A DNA stretch of 61,518 bases, the filler included, from Nemertoderma westbladi (taxonomy: Eukaryota; Animalia; Xenacoelomorpha): the NCBI GenBank assembly GCA_032718475.1. It is 3 parts of 3 records of this genome, joined end to end, with 100 filler letters (N's around TTAATTAATTAA, not from the genome) between each part and the next. Parts side by side here need not be neighbours in the genome. Positions count along the whole stretch, not along the records: positions 24,057 to 53,105 come from JAUCBJ010007362.1; 2 more parts are not named here. One strand, 5' to 3'. Below, in pieces: positions 1 through 61,518 of this stretch. The translations under genes and the position numbers were made by a program. The first letter of the stretch is position 1; each line of letters starts with the position of its first letter. A model generated the notes under the pieces. It saw only the letters and a program-made list of their open reading frames with translations, was not told the origin of the DNA and did not search any database.

Positions 1-570
1 GGATTAATTCTCGGTGACTTCCAAATTCCTGGAAAGCCTATTCAAGGCTGCCCATGCCTTTCCCTTACGTATTCGAAGGTCCTCACCTGACTTCCGGATC
101 CATGATCCCAGGTAACAGAAGTCATCCACATTCTCAAGCATACCATCCTTTGAGCTTATGCTCATACGAGCAGACATTTCCTGAGGACTTTCAAAGTTAA
201 CTATCAACATTTTGGTCTTTTTGGAGTTAATAAAAAGACCAACTAACACTAGTAGCAGCCATGTTCTAATGAGCTGAAGAGCCGTTGTGCTCACTGTAGT
301 GATTCTGAGAGTACTCATTAGTACTCTCAGTTCTCATTAGTCATTAGCAAAGTCTTAAGATCAGTAAGGTACAGTACTTTGTTGGATTTCCTCGACTTCA
401 GGAGCCAGTGGGAGGTATTAGCATCACCCATCGTCATTATCATGATATAAGGACATGCGTAGACATAGTCAACCACACTTATGAATAAGAATGGTGAGAA
501 TCTGCCATACTGGAGAATCTCCCCATGAATTTCGAATAGATTTTGTGTTCCACCTAACGGGATCGAGATG
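1..570 (-). mobile_element. Degraded RTE-clade LINE fragment (RT C-terminal part)
   Basis: ORF 4..318 gives VDDFCYLGSWI...DLRIRKGKAWAALNRL, matching VDDFQYLGSWI...DIEVRKAKAWVALSKM of the RTE at 7710-10454. A decayed GVLQGD/PFLF-like segment lies near 480-530. Confidence 0.75.
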
Positions 571-1296
571 CCACTAATTTACCTTATCACATCGGATGTG
601 CTATACTGTACTTGTCGCTTCCTGTATAAAGTTTCGCGGTGTCTGTATTGTAAAAAAAAATTTCTGAACTCTTCGTTTTTTCTACACAGGGGTGGATTGG
701 TTCTAAATGTGGAGCAATTCGGATTTATTTATAAAGCCTTGCAAAGATTTATCGACATTTATATGAAAGATGGAAAACCCTTCCCCGTGACTAATTCCGG
801 CGAACAACGGAGGCGATCGAGGGGACAGGTTAGGTAAACGGCCGATCCAACCCAACACATCATCGAAGGAAGTCAGAGTTCGTTCGAGTTGATTCTCCAC
901 TGACGCAACCAATCCTCTTTGCTACGGAAATATGAATTTAACTAATATAATAATTAATGAGACTTACTGTATGTCCATCACAAATACTGTACACTCAATT
1001 CAGCCCATGTAGTTATATATACAATATTATACAGTATATAACTATATAGGACTATATTCTGAGACAGGGGGGGGGGGGGGGGGGGGACTGGACGCAAATC
1101 CCATCTTGGCGAATTAATATCCCGCCTCAATGTTGAATGCTTAATTTAGGGAAAGGAGCAGGTTACAGTGGCACGTTATTTTAACCAAAACAATAAACTA
1201 AACACAATAGAGCAGGTTACAGTTTTATTTTTGAGAATAATCAGCTGTTATTTGCGTCCAATTTCCCCTGGAGAGGGATGAATTTTTATTGCTTCC

Positions 1297-1345
<49 letters not shown>

Positions 1346-1639
1346 TATCTGTATATTCTACAAAGTAGTAAACCCCTAGCGGCAAATATAGGAATTTACC
1401 AATATAAGCAATTTAAATTTGCTAGTCATATTATGTTTTATTTGTAAATTCGAGTGGTTTTTTCGATGGTCAAATCGTACGGGGATTGGATGAATTGCAT
1501 ACTGTAGAGCTACACAACATACTGTAGGCCTACACGATAGGCCTACAGTTATGTTTTTACTTCGAGTGTTTGTCCCATGTCTAGATCATATGTAAATGAC
1601 ATATTAAAGTGCAATTGTGCAATTAAAATCAAACACCCC

Positions 1640-1815
1640 CAGATTTTTAATTCTAGGTCCGCCGGTTGGGCTGAGTTGTTAGGCAGGCAAGTATCGGTAT
1701 CTCAGGTATCTCATTATCTGACAAGCTAATATAATGGCATCGGTAGGCCTCTTTAACTACAACTACTGTACGCACATTCCACATACAACACAGGATGAGT
1801 AAAAAGTAGACTTTA
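1640..1815. repeat. Dispersed repeat, with an inverted copy at ~55605-55800
   Basis: gatttttaattctaggtcc...gagttgttaggca(ggca)agtatcggtat...acaggatgagtaaaaagtagacttta matches the reverse complement of 55605-55800. Confidence 0.65.
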
Positions 1816-1847
1816 ACATGCTTATTGTATGAGTTAATAAAGGAAAG

Positions 1848-2683
1848 GGCATTGATTTTTTATGTCCGATCTTTTGACTTTTTTGTCCGCCTTTCTTTAC
1901 GAATTGTTTATAGTGACTTTTGTTGTCCGTGTAATGATTTTTTATGTATGTATTTCTTCAAACTGTAAGACTGCTGATTTCTGGACTGTCTGACAGTTGA
2001 TTTCACTATGCCTGTGCCAAAACATTCAAAATTTGTTGATTTCTGGACTGTCAGACAGTTTAATTTACAATACTTGTGGCAAAACATTCAAAATTTCATG
2101 ATTTATAGACAATGAGATAGATTTCCATATGCGCCTTGTGGGAAAAGTTTCTATATTTAATAGTTTCTAGATGTTGTCGATAATCGATTTTCATATGACT
2201 GTAGCCAAACACTCATTTTATAGCCAAAACAATTACCAATTGATGAAAAGTGGCAGGTTAAAGAGGCAGGCTTTTCTAACCAAAACAATAAAAGAGCACC
2301 TTACCAATTGAGGGAACGGAGCAGGTTACATAGACCGGCTATTCTAACCATAAAACATTAAACACTTTGCCTATTGAGGCAAAGGAGCAGATTCCAGGCG
2401 GGTTTTTCTAACCAAAACAATAAACGTTCACTTTATTGGGGAAAAGAGCAGGTTGCATAGAAGGGCTATTCTAACTAAAACAATAAACGATCGCTTTACC
2501 AATTGATGGAAAGGAGCAGGCGGGTTTTTCTAACCAAAACAATAAATTATCACTTTATCTATTAGGGGAAAGTAGCAGGTTACAGAGGCGGTTTTTTTCT
2601 AACCAAAACAATAAACGATCACTTTACCAATTGGGGAAAGGAGCAGGTTACAGAAATTGAAATTTATAACCAAAATAATAAAC
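1848..2683 (-). mobile_element. Partial (one-ended) copy of the MULE/foldback-like element, inverted relative to 4887-6480
   Basis: Starts ggcattgattttttatgtc, the reverse complement of the 6462-6480 terminus. It continues through unique subterminal sequence into ~68-bp tandem units (2230-2683). Confidence 0.7.
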
Positions 2684-4435
2684 TATGTACCGGACGCATA
2701 TTTCCAATTGGGGTGTCGTTTCAGCCTATGGAAGTATATATCGGCTTCTAATTGGCTGTTTCTTCAATAAGCTCACCTCATTGGCTAACACTCTCCCATT
2801 GCCAAAAGGTGTGTCGGTTCAGCCAAATTGTCAGAAGGGGTGTCGCTGTCGCTTGGGGGAAATCACTTATTACTTATAAATTTTACTTAGGCCTGCCTAC
2901 TCCTTCCGTATTAAACAGGTAAATCACAATTATATTGTCATATTCACTAATGTCTGGTGTTATTTTTTACCACACCATTTATGAAGCATTTTTCGAAGGA
3001 TGATTTCGAAGATAATAAAAATGCTTCCTTTAGTAGACTATTAGCCTTCAATTAGAAGTTTACGAAGCATTTTCGAAGGAATAATTTCATACATTATTAG
3101 AAGCATTTTCGAAGCATAAAAAATACTATTTTTCGAAGAAAGAAAAATGTAACTGCTACCTACGAACAAGTCCAATCACTGGACCTGCCTGTGGATGGGG
3201 GGGGGGGGGGTGGCTTATCAGCCTATACCACCTTATCCTACCCTACACACTACTTCCCTATCCTAAAAAAAAGTTATACACTTATTAACGGAAGCGGCTG
3301 AGTATATAGAGAAATATATAAACAATATAGATTTGAGGGTATCTGTGTAAACTTTAGGTGATAATCGAAAAATTAGAATTTGTTTGTTTAAATTTAAATC
3401 ATTTCCCATATTTTCACTCATATTAGATTATTCGTGTTGATGAATCTAGTAAAATTAATTAAATTTAGATGCATTTAATTAATAATTATCCTTCACTGAT
3501 GATGGAAATATGCATTATTTTCCTGATAAATTATCTTCGTTTTCGAAGACAATTATCAGCCATATAAAGAATTGGTAATATTTTACATAGTATTGGACCA
3601 AACGACTGGTAAGGAAATGACCATACTGTATGCTGCGAATTCTCATCAGGTTTTCAAATCTGAAATTCGGGTTTCAAATTTCAGTTCCCAGTTACGAATT
3701 TAAATTCCCAGATACGAATTGTTCACAGTGATAAGTGTTTCTGGTAAGTGAATCTGAACCCTCAGTTACGTTCTACAGTAGTTACGTGTTTACATCATGT
3801 TCTAGAACATGGTTTATTTATTAAATAGAAAAAAATAGCCTCGCGCCGTGATTAAACATTCAACTTTCGAAAGCCCATATCTCAGCTATGTTCATATCAT
3901 GCTATTCATTAAAATTTGTATAAAAGTTACGGAAGGAGGGGGGGGGGGGGGGGGGGGTGTCATGTTTTTGAATTACAACACTAAATTACAATATTAAATT
4001 TAAAAGCATTCAATAATTATTTAATTCATTTTCTTAATCAAAGATACCTTGGTGTAGTGGTTGCATTGAATTCACATCTCTTGGAGGTCGTGGGTTCAGT
4101 GTTCAGTCTGAGATCTGACAGTGCTGCAGTATGTATTCCAAAGAAAAAATACGGCACGGGTCAGCAGGTACGGAACTGCAAACTGTGCTGCGATATGTTG
4201 TACCGGTAGGTACATACAGTATGTACATGTGCTGATGTGCGATGTGCCGATTGTACAGGGTGACCGGGGTGCATGATAGCAAGAAAATATCTGAATGTTA
4301 AAATGTTAAATATTAAAATTTGAATTTTAAATAAAAGTATTTAAAAATAATTATTAATTAAGAATATATTTTATACAGTATAAAGCAGTAGAGTAACTAG
4401 TTTTTGTATCGTTATAGTAGAAAAGGATATATTTT

Positions 4436-4518
4436 TAAATAAATCAATTGGAGATGAGCTGTTGCAACTGTAATTAAAGGTGTAATATTATGGTTTTGTT
4501 CAGAAGTGGGAAAAAAAA
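4436..4518 (-). repeat. Inverted copy of the distal part of the retrozyme monomer
   Basis: aattggagatgagctgttgcaactgtaattaaaggtg...gttcagaagtgg is the reverse complement of 4805-4875. Confidence 0.85.
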
Positions 4519-4528
4519 TAAAAATGTA

Positions 4529-4886
4529 TTTAATTAATATCACCTGGCAGCAATACTCGAGCTGAATATTTATTTATTTGTACTTCCCCCCTGTTTCATT
4601 CTAGCATACTTGAGGCCGTTAGGTCCGCAGTTAGAGATAGAATATATGCAACTTAAGACTGCCCGTTCCATAGAAGTGGATTAGGTGGGAGTGTGAGTGT
4701 GAGTGTCTGGGACTAGTGGCTGAGCTGGTTAGCGCAACTGGTGAGGCCTGGTAGGCCGAAAGGTACGTATAGCGCTGGTTCAACCCCCGGTGACGCGCTT
4801 TCTCTTTTTTCCACTTCTGAACAAAACTATAATATTTACACCTTTAATTACAGTTGCAACAGCTCATCTCCAATTTATTTAATTAA
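4529..4886 (+). mobile_element. Retrozyme/SINE-like monomer (~349 bp) with tRNA-like A/B boxes and an embedded hammerhead
   Basis: TTTAATTAA recurs at 4529 and 4878, giving a 349-bp period. A box TGGCTGAGCTGG at 4717-4728, B box GGTTCAACCC at 4777-4786. Homologous to 33755-34022 and 6481-6560. Confidence 0.8.
4731..4776 (+). ncRNA. Type I hammerhead ribozyme, mutated core (probably inactive)
   Basis: agcgcaa-CTGGTGA-ggcct ggt aggcc-GAAA-g gtac g-TA-tagcgct. The core reads CUGGUGA instead of CUGAUGA and stem III has a mismatch. Confidence 0.75.
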
Positions 4887-6480
4887 CGCAATAATTTTTA
4901 TTGTCCGTTTTTATCGTTTTTTTGTCATTTTTTTTTGATTTTTTATGTCATCCAAAAGTCTAATGTTATTCTGTATTTTAGTACCGGTACCGGCACTGGT
5001 ACTGCTATAGGCCTACTGTGTAGCCTACCATTAAATACGGTAATGGTAGGCCTACTGGCCTACCGGTTGTGCTAATAAATTTTAAATAATTGATAGGAGA
5101 ATAATATCTTTCACATATTTTAGGCCTATTACTGTAATATTTTTATAATCAATAATGGATCATGACTACTGTCTGAGTAGTGTTACGGATAGCGGCACCA
5201 CTACTTCCAACAGCACAGATCAGTTCATAAACTCATCCGTACTCGAAAAAACTACTTATACATGTTATACCCCGTTACCGTTTGATACCGGTAGTCACAA
5301 TGATAGCGAAAACAACGACCCGTTTTTAGCCCAAAGGATCGGACGGCCAAGAGGTTCGTCCAATAAAGGGTATATACGGATTCGTACATTCTCAGACGTT
5401 GACAGTTTGGTTAGAAAATCCCGCCTCTGTAATCTGCCCCTTTCCCTCAATTAGCTAAATGATCGTTTATTGTTTTGGTTAGATAATCCCGCCTCTGTAA
5501 CCTGCTCCTTTCCCTCAATTGGTAATGTTATCGTTTATTGTTTTGGTTAGAAAATCCCGCCTCTGTAACCTGCTCCTTTCTCTCAATTGGTAATGTTATC
5601 GTTTATTGTTTTGGTTAGAAAATCCCGTCTCTGTAACCTGCTCCTTTCTCTCAATTGGTAATGTTATCGTTTATTGTTTTGGTTAGAAAATCCCGTCTCT
5701 GTAACCTGCTCCTTTCCGTCAATTTGTTAAATGATCGTTTATTGTTTTGGTTAGAAAATCCCGCCTCTGTAACCTGCCCCTTTCCCTCAATTAGTTAAAT
5801 GATCGTTTATTGTTTTGGTTAGATAATCCCGCCTCTGTAACCTGCTCCTTTCCCTCAATTGGTAATGTTATCGTTTATTGTTTTGGTTAGGAAATCCCGC
5901 CTCTGTAACCTGCTCCTTTCCCTCAATAAGTTAAGTGATCGTTTTTTGTTTTGGTTAGAAAATCCCGCCTCTGTAATCTGCTCCTTTCCCTCAATTAGTT
6001 AAGTGATCGTTTATTGTTTTGGTTAGAAAATCCCGTCTCTGTAACCTGCTCCTTTCCCTGATTTGGTAAAGTGACTGTTTATTGTTTTGGTTAGAAAACT
6101 CGGCCTTAACCTGCTCCTTTCCATCAATTGGTAATTGTTTTTGGCTATAAAATGAGTGTTTTGCTACGTCATGTGGTAATCGATTATCGACAACAACCAC
6201 AAACTATTAAATATAGAGTCTTTTTACCACAGGCGCATATGGAATTCTATCTCATAGTCTATAAATCATGGAATCATGGAATGTTTTGGCACAGGCATAG
6301 TGAAATCAACTGTCTGACAGTCCAGAAATCACCAGTCTGACAGTTTGAAGAAATACATACATAAAAAGTCATTAAAATGACAATAAAAGTCATTAAATGG
6401 ACAACAAAAGTCATTATGCATAATTCGTAAAAAAAAAATGACAAAAAAAGTCAAATAAAATGACATAAAAAATCACTGCC
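4887..6480 (+). mobile_element. Non-autonomous Mutator/foldback-like DNA transposon
   Basis: 9-bp TSD TTTAATTAA (4878-4886 and 6481-6489). Imperfect TIRs (cgcaataattttttattgtc / gacataaaaaatcactgcc). Internal 68-bp array. The short ORF at 5155 (RIGRPRGS AT-hook-like) may be a truncated transposase N-terminus. Confidence 0.75.
5403..6140. repeat. 68-bp tandem array (~10-11 units)
   Basis: Unit atcgtttattgttttggttagaaaatcccgcctctgtaacctgctcctttccctcaattggtaatgtt starts at 5462, 5530, 5598 and onward. Confidence 0.92.
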
Positions 6481-6560
6481 TTTAATTAATATCACCTGGC
6501 AGCAATACTCAAGCTGAATATTTACTTATTTGTACTTCCCTCCTGTTTCACTCAAGCATA
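6481..6560 (+). mobile_element. Start of a second, truncated retrozyme monomer, originally tandem with 4529-4886
   Basis: tttaattaatatcacctggcagcaatactcaagctgaatattt... is near-identical to 4529-4608. Confidence 0.8.
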
Positions 6561-7516
6561 TACCATACACTCAGACTTTCAGACTCTGGATACATACTGT
6601 ATGGATTACCGCGCCTTTAAAGACAGACACAGCATCACACAGTAATTAATGGATTTATTTCATAAACAATATGAATGGCACTGGACATAATATACATGAA
6701 TTTTCTTTGCATCATATTATGATATTATTATGTAATCGACAGTTCTAAAGAACTGATAACTTTGTACTAATTTACTGCTAAATTTGGTCCCTAGATAAAA
6801 ATATACGGATTATTAGTAGGCATAACTACAGTATATAATTATCATTTTACTCTACAGTATTTGCCGGATAAAACATAACATACAGTAACTAGGCATAACT
6901 AAACAAAACTAAGCTATTTGAAAAGTCTATAAATTTATCCTTTGTTTTAGAAGGTAATTTATCCTTCGAATAGCGGCATAAATTATCATTCTAAACGAAG
7001 GATAAAAATTATCAATTCATCCACCCTTCAAAAAGTCTACAAATTTATCCTTCGTTTAGAAGTATAATTTATCCGGCGAATAGTAGGCATATTTCGACGA
7101 ACTTTTGACGAACTGGCGTATCAACAGTTTTTGAAAAATTATATTTCTCCCATAAATCGCGTTTAAAGAAAAATGGTTTTTCATATTTGGTCTTTTGACT
7201 CCGAACAGGCACTTGAACACTTAAAAATTGGCACAATGGGGTAATTTGAAACGCCCTATCTATCTACAATTATTATAATCACCAATATTTTTGTTATTTC
7301 GTCATACTGGTTATACGCCAGTTCGTCAAAATAATAATGAAAAGTTTTCTAGTAAACACCAGTTCGTCAAAATACAGTTTTATTGTTTCACACTGATGCG
7401 ATATTTATTTCAATATAAACAAAAATTTTAAAATCGTGTTTCGAAAGAAATAATCCCCTTGAATTACAATATTGATTCAATTTTCGTAACTTTTGGTATT
7501 GACTATTTGGTATTGA

Positions 7517-10463
7517 AGACGCTTGTAGGAGTTGCGACCACAAGCGGTTTACTCCCGCAACTGAAAGATATGAGTATGAGAACCCTCCAGGAGAAATACC
7601 GGCTCGGTCGTCGCCCGGGTCAACAAGGACCGCGTCCCTCAGTGGTACACCAGGTAACATCGACATCATCTGCATCCAAGAACATCGGATTTGTCATGAA
7701 GACACTGCCATGAAGTACAATGACATTGGAAATGGATGGACATTAGTAACAAGCTCAGCAGTAAGAAACTCGGCCAATGCATCAATTGGTGGAGTAGGAA
7801 TTCTGCTAAGCCCATTTGCACTTAAGACCCTAAACAACATCGAATCTATAAATTCCAGGGTTATGATCGCAACATTTGATGGGAATCCCAAGACAACAGT
7901 TATATGTTGTTACAGTCCAACCAATGCATCAGAGCCAGAACAAGCAGTCAAGTTTTATGAAGAACTGACTGGACTTATTAAGGACATCCCGAAACACAAT
8001 GTTAAAGTCATTGCTGGTGACCTGAATGCGCAAATTGGCCCAGAAGACATCAAGGGTTACACCTATAACACCAGTTCTAACAGAAATGGGTACTTACGTT
8101 TAGACCTAATGGAAGAATGTGAATTGATACCAACAAACAATACATTCGAAAAGAGTAACGGGAAGCTATGGACCTTTCAATACCCTAATGGAACCAAAGC
8201 ACAACTGGATTACATCCTTATAAACAAAAAGTGGCGAAATAGCATGATCAACTGCGAGGCATACAGCTCGTTCAACCTAATTGGTTCGGACCACAGAATT
8301 GTGACTGCAGAGATCAGACTCAGTTTGAGAGCCAGCAAACCCAGGACAAGCAAGCAAATCAACTATGACTGGGAGAAACTCAGAACTGACAATGCTGTAA
8401 AGGATGCTTATACAGTAGAAGTTCGAAACCGCTTTGAAGCACTTCAGTCAATGGATGAAGACCAATCCACAGATTCAATATACCAGAATATAATAACAGC
8501 CCACAAGGAATCAGCTAAGAGGCATATCCCCCAAAAACCTAAACGAAAACAGTATGTGCCATGGCAAAACTCTGAGGTTACTTGTAAGAGAGAAGATCTT
8601 AAGATAGCCTACAAAGTTAAAACCGAACAACCAACAACCGAAAACATTAACAAGGTTGAGAAAGCTAAGGACGATCTTAAATTGGCCTACAACATCAGCC
8701 AGGAAAAGTACATACAGGATAAAACTGAAGCAATTACAACTGCTCACATACAGCAACAATCAAGACTTACCTGGCAAACTGTAAATGAGGTATCTGGTCA
8801 GAAAAGTTGTGCAAAGGGGCGCCTCAAAGCCGATAGTCCTGAAGAACGTGTTGGGAAGTGGAAAAATCACTTCAGCCACTTGCTTGGGCAGCCACCAAAC
8901 ATCGAGGTCAGCCCTACAAGGAAAATATATGACAAGACACTACCTATAGAAACAGGGGACTTCACACCTGCCGAACTCCAAAGAAGCATTAAAAGCATGT
9001 CCAATAATAAAGTGAGTGGATTAGATGAAATCCCAGCGGAGGTATGGAAAACCGGAGTGCTAAATAGACCATTATTGAATGTTTGCAACCGGATGTTAAA
9101 AGGGGAAAAGCCACCACCAATTTGGACTAAAGGTCAACTAAAGCCTCTCCCCAAGAAAGGAGACCTCGGCATACCAACAAACTATCGTGGGATCTGTCTG
9201 CTTGTGGTAGCTGCCAAAATATACAATAAAATGATTCTATATGGGATTAGGCCTCACATAGAGAAACTACTGCGTAAGAGCCAAAACGGATTTCGACCAA
9301 GTAGATCAACAATAGCTCAGATACTTGCACTACGGAGACTGATTGAAGGAATTAAGTCAAAGAATCTCCCCGCAGTCATGACTTTTGTGGACTTCAAGAA
9401 GGCATTCGACTCCATCCATAGAGGTAAAATGCTTGAAATCCTAAGAGCTTATGGAATACCAGAAGTAATTGTTGCTGGCATTGGATTGTTATATTTTGAC
9501 ACAGAAGCGCAGGTACTCTCACCAGATGGTGAAACTGAGTTTTTCTCAATCCTGGCTGGCGTACTGCAAGGTGACACATTAGCACCATTACTATTTGTAA
9601 TTGTGCTGGATTACGCAATGAGGACGGCCACAAAGGGTGAAGATCTGGGATTCACACTTCAAGAACGCAGAAGTAGTAGATATCCGGCAACTACAGTCAC
9701 AGACACCGACTTTGCGGATGACATCGCCCTGCTCTCTAATACGCTAGCAGATGCACAGCTTCTACTAAATAAAGTGGAGAGGGCTGCTAAGGAGGTTGGA
9801 TTACATATAAATGCTACCAAGACCGAATTCATGACCTTTAATGTTGATGGAAACTTGACAACCATTGATAATAATCAACTAAGGAAGGTCGATGACTTCC
9901 AGTACCTTGGATCATGGATAGAGAGTAGCAAAAAGGACATAGAAGTTAGGAAAGCAAAGGCTTGGGTAGCTCTATCAAAAATGGATACCATCTGGAAATC
10001 AGATCTCTCCAGGCACCTGAAGACTAAGTTCTTTCGAGCCACAGTGGAAAGTGTATTTTTATACGGCGGTGAGACCTGGACACTGACTAAATCACTTGAA
10101 CAACGAATTGATGGTTGCTACACAAGACTACTAAGGGCAGCCCTAAACATCAGCTGGAGACAACACATGACAAACGCCGAGCTTTATGGTACAATACCAC
10201 CTGTATCAACCACCCTCCGTGAATGCAGATTAAGATTCAGTGGGCACTGCTGGCGAAGTAAAGACGAGGTCATACCAGATCTACTTCTCTGGCAACCAAC
10301 TCATGGAAAGCGTAGTCGTGGACGACCTGCCATAACATATATAGATCAACTTGAAAGGGATACTGAACTTGGGAGAAACGAAATTGTGACAACTATGGAG
10401 AATCGGGAAGCCTGGAAGGATCTCATTTCCACTGTCCGAGTTCGCTCGACCTAGTAGTAGTAG
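7517..10463 (+). mobile_element. RTE-clade non-LTR retrotransposon
   Basis: 10-bp TSD TTGGTATTGA (7507-7516, 10464-10473), (TAG)4 tail and a single APE-RT ORF. Confidence 0.92.
7710..10454 (+). CDS. RTE APE endonuclease-reverse transcriptase (frame open upstream through IDIICIQEHR at 7659)
   Basis: APE motifs GVGIL, YSPT, GDLNA, LDYIL, SDH. RT motifs NYRGICLL, QNGFR, FVDFKKAFDS, GVLQGD, FADD, YLGS. RTE-type tail RSRGRPAITYID. Confidence 0.93.
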   Translation: MKYNDIGNGWTLVTSSAVRNSANASIGGVGILLSPFALKTLNNIESINSRVMIATFDGNPKTTVICCYSPTNASEPEQAVKFYEELTGLIKDIPKHNVKVIAGDLNAQIGPEDIKGYTYNTSSNRNGYLRLDLMEECELIPTNNTFEKSNGKLWTFQYPNGTKAQLDYILINKKWRNSMINCEAYSSFNLIGSDHRIVTAEIRLSLRASKPRTSKQINYDWEKLRTDNAVKDAYTVEVRNRFEALQSMDEDQSTDSIYQNIITAHKESAKRHIPQKPKRKQYVPWQNSEVTCKREDLKIAYKVKTEQPTTENINKVEKAKDDLKLAYNISQEKYIQDKTEAITTAHIQQQSRLTWQTVNEVSGQKSCAKGRLKADSPEERVGKWKNHFSHLLGQPPNIEVSPTRKIYDKTLPIETGDFTPAELQRSIKSMSNNKVSGLDEIPAEVWKTGVLNRPLLNVCNRMLKGEKPPPIWTKGQLKPLPKKGDLGIPTNYRGICLLVVAAKIYNKMILYGIRPHIEKLLRKSQNGFRPSRSTIAQILALRRLIEGIKSKNLPAVMTFVDFKKAFDSIHRGKMLEILRAYGIPEVIVAGIGLLYFDTEAQVLSPDGETEFFSILAGVLQGDTLAPLLFVIVLDYAMRTATKGEDLGFTLQERRSSRYPATTVTDTDFADDIALLSNTLADAQLLLNKVERAAKEVGLHINATKTEFMTFNVDGNLTTIDNNQLRKVDDFQYLGSWIESSKKDIEVRKAKAWVALSKMDTIWKSDLSRHLKTKFFRATVESVFLYGGETWTLTKSLEQRIDGCYTRLLRAALNISWRQHMTNAELYGTIPPVSTTLRECRLRFSGHCWRSKDEVIPDLLLWQPTHGKRSRGRPAITYIDQLERDTELGRNEIVTTMENREAWKDLISTVRVRST

Positions 10464-10957
10464 TTGGTATTGATAAAATTTGGATATTATTAGTATTACT
10501 CTTTTATTTAACAAAGCTCATTCATTATAGAACATACGGTTATTACGGTTGCTAAAATTTAATAGTATATTTTAAAGTTTACAATGTCCTGTCCCTAGAC
10601 GTGACAAGGTTGCTCCTTCTTGGTCTGGTCTCTAAGCTTCAAGCTTTATTGGTGAACAAGCTGACGGTAGAATGAGTCATAAGGCGGACGAATGACTGGT
10701 TTGTTGCCTTCACATAACTTCATGAGATCGTCAAATTTACCTCTTGCGAGCCTCGGACCACCACCGCCCCCATATGCTTGCACAGGGAATACAATATCGC
10801 TGTTCCTCTTAGTTGGCAGTGTTATGGAATCAAATGTTTCCTGGCTATGGGAGTATTTGAAATATAGTTTTGATGCCTCCTGTTTCTTCAACTCAAACTC
10901 TACCATATTCACCCAATTGATGTCATTCCCAGAATCGCTCAACCATTGCCTCAAAAC

Positions 10958-11223
10958 TGTTAGAAGTTGAAGTGTATATATCGAATATCATTATAATATA
11001 ATAGGCCTACTAGCCAGACATGACTGCAGATATATAAACCTAGCGCAGTACAGCAGTACTTCTGACAGTCATTGTAGATGCTCAGTACCGGTTGCCGGTA
11101 GCACAATGATAAACAATAATGTAATACAACTAGAGTATTTAAATTTCCCACCACACCATTAAGATACTGATCATCGCATAATATATTGTCATACAGTTTA
11201 AAGGTAAGTTACAGTTTCTAACA
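10958..11223 (-). repeat. Copia 3' LTR
   Basis: TGTTAGAA...TTCTAACA. I counted 2 substitutions relative to 15706-15971. Confidence 0.96.
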
Positions 11224-11263
11224 CTCCCACTTGACAATAATAATTATGCGACATTGAATTTAA

Positions 11264-14200
11264 TTACTCTAATGAAATAAGACCAATTTTTGAGCAATGA
11301 TACTCAAATATCGCTTTCATGAGTCCCTTTGTAAACATATCAGCAGTCATTTCCTTCGAGCTGCAGTATTTAACAGTAACAATACTACGAGCAATTAGTT
11401 CTTGAATGAAATTAAACCTGACATCGATATGTTTAGTACGATTGTGGAAGACAGGGTTCTTCACTAGTGCAATAGCACTCTGATTATCCTCATACATCAT
11501 TACTGGTTCAACCTTTGACAATAATATGTTTGCTATTAAGATGCGCAACCACTTTGCCTCATGGGCAGCTGAACTTAATGCAACATATTCTGCTTCTGTT
11601 GAAGATATTGCCACAATGTCCTGTCTCTTGCTTCTCCAGCTAACAGCACAATCTCCTACAAAGAATATATATCCAGATGTAGATTTATGAGTTTCAGAAC
11701 ATCCTGCATGATTAGCATCTGAGTATCCACTTGCAGAAATCACTGAAGTTTCTTTAGCATTATATTTTAAACCTACATTCAATGTACCACGGATATAACG
11801 AAATACACGTTTTACCCCCTTCCAATGTGCCTCTGATGGATCTGACATGTATTTACTTAAAATACCAATAGATGTAGCTAAATCTGGTCGAGTTCCAGTC
11901 ATTGCATATGTGAGACTACCAATCGCTGTTTGATAAAGAGTTTTGTCAGCTGGTTTCTCATCATCAGTTCTCTTCTCGAATTTCACATTTGGATCAATTG
12001 GGGTAGCAACTGGTTTGCAGTTTAGCATACAAACTCTCTCAAGTACATTTTCTAAGTACTTTGATTGATTTATAGTCATTGTCCGATTCTTACGATCCCT
12101 AGTAATCACCATTCCAAGAATATATTCTAATTCTCCTTTATCAACCATTTCAAATCGACTAGAAAATGTACATTTCTCTTGCATTAATATTTCATCATCA
12201 TTTGATGCTATGAGAATATCATCTACATAGAGAACAATGATTACTACAATATCATTGACATACTTGATATACATGCACGGATCAGCTTCATTTTGTTTGA
12301 AACCATTCGAAGTTAGATGCTTATCAATTAATTTATTCCAGCATCTAGAAGATTGTTTTAAACCATAAATGGCCTTCTTTAGTTTGCAGACGAAATCAGG
12401 ACGTTTGTCATCAACATAGCCCTCTGGTTGCTTCATATAGATTTCATTTTCAAGTTCCCCATTTAGAAAGGCTGTTTTAACATCCATTTGATGTATTGAC
12501 CAATTCAGTTGATTTGCAATAGCTAATACTGTACGAATAGCACTGTATTTAGCAACAGGTGCAAACACTTCATCATAGTCTATCCCATATTCTTGAGTAA
12601 AACCACGTGCCACTAGACGGGCTTTATAACGTTCAATGGAACCATCAGGTTGATATTTATATTTAAGAATCCATTTGCAATCAACAATATTTGCATCTGC
12701 CGGCGCTTTTACCAAAGTCCACGTCTGATTCTTTATTAGAGATTCATATTCAGTATCCATTGCCTCTCGCCAATAATCACCATCATTTCGTGACCATGCT
12801 TCTTTGAGTGTTTGAGGTTCAATACTCTCCTCCTCTACAATCATGGCCTTTGGCCATTCAATTGTACCCAATCGGTCTGGTGGCTTACATTGACGTGTTG
12901 GATAATGACGAACACTTTTTGATGTTGATGATGAAGTCATTTCACCTTCATTGATTGTTTCCACTACAGGTTCATCATCTAAATCAAACCCATGAAATAC
13001 TTCACCATCAGATGAAGACACACTATCTCCTATAGTCTCAATCTCCATAGCCTCTTGATTATTTACAATGTTTGATGTATGATCAACTATACTCGTCCTA
13101 GTCTGTTGAGCCTCTTGATTATTTACAATGTTCAATGTATGATCAACTATACTCTTCCTAGTCTGTTGAGCCTCTTTTACAACTAGCTCCCCTTGATCAA
13201 CATCGGAACTTTCCTTCATATATGGAGGTTTTAATATTGGATTTGTGACACGATTTGACATCTTTGGAAAACTATTTTCAAAGAACTGTACATCAAGACT
13301 CTCATAAATCCGCTTACTCTCTGGCTCATATAATCTATAACCCTTAGACTTTCCACTATATCCAATAAAGATGCACTTTCGAGCCTTTGCATCGAGTTTC
13401 TTTCGTTTCTCTCATGGTAGATGCATAAATGAATAACATCCAAAAATTCTCAAAGAACTTACATCTGGTTTATTGCCAAACCAAACTTCATAGGGAGTCG
13501 ACCCATGAACTGCATTTGTAGGACATCGGTTGCGAATATAAACAGCAGTGCTCACAGCTTCTGCCCAGAACTGTTTTGATAATCCTGCTGCATATAACAT
13601 TGACAATGCAAGTTCCATAATTGTGCGATTCATGCGCTCTGCAACTCCATTTTGTTGTGGATTATATGGAACAGTGAATTCATGCATAATTCCTTTAGAT
13701 AAACAATACTCTTTTAATGAGGTTAAGTTATATTCGCCACCATTATCTGAACGTAATATCTTTACAGTTCGACCAATTTGGTTTTCAACTTTTGCTACAA
13801 AATCCTTGAAGCATTGAAATAGTTCACTTTTATGCTTCAATATATAAACTGTTGTATATCGTGATTTATCATCAATGATAGTAGCAAAATATTTAGAACC
13901 ACCAATTGATTCAGTGTCCATAGGGCCACATATATCTGAGTGAACAATATCAACTAGATCATCTGCCCTACGAGAAGAATGTGTAGGAAATGGGACCTTG
14001 TGCGATTTCCCTAGTGCACAACCCTCACAATTCGTATTGAAGGTTTCTATATCACAATTAATTCCACTTACCATTTCATTATCCAATAATTTCTTTAAGC
14101 TATCAATTCCAATATGACCAAATCATTCATGCCATATTTGACCAGGTAAAGAAGTAGCAACCAATGCAGAATTACCAGTATGTACTTCAAGTTTATACAA

Positions 14201-15466
14201 GTCACCATCCACTCTACCATTTGCAATTACTTGTTTTCCATAACCAATTTCACATTCTGACCTATAAAAATTTATATAAGCCCCTTTCTTTGTCAATGCA
14301 CGAACTGAAAGAAGATTCTTCCCTAGTTTTGGAACATACAAAACTTCAGAAATACAAAGTTTAGCTCCGCAAGTAGATTGAATATTAACAATTCCTTTAC
14401 CTATAGCATTTACATAACGTTTATCACCAAGATAAACATATTTGCAATGGTCAAATTTTTCATAATTTATGAAACAATCTGACACAAATGTCATATGTTC
14501 GGTAGCTCCTGAATCAATATACCAATTATCACACCCAGTATTCGAATTGCTAATATGCAAAGCAAATGAACAGTTTTCAAGGTAATCCAGCTCATTCAAT
14601 TCTGATTCTGATTCACTACCTTTAACAAGAAGTCCCTCTGACTTCTTTCGAGTTGGACACGCTGAAGCCCAATGTGAATTATCACTGCAAAGTTGACAAC
14701 CTCTTTGAGTACATTTCCGAGCAAAATGTCCCCCAACACCACACTTGAAACATGGAGCCTTGCTCTTCCGGAATCCTGGTGAAGAAGTGAACTGCTGCGG
14801 CTTGCTACTCCCACTGTCTTGTTGTCCTTTCTTTGCATAACCCTTTTGTTTCACTGATAAAAGGGCATTCTCTGTTTCACTATTGTGTGTGTGCCGTGCA
14901 CTTTCATTAAACAGTAAACCCTTTATATTGTCCCATGACATTTCATTGACAGCAACATCAATCGCTGACAGCATGGAATTATACGATGATGGAAGTGATC
15001 CTAAAACAGTAAGTGCGAATGCCTTGTCCGTAATATTCTCTTCTGGATCAAGTTCATTAATCTTTGTGTAAAGATTCCTCATCTCCGTAACATGTTTCTC
15101 AACGTTGCCACCATTTGGTAACTGTTTATTGAAAAATTCGGTTCGAAGTCTAACAATCTTTAGCCATGATTTTCGATCAAACTGTTCCTCTAATGCATCC
15201 CAAGTTTCCTTTGCAGTCATTGCATCCTTTATATAGCAACGCAATTCCGGATCAATAGCTAGTGCAATAGTTGTACGTGCGCGAGTTTTCCTTCGCATAA
15301 ACGCAGCTCTACCAGCTCCTTCCGGTGGAGTAGGATCTCCAATGACAAACTCCCACAAATTGTGATGTTCCAATGTAAGCTGCATTGTGTAACGCCATTC
15401 ACGATAGTTTTCGGACCGCAGTTTCTCGATTTTCTCTATCTTTAAACCGCCAATATCATCCGCCAT
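11264..15466 (-). pseudogene. Copia gag-pol, one reading frame broken by two in-frame TGA stops
   Basis: CCHC knuckles, protease WYIDSGAT, integrase VHSDICGP/RSDNGGEY/QQNGVAER, RT YKARLVARG/QMDVKTAFL/LYVDD and RNase H YSDA/RTKHID. ORFs 14123-15466, 13412-14086 and 11264-13261 are all in the same frame. Confidence 0.93.
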
Positions 15467-15690
15467 TTCAGTAAACTATCTGTGTGCAATTAATTATAAC
15501 AGCAACAAAGGAGTAAACGATATCGATTTGTTAAATTTCAGTCACTGATCCTTTCCTACTACTGCTACCGCTTGCCGGTACCGGTAACCACGATAATTAG
15601 CGATTTTAGTATTTGCAAAGTTTCCTTGCATACCGGTATTTATTACAATTCATTACAATTAACAGTACCATAGCATCTGACTGCCTGTTA

Positions 15691-15705
15691 CCTGGGCCCA
15701 TAACC
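15691..15705 (-). promoter_or_regulatory. Copia primer-binding site (internal tRNA-iMet fragment type)
   Basis: GGTTATGGGCCCAGG lies directly after the 5' LTR, as in Drosophila copia-type elements. Confidence 0.88.
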
Positions 15706-15971
15706 TGTTAGAAGTTGAAGTGTATATATCGAATATCATTATAATATAATAGCCCTACTAGCCAGACATGACTGCGGATATATAAACCTAGCGCAGTACA
15801 GCAGTACTTCTGACAGTCATTGTAGATGCTCAGTACCGGTTGCCGGTAGCACAATGATAAACAATAATGTAATACAACTAGAGTATTTAAATTTCCCACC
15901 ACACCATTAAGATACTGATCATCGCATAATATATTGTCATACAGTTTAAAGGTAAGTTACAGTTTCTAACA
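15706..15971 (-). repeat. Copia 5' LTR
   Basis: 266-bp direct repeat of 10958-11223. Confidence 0.96.
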
Positions 15972-17944
15972 AAAACACCTTGACCAACAGATAACGATTT
16001 CCAATCGAAAATGTCTTCTGTTTGTAATTCTATTACCTTGTAGGGAACCTTTCGACTAAGTCATATGATAGGCACCAGTTGAGCCGGTACCATTATATCA
16101 CAGCTCCGCTCAATAGCATGCTCGATACACGCGTGAGCACTATCTCCCTCAGTCTGGCCATGATTGGGGACCATTATAATAAGCCGGATCGATTTGATGC
16201 AACGGGATTTGGTTAGAAAGCTTCGAAACATTGTGGGGATGATAGAGTTTTTGTTCTGCCCAGAACATCCATCCGTGAAAAAGACAACAGATTCATATTT
16301 ATCATTGTCAATCAGTTATAAATATAGATTGGTTGCAATCTTATTCGAGCCTCTATTGGCTACACCCTCCCCTCATGCCACAAAAAACACGAGACCTCCC
16401 TGTTTGCGATATTGTAAATAGTGAAGTTATAGTTTGAGAGACGACGTTTGTAAAAAATATCCAATCTTTCTGATTTGGGTGTGTAGATTACCTGCTGAAG
16501 GTCAAAACACGCGGCAATTACATTTGACTCCTCAGTCATCGCTGCCATTTTTGCAGCGTCTTTTAATTCTCGTGTTATTTTCTTCTCCTCCTGGTGATTG
16601 TTATACTCAACTTTTAAACTCTCAGTGAGTTCGTCAGTCTTCGTCGTATGGAATGTCTCGCAAATGCCACACTGGTCCTTTTTTCTTTTATGAATTGCTA
16701 ACTTTAGTTGGTGAAATGCGTCACGATATTTACTGTATGATGCTATTGCAACTCCGCTCGATGATGCCATCTCTTCCTTCTCATTCTTATACATGCCGTA
16801 CATTATACTGATAGATAGATCAGATGACAAATGCTTCCTTTTGTCATCCTTCCTACAATAATGACTTTCTACAGTGGGAAACCTATTCAAATGTTCAACA
16901 ATACTAGATTCTATATGTGTATCTCTCTCTCTCAACTTCTGCACTCTTCCTCCCCTCTTTTCAACTTTCAACATACCATGTTCTGTTATATTTTTTAGAG
17001 TAGTGTAAATAAATTTCTCATTTATGTTCAACGTGTTTATGAAAAACGTCTTACAAACACGTAATTGAATGCTGTCAACCGTCAGTGTATAGTTAATTTT
17101 ATTTTTCTTCTTCCCAATTGCATTAGGAATTGGTGATGAATGTACATGGTAAGCAATGAATTGTCGCTGTTTGTCTAAGTTTCTAAGATCATAAAATCCA
17201 TTTAAAATAACTTGTCGGGTCTCATCACTCACAGATCGACATTTAAAACCATTTTGATTTTCTGCACTACAGTTGCACCTTGGTGTCACTACTACTCGCT
17301 TCGAATCAAATTGCTTGCCAGACTCACTTAAATACGGCATTCCAGAATTGCGATTATTTTTTACAATTAACCTACGGCACTTTGATTGATTATTATCCTT
17401 TATTGGACTTCCTTCCTGTGGGGCGCCATCTACAGTGAAATCTTCGGGGAGAGGGGCAGCCTGATCTTCAAGAAGAATCTCTTCGTTCTCAATTATTGTC
17501 TCCGAATCTGAGGATATAGAATCAGAATCCAATATCTCTTCGTTTTCAATTGTCTCCGAATCTGAGGATATAGAATCAGAATCCGATGGGGAATAATCAG
17601 GATCGCGAACTATGTCGTCTATCCCCGCAATATTAGAACTATCTATTGTTACAAGATTCGAAGTATCAACGTAGTTTTGACAACCTTCTTGGACATCACC
17701 AGCGGGCCTATCACAGTAAACTGTAGTTAGATCATTCATTGAGGACCACACTGTTGAAATTCTTGGTTGATATTCATTCTCTACAGAGTTGATATCGTCC
17801 ATGTTTAAGGTTTCAGAAATAATTGTAGAAATCTCGTTTGAGTATACCGAGTATATGAAACTGTCAAGAGCTTCTTGAACATCTTTTTCTTTAATGACTG
17901 TCACCCTTTCAAACCCTGTTGCTCCCTTATGATTTCCACCCTCT

Positions 17945-20900
17945 TCTAACCCTGAGCCTCCCACTCCAACTCCAAACTCTTCCAACCCTGTGGCTCCCAA
18001 ACCAACTCCAACCTCTTCCAACCCTGTGGCTCCCAAACCAACTCCAACCTCTTCCAACCCTGTGGCTCCCAAACCAACTCCAAACTCTTCCAACCCTGTG
18101 GCTCCAAACCAACTCCAACCTCTTCCAACCCTGTGGCTCCCAAACCAACTCCAAACTCTTCCAACCCTGTGGCTCCCAAACCAACTCCAACCTCTTCCAA
18201 CCCTGTGGCTCCCAAACCAACTCCAACCTCTTCCAAGCCTGTGGCTCCCAAACCAACTCCAACCTCTTCCAACCCTGTAGCTCTCAAACCAACTTCAACT
18301 TCTTCCAACCCTGTGGCTCCCAAACCAACTCCAACCTCTTCCAACCCTGTAGCTCTCAAACCAACTTCAACTTCTTCCAACCCTGTGGCTCCCAAACCAA
18401 CTCCAACCTCTTCCAACCCTGTGGCTCCCAAACCAACTCCAACCTCTTCCAACCCTGTGGCTCTCAAACCAACTTCAACTTCTTCCAACCCTGTGGCTCC
18501 CAAACCATATCCAACCTCATCCAACCCTGTGGCTCCCAAACCAACTCCATACTCTTCCAACCCTGTGGCTCCCAAACCAACTCCAACCTCTTCTAACCGT
18601 GTGGCTCCCAAACCAACTCCAACCTCTTCCAACCCTGTGGCTCCCAAACCAACTCCAACCTCATCCAACCCTGTGGCTCCCAAACCAACTCTAACCTCTT
18701 CCAACCCTGTGGCTCCCAAACCAACTCCAACCTCTTCCAACCCTGTGGCTCCGAAACTAACTCCAACCTCATCCAACCTTGTGGCTCCCAAACCAACTCT
18801 AACCTCTTCCAACCCTGTGGCTCCCAAACCAACTCCAACCTCTTCCAACCCTGTGGCTCCCAAACCAACTCCAACCTCATCCAACCCTGTGGCTCCCAAA
18901 CCAACTCTAACCTCTTCCAACCCTGTGGCTCCCAAACCAACTCCAACCTCATCCAACCCTGTGGCTCCCAAACCAACTCTAACCTCTTCCAACCCTGTGG
19001 CTCCCAAACCAACTCCAACCTCTTCCAACCCTGTGGCTCCGAAACTAACTCCAACCTCATCCAACCCTGTGGCTCCCAAACCAACTCTAACCTCTTCTAA
19101 CCCTGTGGCTCCCAAACCAACTCCAACCTCTTCCAACCCTGTGGCTCCCAAACCAACTCCAACCTCTTCTAACCATGTGGCTCCCAAACCATCTCCAACC
19201 TCATCCAACCCTGTGGCTCCCAAACCAACTCCATACTCTTCCAACCCTATGGCTCCCAAACCAACTCCAACCTCTTCCAACCCTGTGGCTCCCAAACCAA
19301 CTCCAACCTTTTCCAACCCTGTGGCTCCCAAACCAACTCCAACCTCTTCCAACCCTGTGGCTCCCAAACCAACTCCACCCTCTTCCACTCTTCCAACCCT
19401 GTGGCTCCCAAACCAACTCCAACCTCTTCCAACCCTGTGGCTCCCAAACCAACTACAAACTCTTCCAACCATGTGGCTCCCAAACCAACTCCAACCTCTT
19501 CCAACCCTGTGGCTCCCAAACCAACTCTAACCTCTTCCAACCCTGTGGCTCCCAAACCAACTCCAAACTCTTCCAACCCTGTGGCTCCCAAACCAACTCC
19601 AACCTCTTCCAACCCTGTGGCTCCCAAACCAACTCCACCCTCTTCCACTCTTCCAACCCTGTGGCTCCCAAACCAACTCCAACCTCTTCCAACCCTGTGG
19701 CTCCCAAACCAACTCCAAACTCTTCCAACCCTGTGGCTCCCAAACCAACTCCAACCTCTTCCAACCCTGTGGCTCCCAAACCAACTCCACCCTCTTCCAC
19801 TCTTCCAACCCTGTGGCTCCCAAACCAACTCCAACCTCTTCCAACCCTGTGGCTCCCAAACCAACTCCACCCTCTTCCACTCTTCCAACCCTGTGGCTCC
19901 CAAACCAACTACAAACTCTTCCAACCATGTGGCTCCCAAACCAACTCCAACCTCTTCCAACCCTGTGGCTCCCAAACCAACTCTAACCTCTTCCAACCCT
20001 GTGGCTCCCAAACCAACTCCAAACTCTTCCAACCCTGTGGCTCCCAAACCAACTCCAACCTCTTCCAACCCTGTGGCTCCCAAACCAACTCCACCCTCTT
20101 CCACTCTTCCAACCCTGTGGCTCCCAAACCAACTCCAACCTCTTCCAACCCTGTGGCTCCCAAACCAACTCCAACCTCTTCCAACCCTGTGGCTCCCAAA
20201 CCAACTCCACCCTCTTCCACTCTTCCAACCCTGTGGCTCCCAAACCAACTCCAACCTCTTCCAACCCTGTGGCTCCCAAACCAACTCCAACCTTTTCCAA
20301 CCCTGTGGCTCCCAAACCAACTCCAACCTCTTCCAACCCTGTGGCTCCCAAACCAACTCCACCCTCTTCCACTCTTCCAACCCTGTGGCTCCCAAACCAA
20401 CTCCAACCTCTTCCAACCCTGTGGCTCCCAAACCAACTACAAACTCTTCCAACCATGTGGCTCCCAAACCAACTCCAACCTCTTCCAACCCTGTGGCTCC
20501 CAAACCAACTCTAACCTCTTCCAACCCTGTGGCTCCCAAACCAACTCCAAACTCTTCCAACCCTGTGGCTCCCAAACCAACTCCAACCTCTTCCAACCCT
20601 GTGGCTCTCAAACCAACTCCACCCTCTTCCAACCATGTGGCTCCCAAACCAACTCCAACCTCTTCCAACCCTGTGGCTCCCAAACCAACTCCAACCTCTT
20701 CCAACCCTGTGGCTCCCAAACCAACTCCAACCTCTTCCAACCCTGTGGCTCCCAAACCAACTCCAACCTCTTCTAACCATGTGGCTCCCAAACCAACTCC
20801 AACCTCTTCTAACCATGTGGCTCCCAAACCAACTCCAACCTCTTCCAACCCTGTGGCTCCCAAACCAACTCCAACCTCTTCTAACCATGTGGCTCCCAAA

Positions 20901-21045
20901 CCAACTCCAACCTCTTCCAACCCTGTGGCTCCCAAACCAACTCCAACCCTGTGGCTCCCAAACCAACTCTAACCTCTTCCAACCCTGTGGCTCTCAAACC
21001 AACTCCAACCTCTTCCAACCCTGTGGCTCCCAAACCAATTCCAAC
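17945..21045. repeat. 36-bp minisatellite (~85 units) inside the transposase 5' coding region
   Basis: Unit tcttccaaccctgtggctcccaaaccaactccaacc encodes GVGLGATGLEEV on the minus strand. 44-bp variants carry an extra ctcttcca. Confidence 0.97.
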
Positions 21046-21383
21046 GTCGGCAAACGCAGCCTCTCCCACATCCACATCAACTTGTCTGGCTAGAGCATTG
21101 ACCTTCCCACAGAAATTTTGGTTGCTACATCTCCTCCGACTTTCACATCCAGTTCGATAACCTTTTCCTCCTTCCTTGTCCTATTTCTTTTCGGATATGA
21201 TTTGAATATTTCGTTTCTTTTTTTTCGTTTTCGAATCTTGCAGTTCTTCTTTTCGGACTCAATGATAAAGCCCATAAAAACATCATCTTCGCTAGCGGTA
21301 TCTTCAGCAACCGTTACATCCATCACTTTAATGTATAGGCCTAGAATATCCATCTGTCTGCAGTCTGAACTGCTTTTTATCTG

Positions 21384-23242
21384 TTGTGGGGCGAGCCACG
21401 AAGTTGGCGGAGCCTTAGCGAATTGACACTGTTAGGGGGTGGGTCAATTTATGCAAATAGTTGTCGTCGTCGTCGTCGTCGTCGTTGTCGTCGTCGTCGT
21501 TGTCGTCGTCGTCGTTGTCGTCGTCGTTACGATTTTGACATGCTAATAACTTTGTCGGATTTAAAGCTGCCAAGTTGAAAATTTGTAGGTATCAATATGA
21601 GCAAAAGTTGAGATTTTTGAGAGACTTTCAGACACCATCAGTGCAATGGTCTCCCGCTAGAGGGCCACATGTCTAAACATTAAATGGCCACCCATTTCTT
21701 TGCTTTTAATCCGTTTAAGCTGAAACTTGGGAAGTATGTACTAGACCATTAGCTGTAAATTTCAAAGGAGGCTAATCTGTCTGCAGTTCTCCAGTCTGCC
21801 GCTAGAGGGCGAAATGTCCCGAATGTGAAATTATTCTTCCATTTAGTTGTTTATGATCTGATTACGCTGAAACTTGTCATATATGTACTAGATGACATCC
21901 TGAGTCTTTGTGTGGATTGTAATCGGTCCGAAGTTTTCCAGTCTCCCGCTAGAGGGCCACATGTCTAAACATTAAATGGCCACCCATTTCTTTGCTTTTA
22001 ATCCGTTTAAGCTGAAACTTGGGAAGTATGTACTAGACCATTAGCTGTAAATTTCAAAGGAGGCTAATCTGTCTGCAGTTCTCCAGTCTGCCGCTAGAGG
22101 GCGAAATGTCCCGAATGTGAAATTATTCTTCCATTTAGTTGTTTATGATCTGATTACGCTGAAACTTGTCATATATGTACTAGATGACATCCTGAGTCTT
22201 TGTGTGGATTGTAATCGGTCCGAAGTTTTCCAGTCTCCCGCTAGAGGGCCACATGTCTAAACATTAAATGGCCACCCATTTCTTTGCTTTTAATCCGTTT
22301 AAGCTGAAACTTGGGAAGTATGTACTAGACCATTAGCTGTAAATTTCAAAGGAGGCTAATCTGTCTGCAGTTCTCCAGTCTGCCGCTAGAGGGCGAAATG
22401 TCCCGAATGTGAAATTATTCTTCCATTTAGTTGTTTATGATCTGATTACGCTGAAACTTGTCATATATGTACTAGATGACATCCTGAGTCTTTGTGTGGA
22501 TTGTAATCGGTCCGAAGTTTTCCAGTCTCCCGCTAGAGGGCCACATGTCTAAACATTAAATGGCCACCCATTTCTTTGCTTTTAATCCGTTTAAGCTGAA
22601 ACTTGGGAAGTATGTACTAGACCATTAGCTGTAAATTTCAAAGGAGGCTAATCTGTCTGCAGTTCTCCAGTCTGCCGCTAGAGGGCGAAATGTCCCGAAT
22701 GTGAAATTATTCTTCCATTTAGTTGTTTATGATCTGATTACGCTGAAACTTGTCATATATGTACTAGAAGACATCCTAAGTCTTTGTGTGGACAGTAATC
22801 GGTCCGGAGTTTTCGAGTCTGCCGCTAGAGGGCGAAATGTAGGAAAGTGATAACCTTTGCGAATTCCTTGATCTTAATCTATTTAAGCTGAATTTTGGAA
22901 TATACAGTACCGGTATGTACTAGACCACATGCCTCGTCTTTGTGAGGAAGGTGATCGATCCGTAGTTCTTTAATATGCCGCTAGAGGGCTAAATGTATGA
23001 AAGTGAAAACCTTCCAACATTTCGTTATTTATGATCCGTCAATCGGAAACTTGGTAGATATGTAATAGACCATAGGATGTGGCTTTGTAGGGAAACTAAT
23101 CCTTCCTTCTTCAGTTACCCAGTCTCCCGCTAGAGGGTTAACGTTTTCCGGGAAAATCTTCTCCTATGTTTTTATAATCCTTTCGAGTTGATACTTAGCA
23201 TTAACTCATTTCACGTGCTGCGCGAAGGCCCCACTTCGTGTT
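21384..23242 (+). mobile_element. DINE-1/HINE-like (Helentron-associated) non-autonomous element
   Basis: 5' end gtggggcgagccacgaagt, then a (CGT)n microsatellite at 21462-21530, a central satellite, and 3' end cgtgctgcgcgaaggccccacttcgtg. Flanks are T-rich with no clear TSD. The same ends occur at 41893/43510 and 61008. Confidence 0.72.
21640..23135. repeat. ~146-bp satellite organised as a 292-bp dimer, one CCGCTAGAGGG motif per monomer
   Basis: Dimer starts at 21651, 21943, 22235 and 22527. Sub-units are 145 + 147 bp, with diverged monomers out to ~23135. Confidence 0.95.
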
Positions 23243-23956
23243 TAATTAATGTATATTCTATTTTATATGTAGTGCAATGTATGATACTTAAACTTTCAGT
23301 ATTACATGTACCGGTGTAAGACTGACTGTCCACTTGTCCTTAACGGTACACTCTAATCTCACTGATATCGTATGGAAATTACCTACGACATAACCTAGAA
23401 ATATGGCGTACCCTATAGAAATTAAATCTAATATTTTGACGAACTGGCGTACAGTAACAATTTTCTGATACGCCACTTCGTCGAAATATTATTTACTAAA
23501 ATAGATATACAGCGTATATTTTGTATCGCTGTATCTCTCAATCCAATGCATTTATGGAGACGCCACTTCGTCAAAAGTTGGCTTTCACATTTATGACCTT
23601 AAATATCCAAAAAAAAATTTCAGCAAGAAATGGGGATACGCCAGTTCGTCAAAAGTTCGTCGATTTATCCTTCTATTTGCCGGCTAAAAACTAGCTAAAT
23701 CTTCAGAACCTTCGAATAGTCTTCAAATTTATCCTTCGTTTAGAAGGATAATTTATCCTACGAATTGTAGACTGAATTATCAGACAATTTAGACGGCGAA
23801 AATGCTGATAATTTCGAAGAAAGTTTATTTCGATCAAATTAGCAGCATATTAGTAGCAATTTCGAAGGATGTGACTTTGCTGGGTTTGTATTGGGTTTAG
23901 TTAATAATTAACCAAAACTACTGCCATATAATTTATATTATATTATATATTAATTC

Positions 23957-24056
23957 NNNNNNNNNNNNNNNNNNNNNNNNNNNNNNNNNNNNNNNNNNNN
24001 TTAATTAATTAANNNNNNNNNNNNNNNNNNNNNNNNNNNNNNNNNNNNNNNNNNNN
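23957..24056. other. Assembly gap / artificial contig linker
   Basis: N44-TTAATTAATTAA-N44, with stops in all six frames. Confidence 0.97.
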
Positions 24057-24894
24057 ATCTTCACTGATTTTAGTCACATATAAAAGGAACACAGGCTGAC
24101 TCATGTAGGGTCTATCAAATAACATTAGATTCACTTCAAACCACTTTAACATAAGTCACAATCGTTATTAGTAACCTTTCTCTCTTACCTTCGGTATATC
24201 AAGAATATTGGGTTGCGGGGTGATTTATCGTTATTCCAAATATAATAATTCATCAACCATATTATGAAGAACTGACAGCAAATAGCAGTATAAAACAACA
24301 ACTGAACAGTTAGGTACATCGGTACATCAGTACCGGTATATCAGCAGTGAGATATTTACGGAGTGATATTTATCAGTCATCAGTTAAAGGATATATGCCC
24401 TTTATAATTAAACCTACCAGTGTACGACTAAAAAGCAGTACAGCACAAAATATTTCTAAGCCGTTCTTTCTTTGGCTCAAGACTGAATGAAAACACTGCA
24501 CATAGGCATTGCGTCATTTCTAGGAAATTCTCTGTACAAGGAGCCACAAAAACGCTCTCATTGGCTGACTGAGCTGAGAGACGCCGTAGAACAAAGGAAA
24601 TCAACACATATGAATGTCAGCTGTTAACCGTAGTCATAGTAACTACTGTTCAAGAGTAGCTATCACTCCTTTGCGTCACAAATTGCCATAGAATCATAAA
24701 ATATACCTTTCACAATACACATACGGAGGAAATAAGTCTTAGATCCTCTAAAAACACCGATACAGTAATAATACGGTCTCTTACACTTATTAAATCAACT
24801 ACAGAGTATTTTAATGTAAAAGATAATAAAAATAACAGGGCAATTCAGCAAAGGCTTTTACAAAAGGATCAGGTTACAGAGATGAGGTTACAGA

Positions 24895-25078
24895 ATAATG
24901 TTTGTGTCCCTCATTAATGATTGTGCCCCTTATTAATGTGTGCCCGTGATTAATGTTTGTGTCCCTCATTAATGTTTGTACCCCTTATTAATGTGTGTCC
25001 CTGATTAATGTTTGTGTCCCTCATTAATGTTTGTGTCCCACATTAATGTTTGAGTCCTAGCCGCTATGGGCTTCCGTA
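24895..25078. repeat. 19-bp tandem array ending in GCCGCTATGGGCTTCCGTA (element terminus, copy 1)
   Basis: Unit ctcattaatgtttgtgtcc. Same terminus as 26452-26470. Confidence 0.85.
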
Positions 25079-25080
25079 GG

Positions 25081-25149
25081 GGTGAGACCTGGACACTGAC
25101 TAAATCACTTGAACAACGAATCGATGGTTGCTACACAAGACTACTAAGG
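25081..25149 (+). mobile_element. Short RTE fragment
   Basis: Near-identical to 10068-10136. Confidence 0.9.
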
Positions 25150-25721
25150 CACCCTAATAATAGTTAAATAATAGTTAAAAGACACCTTAAAAATTTGTCT
25201 AAGCCTAGGGGCCACACATATGCTTACAAACCCATTTACTCATTTATTTACTTAAAGTATAAAAACCTTTCAAATCACACATATGTTTACAAGTTTACAA
25301 GTTCCATCACAGAAACTTATACCACAAATGCATCAAAACTATTTCTACCTCACCGGATTTATATTGAATAGTTTAAATAGTTTCATTATTACGGCTACCA
25401 GTACGTAGCATTTTCCCTATCCCACACTGTAAACATTATCACCCTCCAACGGCAACAAAGATAAATATAGCTAAATAGGCATCCTTCTGCAACTACATGG
25501 AATTGTAATTGTCTACAGCGCCGCTCTACCAGAGGTCACGTTCCCACGGTAGTAGTTTTTCAGCTAATCAATATCTAATAATGTCTGAAGGCAAGCATCA
25601 CCATCGCCCTTATTAATATTCATTGGGAAGCATTGACCCTTATTAAGGTGTCCCACCAGAGCTGGATTAAGCATATATGTGGCCCCTAGGCATAGACAAA
25701 TTATTAAGGTGACTATTAAGA

Positions 25722-26470
25722 TGTCCCTCATTAATGTTTGTTTCCCTAATTAATGTGTGTGTTCCTCATTAATGTTTGTGTCCCTCATTAATGTTTGTGT
25801 CCCTCATTAATGTGTGTCCCTCATTAATGTTTGTGTCCCTCATTAATGTGTGTCCCTCATTAATGTTTGTGTCCCTCATTAATGTTTATGTCCCTCATTA
25901 ATGTTTGTGTCCCTCATTAATGTTTGTGTCCCTCATTAATGTTTATGTCCCCCATTAATGTTTGTGTCCCTCATTAATGTTTGTGTCCCTCATTAATGTG
26001 TGTCCCTCATTAATGTTTGTGTCCCGCATTAATTTGTGTCCATCATTAATGTTTGTGTCCCTCATTAATGTTTGTGTCCCTCATTAATGTTTGTGTCCCT
26101 CATTAATGTTTGCGTCCCTCATTAATGTTTGTGTCCCTCATTAATGTTTGTGTCCCTCATTAATGTTTGTGTCCCCCATTAATGTTTGTGTCCCTCATTA
26201 ATGTGTATCCCTCATTAATGTTTGTGTCTCTCATTAATGTGTGTCCCTCATTAATGTTTGTGTCCCTAATCAATGTTTGTGTCCCTCATTAATGTTTGTG
26301 TCCCTTATTAATGTGTGTCCCTCATTAATGTTTGTGTCCCTCATTAATGTTTATGTCCCCCATTAATGTTTGTGTCCCTCATTAATGTTTGTGTCCCTCA
26401 TTAATGTGCCCTTCATTAATGTTTGTGTCCCACATTAATGTTTGTGCCCTGGCCGCTATGGGCTTCCGTA
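25722..26470. repeat. 19/17-bp tandem array (~40 units) ending in GCCGCTATGGGCTTCCGTA (copy 2)
   Basis: ctcattaatg(tt)tgtgtcc repeats. Confidence 0.93.
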
Positions 26471-26471
26471 C

Positions 26472-28803
26472 GTGCCTGGAGAGATCTGATTTCCAGATGG
26501 TATCCATTTTTGATAGAGCTACCCAAGCCTTTGCTTTCCTAACTTCTATGTCCCTTTTGCTACTCTCTATCCATGATCCAAGGTACTGGAAGTCGTCAAC
26601 CTTCCTTAGTTATAGATAGATAGATAGATTTATTTATACATTATGTAAAAACAATAACAAATACACCAAACAATGTACCGGTATAAAGGTATTGTCCAAC
26701 ATAACATATAGGATTACGCCTAAAGCTTTGCAGCTTATTTCCAAGGGGGTCCTTTATGTTACTTGGTTACAAATACAATATTACACTACGCTAACCTAAA
26801 ACCAATATAAAACGTAATTACACTATGTACATGTACAACTTTACCGAAAGCGTGACAATGTCCGACGCAACGATAAAGATGTAATGTACAGAACAATTTA
26901 ATATAAAACATAATTACAGTATAAATAGTAAATAATTAATAAACTAATAACTTACTGTAGGACTATTGTACCTATTTTTACATTGCACACGGAGGTGAGA
27001 TTTAACTGCAGATTTAAAAGAATGTTGATTATCTAGGTTTTTAATTTCATTTGGCAGAGCGTTCCAATTTTTAATGCCGTTAAAAAAGAAAGTATCAGAT
27101 TCAAAGGATTTACAATTCGGGAGGTAGAAGTTTGAAGCACTAGCTCTGGTACTGTAAGAGTGTGTATCGCGTACTCTGTTGAATTTTTGTTTTAGGTAAT
27201 TGGGACATTTACCATTATACACTTTATGCACATGGTTAAGGCGTAGCTGCTTAACTCTACTATCTAAGTTAAGTAGTCCATATTCAGAAAAGTCATCTGG
27301 AGTCAGGTGGTTAGTTGATTATTGTCAATGGTTGTCAAGTTTCCATCAACATTAAAGGTCATGAATTCGGTCTTGGTAGCATTTATATGCAATCCAACCT
27401 CGTTAGCAGCCCTCTCCACTTTATTTAGTAGAAGCTGTGCATCTGCTAGGGTATTAGAGAGCCGGGCGATGCCATCCGCAAAGTCGGTGTCTGTGGCTGT
27501 AGTTGCCGGATATCTACTACTTCTGCGTTCTTGAAGTGTGAATCCCAGGTCTTCACCCTTTGTGGCTGTCCTCATTGCGTAATCCAGCACAATTACAAAT
27601 AGTAATGGTGCTAATGTGTCACCTTGCAGTACCCCAGCCAGGATTGAGAAAAACTCATTTTCACCATCTGGTGAGAGTACCTGCGCTTCTGTGTCACAAT
27701 ATAACAATCCAATGCCAGCAACAATTACCTCTGGTATTCCATAAGATCTTAGGATTTCAAGCATTTTGCCTCTATGGATGGAGTCGAATGCCTTCTTGAA
27801 GTCCACAAAAGTCATGACTGCGGGGAGATTCTTTGACTTAATTCCTTCAATCAGTCTCCGTAGTGCAAGTATCTGAGCTATTGTTGATCTACTTGGTCGA
27901 AATCCGTTTTGGCTCTTACGCAGTAGTTTCTCTATGTGAGGCCTAATCCTATATAGAATCATTTGATTGTATATTTTGGCAGCTTCCACAAGCAGACAGA
28001 TCCCACGATAGTTTGTTGGTATACCGAGGTATCCTTTCTTGGGGAGAGGCTTTAGTTGACCTTTAGTCCAAATTGGTGGTGGCTTTTCCCCTTTTAACAT
28101 CCGGTTGCAAACATTCAATAATGGTTTGTTTAGCACTCCTGTTTTCCATACCTCCGCTGGGATTTCATCTAATCCACTCGCTTTATTATTGGACATGCTT
28201 TTAATGCTTCTTTGGAGTTCGGCAGGTGTGAAGTCCCCTGTTTCTATAGGTAGTGTCTTGTCATATATTTTCCTTGTAGGATAATGTTTGGTGGCTACCC
28301 AAGCAAGTTGCTGAAGTGATTTTTCCACTTCCCAACACGTTCTTCAGGACTATCGGCTTTGAGGCGCCCCCTTGCACAACTTTTCCGACCAGATACCTCA
28401 TTTACAGTTTGCCAGGTAAGTCTTGATTGTTGCTGTATGTGAGCAGTTGTAATTATGCTTCAGTTTTATCCTGTATGTACTTTTCCTGGCTGATGTTGTA
28501 GGCCAATTAAAGATCGTCCTTAGCTTTCTCAACCTTGTTAATGTTTTCGGTTATTGGTTGTTCGGTTTTAACTTTGTAAGCTATCTTAAGATCTTCTCTC
28601 TTACAAGTAACCTCAGAGTTTTGCCATGGCACATACTGTTTTCGTTTGGGTTTCTGGGGGATATGCCTCTTAGCAGATTCCTTGTGGGCTGTTATTATAT
28701 TCTGGTATATTGAATCGGTGGACTGGTCTTCATGCATTGACTGAAGTGCTTCAAAGCGGTTTTGAACTTCTACTGTGTAAGCATCCTTTACTGCATTGAC
28801 AGT
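26472..28803 (-). mobile_element. Second, 5'-truncated and frameshifted copy of the same RTE family
   Basis: Reverse complement of ~8385-10017. ORFs 27303-28328 and 28507-28737 are nearly identical in protein to the first copy, with FADD changed to FADG. Confidence 0.95.
26612..27310 (-). mobile_element. 3' fragment of a CR1/L2-group LINE nested in RTE copy 2
   Basis: ORF 26944-27231 (HSYSTR...FFFNGIKNWNALP...SFKSAVK), AATAAA plus (TCTA)n tail, and TSD TTAGTT (26606-26611, 27311-27316). Confidence 0.85.
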
Positions 28804-31354
28804 AATTTAATTTAATTTTAATGATTAAGGAAATTATGCCGGTTGCAGTGGCAGTGCGTTTTCTAACCGAAACAAATATCATCTCGTTGTATGAATTTGG
28901 ACCGGGGGGGGGGGGGGGGGGGGGGGGGACGTCCTTTTATAAATTTTTTAGATCCTGGCTCAACAATTAAAATTTTGCAGTTATAAGGATATTCGATGTC
29001 GCTAATCACGATATTAATTGTTTAAAATAATTTCTGGACTATATAACTGTCATTTTAGATGCTATTCTGGTCCCTCGAGACGAAAAATAGTCAGACAGTA
29101 CACAGCACTGTATACTGTAAGTGCCAAAAATTTAAACTGAAAAACGATGTCTTAGGTTGGATTATTCTGAAGGTATACTGTACGGGTGTTTGAGGTCGCT
29201 GATCGCGATAGAACTTATTAAAAACCTAGTCTAACCAACAAATTTAATGCTGGTATAAATTTGTGTTACTGTAGGCCTACAGTACTTGTACAGTATTTTC
29301 GTGCCACATTGGCACATATTCAATAATTAAATTCATAATTATTCTGAAACGATATTATTGATTGACATATACGAATTCTATTACATCCATTATTAGAAAA
29401 CCCATAATGTCATAAAATCAGACTGATTCGGTAATGGTTTTTTATTACCAAATTTGTGCTACCATGACCTACAGTACAAACAGTACTGTACTAAACATAT
29501 CTTTAGTAGGTCATGGTGCTACTCGTATTTCCAAAAGTTCCATAATCATTGAGGTGCAGTACGATATATTTCAGTGTCATGTTACATTCGCATCCTAGAA
29601 AACCCATAAGGCTATAAATCAGGCTGATTTGCTGGCGATTTTTGGTATCATATTTGCACTACTTATTTTTTTCGTATTAATATTCCCAGAAATCTTGTCG
29701 AATGCTATATTTGAGTTATATAATCGTGATCAGCATCTAAATACCTCTAAATACCGCTGCGCTGTTGTTTGCGTCTATAGGTGTATGTTATATTTAATCT
29801 CACTAAAGATACATGGCTACTATGGTAAACTAATACAATTAATAGCCGCTAGATGGCTTTAACTGCTGTGTCTATAATAGATTTAATAGACTGATAGATA
29901 GATAGATCTAATAGTTTCTTCTCCACTTTCTTTGTTGCACTCGGTCCTTCCACTTTCTTTATGTTTTCATTACTTCAAATGTTGAAGAGACGATGAGTAG
30001 GCAACAGCGTGTTTCTGCAAGGACTTCTAGAATATAGTATATATTCTATGTTAATGTTATGAATAAATTCCGATGAATGAATAAATGAAAAATGAATAAA
30101 TTTCACGAAGGTAGATAAATTTACCAAGCTGCATAGCGGTAGCTAGCTACAGGTATAATAATACTGATTGCCGTTGGGTAGAAGCCGGTGTGGATACGCT
30201 GATGCCCACGCCCACGCACGTGTTTTGTGCAAGTCTGCAGGTCTTTATTATTTGGGTCCTTCGTCTGTTGTAGTCACCCGCTGTGTGATATCGTTCTCTT
30301 GTATATTGTAATTAATTGAGGGTATGTTTTGCTTAATCGTCTTATCATTTTATCTGAGAACAGACAATTAAACCGAAAGTATTTTTATACCGGCCTTACA
30401 GCCTTATGCCATGTATGGGGGCAATAGCGCAGCAGTATTACCGGTATTTTATGTTGGCTGTCGTCAGCTGTAGCGCTGTAGGCTGTAGGCCCTGACTGAA
30501 ATACTTCTGTACTTACAGGTTTGCGTAGGCCTATATTATTTATTATGATTTTTGCTGTACCGGCTGACCGGTATCTGGCTGATTGCTGGGTTGGTGGTGA
30601 ATTCGTATTTCATTCAACCAAAGCAATGTAAAATATGCCGATATTATTATTATACAACACATTCAGACATTCTGACATTAGCCTACTGTCAGACTGTACA
30701 GTTCGGCAGTTATAGCCTAAGCTTAAGCTTAAGCCTACATCTGTACATGCCTTTACTGCAATATATTTATCAGTTTGTAATGCAGTTCTGTTACTTACTG
30801 TACTGTTGTATTCCGGTCCGGCAGACCCCCGAGACCGTTATGGTAGTTTTTTTATCATCAGTTTGTTACAGTGTTACATGTCAGTCTGCCAGTAGCCCAG
30901 TAGGCCTACCTACCAGCCTACTGACCTAGGCCTGTAGGCCAGGCCTGCAGGCAGGCCTACCAACAGACCAGAGCAGCAGAGTAACGGTAGGTACCGGTAT
31001 ATTCAATTTTGAATTTGGTCAGTTGGTAGGCCTAACTGCTAACTAAATATAATAGCCTACTGTAATACAGATATTCAGATAGCAGGATAGGCCCTACGGC
31101 CTCCCTATAGCTGTATAGGCCTACCATAAATTAATATTCAGACAGCCAGATATTACAGTATTAGACCTACAGCAGTACCGGTACGTACTGCAGTATTATA
31201 GCCTACAATATATAATCAGTCTGGCAGTAGCAAGCCTCGTCACTGAATTACCGGCATCCTAATTCGAGTGCTTTGCCCATTGCTGATTGCCAGTTTGCAG
31301 CTTTGTGTGCGTCAGTTCGCACCGCACAGTTACTGCCTTCTACGCCCGGACGCC

Positions 31355-33640
31355 ATGGATCACGCCAGTGATACAATATATATCAATCGCAGCGAATCTC
31401 CTATCGCGAGTTCTGTTGATAGTTATTGCGTTTCCAGCACAACTCCATCCGTGTCAGTAAACTCGAGACCGACCAGTCCTACGGCCGATGGCGGTTCGAC
31501 CAACTGTGACGGAACGGCGCCTTTTCCCGCTCCCAATACCGCGCTAACTTCCACCGTCGATGCGTTGTTAACCGCGCCACCTCCCTTAATTAAACCGCGG
31601 AAAAAGGACGGAAAAAAGAAGAAATCCTCCCGAAAATTATCCGATTCCTGTGAAACACCGTCGCCATCCGCGGTTGACGGACCGAAACGCTCGACCCGCG
31701 TAAAACGACTTAAAGTTTATACCGAAATCGACGAGATTTCTTTCTCGGAAGACGGATATGAATCAGACAGCGACGAGAGCGATGTTAAACCGGTTGTGGA
31801 CGACTCCAACGCAAAGTTCCACCTCCTCAACCCTTTCTCCAAGGGCGCAGTCGTTGTCGATAAGATCCTCGCGTCGAGGATTAACTCTGAGGGTGGCGAG
31901 GAGTTCTTCGTGAAACTCACCCACCTGTCGTACCTACATTGCGAGTGGATGAACATCTCGCAACTCGAGGCCAAGGATAAACGGGCGCCGCAGAAGGTCC
32001 GTCGATACAAAGAGAAGCGGGAGGAAGCCGGTGGGGTGGAGGACAACGAGGAGGAGCCCTTCAATCCTGAGTTCATCCAGGTGGACCGGGTCATCGACCT
32101 CTGGAGCGACCCGAAACGGACCGACGCGGAAGGGAAGGAGGAGGTTTACTACTTCGTTAAATGGCGACTTCTCCCCCACGAGGAGGCGACCTGGGAGGAA
32201 GCCAAGGACGTCGATAGCACCAAGATAAACGAGTTTCTAGCGAACAGAGTCATACAGGAAACCTCGGTTGTTAAACCGCTGGATTGTAAACCGTTGGAAG
32301 AAGACAAAGTCTATAAGAGCGGTAACCGGTTGCGTTGTTACCAGCGGGATGGCGTCAACTGGATGTTATTCTGTTGGTTCCAGAACCGGAACTGCATCCT
32401 CGGGGACGAGATGGGTCTGGGTAAGACGATCCAATCGATCGCCTTTCTCCAGGAGATCGTGGACCGCGGTATCCGCGGTCCCTTCCTCGTCATCGTGCCG
32501 CTCTCCACGCTCGGGAACTGGGCCCGGGAGTTCGAGACTTGGTCTACCGGAATCAACGCGGTCGTCTACCACGGGGGCGCGACGAGTCGGCAGATGATCC
32601 GCGAGTACGAGCTGTACCACCGGGACGAGCAGGGCAACCGGGTCCCCGGCGTCTACAGGTTCACCGTCGTCGTTACCACCTACGAGATGGTCTACACCGA
32701 CTTCGAGGTCCTCCGGAAGATCCCCTGGCAGAGTCTCATCATCGACGAAGCCCATCGACTGAAGAACCGAACCTGTAAACTTTTAGACGGTCTGCGTTCC
32801 ATCGATACGAAACATAAAGTTCTCCTTACGGGAACTCCGCTGCAGAACAACGTAGACGAACTCTTCAGTTTGCTGAACTTCCTCGAACCGACGAAGTTCG
32901 CATTCCGCGACGATTTCCTAAGGAAATTCGGCGTCTTAAAAACCGAAGAACAAGTCGATAGTCTCAAGGGTTTACTGAAACCGATGATGTTGAGGAGGTT
33001 GAAGGAGGACGTTGAGACGAACATCGCCCCTAAAGAAGAGACCATCATAGAGGTTGAGTTGACTAACATACAGAAGAAATACTACAGAGCGATTCTAGAA
33101 CGCAACTTTGAGTTCCTCAGTAAGGGTTTAACCTGGAGTAACACGCCGAATCTAATGAACACGATGATGGAGTTGAGGAAGTGTTGCAACCATCCATTCC
33201 TTATAAAGGGAGCGGAGGAGAAGATACTGGCGGACGTGGTGAACCCGGAGGAGTCCACCTTCCTCCACACCCTCATCCAATCCTCCGGGAAGCTCGTTCT
33301 CATCGACAAACTCCTCCCCAAACTCAAGGCCAACGGCCATCGGGTCCTCATATTCTCCCAGATGATTAAATGCCTCGACATCATCGAGGATTACCTCGTC
33401 CAGCGCGGGTATCTGTTTGAACGGATCGACGGGAGGATCCGCGGCAACGACAGACAGGCCGCCATCGGTCGGTTCACCACAAACCCCGACAGGTTCGTCT
33501 TCCTTCTCTGTACCAGAGCCGGCGGTCTCGGTATAAACCTCACCGCGGCCGACACCGTTATCATCTACGACTCCGATTGGAACCCTCAGAACGATCTGCA
33601 AGCTCAGGCCCGATGTCATCGGATTGGGCAGGATAAACAG
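31355..33640 (+). CDS. CHD7: CHD7/kismet-family (CHD6-9) remodeller, coding exon 1: two chromodomains and SNF2 ATPase
   Basis: Kozak gccATGg at 31355. Motifs [71 protein letters not shown] and [21 protein letters not shown]. Donor CAG|GTGGGT at 33640/33641, phase 0. Confidence 0.92.
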
Positions 33641-33754
33641 GTGGGTTATATATATTTTGACTCTATGACACTGCAGGCGCCATTTTGTATATGTAACAAC
33701 TCGGGCTACTTAATGGAGGTTTATAGGTTCAGCTACTGACAACTCCCTCGGATA

Positions 33755-34022
33755 TCAGCCAACCAATTTATTTAATTGATGTCACCTGGCAACAATACTC
33801 GAGCTGAATATTTATTTGTACGTCCCTCCTGTTTCACTCTAACAATAAGGCCGGTAGGTCCGTTGTTAGAGATAGGATATGCAACTAAAGACCGACCGTT
33901 CAATAGAAGTGGATTAGGTGGGATAGTGAATGTCAGGGGCTAGTGGCTGAACTGGTTAGCGTTACTGATGAGGCCTGATAGGCTGAAACGTACGTATAGC
34001 GCGGGTTCAACCCCCGGTGACG
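33755..34022 (+). mobile_element. Retrozyme/SINE-like copy with an intact hammerhead core
   Basis: Homologous to 4529-4795 and begins with the ccaatttatttaatt monomer junction. A box 33944-33955, B box 34004-34013. Confidence 0.82.
33959..34002 (+). ncRNA. Minimal type I hammerhead ribozyme (predicted cleavage after GUA, 33996)
   Basis: Stem I gcgtta/tagcgc, core CTGATGA 33965-33971, stem II ggcct-gat-aggct, GAAA 33985-33988, palindromic stem III ACGTACGT, triplet GTA. Confidence 0.87.
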
Positions 34023-35626
34023 TGATTCCATGGTATTGGTATTGTTTATTAGTGTCATATGAGTTTATATAGTTAAATTACGAGACACATGACATACATT
34101 AAATTGCCTAAGTACAAATGTTATAAATAAAAACAATACTTTATAAAATATGTTAGTTGAAATAAGAACTGTATAAAGTTCTATTTAATATTTTAACCCC
34201 ACATAATGTATGTTCAAAGTTTTAGTGCAAAATTTTAAAATAAAGGTCTAGTGCAAATATACGTTAAAATAAATGGAGTTGATTAAAAAGTAACATCATG
34301 TACTGACCTGACACATGTACAATTGAAACATTATAATATGTACAAGGGTCTAGTGCGAAAAATATGTCAAAACGGGTTGTATATAATGATAACTGCTTGT
34401 ATAACAGGATAAGTAAAAATGTGAGAACAATATTCGTACGAAAGGGCGTGTGTTAAAATAAATTGCCTTTTCTGTCACAAGTAGAATTTGAAAACAATAT
34501 GATCAAAGGCGGGTGTTAAATAAGAAATGCATGGTAAAATTGTAACAATATACACCATGACCTGGAATATAGTGTCCTTATTCTGGTACATGCCTCACCC
34601 CCCCCCCCCCAAAAAAAAAAAATTTCTACAAATCTTAATGAGATTGCATGAAATTTGAAACAGATATAGTTTCACCTCCCTCCTCCTTGCTGGGTGAGCC
34701 ATAATTTTTATTTTCGCTTTCGTTCTTTAGCTACAAACGTTTAAAAAAGTGTCTCCGTCGATATTGCACCAGTTACACAGCAGTTATTCTTCAAACATTT
34801 AGTGATTTGTTGGTACTAGACAGCTGACCATGCAAGCGATTCCAAATATGTGAAAAATATTTGAATTTGGTTGGGAAACTGCTGAGATATGGGCATTCGA
34901 ATTTTGCATGTATTTGCTTCTGCTGCAGGCCATTTAGGCCTATTCTATTTAATAAAAACACAATGTTCTAGAACATTTTGTTTATCTCATAAGTAGCTTG
35001 GCAACAATGCAATACGTAAATGATAATACTAGTACACCATGTCGCGTAATATAGTGTCATTTTCTGATGACACGGACCCCCCCCCCCCAGATTTTTCTAC
35101 AAATCTTTATCATATTGCTTGAACTTTGAAACATAACAAGTTCCACTCACCGTCGATGACCCCATGAAGCCGGAATTTTCGATTTTGCCTTTACATTTTT
35201 TTTTTATAGGCTTTTTAAAAAAGTGTCTTTTGCCAAATCGCACCCTCCGTGTCGTGGCCATTCTTCACATTAGTTGTAATGTTTTCATATCATTAGAAAG
35301 CTTGCCTTGCAAGGATTCATAATATGTAACAATAATATATGAATTTCGTTGAGAAACAACTGAGATATAGGCGTTCAAAGATTGCAAGAAGTATCGTTCG
35401 CTGAAGGCCATTTATTCTATTCAATAAATACACAATATTCTAGAACGTGTTATTTATTTTATGAGTTGGTAGGCAACAGCAGAATGCCTATCCAATAGTA
35501 CTATTGTGTAGCTATTCATACTTAAACAAAATGTTCCAGAACATCGTGTATTTATTAAATAGAATAAATGGCCTTCAGTGAACAATAATTCTTGCAATCT
35601 TTGAACGCCTATATCTCAGCTGTTTC

Positions 35627-38317
35627 TCAACCCCGGGCGTGCACCCTTCGCATCCCTGGGTCCCGGATTCCGATTCCCCCATGCCGAATGGGGAGGAGGA
35701 CCAACTCCTCATCCACCGATCCTGGAGACGTTCCGAACAACGCCGGGATAAAACAGCGCAATAACTCCTCACGGATCGGCGCCAGGTCACCATCCCTAGT
35801 GTCCACCACCCGAAGCAGGTAGTCCCACTCCGCCTGGACGCAGCGGGTCATACCTGTATGGGCGGTCTGCGGATACGCCTCCGCCACCTCCGAAGGCCGA
35901 CCAATACTCCACACCCACCCCGCGACTTTCTCCGTAATAAAATCGTGGAGTCCCTGTGCATCGCCCACATAGCCACCGAGGAAGCGATGACCCGAGACTA
36001 CCCGGATACCGCAGTCCCCGAACACCGCCTGCGCCCTTGTCGCGAACTGTGGCTTAACCACCAGGTAGCTCTTGGTAGGCTCTGGTGTATACCCGATGCG
36101 GGGCCCCCATTGGCGCAACCGATCCCGCCACTTCCACACACCGGTAATAGAACCCGCCGACGAGGAGTCGTCAGCGTACCAACACTGTGTTTGGAAGCAG
36201 GTGGAGCTGCCAGTAGACTGTGCTGGTTGATCGGGTTGGTTACTGGGTGTTGTGTCAGGCGGGTCTCCCGGCGGTCGGACAGGCTGGTCTCGCAATGGTG
36301 GGTCAGGCGGGTCTCCCAGCGCTGGGTCAGGCTGGTCTCCCATCGCTGAGTCAGGCGGACCTCCCGGCGATGGGTCAGGCGGGTCTCCCGGTGGTGGGTC
36401 AGGCGGGTCTCCCGGCAGTGGGTCTGGCGAGCCTACCAGTGGTGGGTCAGGTGGGTCTCCCGGTGATGGGTTAGGAGGGTCTCCCAGCGGTGAGTCAGAT
36501 GGGTCCGCTGGCTGTTCCTCTTCAGTCGAAGTCAGTGATGACGGCGTTTCTTCACAGGGCGTCCAGGGCTGGCCCCCAGAAAGCGTGGGAGACGAGCCGG
36601 CGGGAGGCGTAATCAGCGGATCTCGTGGTGGCAGGTCACCGACATCCCGCAATGACCGGACCAAGGAGAGTGTCCCACAACCATACCCCAACATCGCCGC
36701 CGGATCCCCCTGGGTATATCCTTCACGACTCCACAGAGGGTTGTCGGATCCCTGGAGGTAGAGGGCCGCATGGCCATTATAGGCGTTGTACAAATACCGG
36801 GAACACCGATGCCAGTACAGACGCGCGTTCCAGAGGGCCACGGGTCGACTCAAACTATTGAAGGCATTGGCTGCGTCGACGAGGAGCATGCACTCGGTTG
36901 TGTCTCGCTCGAACATCGCCGACATCGCGTGGACTGCGCCTTCGATCCCAGCTTTCACCCCCACGCAGAGCTGGTCCGCCCCACACTCCGTGATGACATC
37001 CATCTTTGTGGCCGCTGTAAGGCAGCTGGTCACCAATCGATAAAGGACTTCACCAATACCAATTGGCCGGACTCCGGGCTCCTTGTCGATGGCTATGAGG
37101 CGGCAGGCACGGAGAGCGCGGATCTCGCCCCATGGGACCAAGGTGTTGGCGAGACGACGAGCCAACCCGGCGACTGCTTCACGCAGTCGTGAGCTATGGG
37201 CCTCGTACCGGGTGAGGAGAGCACTCCAAAGTTCGGCGTCTCCGCCTATGGGGCCGGCACTGCCATGCAGATAACGCGAAACCTTCAAGACAAGCTGCCC
37301 TGTGATATCCACCTCTTCAAAGGGGGGTAACTCCTCGCACCGCTCGAACGAATCCGGGGATACTTTCATTTGAGGCGGGTGTTTACTCTCCAGGATGTCA
37401 CGAACGGTGACACCAGCCGGCTGACCCTCGGCCTGGGTCTCGGGGTCCAAAACCCCGCCACTATCTCGATCCGTCACCATGCGGACAGCGGCCCGGTTCT
37501 GTCCGGCCAGAATCTTCTGGTTGTAGACTCTAGCCAGATCAGGTGGTGCTGAACCCTGGCGTCTAGCAAACTTCAAATTGCAGCGCTCCGCCTCGACTAC
37601 CAACTGCCGAAACTCTTCCCGTTCCCACATTCCAATCCGTCGTAATATTGTGCGTCGGAGGATATCCGCCCCTTTTACCACTTCCGGATCCCGCTGGAAC
37701 ACAGTCGCGATGAAGCAAAGGGGGCGCTCAGAATGGTGGACTCCCTCGGTCAATTTCTCCACCTCACGGGCAAGAAACTCCGCCGCTTTTCGCCCCACGT
37801 TGCCACCGGGCACTGTATAGAGGCGACCTGAAAGGCCGGCAAGTCGAGAGTGGCGGGCTCCCCAGTCCGGATCAGTTGAAACGCCAGGGGCATTGAGCCA
37901 CGGTCCCCCAAAGGCGCTCTCCAGGCGGTCTGAAGTCGATGGAGGTAGAGGACGAGATTCTCCCGCAGGAACCCGGGTCGCTGGGTCAGCGCCCGTTTCG
38001 ACTTTGCGTTGTAACGGGATCTGAGTTATAGCGGCGCTCGAATATGAGTCTGAATCAGAAGTCGAATTGCTGTGATACACGGCCACGTCGTCCTCCTCGA
38101 GGGACAAACCGACTGGAGATACAGCTGAGGCAGGGATCGCACTTGTGGCGCGCCTGGTGGTGGCTGACACGGTGAGGCTGTGAGGATTCTTGCAGTCGTC
38201 ACAATCCGACGGTTTGCAGCCAACACAGGGACGTCCCCCGCGGGCGCAGCGACACTTGGTTGATGGGCCACAAGAGCCGGCCATGCACCCGCAGCATCGC
38301 TGGGAACTTTGGGACAT
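35627..38317 (-). CDS. CRE-clade-like non-LTR retrotransposon RT ORF (896 aa), lacking the C-terminal RLE endonuclease
   Basis: N-terminal Cys-rich CxCx4Cx5CxCx6CxxC. RT motifs GVRPIGIGEVLYRL, QLCVGVKAGIEGAVH, LVDAANAFNSL, GYTQGDP, WYADD, RFLGGYVG and LPIRHGGIGI. Confidence 0.85.
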   Translation of the reverse strand: MSQSSQRCCGCMAGSCGPSTKCRCARGGRPCVGCKPSDCDDCKNPHSLTVSATTRRATSAIPASAVSPVGLSLEEDDVAVYHSNSTSDSDSYSSAAITQIPLQRKVETGADPATRVPAGESRPLPPSTSDRLESAFGGPWLNAPGVSTDPDWGARHSRLAGLSGRLYTVPGGNVGRKAAEFLAREVEKLTEGVHHSERPLCFIATVFQRDPEVVKGADILRRTILRRIGMWEREEFRQLVVEAERCNLKFARRQGSAPPDLARVYNQKILAGQNRAAVRMVTDRDSGGVLDPETQAEGQPAGVTVRDILESKHPPQMKVSPDSFERCEELPPFEEVDITGQLVLKVSRYLHGSAGPIGGDAELWSALLTRYEAHSSRLREAVAGLARRLANTLVPWGEIRALRACRLIAIDKEPGVRPIGIGEVLYRLVTSCLTAATKMDVITECGADQLCVGVKAGIEGAVHAMSAMFERDTTECMLLVDAANAFNSLSRPVALWNARLYWHRCSRYLYNAYNGHAALYLQGSDNPLWSREGYTQGDPAAMLGYGCGTLSLVRSLRDVGDLPPRDPLITPPAGSSPTLSGGQPWTPCEETPSSLTSTEEEQPADPSDSPLGDPPNPSPGDPPDPPLVGSPDPLPGDPPDPPPGDPPDPSPGGPPDSAMGDQPDPALGDPPDPPLRDQPVRPPGDPPDTTPSNQPDQPAQSTGSSTCFQTQCWYADDSSSAGSITGVWKWRDRLRQWGPRIGYTPEPTKSYLVVKPQFATRAQAVFGDCGIRVVSGHRFLGGYVGDAQGLHDFITEKVAGWVWSIGRPSEVAEAYPQTAHTGMTRCVQAEWDYLLRVVDTRDGDLAPIREELLRCFIPALFGTSPGSVDEELVLLPIRHGGIGIRDPGMRRVHARG
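36200..36500 (-). repeat. 24-bp repeat (PPGDPPDP) within the RT domain
   Basis: ggtcaggcgggtctcccggNggtg units. Confidence 0.85.
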
Positions 38318-38504
38318 AATTAATGCGATTTTAATAAAAAAATCAGGCCTAGTATATAATATAATAATAAGCAGTGCAATAGTTTATGTAAAATTGTTGC
38401 GTTATAATTGTCTATGTTATAGTACTTTGGTAGTGGTGATAATGTCAGGTAACAAGCTGGATGCAGTCGACTCAAATTCACCAAATTTACTGCAATCGAC
38501 ATGT

Positions 38505-38750
38505 ATCTAGCCGATCACGGCTGTGTGTTGCTTCGATCGGCCTGTACCTAGCCGAACATGGCTGTGAGTGGCTTCGATCGGCCTGTACCTAGCCGAACAC
38601 GGCTGTTTGTTTCTTCGACCGCCCTGTACCTAGCCGAACACGGCTGTGTGTGGCTTCGATCGGCCTGTACCTAGCCGAACATGGATGCATGTTGCATCGA
38701 TCGGCCTGTACCTAGCCGAACATGGCTGTGAGTGGCTTCGATCGGCCTGT
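38505..38750. repeat. 41-bp tandem repeat (~6 units), probably the 5' UTR of the CRE-like element
   Basis: cctgtacctagccgaacaYggctgtgNgtggcttcgatcgg starts at 38541, 38582 and onward. Confidence 0.9.
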
Positions 38751-41700
38751 ATTCAGATTCAGATATTGTTACATATTATGAATCCTTGCAACTCAAGCTT
38801 TCTGATAATATGAAAACATTACGACTAATGTGAAGAATGGCCACGACACGGAGGGTGCGATTTGGCAAAAGACACTTTTTTAAAACGCCTATAAAAAAAA
38901 TGTAAAGGCAAAATTGAAAATTCCGACTTCATGGTAACAACCACGGTGAGTGGAACTAGTTGTGTTTCAAAGTTCAAGCAATATGATAACGATTTGTAGA
39001 AAAATCTGGCGGGGGGTCCGTGTCATCAGAAAATATGACACTATATTACGGGACATGCTGTATATGGATATTCATACATAATCAAAATGTTCTAGAACAT
39101 TGTGTATTTATTAAATATAATAAATGGCCTGCAGCAGAAGCAAATACATGCAAAATTCGAATGCCAATATCTCAGCTATTTACCAACCAAATTCAAATAT
39201 TTTCACATATTTGGAATCCTTGCATGGGCAGCTTTCCACTAGTACCTACAAATCACTATTTTTTAGACACTTTTTTTAAACTTTTGTAGATAAAGAATGA
39301 AAGCGAAAATAAAAATTCTGGCTCACCCACTAAGATGAAACTAACTCTGTTTCAAATTTCATGCAATCGCATTACGATTTGTAGAAAAAAAATGTTTTTT
39401 TTTGGGGGGGGGGGGGGGGGGGGGCATGTACCTGAATAACGACACTATATTCCAGGACATGGTGTATAAGACGAATGCGAAAAAATATATTACGTTTTGT
39501 TTAAAATACTATGGTCGTTACAAAATTTATGTAAAAAATGTGTTATGAGTAGAAGACTGTAATTTCCAAAACATTTGGAAGCATAATAAGTAAAAAATAA
39601 ATACAATTTGTTTGCACCATGTAAAATATATAAATTAAAATTTACGTACTGTCTCCCCTTTGAAATATCAATATTAAAATATAGTAGAATGTTCTAGATC
39701 TTAAAAATAAGGTAACAGTTTTGAAATGATATTAATTGTTATGTCCTAGAGGGTGGTGAGGAATAGTGCACGTCGAAGGTCCGATTTACATGGTGGGATG
39801 CCGGTACAGTTTTTGTAGTGGAATTTGGATGCTGCTGATGTGTTGCAGAGGCAGCAAATGCAATCGGTATCTGCTTTCCAGCATGGTTTGTTGCAGATCG
39901 TGAGGTGACAACCATTGGATATCAAGAGAGCAGCTGCACGGCGACGGAAGCCAGTCAGACCTTCTAGACGGACATCGCAATCGGGGTCACTGTGGTTGTC
40001 GATGGCATTTAGTATGGGGGTGGATGAAGAGTACTTACTGACACCACACCATAGTTTAAAGTAAAAAGCACGAACGCGCTGTATATGTTCTAGAGAGGCG
40101 ATTTCTTCACTAGATATGAATATGTCACAACCGTAGGAGATGGAGGGGTAAACTACAGACAGCCAGATACGTTTAGCGGAATCCAGTGATATTGCCGACA
40201 TGTTAATTTTCGACGCCAGTAGGATAATACCGAGGTAATTGAAGCAGCTTACAAATTCGAGTTTAGAACCTTTATATAATGAGACGTCTTTGTTGGACAG
40301 ACGACCCCCTCGACGAAATTTTACTGCTTTGGTTTTTTTTAGATTTACAGTTAGATCGTTTTCCTTACAGTATTTGGCTAATTTATGAAGACCATGTTGT
40401 ACGTTCTCGATTGACTTTCCATAAATTACTAGGTCGTCAGCATACATTATAACAAAACAACCAACTGCAATTATACTACAAGGTGAATCAGATACAAATA
40501 GACTAAAAAGGAGAGGAGACAGTTTATCCCCCTGGACTACTCCGATAGTCTGTGCTATGGGGTTTAATAAATAGCAACCAACGCAAATATGCACAAAATT
40601 GATAGCTATAAGTAAGTACCCAAATACGTGATATAAACTTTTTGCTGATTCCAAGACGAGAAAGTTTTTGACATAAAGTTTGCCTGTTAACAGAGTCAAA
40701 AACCTTAGTAAAGTCAATAAATACACAATATACATGGCCACCGGCAGGCTGAAGGGCACTGCGGATATAGTTATATAATACATTAACAGCCATTTTAGTA
40801 GAACGGTTTATCCGAAATCCATATTGTTGAAAAGGTAAGATGTTTTGATTTTCGGCCCAAGTATATAATCTGTGATATAAAATAGCTGTATATTATGTTT
40901 TAAGTAAACAAGATACTAAGGCTATACCCCTGAAGCTGTCGGGTGAGCTCTTTGGACCCTTCCCTTTATATAATGGTAAGAGATATGATGCTAGCCAGGA
41001 TACTGGGCAGGTAGCAACACTAAAACACAGAGAAAATAACGCTAACAGGTATGGCAAAAGTAACCCCAACCCGGGTTTCAAAACTTCGTTGGTCACCCCA
41101 TCTGGTCCGGCTGCTTTATGGAGTTTGTGCCCATTGACAGCAGCAGACACCTCTGCGGCGTCAATTGGTCTGTCTAACGTTGGGCAGGAATTCGTTGGAA
41201 TACCCTCGGGCATTCGGAGGTCTACATCTTTTGATAGGAGCGCTGTGAAGTGGTTGGACCAGGATTCTTCTGAAACCTGTTGGGCTACAGGTTTCGCCTG
41301 TGAACCTGACTTCAGTAGGTTCCAGAACTTAGATTTGTCTGATTGACATTCGTCGATGAGTTTGTGTTCGGTGTGCGCTTTATGCAGACGTTTCTTGTTG
41401 CTTATTTGTTGCTTATATACACGTTGGCGCTCGGTGTAGGTTGTACGGGTCGATTCTGTGTTATTTTCTATCATGTGGTGTGGTCTAAGGCATCTGAGGT
41501 TTTCCTATTGGCTGTATAACATTCCCGATCGAACCACGGCTTAGACTTTCGTCTTGGTGCTGTAATTGTAAAATCTGAGATAGCTTTGGTTATAAAATAT
41601 CACGCAGTGTCAACTCCACTGTTTAGAGCTTGCTGAAAAAGTGTTTCATCGAGGCAGTCCGCGAGTTTATCGAGCTGTATACGACGGATTGGATTAGTTC

Positions 41701-41892
41701 GTTGTTTTCTGTTATCTGGGCTATTGTTTAGGTTAAGTTTTACAAGTACCCGTTGATGTTTGGTGTTTATTGTATGTAAAATATGTATTGATAATAAATC
41801 TATCAGACATTCGTTGATGAACACAAGGTCAATACCACTGTTGCCATTCCAACAGTAATAGGTTGCTGAGGCAGAGTCATTTATGGACATTT

Positions 41893-43510
41893 ATGTGGGG
41901 CGAGCCACGAAGTGAGTGAGCCTTAGCGTAGGGGTACCATTAATCAACCTGCCGTTCTGTCGTTCTGTCGCGTTTTTTTTTCAGTATTTTATTATAAACG
42001 TTAATAACTCGGCCAATCCTTGATGAAATCTATCCAAACTTGGTACACATGTTGTTTGGCAAAAGTTTGAAAATTTTCCAAGTAGAATTTGCGTGGGGCC
42101 TTCGTGCAGCATCAGTGTAACTGCAATTACAGTTATAATTAATTTATTTATCCAAATTTAAAATGCGTTAAATTATTATTACTGTAGGATAAATCAGCTG
42201 GGTTTCTGACAAATTTTGCAATACATTGGGGCTGTCTGCCAATCTGCATGTACCATGTATACCGGTACTGTCAGGCTGTACTCAATCCCTGAATCGAGAA
42301 TCCTGCAATCAGTCAATACTGCAATACTGGTCAGCCGGTACCATACACTGCAGACATGCCATATCATGTAATCTAATTAAACATGGCCCCGGCAACCCTT
42401 GCGGTGATTATAGTTTAGGCCTAATTAGCCCAGTACCGGCACCGGTAATAATAATATAATAGTTTAGAAGTTACCGCTAATCATTCAGTCATTGGCACGG
42501 TACACCGTATTGCTGTACTGCCGTTGTAGTGCGCACCGTAGGTACCACCCTACTACCGGTACCGGCTGACCGGTGGCAACTAGCACTTCAGCACTTGCAC
42601 AGCAACAGCACTACCGGCGATACACAGGTTGGAATTTATGTAGAGTTTGCTCAACAGTACAGATATAAAATAGTTATCTAAATTATATATATTACTATTG
42701 ACAAGTATTGAAATATATACCGTTATTCGTGTTATCAGTATTTGCAACATCTGACATTGAAGAGGTGAGAGAAGATGAATACCGGCACTCAACAAAACCA
42801 ACGCTTATCACAGGTCGGTATGGTTACCTCGAAACCGGCGCGACTGTCCACTCGAATACAACTTCAAAACACATACGCCAACAATAAACTGAAAGCGAAT
42901 CGAACGTCTTCAGAAGAATCTGTCATTGGGACGAAGAAAAGGAAGCCGAAACCACGGGAATGGACCACAGCTAAGATTGAATGCTCCCATTGTCAGATGT
43001 CAGAGTTCCTGGACCGAAATTGAAACACCAATTGCCGATGGGCATGATCTCTCAAACCAAAACTTCCTCTGCGGGGTTTGCGCGGCAGTAAAGATTGAAA
43101 GTCTGGAAGCTGGCATCCCTAGGTATTATTATTATAAAGAGCGTCAGCCTGCGTTTAATAAATATATTTTAATACAAAACTGGTCGAACGCAAAGAGGCT
43201 TATAATGAAGACGAGTACTGCATTGATTATATTCCTATAAATCACCTGGCTTTGCATATTGAACGTGCGTTTGGAAATAAGTTCGTGCTACCCTTCCGTG
43301 GGTGGTAGATGTCGCGATTTTGTATTGGTGGGTGGGGGGATGGGGGGGGGGGGGGGGTGCAGATTAAAAGGGGTGAACACGTACTGTCCCCCTTTGATTA
43401 ATTGGTGGTGTGGGTTAATCTCTCATAACCTGATTTTGTGATACAGTCGCACAATTTTAATTTGTATCTCATAACTGGGCCTCGTGCTGCGCGAAGGCCC
43501 CACGAACGTG
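41893..43510 (+). mobile_element. Second HINE/DINE-like element with different internal cargo
   Basis: Same 5' end (gtggggcgagccacgaagt...gagccttagcg) and 3' end (cgtgctgcgcgaaggccccac) as 21384-23242. An additional inverted 3' end lies at ~42093-42111. Confidence 0.68.
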
Positions 43511-45009
43511 TAGATTTATTGGTGTATCACATTTCGCACGTATTGTATTTACAGCTGCAATTAGTTCCAAGAGAATGTCGGTAACATCCGTAGCGGGTTT
43601 ATAGTAACCTGTAATGAGTACGAGAAATGTTGTCTGGACTGCGATGATCGATGTGGATTTATAAACAATCTGTTGCATTGTTGATATTTTTGAATTTATG
43701 GCAACTGTCAGACCTCCGGATGGGCGGCCTTTGACTCCTTTTTCACTGGGTACATTGTGGCACGTGAAGCCCGATATTACTAAATCTGTAGTCAAGGTTT
43801 CAGTTATAGTAATATATCAGATGTTTCAAATGTATCATCCATTGTTGTTTTGATCGTCGTTTGAGCTCCTTCCACATTCCATACCACAATATTTAAAGTA
43901 CTACTGTTAATGTTTTGGGGACTATTTTTATTGGGGATCTAGAATGGTAGTTCCTGTAACAGTTTCAGATTGTATATAGATATGTATGTATTTGGGATAC
44001 AGATATTGGTGTTTCTATAAACTGGCAGGGTAACGGTAAGGTTTCGAGCACCCTTGACATAGGAGTATGGTTTTGTTTCCATTCAGAGTTAATTTTGTGA
44101 GAGGTGGGTGAGATGTTTCCGTGTGATTGTTGTTGGCCTGCAGTCAATCAAGGCCAACCGAATGTGTTATTTAAATAAATCGAATCAGTACAAATATGAT
44201 TAAATTAAATAGGCTTATTACTTCATTAATTTTATACTGTCACGCTACAAGAGCTACATTATGCTATTGTCATGGAATGTTTATTTAAATTAGGTATGAC
44301 ACTGGGGATACCGGTAGCCATTTCTAAACAAATTATATTCAAATTGATAACAAAGCAGAAGCCCAATTAAAGCAGTAATTGAACACTAAACCTAATTCAC
44401 TATGACTCTATAATCTTCGAGATTTTTTCTAGGAACACGTCTTTGTGTATTCTCCATTGTTCTATCGTTTTATCATCGACATAGCCATTATATGCTATGT
44501 CTACGATTGTTTACCGTACACCTACTTTAGTACAGAACTCCAATAAATTGGTGTGAATTTCATCAATATTATTTAACATTTGAGTTTTTGAGTTTTATTT
44601 TAACATTTTAACATATTTGAGTGTTTTATTAAATTAAGAGTTCCGAACCCAAATAGGTTGACATGATGTAACAAAATCATAAATAGTTCAACAGCGTTAA
44701 ATACACTCGTGTAGGCGTGTCATAACACACTGAAAAGTGCTACTTTTACATAATGATGTAAATACTTATTTAATTAAATTATTGCGAACTACTTATATGT
44801 TGAGCGCCATATAATCCGAGGTAAAAGTGCATTATAGTCCCCTTTCTGGAAGAAATGTATTCCCTAATCTCATGTAATCTGTGTAGCAAAGCAAAATGTT
44901 AAAAATATTACTGGTTTAATTTTTCAAGCTTGACTCCTGAAAGGAATAACTGTAGGCCGTAATAAACAATTGATTCCATCTTAGTGGCCCATCGTGTTGG
45001 TTCCTGTTA

Positions 45010-45790
45010 TATATCAGATCGGCCCACTACAATCTGACCTAGATATATTATACTCGTGGAGTGTAGCTTGGCAACTTTGTTTCAACATTAAAAAATGCAA
45101 AGTAATGCATATTGGCCATAATAACCCCGAGTTCCCTTACCATCTCGGCGAATCAGTGCTATCAGTGTCAGGGTGGGAGAAAGACTTGGGGGTGACCTTC
45201 CAAAACACCCTCACATTCGGGAAACACATTGCCACCATCGCAAAGAAAGCCAATGGAATAACTGGCCTTATTGCTCGAACCTTTAAACATCTGGACAGTG
45301 TCACGCTAGTCAACTTATTCAAAGCCCACGTGAGACCAATTCTAGAATATGCATCCCCAGTATGGTCGCCACCTTTTGGAATCTGTCCAACGTCGGGTGA
45401 CCACACTATTTCCTAATCTCCGTGACTTAGCCTATCCGGAAAGATTAAAGCGACTAGGTCTCCCGACCCTTGAGTATCGCCGTTATCGCGCCGACCTGAT
45501 CCAGGTGTACCGTTACCTTGCGGGTATCGACAACGCTGACTGCAGCATGTTCGATCTTTCCACGACTGGTCTACGCGGCCACTCATTCAAGCTCGAGAAA
45601 CTCCGTGCTCGGCTGCTGCAGAGAAACACGACATTCCACTTCCGATTCATCGATCCCTGGAACTCGCTATCCAATGCCGTTGTAACTGCCCCCAACCTTA
45701 AAACCTTTTAACTGTTTAAAACCCGTTTGAACTCCCACTTTAAAGATTTCCCGCTTAAATTTACCCCATCATGGTGGTCCATGTAAAAGT
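45010..45790 (+). mobile_element. CR1-clade LINE 3' fragment
   Basis: LQSDLD...WQLCFNIKKCKVMHIG, EKDLGV, VRPILEYASPVWSP, LESVQRR, LRGHSFKL and WNSL, with one frameshift. Confidence 0.9.
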
Positions 45791-46724
45791 AAAATATCTT
45801 CCATAGTAACTCTTAACTTTTTACTCTTTTTACTTATTAACTTTTAATATATTTCTCGCCTTAATTATTTTTTATCACCACTTTTTAACTTTTTCTAACC
45901 TTAATTAAAACTTTAGATTACCACTTTTTAACTTTTTAACTAACTTTTTCTAACCTCTATTAAAACTTTTTTATCACCATTTAATTATACACATTAGACC
46001 TCGTTAATATTTAATATCTTAATAACTAATTGACATACTGCATTTATCTACTTTGATCCTATATAATCGACGTTTTTAACTATGTACATTTAATAGTTTT
46101 TACTCGCGGCTTTCTGTTCTTTCTTAATTTAATTTTTAACTTTCTTTTAATTTTAACCAAATAATTAAATATAAGTTTTAAAAATGCAACCTATAATTAA
46201 ATCAAGTTTTTAAATATATAAATTTTTCTTCGTCCTATGCCTATTTGTGTAAACCATAATTTTATTTCACGTTCGACTTTGTGTAATTTAAGATATTTTT
46301 AAGCCCTACGCTCCACAGCCATAATTTACATTACTTTTCACATGTTTTTTTTTAAGTATGATTTTATGCTACATACTTTCGTTTACGTACACTCTTATCA
46401 ACTAACATTAATTAGTGCTAGGTAGTAGTAGGTAAGGTACTTAGTTTGTTTCAGTTTAAATATTTTGACAGTAGTTTTATATTATGTCTGCACAGGTGCA
46501 ATAAGCTTCTGCTTCCTCCACCTCATTATTTCATTATTAAACATTAAACATATTATGTTAAATTACTTTTGTTTCCGGATATTTCAGGAAAATCCCCATC
46601 TTTGTCGAATATTAATACCCAATTCCCATAATTATGGGTCTCTTATTAACCAACACTTTAGACTCGACAAATGCTACCGTATTGATAGATTTAATAAATC
46701 AATTACTTATGATTGTCTCCCCAG

Positions 46725-49169
46725 GTGAAAGTTTATCGACTTATAACTCGCAACAGTTACGAACGACAGATGTTCGACAAAGCGAGCCTCAAGTTGGCCT
46801 TGGACCACGCGGTGCTGCAGTCCAACGCTTCCACGTCCTCCGTACGGCCGCAGGAGGCGCTAACTAAAGTCGAGATCGAGGAGATTCTCCGGAAGGGCGC
46901 CTACGGGTCGGTGATGGACGACGAGGAAGCGGCGGAAGGGTTCTGCGAGGAGGACATAGACCAGATCCTACAGAGGAGGACCACTAAACTCATTATAGGT
47001 ACGGAAGGTAAGGGTTCCACGTTCGCGAAGGCGACGTTCAGCGGCTCCAACAACCGGCGGGATATCGACATAAAGGACCCCGACTTCTGGCAGAAGTGGG
47101 CGCACATCGCGGACATCGACGTCTCCGTCGACGCCAAGTCGCCCATCGTCGACGAACCGCGGCAACGACGGCAGACGCGTCGGTTCGGCGACGCGGAGGA
47201 CGCCGCCGAGTTCGTCGCTACGAGTCCCGGAGGCTCGGAGGAGTCGGCGCGGATCCGGAAGCGGCCGCGGGTTGGAGGCGTGACGGAGTCGGCGAACGGG
47301 GCGGATCCCGCGTCGTGGAACCGCCGGGAGACCGGCGCGTTCTACCGGGTCCTCTCGACCTACGGCCTCCTCCGAGACCCAGGGAGCGGCGCCCTCGACT
47401 GGTCCGTGTTCCGGGACCTCGCCAGTCTGCCGCGCCGACGGGACCTCGATCTGGCGCGCTACTACGCGGCGTTCCGCGCCATGTGCGACCGGGTGTGTGG
47501 GATCGACGCGGAGGGGGAGGCGGTGGAGCCGATCTCGGAGAAGCGCGCCCAGCGGTGCGTCGCGCGGGTCGAGTTGCTGCGACGGGTTCGCGAGACGGTG
47601 GCCCCGCATCCCCGATTCGAGGAACTCATCGCGCAGTGCCGGCCGGACGCGGACCTCCCCGGGTGGTGGTGCGTCGGTCGCCACGACAGGGACCTCGTCA
47701 AGGGAGCCACGTGTTACGGCCTCCATCGCACTGAGTCGAACTTTCTTAACGACCCCGAACTCTCGTTCGGAGAGTTGCTGACCGACAAACAGACGGCAGA
47801 CTACACAACCGGCGACCTGATCCCCTCGGCGACCCACTTACAGACTGCCGACACAGTGTCTGCTGACTCTCCTATATCTGACTCGAAATCTACCGACAAA
47901 CTTTCGACGTCAAAAAGTGTCGTGAAAGGGATAGTTTCGTCTCAATCGCAACATCAATCCCCTTCCAATATATCAAAGGTAGAGAATCCAGCGCCACCTA
48001 ACGGCGAGGTAGAGAATCCAGCGCCATCTAACGGCGAGGAAGAGAACCCAACGCCATCAAACGGCGAGGTAGAGAATCCAAGGCCATCTATCGACAGGGT
48101 TGGGAATACACCTCGAACTGAAGGCGAGGTTGATAGACTCGAACAGAAACCGACGGACCTCGAACCATCGGGTTCCCTAAACTGGCCGAAGGACAGAGTT
48201 CTCGCGCTCCGGCTACACAAGATAGCCGATCTGTTCGAGACCGGCTGCTGGCTGGAAGCCAAGCCAGTCGATGACTCTCCGATCCCGCTAGAGGGCGTCG
48301 ATAGACTGGCGACCAAGTCCCAGAGCTCCACGCCGGCGGATCCCCCAGTCGTCGTCGGCGACGGTTCCCTATCAACCAACGGGTACACAACGGTGGTGGA
48401 CTCGTGGTTGGAGTTGCTCCAGACTCAGCAGTACATGCAACTCCAGCAGATGGCGCTGTACCAGGCGCAGTACCTAGCGGCGACGGGAGCGGGGGGCGGG
48501 GTCTACTACAACGGGGTCACCGACTCGCCGTACGGGGTCACCGCCAGCCAATCACCGTCGACCCCCGGCGGCCAACCCGCCCGGTCGCCGTCGCCGTTGA
48601 ACCTAACGACCCGCCCCGTCCCTCCCCGGGGCGTCGGGTCCCCGCTGGTTAACGGCTCGCAGTCCCCCTGCAATCCCGCCCCGGACCAGGACCAACCCTT
48701 GGACTTAACTCTTCCTCGTCGTCATGGCAGCACCAAGTCGCTAGTTGGTAGCAGCAGCCAGCCGTTGCTAGGCAGCAACCAATCATCGATCCCCTTCCAG
48801 CAGTACTTGAACCACCCCGGTGCTCCTTCCTACCACATTCCATCGCCGACTAGCGGGCTGTTTGCGAAACGTTCCTTCCTAGACTCAGCGCCATCTACCT
48901 ACCATTACGGGAAACCGCCGGCGAAACGGGGTCGGAAATCGTTCGACCCCCGGAAACTCGACCTGCACAACATCACGGGGTTGGAGCGAGTCTCGTTGAT
49001 CAACCAGACCACAGGTCATCGGATCGCTGGTAAGGACGCCCCCAGACTAAAGGAACTCAAGTATTTCCTGGACTTGTACCCGGAATACGAGATCCCCTCG
49101 GAATGGAGGGAGATTGTTATTAATCACGGACACCTTCCGGACACCTACCACCACAGGATTCTGCAATAA
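46725..49169 (+). CDS. CHD7: CHD7/kismet-family remodeller, coding exon 2: helicase end, SANT/SLIDE-like region, BRK domain
   Basis: Acceptor tctccccAG|GTG. Motifs FCEEDIDQIL, GSTFAKATF, DPDFWQKWA, WNRRE..FYRV.STYG, WPKDRV and BRK-like ERVSLINQTTGHRIAGKDAPRLKEL. Spliced protein is 1576 aa. Confidence 0.92.
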   Translation: MKVYRLITRNSYERQMFDKASLKLALDHAVLQSNASTSSVRPQEALTKVEIEEILRKGAYGSVMDDEEAAEGFCEEDIDQILQRRTTKLIIGTEGKGSTFAKATFSGSNNRRDIDIKDPDFWQKWAHIADIDVSVDAKSPIVDEPRQRRQTRRFGDAEDAAEFVATSPGGSEESARIRKRPRVGGVTESANGADPASWNRRETGAFYRVLSTYGLLRDPGSGALDWSVFRDLASLPRRRDLDLARYYAAFRAMCDRVCGIDAEGEAVEPISEKRAQRCVARVELLRRVRETVAPHPRFEELIAQCRPDADLPGWWCVGRHDRDLVKGATCYGLHRTESNFLNDPELSFGELLTDKQTADYTTGDLIPSATHLQTADTVSADSPISDSKSTDKLSTSKSVVKGIVSSQSQHQSPSNISKVENPAPPNGEVENPAPSNGEEENPTPSNGEVENPRPSIDRVGNTPRTEGEVDRLEQKPTDLEPSGSLNWPKDRVLALRLHKIADLFETGCWLEAKPVDDSPIPLEGVDRLATKSQSSTPADPPVVVGDGSLSTNGYTTVVDSWLELLQTQQYMQLQQMALYQAQYLAATGAGGGVYYNGVTDSPYGVTASQSPSTPGGQPARSPSPLNLTTRPVPPRGVGSPLVNGSQSPCNPAPDQDQPLDLTLPRRHGSTKSLVGSSSQPLLGSNQSSIPFQQYLNHPGAPSYHIPSPTSGLFAKRSFLDSAPSTYHYGKPPAKRGRKSFDPRKLDLHNITGLERVSLINQTTGHRIAGKDAPRLKELKYFLDLYPEYEIPSEWREIVINHGHLPDTYHHRILQ

Positions 49170-49340
49170 ACTAATTAGTATTTAGATTTTAAATTATTCG
49201 CAGTTTTTTAAAGTTGCAAGGGGTTTGTCAGCGGCAGTAACGAGACTTACTTTTACTCTCGCAAGCAATCAGTTTCAGTCCATTTAGAATCATTTTTCAA
49301 TTTATAGTTTCGGAAGTAAATAAATATATAACATTTTCAG

Positions 49341-49455
49341 TGCTGAGGAAACACCCCGGGAACTGATAGTTCGGTACAAATAGAACGGAAGTGAACCTCT
49401 GCTCTTTGGAAGACGGTTTGTTTAAGGTCCCAGGTTCGAAACCAGGTCTCAGCAT
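49341..49455 (+). other. tRNA-related (SINE-like) sequence just downstream of the CHD stop
   Basis: T-arm/B box ggtcccaGGTTCGAAACCagg, with tgctgag...ctcagca as a closing stem. No normal D or anticodon arm. Confidence 0.4.
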
Positions 49456-49919
49456 TAATTTTTCGACAAGTTCATTCATTCCCACCCATATCGGTTCTAT
49501 TTTTACCTCAGAGTAAGGTTTCACCCAGTAGGTTTCGTCGTCCTTCCATATCAATAAATCTCATCGCTTTAATATCCTTATCGTACTTGCGAGTTTATGT
49601 TTTGTAATAATCAGCAATGGTTCATTTATTTATAGACTTTATTTTCGTAATTGCCTAACTTTTTTTTATTGGATCTCTTCGTAGAGTTATCATTATTGTG
49701 AAGACAAGTTCATTTGATTATATTTCTTCCACTTGAATCTCCTACCGTAACAATAAATACTTACTGTAGTTCATAACTGTTAAAACTATTTTCCACAATT
49801 AATTGAATTGAATTTCCACTTTTCCATTATGTCAGTGTTCGGTTTTTTTTAAATAATGTATGTGACTTATTGTGCTCTATGGTCTACGTCATAAATTCGG
49901 ATTTACAAAATAGCGGGAA

Positions 49920-51376
49920 AATATAGTATCGGTACTACAAAATATACTATCTGTACTATCAACGTATACTATCTGTACTACCAAAATATTATATCGGTAT
50001 TACTAAAATATACTATCGGTATTACTAAAATATACTATCGGTTCTTATCAAAATGTACTATTGGTATTACTTAAATTTACTATCGGTTTTTTTCAAAATA
50101 TACTATCGGTACAACCAAAATTTACTATCGGTTCTTATCAAAATATACTATCAGTATTACTTAATATACTATCGGTACTACCAAAATTTACTATCGGTAC
50201 TACCAAAATTTTCTATCGGTACTACCAAAATTTACTATCAGTACTATCAAAATACTCTATCGGTACTACCAAAATTTACTATCGGTACTACCAAAATTTA
50301 CTATCAGTACTATCAAAATACTCTATCGGTGCTACCAAAATATACTATCGGTACTACCAAAATATCTATCGGTATTACTAAAATATACTATCGGTTCTTA
50401 TGAAAATATACTATTAGTACTACCAAAATATACTTTCGGTACTATCAAAATACTATCGGTACTATCAAAATACTATCGGTACTATCAAAATATACTATCG
50501 GTACTATCAAAATATCTATCGGTCAGTTCTTATAAAAATATACTATCAGTACTACCAACATATACTTTCGGTACTATCAAAATACTATCGGTACTATCAA
50601 AATACTATCGGTACTATCAAAATACTCTATCGGTACTACCAAAATATACTATCAGTACTACCAAAATACTATCGGAACTATCAAAATATACTATCGGTAC
50701 TAACAAAATACTATCGGTACTATCAAAATATAATATTGGTACTATCAAAATACTATTGGTACTATCAAAATACTATCGGTACTATCAAAATATACTATCG
50801 GTACTATCAAAATTCTATTGGTATTATCAAAACACTATCGGTTCTTATCAAAATATACTATCGGTATTACTAAAATATACTCTCGGTACTACCAAAATAC
50901 TCTATCGGTACTACCAAAATATACTATCGGTACTATCAAAGTATACTATCGGTACTACCAAATTATATATCAGTATTACTAAAATATACTATCGGTTCTT
51001 ATCAAAATATACTATCGGTTCTTATGAACATATACTATCAGTACTACCAAAATATACTTTCGGTACTATCAAAATACTATCGGTACTATCAAAATATTAT
51101 CCGTACTATGAAAATATACTATCGGTACTATCAAAATACTATCGATACTATCGGTACTACCAACATATCTATCGGTACTATCAAAATATACTATCACTAT
51201 CGGTACTATCAAAATACTATCAGTACTATCAAAATATACTATCGGTCCTTATCAAAATATACTATCGGTTCTTATGAACATATACTATCAGTACTACCAA
51301 AATATCTATCGGTACTATCAAAATATACTATCAGTACTATCAAAATACTATCAGTACTATCAAAATATACTATCGG
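49920..51376. repeat. 20-22-bp minisatellite
   Basis: tactatcggtacta(c/t)caaaa(ta) repeated over ~1.45 kb. Confidence 0.95.
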
Positions 51377-51779
51377 CTTGTAAGTAGAGTTTCCTACACC
51401 GGTGTTAACTGTCCAAAAATCATGGAACTATTATTTCAATCAATACTAATTATTTCTTACTTATTAATTAATCGGTACAATGATATATGATATAGATTAT
51501 ATGTGCCTATATATAGTAAATTAAGTATTTGACCTCTTTGACTTCTACATTGTCATATTTTTTTATTATACAGTATTTACTGTCTCTCTGTTTATATGTG
51601 TATGTATTGTTTGTATAATAAATAGCCCCTGTTTCAGCCTGTTCTGTAACTTTTACGCTAAATATTATGTATTAATTTCATTCAATGGTAATGTCTTATA
51701 TGCACTTACTCTAATGAGGTCAATATATGTCTCAAAAACGTACAGAGTATTATTATTATATTGGGTTTCTTTATAATCT

Positions 51780-52299
51780 CTGCCGTACAATGTAAAATGA
51801 CCTTAAGTTGCATTTTTTCAAAATTCACTTTTTCACTCTTTCTGGGTCTAAAAAATGCGCTCTATCTAATGGTATAATCGAGAACACCGTATCTACTTTA
51901 GTTCTCGAGATATGCAATGTAGAACGGCCGTAAGTTACAAAGGAAAAAGACTAAGTCACTTAAATTTTCGCGAAAAAACCGTAAGTCAACAAGACCTGCC
52001 AGAGTATTGTCATTGCATAGATAATAAGAAAACGCACATACGGTTTTTTTGAAATATGTATTTACATACAGGTTGTATAATGCAAAAACACCTTAAGTAT
52101 GGTACAAAAATTACCCTGAAGTCAAAATATTAATGAAAAGTCAAAAATAATTACGTAGATTCCCACCCCCAATTGCGTAGGGTTATAAAAAATTAGTAAT
52201 TTATGGACATTTTAAACCAACAATCGGAAGGAAAACAGTAATTTGCGTTTTACTCAAATGACTTTTTGTGACTTGCGGTTTTTTTACATTGCACGGCAG
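51780..52299. mobile_element. MITE with a 4-bp TSD (Sola-like)
   Basis: TIRs ctgccgtacaatgtaaaa / ttttacattgcacggcag, with ATCT on both flanks. Confidence 0.7.
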
Positions 52300-53105
52300 A
52301 TCTGGTGTAAATGCTACCCGAATCCTGTATCTAAACAGAGAAGAATTCAAAACTGATGTACACTGCACGTCAAATAGTCTGCGCAGGGCTATTTGAATCA
52401 ATTACTGTTTAATTAAGAATATTATAAAAAATGTTAATGGAGGTAAACTTAATCATTTGTTTTTATATAAATTGGAAAATTAAAATATTATACTTCACTT
52501 ACATAACTTAACATTATTTTATTCCATTTGTTTTAATTGTAAGCGGATTCAATTCCACTTCATTACCCACCAGAAAATGGGACTAGTGGCATTTTCAGCA
52601 ATATGTTGGAGATACAAGATTACCAATATCAATCTCGTATCATAACCAACATTGGGGGGGGGGGGGGGGGGGGGGGCAACACAAGCCCCGAAGCCACATA
52701 GAAAGGAAGGTTAGAGGTCAAACCACCTCGGTAGGAACACAGCTAGTAGAGGCTAGCAGCGGGGGGGGGGGGGGGGGGAACACTCCCAGAGAGTGCCAAG
52801 GTAAAGAGTAGTATATTAGCCAATAGAGGGGAGGGAAGCAAGTGATAGGGAACAGGAAAGCATCCATTGGGTAGAAGGCCAAAGTAGAGTAGGAAGTGAA
52901 GCAATATTCAGTGTATCAGTTATATATTATCAGATTGTTGGATTGGTATAATCAGTTGTGTTACTCAGTTTGGTGCAGACCGGTAATAATTATTGACCGT
53001 CATTGGCACTATCATACCGGTAACCAGTTTATCTGTATTTCTGCTGTTATTCACTGTGCTATCATCGGACATTTTTCTAACATCGAGAGACAACAGTAAC
53101 TCTAT

Positions 53106-53205
53106 NNNNNNNNNNNNNNNNNNNNNNNNNNNNNNNNNNNNNNNNNNNNTTAATTAATTAANNNNNNNNNNNNNNNNNNNNNNNNNNNNNNNNNNNNNNN
53201 NNNNN
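53106..53205. other. Assembly gap / artificial contig linker
   Basis: N44-TTAATTAATTAA-N44. Confidence 0.97.
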
Positions 53206-54880
53206 TATTGAATTAAGATTATTCGGGTATTATGTATTATTATATATATTAATAAATAGATCTGAATATATTTATAAAAAAATAAAAAAAAAATATAATA
53301 ATAATAATAAAATTTTAAATTTGTAACAAATTTCTGGCAATGCATCAATCATGTTTGGTGCTATTTTGGCCCCCCAGGACGAAAAGTACAAGTAAAAAAT
53401 TGTCAAATTAAACATTTTGTGTTTTGTTTGATAATTCTGAACGTATATATGGGTTTTCGAGGTCGCTGATCAGGATGAAAGTAGTTATAAATATTTCTGG
53501 ATGTGCAAACCCAATTTTGGTGCCATGCTGGTCTGGTGCCCCACAACGAAAAGTACAAGTAGCTAACATTACAAACTGTTAAACTGTTATTGGTAATTCT
53601 GAAGCTCTACTGGTTTTCAAAGCCGCTGATAACGATACAACTCGTTAAAATAATTCGTAAATAAAAAAATGAAAATTTTGCTTCAAATCTTGCATTCGAT
53701 TACTAATAATGAATTCAACAAACCAAAAAACCATAGTATGGTTTCATGGTTATACCAAAGTCTTTGAAGGGTGAAGTATTTTGTGTAATTATATCAATTC
53801 CGAAAGGAGTTGATATGGTATGGGTGCCAGGAACTCCTCATATCTCGAAAACTACTGGGGCTATTAAAATTTTATTTGTCTCATCTGAAAGAGGACATCA
53901 TTTTAGTTAGGGACAAGTACTGTACTTTCGACGCGCTAGACATATTGTTTCAGGGGTTCTATTTAAGAGAAATAACTGGCCCACTAAATTTAGGGGCTTT
54001 GCAGCAGCTTGGCGGGTCGTATAGTACAGTAGGTCATGATACTGTATTTAGAAGGTTTTCGAAAAGGAAAAGGGTACTGCATTTTCGATTTTTTATGTTT
54101 TACGGCAGCAGAGGGGACATATATCCATATTGTTGACATAGCATGAGCAGTGCACATAACAACATAGTTAGCAAAGCCAGCAAGAAGGCGCCCTTTTAGA
54201 CGTACAGCCCACCCACCACACACATATCAGAGTACTTCCCATATTGAATGATTGACATTACATAACGGTAGTTGGCTAGCTTTGATGAGCGGAGCGCCGC
54301 TGTCCCATAGGGTTAATGTAAAAATACTATCTCTTGGAAGACGATTTTCTGAGTAGATACACTTGGAACCAAATGTCCCAATGTGGGTCCAGGGGAATGG
54401 ATAATTAAATTCGTACTGTATCGTACAGTAGTTGTGTTTCAATTATCAAGCAATATGATAAAGATTTGTAAAAAATTTTAAAAATCAGAAAATGACGAGT
54501 CAGTACTAATAATAACCTCGTCTGTTTCTACTATTCTATTAAATGATTTTTAACCAAGAACAGGACAACATTAAATTAAATTAACTAAGCCTACTCACTA
54601 CTCTGCATTTCTGAATTTAGTATTCCATTATCCATTATAGTTTATTATTGGTGTTATGGGTGAATCAGTGGTTTCATATTATTATAACTTTTTGTTGGGC
54701 ACAGCTTTTGGACGCCATTGCCGACTTTGCAAAAGATCTGCCCAAAAAAAAGTTATAATTATCCATTATGTCACATCCATCAAGAAGTAGTCAGTAGTAG
54801 GCCTACAACAATAATGCCACCACTGCCATAGCCAACGCCAGGTATACAGGTATACAGGTATTCTATTTTCGAACCGTATA

Positions 54881-55971
54881 CTTTTCGACCTACGCGTAGG
54901 CCTACGCGTAGCTACGCGTAGTTCGCAACATTGGGTCATATATCACCAGTTTCAGAGTTTTAACATTAACTACGCGTAGGTCCTACGCGACCTACACGTA
55001 GGTCCTACGCGACCTACGCGTAGGTGCTACGTATAACTACGCGTAGGTGCTACCCATAATTATACGTATACGACGTTTATCATTAGTAGGCCTACGTATT
55101 CCAAGCGGTTCAGTACTAAAATAAGACACTGTATGTTCATTAAACAACCCACAAACCATCAAATGCTTTCAACAGTAATGTATCCTATACCTGTATACTC
55201 TATATAGAGCTGTAGAGGCATACGTGTACGCTAAGACTACATATTCTTCACTTCATGCGTTGCGGGCGCTAACATGTGTTAATAATGTTTAGAGTTCAAA
55301 AATAGTTTACAAAGGAAATAGGCCGATGGTTCTTATCGATCCTCCATTGCTTTTTATTGCCTTAGTTCACGATAGGGCAAGGGTATATTTAATATGTTAA
55401 CCCCTTGACAAGGGAAGGGGAGTCTAAATTGTCTACCATGATTGGTTGCACTTGTTATTTGACCAAACAATTGAATTATATGCAGTATTTATCAGCTTTC
55501 GCTTTAACCACTTCACCGGTAGACTGGCAGAATGGTAGCTTACTACTTTAGAATATTTAAATAATCCAATGGAAACAAAGATACTTGAATCATGAGACTT
55601 GAATTTTAAGTCTACTTATTTTATTCATCCTGTATTTGTATGTGAAAGAGCCGAATATTATTTATTACCAGTGCTGTATGTAGAGATATGAGCTTCCGAT
55701 TCTGTTATTCCATTTGTCTGATAATCAGATAGGCCTACCTGCTGACATATACCGATACTTGCCTAACAACTCAACCCTACCGGACCTGGAATGAAAAATC
55801 ATTGTTATCAGGACTGCACCTACGCGTAGTTTCAAAAAAGCTACGCGTAGTTCCATAATAACTACGCGTAGTTTTAAAACACCTACGCGTAGTTGTTAAA
55901 AAGGCAGTAAGTGACGGTAAATGACAGGAATGGAAGTTACAAACTACGCGTAGCTACGCGTAGGTCGAAAA
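54881..55971. mobile_element. MITE-like element with subterminal CTACGCGTAG palindromes
   Basis: Inverted ends cttttcgacctacgcgtag / ctacgcgtaggtcgaaaag, with about a dozen CTACGCGTAG copies clustered at both ends. Confidence 0.7.
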
Positions 55972-56451
55972 GATTTACCCCTAGCTCTGTCTGTAGCTCT
56001 GTAGCTACCTGCTACAAACTGACAAATGCTGAAATGCAATAGGCCTAGTCCAGTAGTCCTGGGTTTCTGAGTTTCTGAGTTTGTACAGCAACAGCAGTAC
56101 AGTCAGTGTCAGACAGTGAATTTGTTAGGCCTACTGTGTTAAGGCTACCGGTATCGCGCTATCGGTTATGTCAGTATGTAGGCCTATAGGACTGTCATAT
56201 GTATATTATGGCTATATTTGGTTTATTATTCTAGTTAGGTTAGGCCTAGTGCCTGCGTAGGTCATTATCGGCCCTTATCCAGTTATCTGCTTATGGCAAT
56301 GTGGCAATAATGTCGGAAGTTCCGCTAAATTTCTTAGTTAGATTGTGGCTTAGGGTTACGTTTACTGGTTTAGGCTGCTACCACTATGGTGGCCCATCGC
56401 TATCATGTATTTCCATGTATTTTTTAAACATTTCAGCATTTTATGTGTTAA

Positions 56452-57167
56452 ATGTGAAATTGAAAATCACAATTGAAAATCGGACATCGTACCGGTATTT
56501 GAAAATCGAAAATCACCACTGAAAATCTGACATCGTATTTGTAAATCGAAAATCACAATAAAAAAACCGGACATCGTATTTGAAAATCGAAAATCGTATT
56601 TGAAAATTGTTTTTTAAAATTGTATTTGAAAAATAAATTGAATTTTAAAAATGTGCCATATTTTCGCATAGCGCCAAATGCCCCCCAGAGCATTTTCACC
56701 CCTGATTTCGAGAGTGGCGGTCAAAACCCTAATTAAAACTGTCGTGTAGCCCTAACATTACGAAGGGTCCAAAATTCCACAAAATTTCTTAGATTAGAGC
56801 CTTATGACTTACAGACTTAGGGTTAGGGTTACATGACAGTTTTAAATAGGGTCTTGGGCAGCCATTTCAATTTGAATTACAGTACGGTTTCGGACCGCCA
56901 CTCTCCAAATCTGGGGGGAAAATGCCCTTGGGGGGGGGGGGGGGGTGGGGTGGTGGGTTGGGTAGGGCGTAACGCGAAAATGCCCGGGAGGCATTCCGCG
57001 CCGCCGAGGGGGGGGGGGGGTGGGGGGGGGGGGGTCATTTTCGCCAGTTTTCAATTTTCAAATACAATTTCCAATTTTAAAATACGATGTCCGATTTTCA
57101 GTTGTGTTGTGATTTTCGATTTTCAAATACGATGCCTGATTTTTAATTGTGATTTTCAATTTCACAT
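56452..57167. mobile_element. MITE-like inverted-repeat element just upstream of dymeclin
   Basis: atgtgaaattgaaaatcacaattgaaaatcggacatcgta... is mirrored at 57050-57167. Confidence 0.7.
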
Positions 57168-57215
57168 CACAAACCCAACAAAGCAGAAAGGGTAAGGACT
57201 GGCTCGCTACATTTG

Positions 57216-57250
57216 TACTAACAAACTCACTCGCGCTCTCCTACCAGTAG
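57216..57250 (+). promoter_or_regulatory. Putative branch point and 3' splice acceptor in the dymeclin 5' UTR
   Basis: TACTAAC at 57216-57222, a pyrimidine-rich tract, then CAGTAG immediately before ccATG. Confidence 0.55.
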
Positions 57251-57252
57251 CC

Positions 57253-59286
57253 ATGACGAGTAACGCAATGGGAGCGGAGAGCAGTAGTTTCTCTGAGCTG
57301 TGTAACAACGAACTACTTCGTAGGTTCGCCGGAGGCGACCCAATATCACGACACGACCCTTTCTGGAACCAACTTCTATCATTCTCATTCCAAATTCCCA
57401 CCAACATTCAGGATTCCAAATTAATGGAGGAATCAATAGAACCAATTCTGAAGAGCCTCCTAAATAATAACATTGAAACAGGAAACTTCGGCGCCTTAAT
57501 AACAATCTTACTGCCTCGAATCGACGAAATAAAAGTTGCCATTCAAACAGAAAACCACGTTTTCATCCTCCAAACTTTCAACGCAATCTTTATAATCCGA
57601 ATGTGCCTGAAGTATTTCGCCCAAACACTTCCGGAAGATGCCTTTTTGAAACAATTTTCCGCCATCCCAATCCTACAAAATAGTTTAGAATACGCTAGTT
57701 TAGTGGGTGAAAGAGTCCTCCTTGATTCGCGCTTAATTCACGCTTTTTTCCAGATTCTCATTGATACCCCGGTTACTCCCGTGTCGTACGCGCTCCTCTG
57801 GGAGACAATAAACGCAACGATATCTCTACTCTCTATAAAATTATACGACGATCGCTCACCGCTATCAAGCGTTCTGTTTCAAACCGTTATGTCCGGAAAG
57901 TGCGCTCATCAGGCTGCCGCTCTGATTAAGACGCTTTTAGGTCATCTCATTGCTAGGCAACCAGCCCCGGCTTCATTCACAGGGTCTAAGACAACCTCAC
58001 ACGGTCTCATCTACGGTATAACATCAGCAATCGCGTCTGGCGTCTGGAAGATACTAACCTTCCCTCTTTACGTCGTAAGAAAACCAGTAGAATTAGAAGT
58101 AGAACAAGATACATGTTTCCTAGCGAATCAAAGTTTACTTTTACTATTGATTCTAGTGAACCATTGCACTAACGACCGAACCAACATTAATCCCTACCTT
58201 CAGTCCCTCTGCACCTTCACAAACAATAGCAGCTCAGAAACTCCCGACCACAAAGAGTTTACCTTAGATTTCTCTCAGTTATATTCGGTTGTTTGCGAAC
58301 AAATTAACGATAATCAAATATCTTTATTTCTTTATTTGATTCTTCATAAAAACGCGAATGTTAAGGCTTATATTCTTTCTAGAACCGATATAGATTTACT
58401 CTTGATCCCCATTCTAAAAATCTTATACAACGCGGAAGATAATAACATTCATCACGTTTATATATCGTTGATAAACATATTAATTCTAAGTGAAGATGAT
58501 TCATTTAATGAGGCGATTCACGAGATTGTGGTAACGGATTTACTTTGGTATTCAGATCGCGTTCTCAGTAAGTTATCGTTAGGCGGGCTGGTCGTTGCAA
58601 TTCTACTCCGCACTATACATTGCAATATAACACGCACTCGCGATAAATACCTGCACACTAACTGCCTCGCCGCGCTCGCCAACATGTCCGCCCACTTCCG
58701 CCAACTCCACCCCTACGTCAGCCACAAACTCGTCAACCTCCTTCAGTTCCTCGCAAAGAAACACAACCGAATCCTCACCTTGGCTTCTTCTTCTCCTTCT
58801 CTTACAGAAACTGATTCGGTTTCCGTCGCGATGGACACCAACAACGGGTTAGACATTATCGAAGACGTCATCCGAATGGTCTTAGAGATCGTCAACTCTA
58901 TCCTTAGCAACGCGCTGCAGTACAACCCCAACGTCGTCTACTCCCTCCTGTACCACCGCGAGTTGTTCGAGCAGTTCCGCAACCACCCAGGATTCGCCGA
59001 TATCGTAAGCAACGTCGACAAAGTCCTAGACTATTTCACCCGTCTGTTGGAGCTGGAGGATTCGGCGCCGTCCGTGGACAGCGTCCTCGCTGTCATAGAG
59101 ACGGGAGTGCAACGCATGCCGAGGGATCGAATTAAACGATTCCCGGATCTCCGTTTCCGTTACATCGAGGAGGAATCTCCGGAGGAGTTCTTTATTCCGT
59201 ATCTCTGGTCGCTGGTTTATAAGTCGTCTGGTTTGTATTGGAATCACGAGTTAATAACGTTGTTTCCCTTGATAAATAACGTTTAA
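57253..59286 (+). CDS. DYM: Dymeclin, uninterrupted CDS (likely start at the second ATG, 57268, MGAESS)
   Basis: DPFWNQLLSFSF, TGNFGAL, LANQSLLLLLILVNH, ILSRTD, ILSEDDSFN, RTRDKYLHTNCLAALANMS, NPNVVYSLLY and FPDLRFRYIEEESPEEFFIPYLWSLV. Confidence 0.95.
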   Translation: MTSNAMGAESSSFSELCNNELLRRFAGGDPISRHDPFWNQLLSFSFQIPTNIQDSKLMEESIEPILKSLLNNNIETGNFGALITILLPRIDEIKVAIQTENHVFILQTFNAIFIIRMCLKYFAQTLPEDAFLKQFSAIPILQNSLEYASLVGERVLLDSRLIHAFFQILIDTPVTPVSYALLWETINATISLLSIKLYDDRSPLSSVLFQTVMSGKCAHQAAALIKTLLGHLIARQPAPASFTGSKTTSHGLIYGITSAIASGVWKILTFPLYVVRKPVELEVEQDTCFLANQSLLLLLILVNHCTNDRTNINPYLQSLCTFTNNSSSETPDHKEFTLDFSQLYSVVCEQINDNQISLFLYLILHKNANVKAYILSRTDIDLLLIPILKILYNAEDNNIHHVYISLINILILSEDDSFNEAIHEIVVTDLLWYSDRVLSKLSLGGLVVAILLRTIHCNITRTRDKYLHTNCLAALANMSAHFRQLHPYVSHKLVNLLQFLAKKHNRILTLASSSPSLTETDSVSVAMDTNNGLDIIEDVIRMVLEIVNSILSNALQYNPNVVYSLLYHRELFEQFRNHPGFADIVSNVDKVLDYFTRLLELEDSAPSVDSVLAVIETGVQRMPRDRIKRFPDLRFRYIEEESPEEFFIPYLWSLVYKSSGLYWNHELITLFPLINNV

Positions 59287-61007
59287 AAGGAAATATCGAT
59301 TTCTATTTATAATAATATTATTATAACATAAACTCTAAACCCCGTGGGGAGCGGAGATTAGGGGGTCCCATCGTTGCGGTATATCTTGAGGTGTTGGTTA
59401 AATCATTAATATTTAATGTGTTTTACTATAATAATATCTGTCTTCATTTCCTGCTAATTTCTAATAAATTATTATCCTTATTTTATTAATTATTTGATGC
59501 AGATTTACTGGTGTAGAAGTTCAGTTCTGTTGTGACGTGAAAGTATTTATTTATATTAATTATATAATTAATTAACTAATAACGTATTACTTGCTTTGTT
59601 AAAGAGAAGGGCATATGCCCCCCCCCCCCCCCCCCCATCCCCCCTCCCACCATGTCTGCCTGGTAATACAGACCCCAACTTATATACTTATATTCTTGTA
59701 ACCCATTTGAAGACGAGCATTGTGCCATGTGCAGCGCATATTAAGAATAAGTGGATTGTAAAGTATCATTTTATAACACACTTAACTTGCTGTAGAGCAG
59801 TATAACTAAACTCGATTATGGCACCAACCCACAGTTAGAGTCCCATAAAGTTACAAATGGATTATATAGTTACTCACATATTATGGCCATAGTGTAGTTA
59901 TATTCACACACACACGCTGATGTTTTGAACTCAGATGAAAGGTGAATTAACTGCCACCAGTAGTTCTGGAATTAATTGGAACTACATGGATGGAGGGCTC
60001 ATACTAGAGGTTTTATATTTGAAATAATTAATACATTGTAGTATTTCTGATAATAGATTTCAGATATTGTATGCAAAAATTCTGCGTAAGAATATTAGAA
60101 TGTTATAACTTATATCAAATGTGACAATAATAATATATTTATTGCATTGTAAATAATGTAGGACATTATTTTCACAATACTCGTGATACTTTATTTACCG
60201 AGCGTAGCGAAGTTAATAAGTATAGTGAAAATATGTTCCACATTATTTAACATGCAATACGTAGTTTTATTTTTAAATGGAACATTATTTTCACGATCTT
60301 ATTTTAATATTAATGTAAGGCAAGTAAAGCATTATGGCAAATTGGTAAACACGAATTGTATAAATAAATAATGTTTATTCGATAACAGACTAATGTTCCT
60401 CTGTTAGGCTCGCCTCTCCATTAGATCACTAGTACCCCAAATTACATTGTGTTGAATTCAAAATAATTTTGCAATGAAATAATGTAAAAGCAGTGAAAAC
60501 TGAGGGAAAATTTAAAAAATAAACAAACACATCAATTCGAGTTATTTTGATTATTTAGGTAATCGTAATGTTGATCAGCGATATTAATTTAGACTATGAA
60601 ATAATGAAATAAATAGTATTTCTTATTGCATTTGTGCTGTATTTATTTGTAATATTTTAATTAATTTGTTTATTATTAGTATATATATCATCAGTAAATT
60701 CAATGTCCTATTCTTGTGGCTTACCAACTCTCTCCCGCCAGTTTTTCTTCAAAACTTTATGAGATTGTAAGAAACAGTTTCACCTCCCTCCTCCGTACAA
60801 CTGTACGTAGACACAGTGTATCACTTTACATTAGGTGACTCAGTATTTTTGCTTTCGCTTTCAATCGTTAACAAGTAGAAGCGTTTGTAATACGTGTTTA
60901 CGCCGATATTGTGCCAGTCCTACATACAGTTAGTAGCTAGTCCTGTGAGTCCCGTCACTGCAAACTGGATAATAAAGCAGCAAGCATTAATATAAATGGA
61001 AATAATA

Positions 61008-61037
61008 CACGAAGTGGGGCCTTCGCGCAGCACGTGA
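61008..61037 (-). mobile_element. 3' terminus of another HINE/DINE-like copy
   Basis: cacgaagtggggccttcgcgcagcacgtga is the reverse complement of 23211-23240. Confidence 0.75.
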
Positions 61038-61053
61038 CTTAAATTTAATTTAA

Positions 61054-61518
61054 CCCCTTCACTACTATGGCATAACAGTTAGGTCACACCTACTGTACTA
61101 TGGCCTAGGTGTTATGCCACGAAGTACTAGGAGCTCTATGGCCACCTGAACATGTCAGTCTGATAGCTGACACACCCATTACATGTTCAGTACTCTTCCT
61201 CATAACAAAATTAAGTGGTAATTTCAAATTTTAATTGGTTGTTTTGGTTTTTGGTAGGGCTGTAGAGCAGTAAGTATAATGGAATATAAAGGCCTGCTGG
61301 TACTGGTAATAAAATGTCTGTCAGTCTGTCTGTCAAAAAATAAGGAAGCATATTATGTAATAAAAACATTCGCCATGGGGGTTTTCCAGGTAGCTGATCT
61401 CATTTCTGATGTCAGTTTTTACGACTGACCAACTCTAGGCTGTCTGTGTCTGTATGTATGTCTGTATGTCTGTTTGTCTGTCAGTCAAAAAATATGGAAG
61501 CATATCATGTAATGAAAA
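61054..61518. mobile_element. Possible piggyBac-like MITE end
   Basis: TTAA|CCCCTTCACTAC terminus with internal (gtct)n-containing repeats. The other end is outside the window. Confidence 0.35.

Follow-up and report, generated by a model that had tools for sequence, protein, structure and literature searches.

A dispersed repeat of Nemertoderma westbladi with a hammerhead ribozyme motif, minimal and of type I, enclosed by tRNA-like A and B boxes

Genes and repeats of the window

The window, the whole stretch of 61,518 nucleotides of Nemertoderma westbladi DNA that was analysed, contains host genes, mobile elements and satellite arrays (Table 1). A CHD6-9-type helicase gene is represented by very long exons, between which an intron filled with mobile elements was inferred. 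Dymeclin is encoded in a single open frame with 43-48% identity to bilaterian dymeclins, and no close relative was found among the 120 matches listed. Together with the CHD gene, this single frame suggests an intron-poor animal genome.

Several retroelements were recognised. A 918-aa frame was read by eye as a non-LTR reverse transcriptase with a cysteine-rich N-terminus and gave no Pfam match at 1e-3; it is interrupted by a tandem array and flanked by inverted repeats. A near-intact LINE with endonuclease and reverse transcriptase domains, RTE-like by eye, has an inverted partial copy of 96% identity elsewhere in the window. The coding region of a Copia-type LTR retrotransposon, broken by stop codons, lies between two direct repeats of 270 nt (98.9% identical) that are likely its LTRs. 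Long satellite arrays with three different unit lengths complete the inventory.

Table 1. Positions in the window of the repeat copies, the parts of the motif and the neighbouring genes and elements.
Feature	Position	Strand	Remark
CHD6-9-type helicase gene, exons	31247-33640, 46725-49169		join in frame
CHD6-9-type helicase gene, intron	33641-46724		~13 kb, inferred
Dymeclin	57196-59286	+	696-aa frame
918-aa frame	35627-38383	-
Tandem array in the 918-aa frame	36247-36505		24-nt units
Inverted repeats around the 918-aa frame	34549-35334, 38764-39468		~800 nt
LINE	7503-10454	+
Inverted partial LINE copy	27311-28803	-
Copia-type coding region	11264-15475	-
Likely Copia-type LTRs	10954-11223, 15702-15971
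Satellite array	17935-21045		36-nt units
Satellite array	21649-22840		292-nt units (two ~146-nt halves)
Satellite array	49918-51376		22-nt units
Inverted repeat pair bracketing copy 2	1845-2686, 5666-6483		holds a 68-nt tandem array
Moderately abundant repeat	34031-34232		differs from the ~349-nt repeat
Copy 1 of the repeat	33763-34029	+	starts at AT-rich unit junction, stops just before T6 run
Copy 2 of the repeat	4527-4886	+	whole 349-nt unit plus 11-nt repeat of its AT-rich start; ribozyme decayed
Copy 3 of the repeat	6481-6560	+	first 80 nt of the unit only; 93.8% identity to copy 2
Inverted 5'-truncated partial copy	4435-4526	-	T-run to unit end; directly before copy 2
T6 run, likely Pol III terminator	4805-4810	+	17 nt after B box
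A box	33944-33955	+	direct sequence reading
D-arm-like hairpin holding A box	33946-33949:33957-33960	+	sequence
Minimal type I hammerhead, overall	33959-34002	+	descriptor match
Stem I, 5' strand	33959-33964	+	sequence; 6 bp
Core CTGATGA	33965-33971	+	sequence
Stem II	33972-33976:33980-33984	+	sequence; 5 bp, 3-nt loop
GAAA	33985-33988	+	sequence
Stem III	33988-33995	+	sequence; perfect 8-nt palindrome
GUA triplet	33994-33996	+	sequence; predicted cut after 33996
Stem I, 3' strand	33997-34002	+	sequence
B box	34004-34014	+	sequence
T-arm-like hairpin with B box inside	34002-34016	+	sequence; 4 bp, 7-nt loop
Outer, acceptor-like helix	33930-33935:34018-34023	+	computed pairing; 8 nt out of tRNA register

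The motif was found to be one module of a non-coding repeat of about 349 nt, of which three copies lie in the window. Copy 1 is situated on the sense strand of the inferred intron of the CHD6-9-type gene and shares 83% identity with copy 2 over 273 columns (33765-34022 against 4523-4795). All three copies open with the same AT-rich word, and two of the three (copies 1 and 3) share this 5' start and miss the 3' end. In copy 2 the B box is followed by the T6 run, an arm of 80 nt and a repeat of the AT-rich start word. The unit has a GC content of 44% and no ORF of 120 aa or more.

One of the three copies, copy 2, is preceded by an inverted 5'-truncated partial copy of the type known from Penelope-like elements (PLEs). 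The inverted arm (4435-4515) matches 4886-4805 with 93.9% identity over 82 nt, so that inverted repeats of about 82 nt surround the insertion. Copy 2 begins and ends with one 11-nt word, which was considered as a target duplication. This was rejected, because the core of the word is also found at the start of copies 1 and 3 and at the end of the inverted arm. Self-BLAST of the window revealed no direct LTR pair around any copy, and no tandem arrangement of copies was found in the window. The repeat unit, the T6 run after the B box and the inverted partial repeat of one copy had all been missed by the initial annotation of this DNA.

Other repeats abut these copies. The moderately abundant repeat downstream of copy 1 starts exactly where copy 1 breaks off, and may have removed its terminator and arm. 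The right-hand member of the inverted repeat pair that brackets copy 2 ends exactly at the start of copy 3.

Anatomy of the motif and searches for related sequences

By direct reading, the arrangement put forward by the initial annotation was confirmed: at 33944-34014 an A box and a B box enclose a minimal type I hammerhead whose stem III is palindromic, and the motif is real. The core CUGANGA, the GAAA and a UH cleavage site are all present at 33965-33996, and helices I (6 bp) and II (5 bp) with a short palindromic helix III are those of a minimal type I ribozyme, which supports the earlier assignment to the hammerheads that tend to cleave as dimers. In the tRNA-like module the hammerhead occupies the place of the anticodon and variable arms, as had also been proposed. 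The distance from A box to B box is 48 nt in both full copies. A full stem I takes bases from both the D-like and the T-like arm, and cloverleaf and ribozyme are therefore partly exclusive. The equivalent of the outer helix in copy 2 has 5 bp (4703-4707:4792-4796), with one A-T versus G-C difference between the copies.

Copy 2 had been called upon as support for the pairings. Its motif (4709-4795) differs from that of copy 1 at 9 of 87 positions; the coordinates and both changes cited at the time are real, but these are one-sided exchanges between G-U and G-C and not compensatory. Three changes that damage the ribozyme had been left out, namely A6G in the core at 4741, C15.2G at 4762, which breaks the palindrome, and an A-A mismatch in stem I at 4736. 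Copy 2 is a decayed copy and is weak support; the majority letters of public contigs, given below, are better.

A hammerhead descriptor, written post hoc, matched the window once, at this site and with both boxes present. Among 300 windows simulated with a first-order Markov model there were two matches, neither accompanied by either box. The bare core pattern is near chance (seven matches against a mean of 3.06), and the B-box pattern occurs three times on both strands of the window, two of these within the ~349-nt repeat. Of the checks proposed earlier, the descriptor search pointed to this site alone and the Rfam hammerhead model did not: no match reached gathering score in the Rfam scan of the window, and RF00008 scored the motif at 18.6 bits (gathering 48.5; E 0.25) with the wrong topology. 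A search of copy 2, at 4.7 kb, with the Rfam model gave no hammerhead match.

Searches for tRNAs were negative as well. ARAGORN found none in the repeat copies at its default threshold of 100 or at 90; at 80% it calls the copies but also 41 of 300 shuffles. RF00005 did not match the motif copies at E up to 10. A tRNA gene was rejected on the ARAGORN results at 100 and 90, an acceptor-like helix out of register and the lack of an anticodon arm. A type III hammerhead using an upstream GUC was also rejected, with stem I unpaired at the junction. A further CTGATGA...GAAA at 57877-57912 on the minus strand runs antisense to the dymeclin coding sequence and fails the descriptor.

Three sequence collections with little animal DNA were scanned, and no second type I nested case was found in JGI metagenomes, IMG/VR and GTDB. 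The family-type pattern gave no match in the JGI metagenomes, a collection poor in animal DNA; the core-plus-B-box pattern gave 57 loci in IMG/VR, where animal DNA is scarce, none with both hammerhead stems and B box. With a stricter pattern, 51 metagenome and 35 GTDB loci were retrieved, again from little animal DNA, and one of these 86 passed the type I descriptor. This locus (L118:525-672) is an archaeal tRNA whose long intron contains the two hammerhead core words, and was read as a chance match.

A separate observation concerns four contigs of one JGI metagenome (L067:1-125, L071, L079:1-126 and L096), each of which opens with an identical stretch of about 123 nt. Its type III hammerhead scores 27.6 bits with RF00008 (E 0.0095), below gathering. 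A hairpin resembling a T arm comes next and contains a perfect B-box word, and upstream there is a word loosely like an A box. The sequence after the shared stretch differs among the contigs and in L071 resembles a fungal WD40 gene with introns. The stretch probably represents one end of a young mobile element, and it may be another instance of a hammerhead enclosed by tRNA-like boxes.

Copies in public DNA runs, transcription and movement of the repeat

The family was surveyed by comparing the contigs of DNA runs X1, X2 and X4, from three studies under one organism label, with 33640-34240. The stretch is present in five DNA runs of three studies, the best of which may be the source of the window itself. 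At 80% identity or more, 777 family contigs were found in X1, 68 in X2 and 1403 in X4; run X6, from another organism, gave none, which is no proof of absence. Summed depth, which is not a copy number, was 90,000-105,000 over the ribozyme against 11.5 on the flank in X1 (~8,000-fold), 207,000-251,000 against 20.9 in X4 (~11,000-fold) and 3,200-4,300 against 35 in X2 (~100-fold). Read from depth, the family would comprise hundreds to thousands of copies. Over copy 1 the depth rises at 33766 and drops after 34017-34038, and it declines toward the 5' end of the unit.

Among the 40 variant rows listed of 74, six fall within 33936-34022 (33936, 33941, 33951, 33962, 33978 and 33984), all of them outside the core, the B box, the palindrome and the invariant A-box letters. 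The only A-box variant among them, A/G at 33951, is compatible with the box consensus, and one of the six lies in loop 2. At 33962 (about 99% of depth) and 33984 (64-84% of depth) the majority letter is C, which turns a wobble pair of copy 1 into a Watson-Crick G-C pair. One X2 contig carries a 4-nt insertion in stem I. Each of the listed variants accounts for roughly a third of depth or more in at least one run, and less frequent changes in the core may exist. Judged from these 40 of 74 rows, the core, the palindrome and the two boxes are all preserved in the majority letters of the family.

Loose ends of other copies run on from 34022, 34024 and 34029 into the T-run. In at least 47 contigs of X1, at least 41 of X4 and at least one of X2, the sequence after 34022-34029 continues with the T-run and arm of copy 2, which shows that T-run and arm belong to the family. 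Eight X4 contigs carry the 3' arm of the unit in direct orientation immediately before 33763, and one contig each of X1 and X4 jumps from 34024 back to 33767; head-to-tail joints therefore exist, in few contigs.

The repeat could be read as a MITE-type DNA transposon with terminal inverted repeats of about 85 bp and the tRNA-hammerhead module as cargo. Copy 2 and the inverted arm do form 94% identical inverted ends in AT-rich DNA, and the 5' starts are fixed in all three copies, but the left arm is missing from copies 1 and 3, in the eight X4 contigs the arm precedes the unit start in direct orientation, and no clear target duplication was seen by eye. Such an origin is regarded as highly improbable.

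The A and B boxes of the repeat are those of a predicted type 2 Pol III promoter, and such boxes are read on the DNA by TFIIIC. Since the boxes act on DNA, each intact genomic copy keeps the whole promoter whatever the RNA does. The earlier idea that only tandem or circle-derived copies would rebuild a working promoter was abandoned, as cutting would split the RNA and not the DNA promoter. The cut site implies only that the template of a new copy must be RNA that is uncleaved, tandem or circular. The T6 run is the only run of four or more T on the plus strand of the unit, was found in the loose-end consensuses of X1, X2 and X4 and, judged from the sequence, is likely the Pol III terminator. 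Of 2000 shuffles of the unit, 1.6% have their sole T4 run in the same 30-nt slot and 7.7% have a T5 there, both figures being post hoc. With T6 in place, Pol III would make an RNA of about 105-110 nt and not one of unit length. Copy 2 spans the cut site, with 243 nt before it and 117 after, and its template was therefore an uncleaved, tandem or circular RNA.

It was considered whether the tRNA-like module acts mainly as RNA, the promoter being incidental: the cut halves, held by the outer helix, would have 5'-OH and cyclic-phosphate ends that attract tRNA ligase, or would serve as a handle for reverse transcriptase. The D-arm-like, T-arm-like and outer helices can form, the cut falls at the position of the anticodon arm, and RtcB closes retrozyme monomers far better than self-ligation does (PMC7229834). 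Yet some nucleotides belong to both the cloverleaf and the 6-bp stem I, so that the two are never complete together; the outer helix lies 8 nt off the tRNA register; the ARAGORN calls appear only at 80%, as with the shuffles; and a single T6 downstream of the B box is a sign of Pol III. This role seems rather unlikely.

The short Pol III RNA, with A box, hammerhead, B box and U-tail (~105-110 nt), might also be a helper encoded by the element, which would pair through the palindrome with a single copy in a longer RNA and switch on cutting in trans. If so, unit-length RNA would be freed from dispersed copies, host pre-mRNAs with a copy, such as that of the CHD intron, would be cut, and ends like those of tRNA splicing would be left for tRNA ligase. 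This proposal is a tentative one and is unlikely.

The reading preferred here, with a probability of roughly 0.6, is that the repeat is a non-LTR retrozyme, predicted to be copied by PLE enzymes, with a likely tRNA-derived Pol III unit in which a hammerhead replaces the anticodon arm. The sequence itself presents the order A box, hammerhead, B box and T6, a dispersed high-copy family, some head-to-tail joints and one inverted partial copy. The motif exceeds chance and supports the retrozyme reading, and a 349-nt non-coding unit with a type I hammerhead lies within the 150-450 bp given for animal retrozyme units (PMC7229834). One reason to favour the involvement of PLEs is the inverted 5'-truncated neighbour of copy 2, since such copies have been described at the 5' end of PLEs (PMC8557442). 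Another is that a PLE protein, once purified, cleaves DNA rich in AT and begins reverse transcription within the RNA, beyond the hammerhead (PMC11167929), at 85-92 nt downstream of the cut as computed from that paper. Retrozymes have also been proposed as PLE derivatives (bioRxiv 10.64898/2026.07.22.740005).

In this scheme TFIIIC would bind the DNA at both boxes, which are separated by 48 nt, and an RNA of ~105-110 nt ending at T6 would be produced by Pol III. The ribozyme would be weak alone, and two RNAs would pair by the 8-nt palindrome and cut each other after 33996; short palindromic stem III motifs are described as poor cutters alone and better as dimers (PMC4209133, PMC7229834). Unit-length RNA would arise not from the short transcript but from host read-through or from leakage past T6 across tandem copies, and could be used uncut, or cut and circularised by tRNA ligase. 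A Penelope-type reverse transcriptase/endonuclease would then nick AT-rich DNA and begin copying 117 nt past the cut site, where the AT-rich junction of the unit lies, giving permuted units, tandems and inverted partial copies. The dispersed copies would decay afterwards, as copy 2 did.

Several findings count against the retrozyme reading. Two of the three copies in the window are cut short at the 3' end, opposite to the outcome of target-primed plus-strand copying, and the T6 run blocks a simple model in which the promoter drives the next unit. Head-to-tail joints were seen in few contigs, so that tandem data are thin, and the window holds no autonomous PLE that could be found. Only one of nine predicted dimers cleaved in the published series (bioRxiv 10.64898/2026.07.22.740005). 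On balance, membership of the non-LTR retrozymes is likely, as judged from these sequence features.

Folding predictions were mixed. For two copies of 33957-34004 the lowest-energy fold is a double hammerhead (-32.0 against -17.4 kcal/mol for two monomers), an ordinary energy for a 48-mer dimer that 53 of 200 shuffles reached. In the whole tRNA-like module a rod beats the hammerhead in ViennaRNA, both as monomer (-31.3 against -12.4 kcal/mol) and as dimer (-70.4 against -39.4 kcal/mol), the hammerhead being modelled without the outer helices. This result also counts against the retrozyme reading, as does the circular 349-mer of the decayed copy 2, which was no more stable than 100 shuffles (z +1.09). 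The predicted dimer of copy 2 is not a double hammerhead, and the monomer folding z-scores (0.21, -0.81, 0.86 and -0.13) were uninformative. Energy models penalise hammerhead junctions.

The preferred rod raises the thought of a Penelope-type retrozyme whose hammerhead is folded away or depends on PLE protein, so that uncut RNA is copied and the motif is kept for another step. The penalty on junctions weakens this argument, and among the variant rows listed the majority letters retain all catalytic positions and the palindrome. A silent hammerhead is very improbable on this account, with some precedent: minimal PLE hammerheads cut poorly (PMC4209133), and that of an Anolis PLE cut only with protein and was dispensable for insertion in vitro (PMC11167929).

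A SINE of the Sm-alpha type, moved by a LINE such as the RTE-type element of the window and using the ribozyme to free monomers from multimers, seems quite improbable. Pol III boxes with a hammerhead are the design of Sm-alpha as published, and 5' truncation predicts the observed drop of summed depth toward the 5' end, but this slope is confounded by the divergence of copy 1 in its 5' part. The unit has its tRNA-like part in the 3' half and not at the head, an A-tail is absent, and the 3' ends of unit and LINE do not match at word size 7. The inverted partial copy and the tandem joints fit PLEs.

Comparison with known ribozyme-bearing and Pol III-promoted elements

No hammerhead between A and B boxes was found in the text of the literature searched, which included PMC10886601, PMC8490949, PMC2770079 and PMC2220036; the layout may be on record in Repbase/Dfam or in some primary papers. 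Like the Helenus TRIMs (PMC10886601), the repeat is non-autonomous and carries tRNA-derived A and B boxes in its interior, not at a SINE head. Helenus TRIMs have paired LTRs, PBS/PPT and target duplications of 4-6 bp, with no ribozyme in the text of that source, and no paired direct LTRs were seen around the copies of the repeat. In the supplement of the same paper the core word occurs five times and the palindrome word not at all; of these five, the two inspected by eye are not hammerheads between tRNA boxes.

With Sm-alpha and Sj-alpha of Schistosoma the repeat shares a tRNA-related Pol III promoter joined to a type I hammerhead in a short high-copy repeat, and the need of those elements for tandem copies in propagation was counted as a further likeness (PMC6765202, PMC2770079, PMC8490949). 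The earlier placement of the Sm-alpha ribozyme outside the tRNA-like head was borne out by a review, in which the promoter comes first and the ribozyme after it (PMC6765202). In Nemertoderma, unlike in these elements, the ribozyme sits between the A and B boxes with stem I overlapping the D and T arms, and the repeat has an 8-nt palindromic stem III, a 3-nt loop 2 and a T6 run that closes the module.

The minimal hammerhead with a palindromic helix III resembles those of the pLTRs of PLEs (PMC4209133). PLEs also share the inverted 5'-truncated copy at the 5' end (PMC8557442) and, some 100 nt past the cut, a junction in AT-rich sequence (PMC11167929). Unlike PLEs, the repeat is without an ORF and has tRNA-like boxes flanking the ribozyme, and its stem II of 5 bp is without the bulge usual after position 9 of PLE hammerheads (PMC4209133).

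Animal non-LTR retrozymes are similar in their non-coding unit of about 350 nt, a GC content below 50%, the type I hammerhead and the occurrence of monomers with some tandems (PMC7229834, bioRxiv 10.64898/2026.07.22.740005). The predicted circle of the decayed copy 2 differs in its z of +1.09 from the self-paired retrozyme circles that have been described. According to a review, retrozymes seem to carry no promoter (PMC7761336), and the A box, B box and terminator-like run set the Nemertoderma repeat apart from them. Sm-alpha is the known exception to the absence of a promoter. The family described here holds a complete predicted Pol III unit of about 110 nt with the ribozyme inside, a size at which promoter, dimer cleavage, trans cleavage and closure by tRNA ligase all become accessible in a single short synthetic RNA. 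The family also suggests that, in nature, a ribozyme can take the place of the anticodon arm in a tRNA scaffold, and in the reading preferred here the family joins SINE-like promoters to Penelope-type mobilisation.
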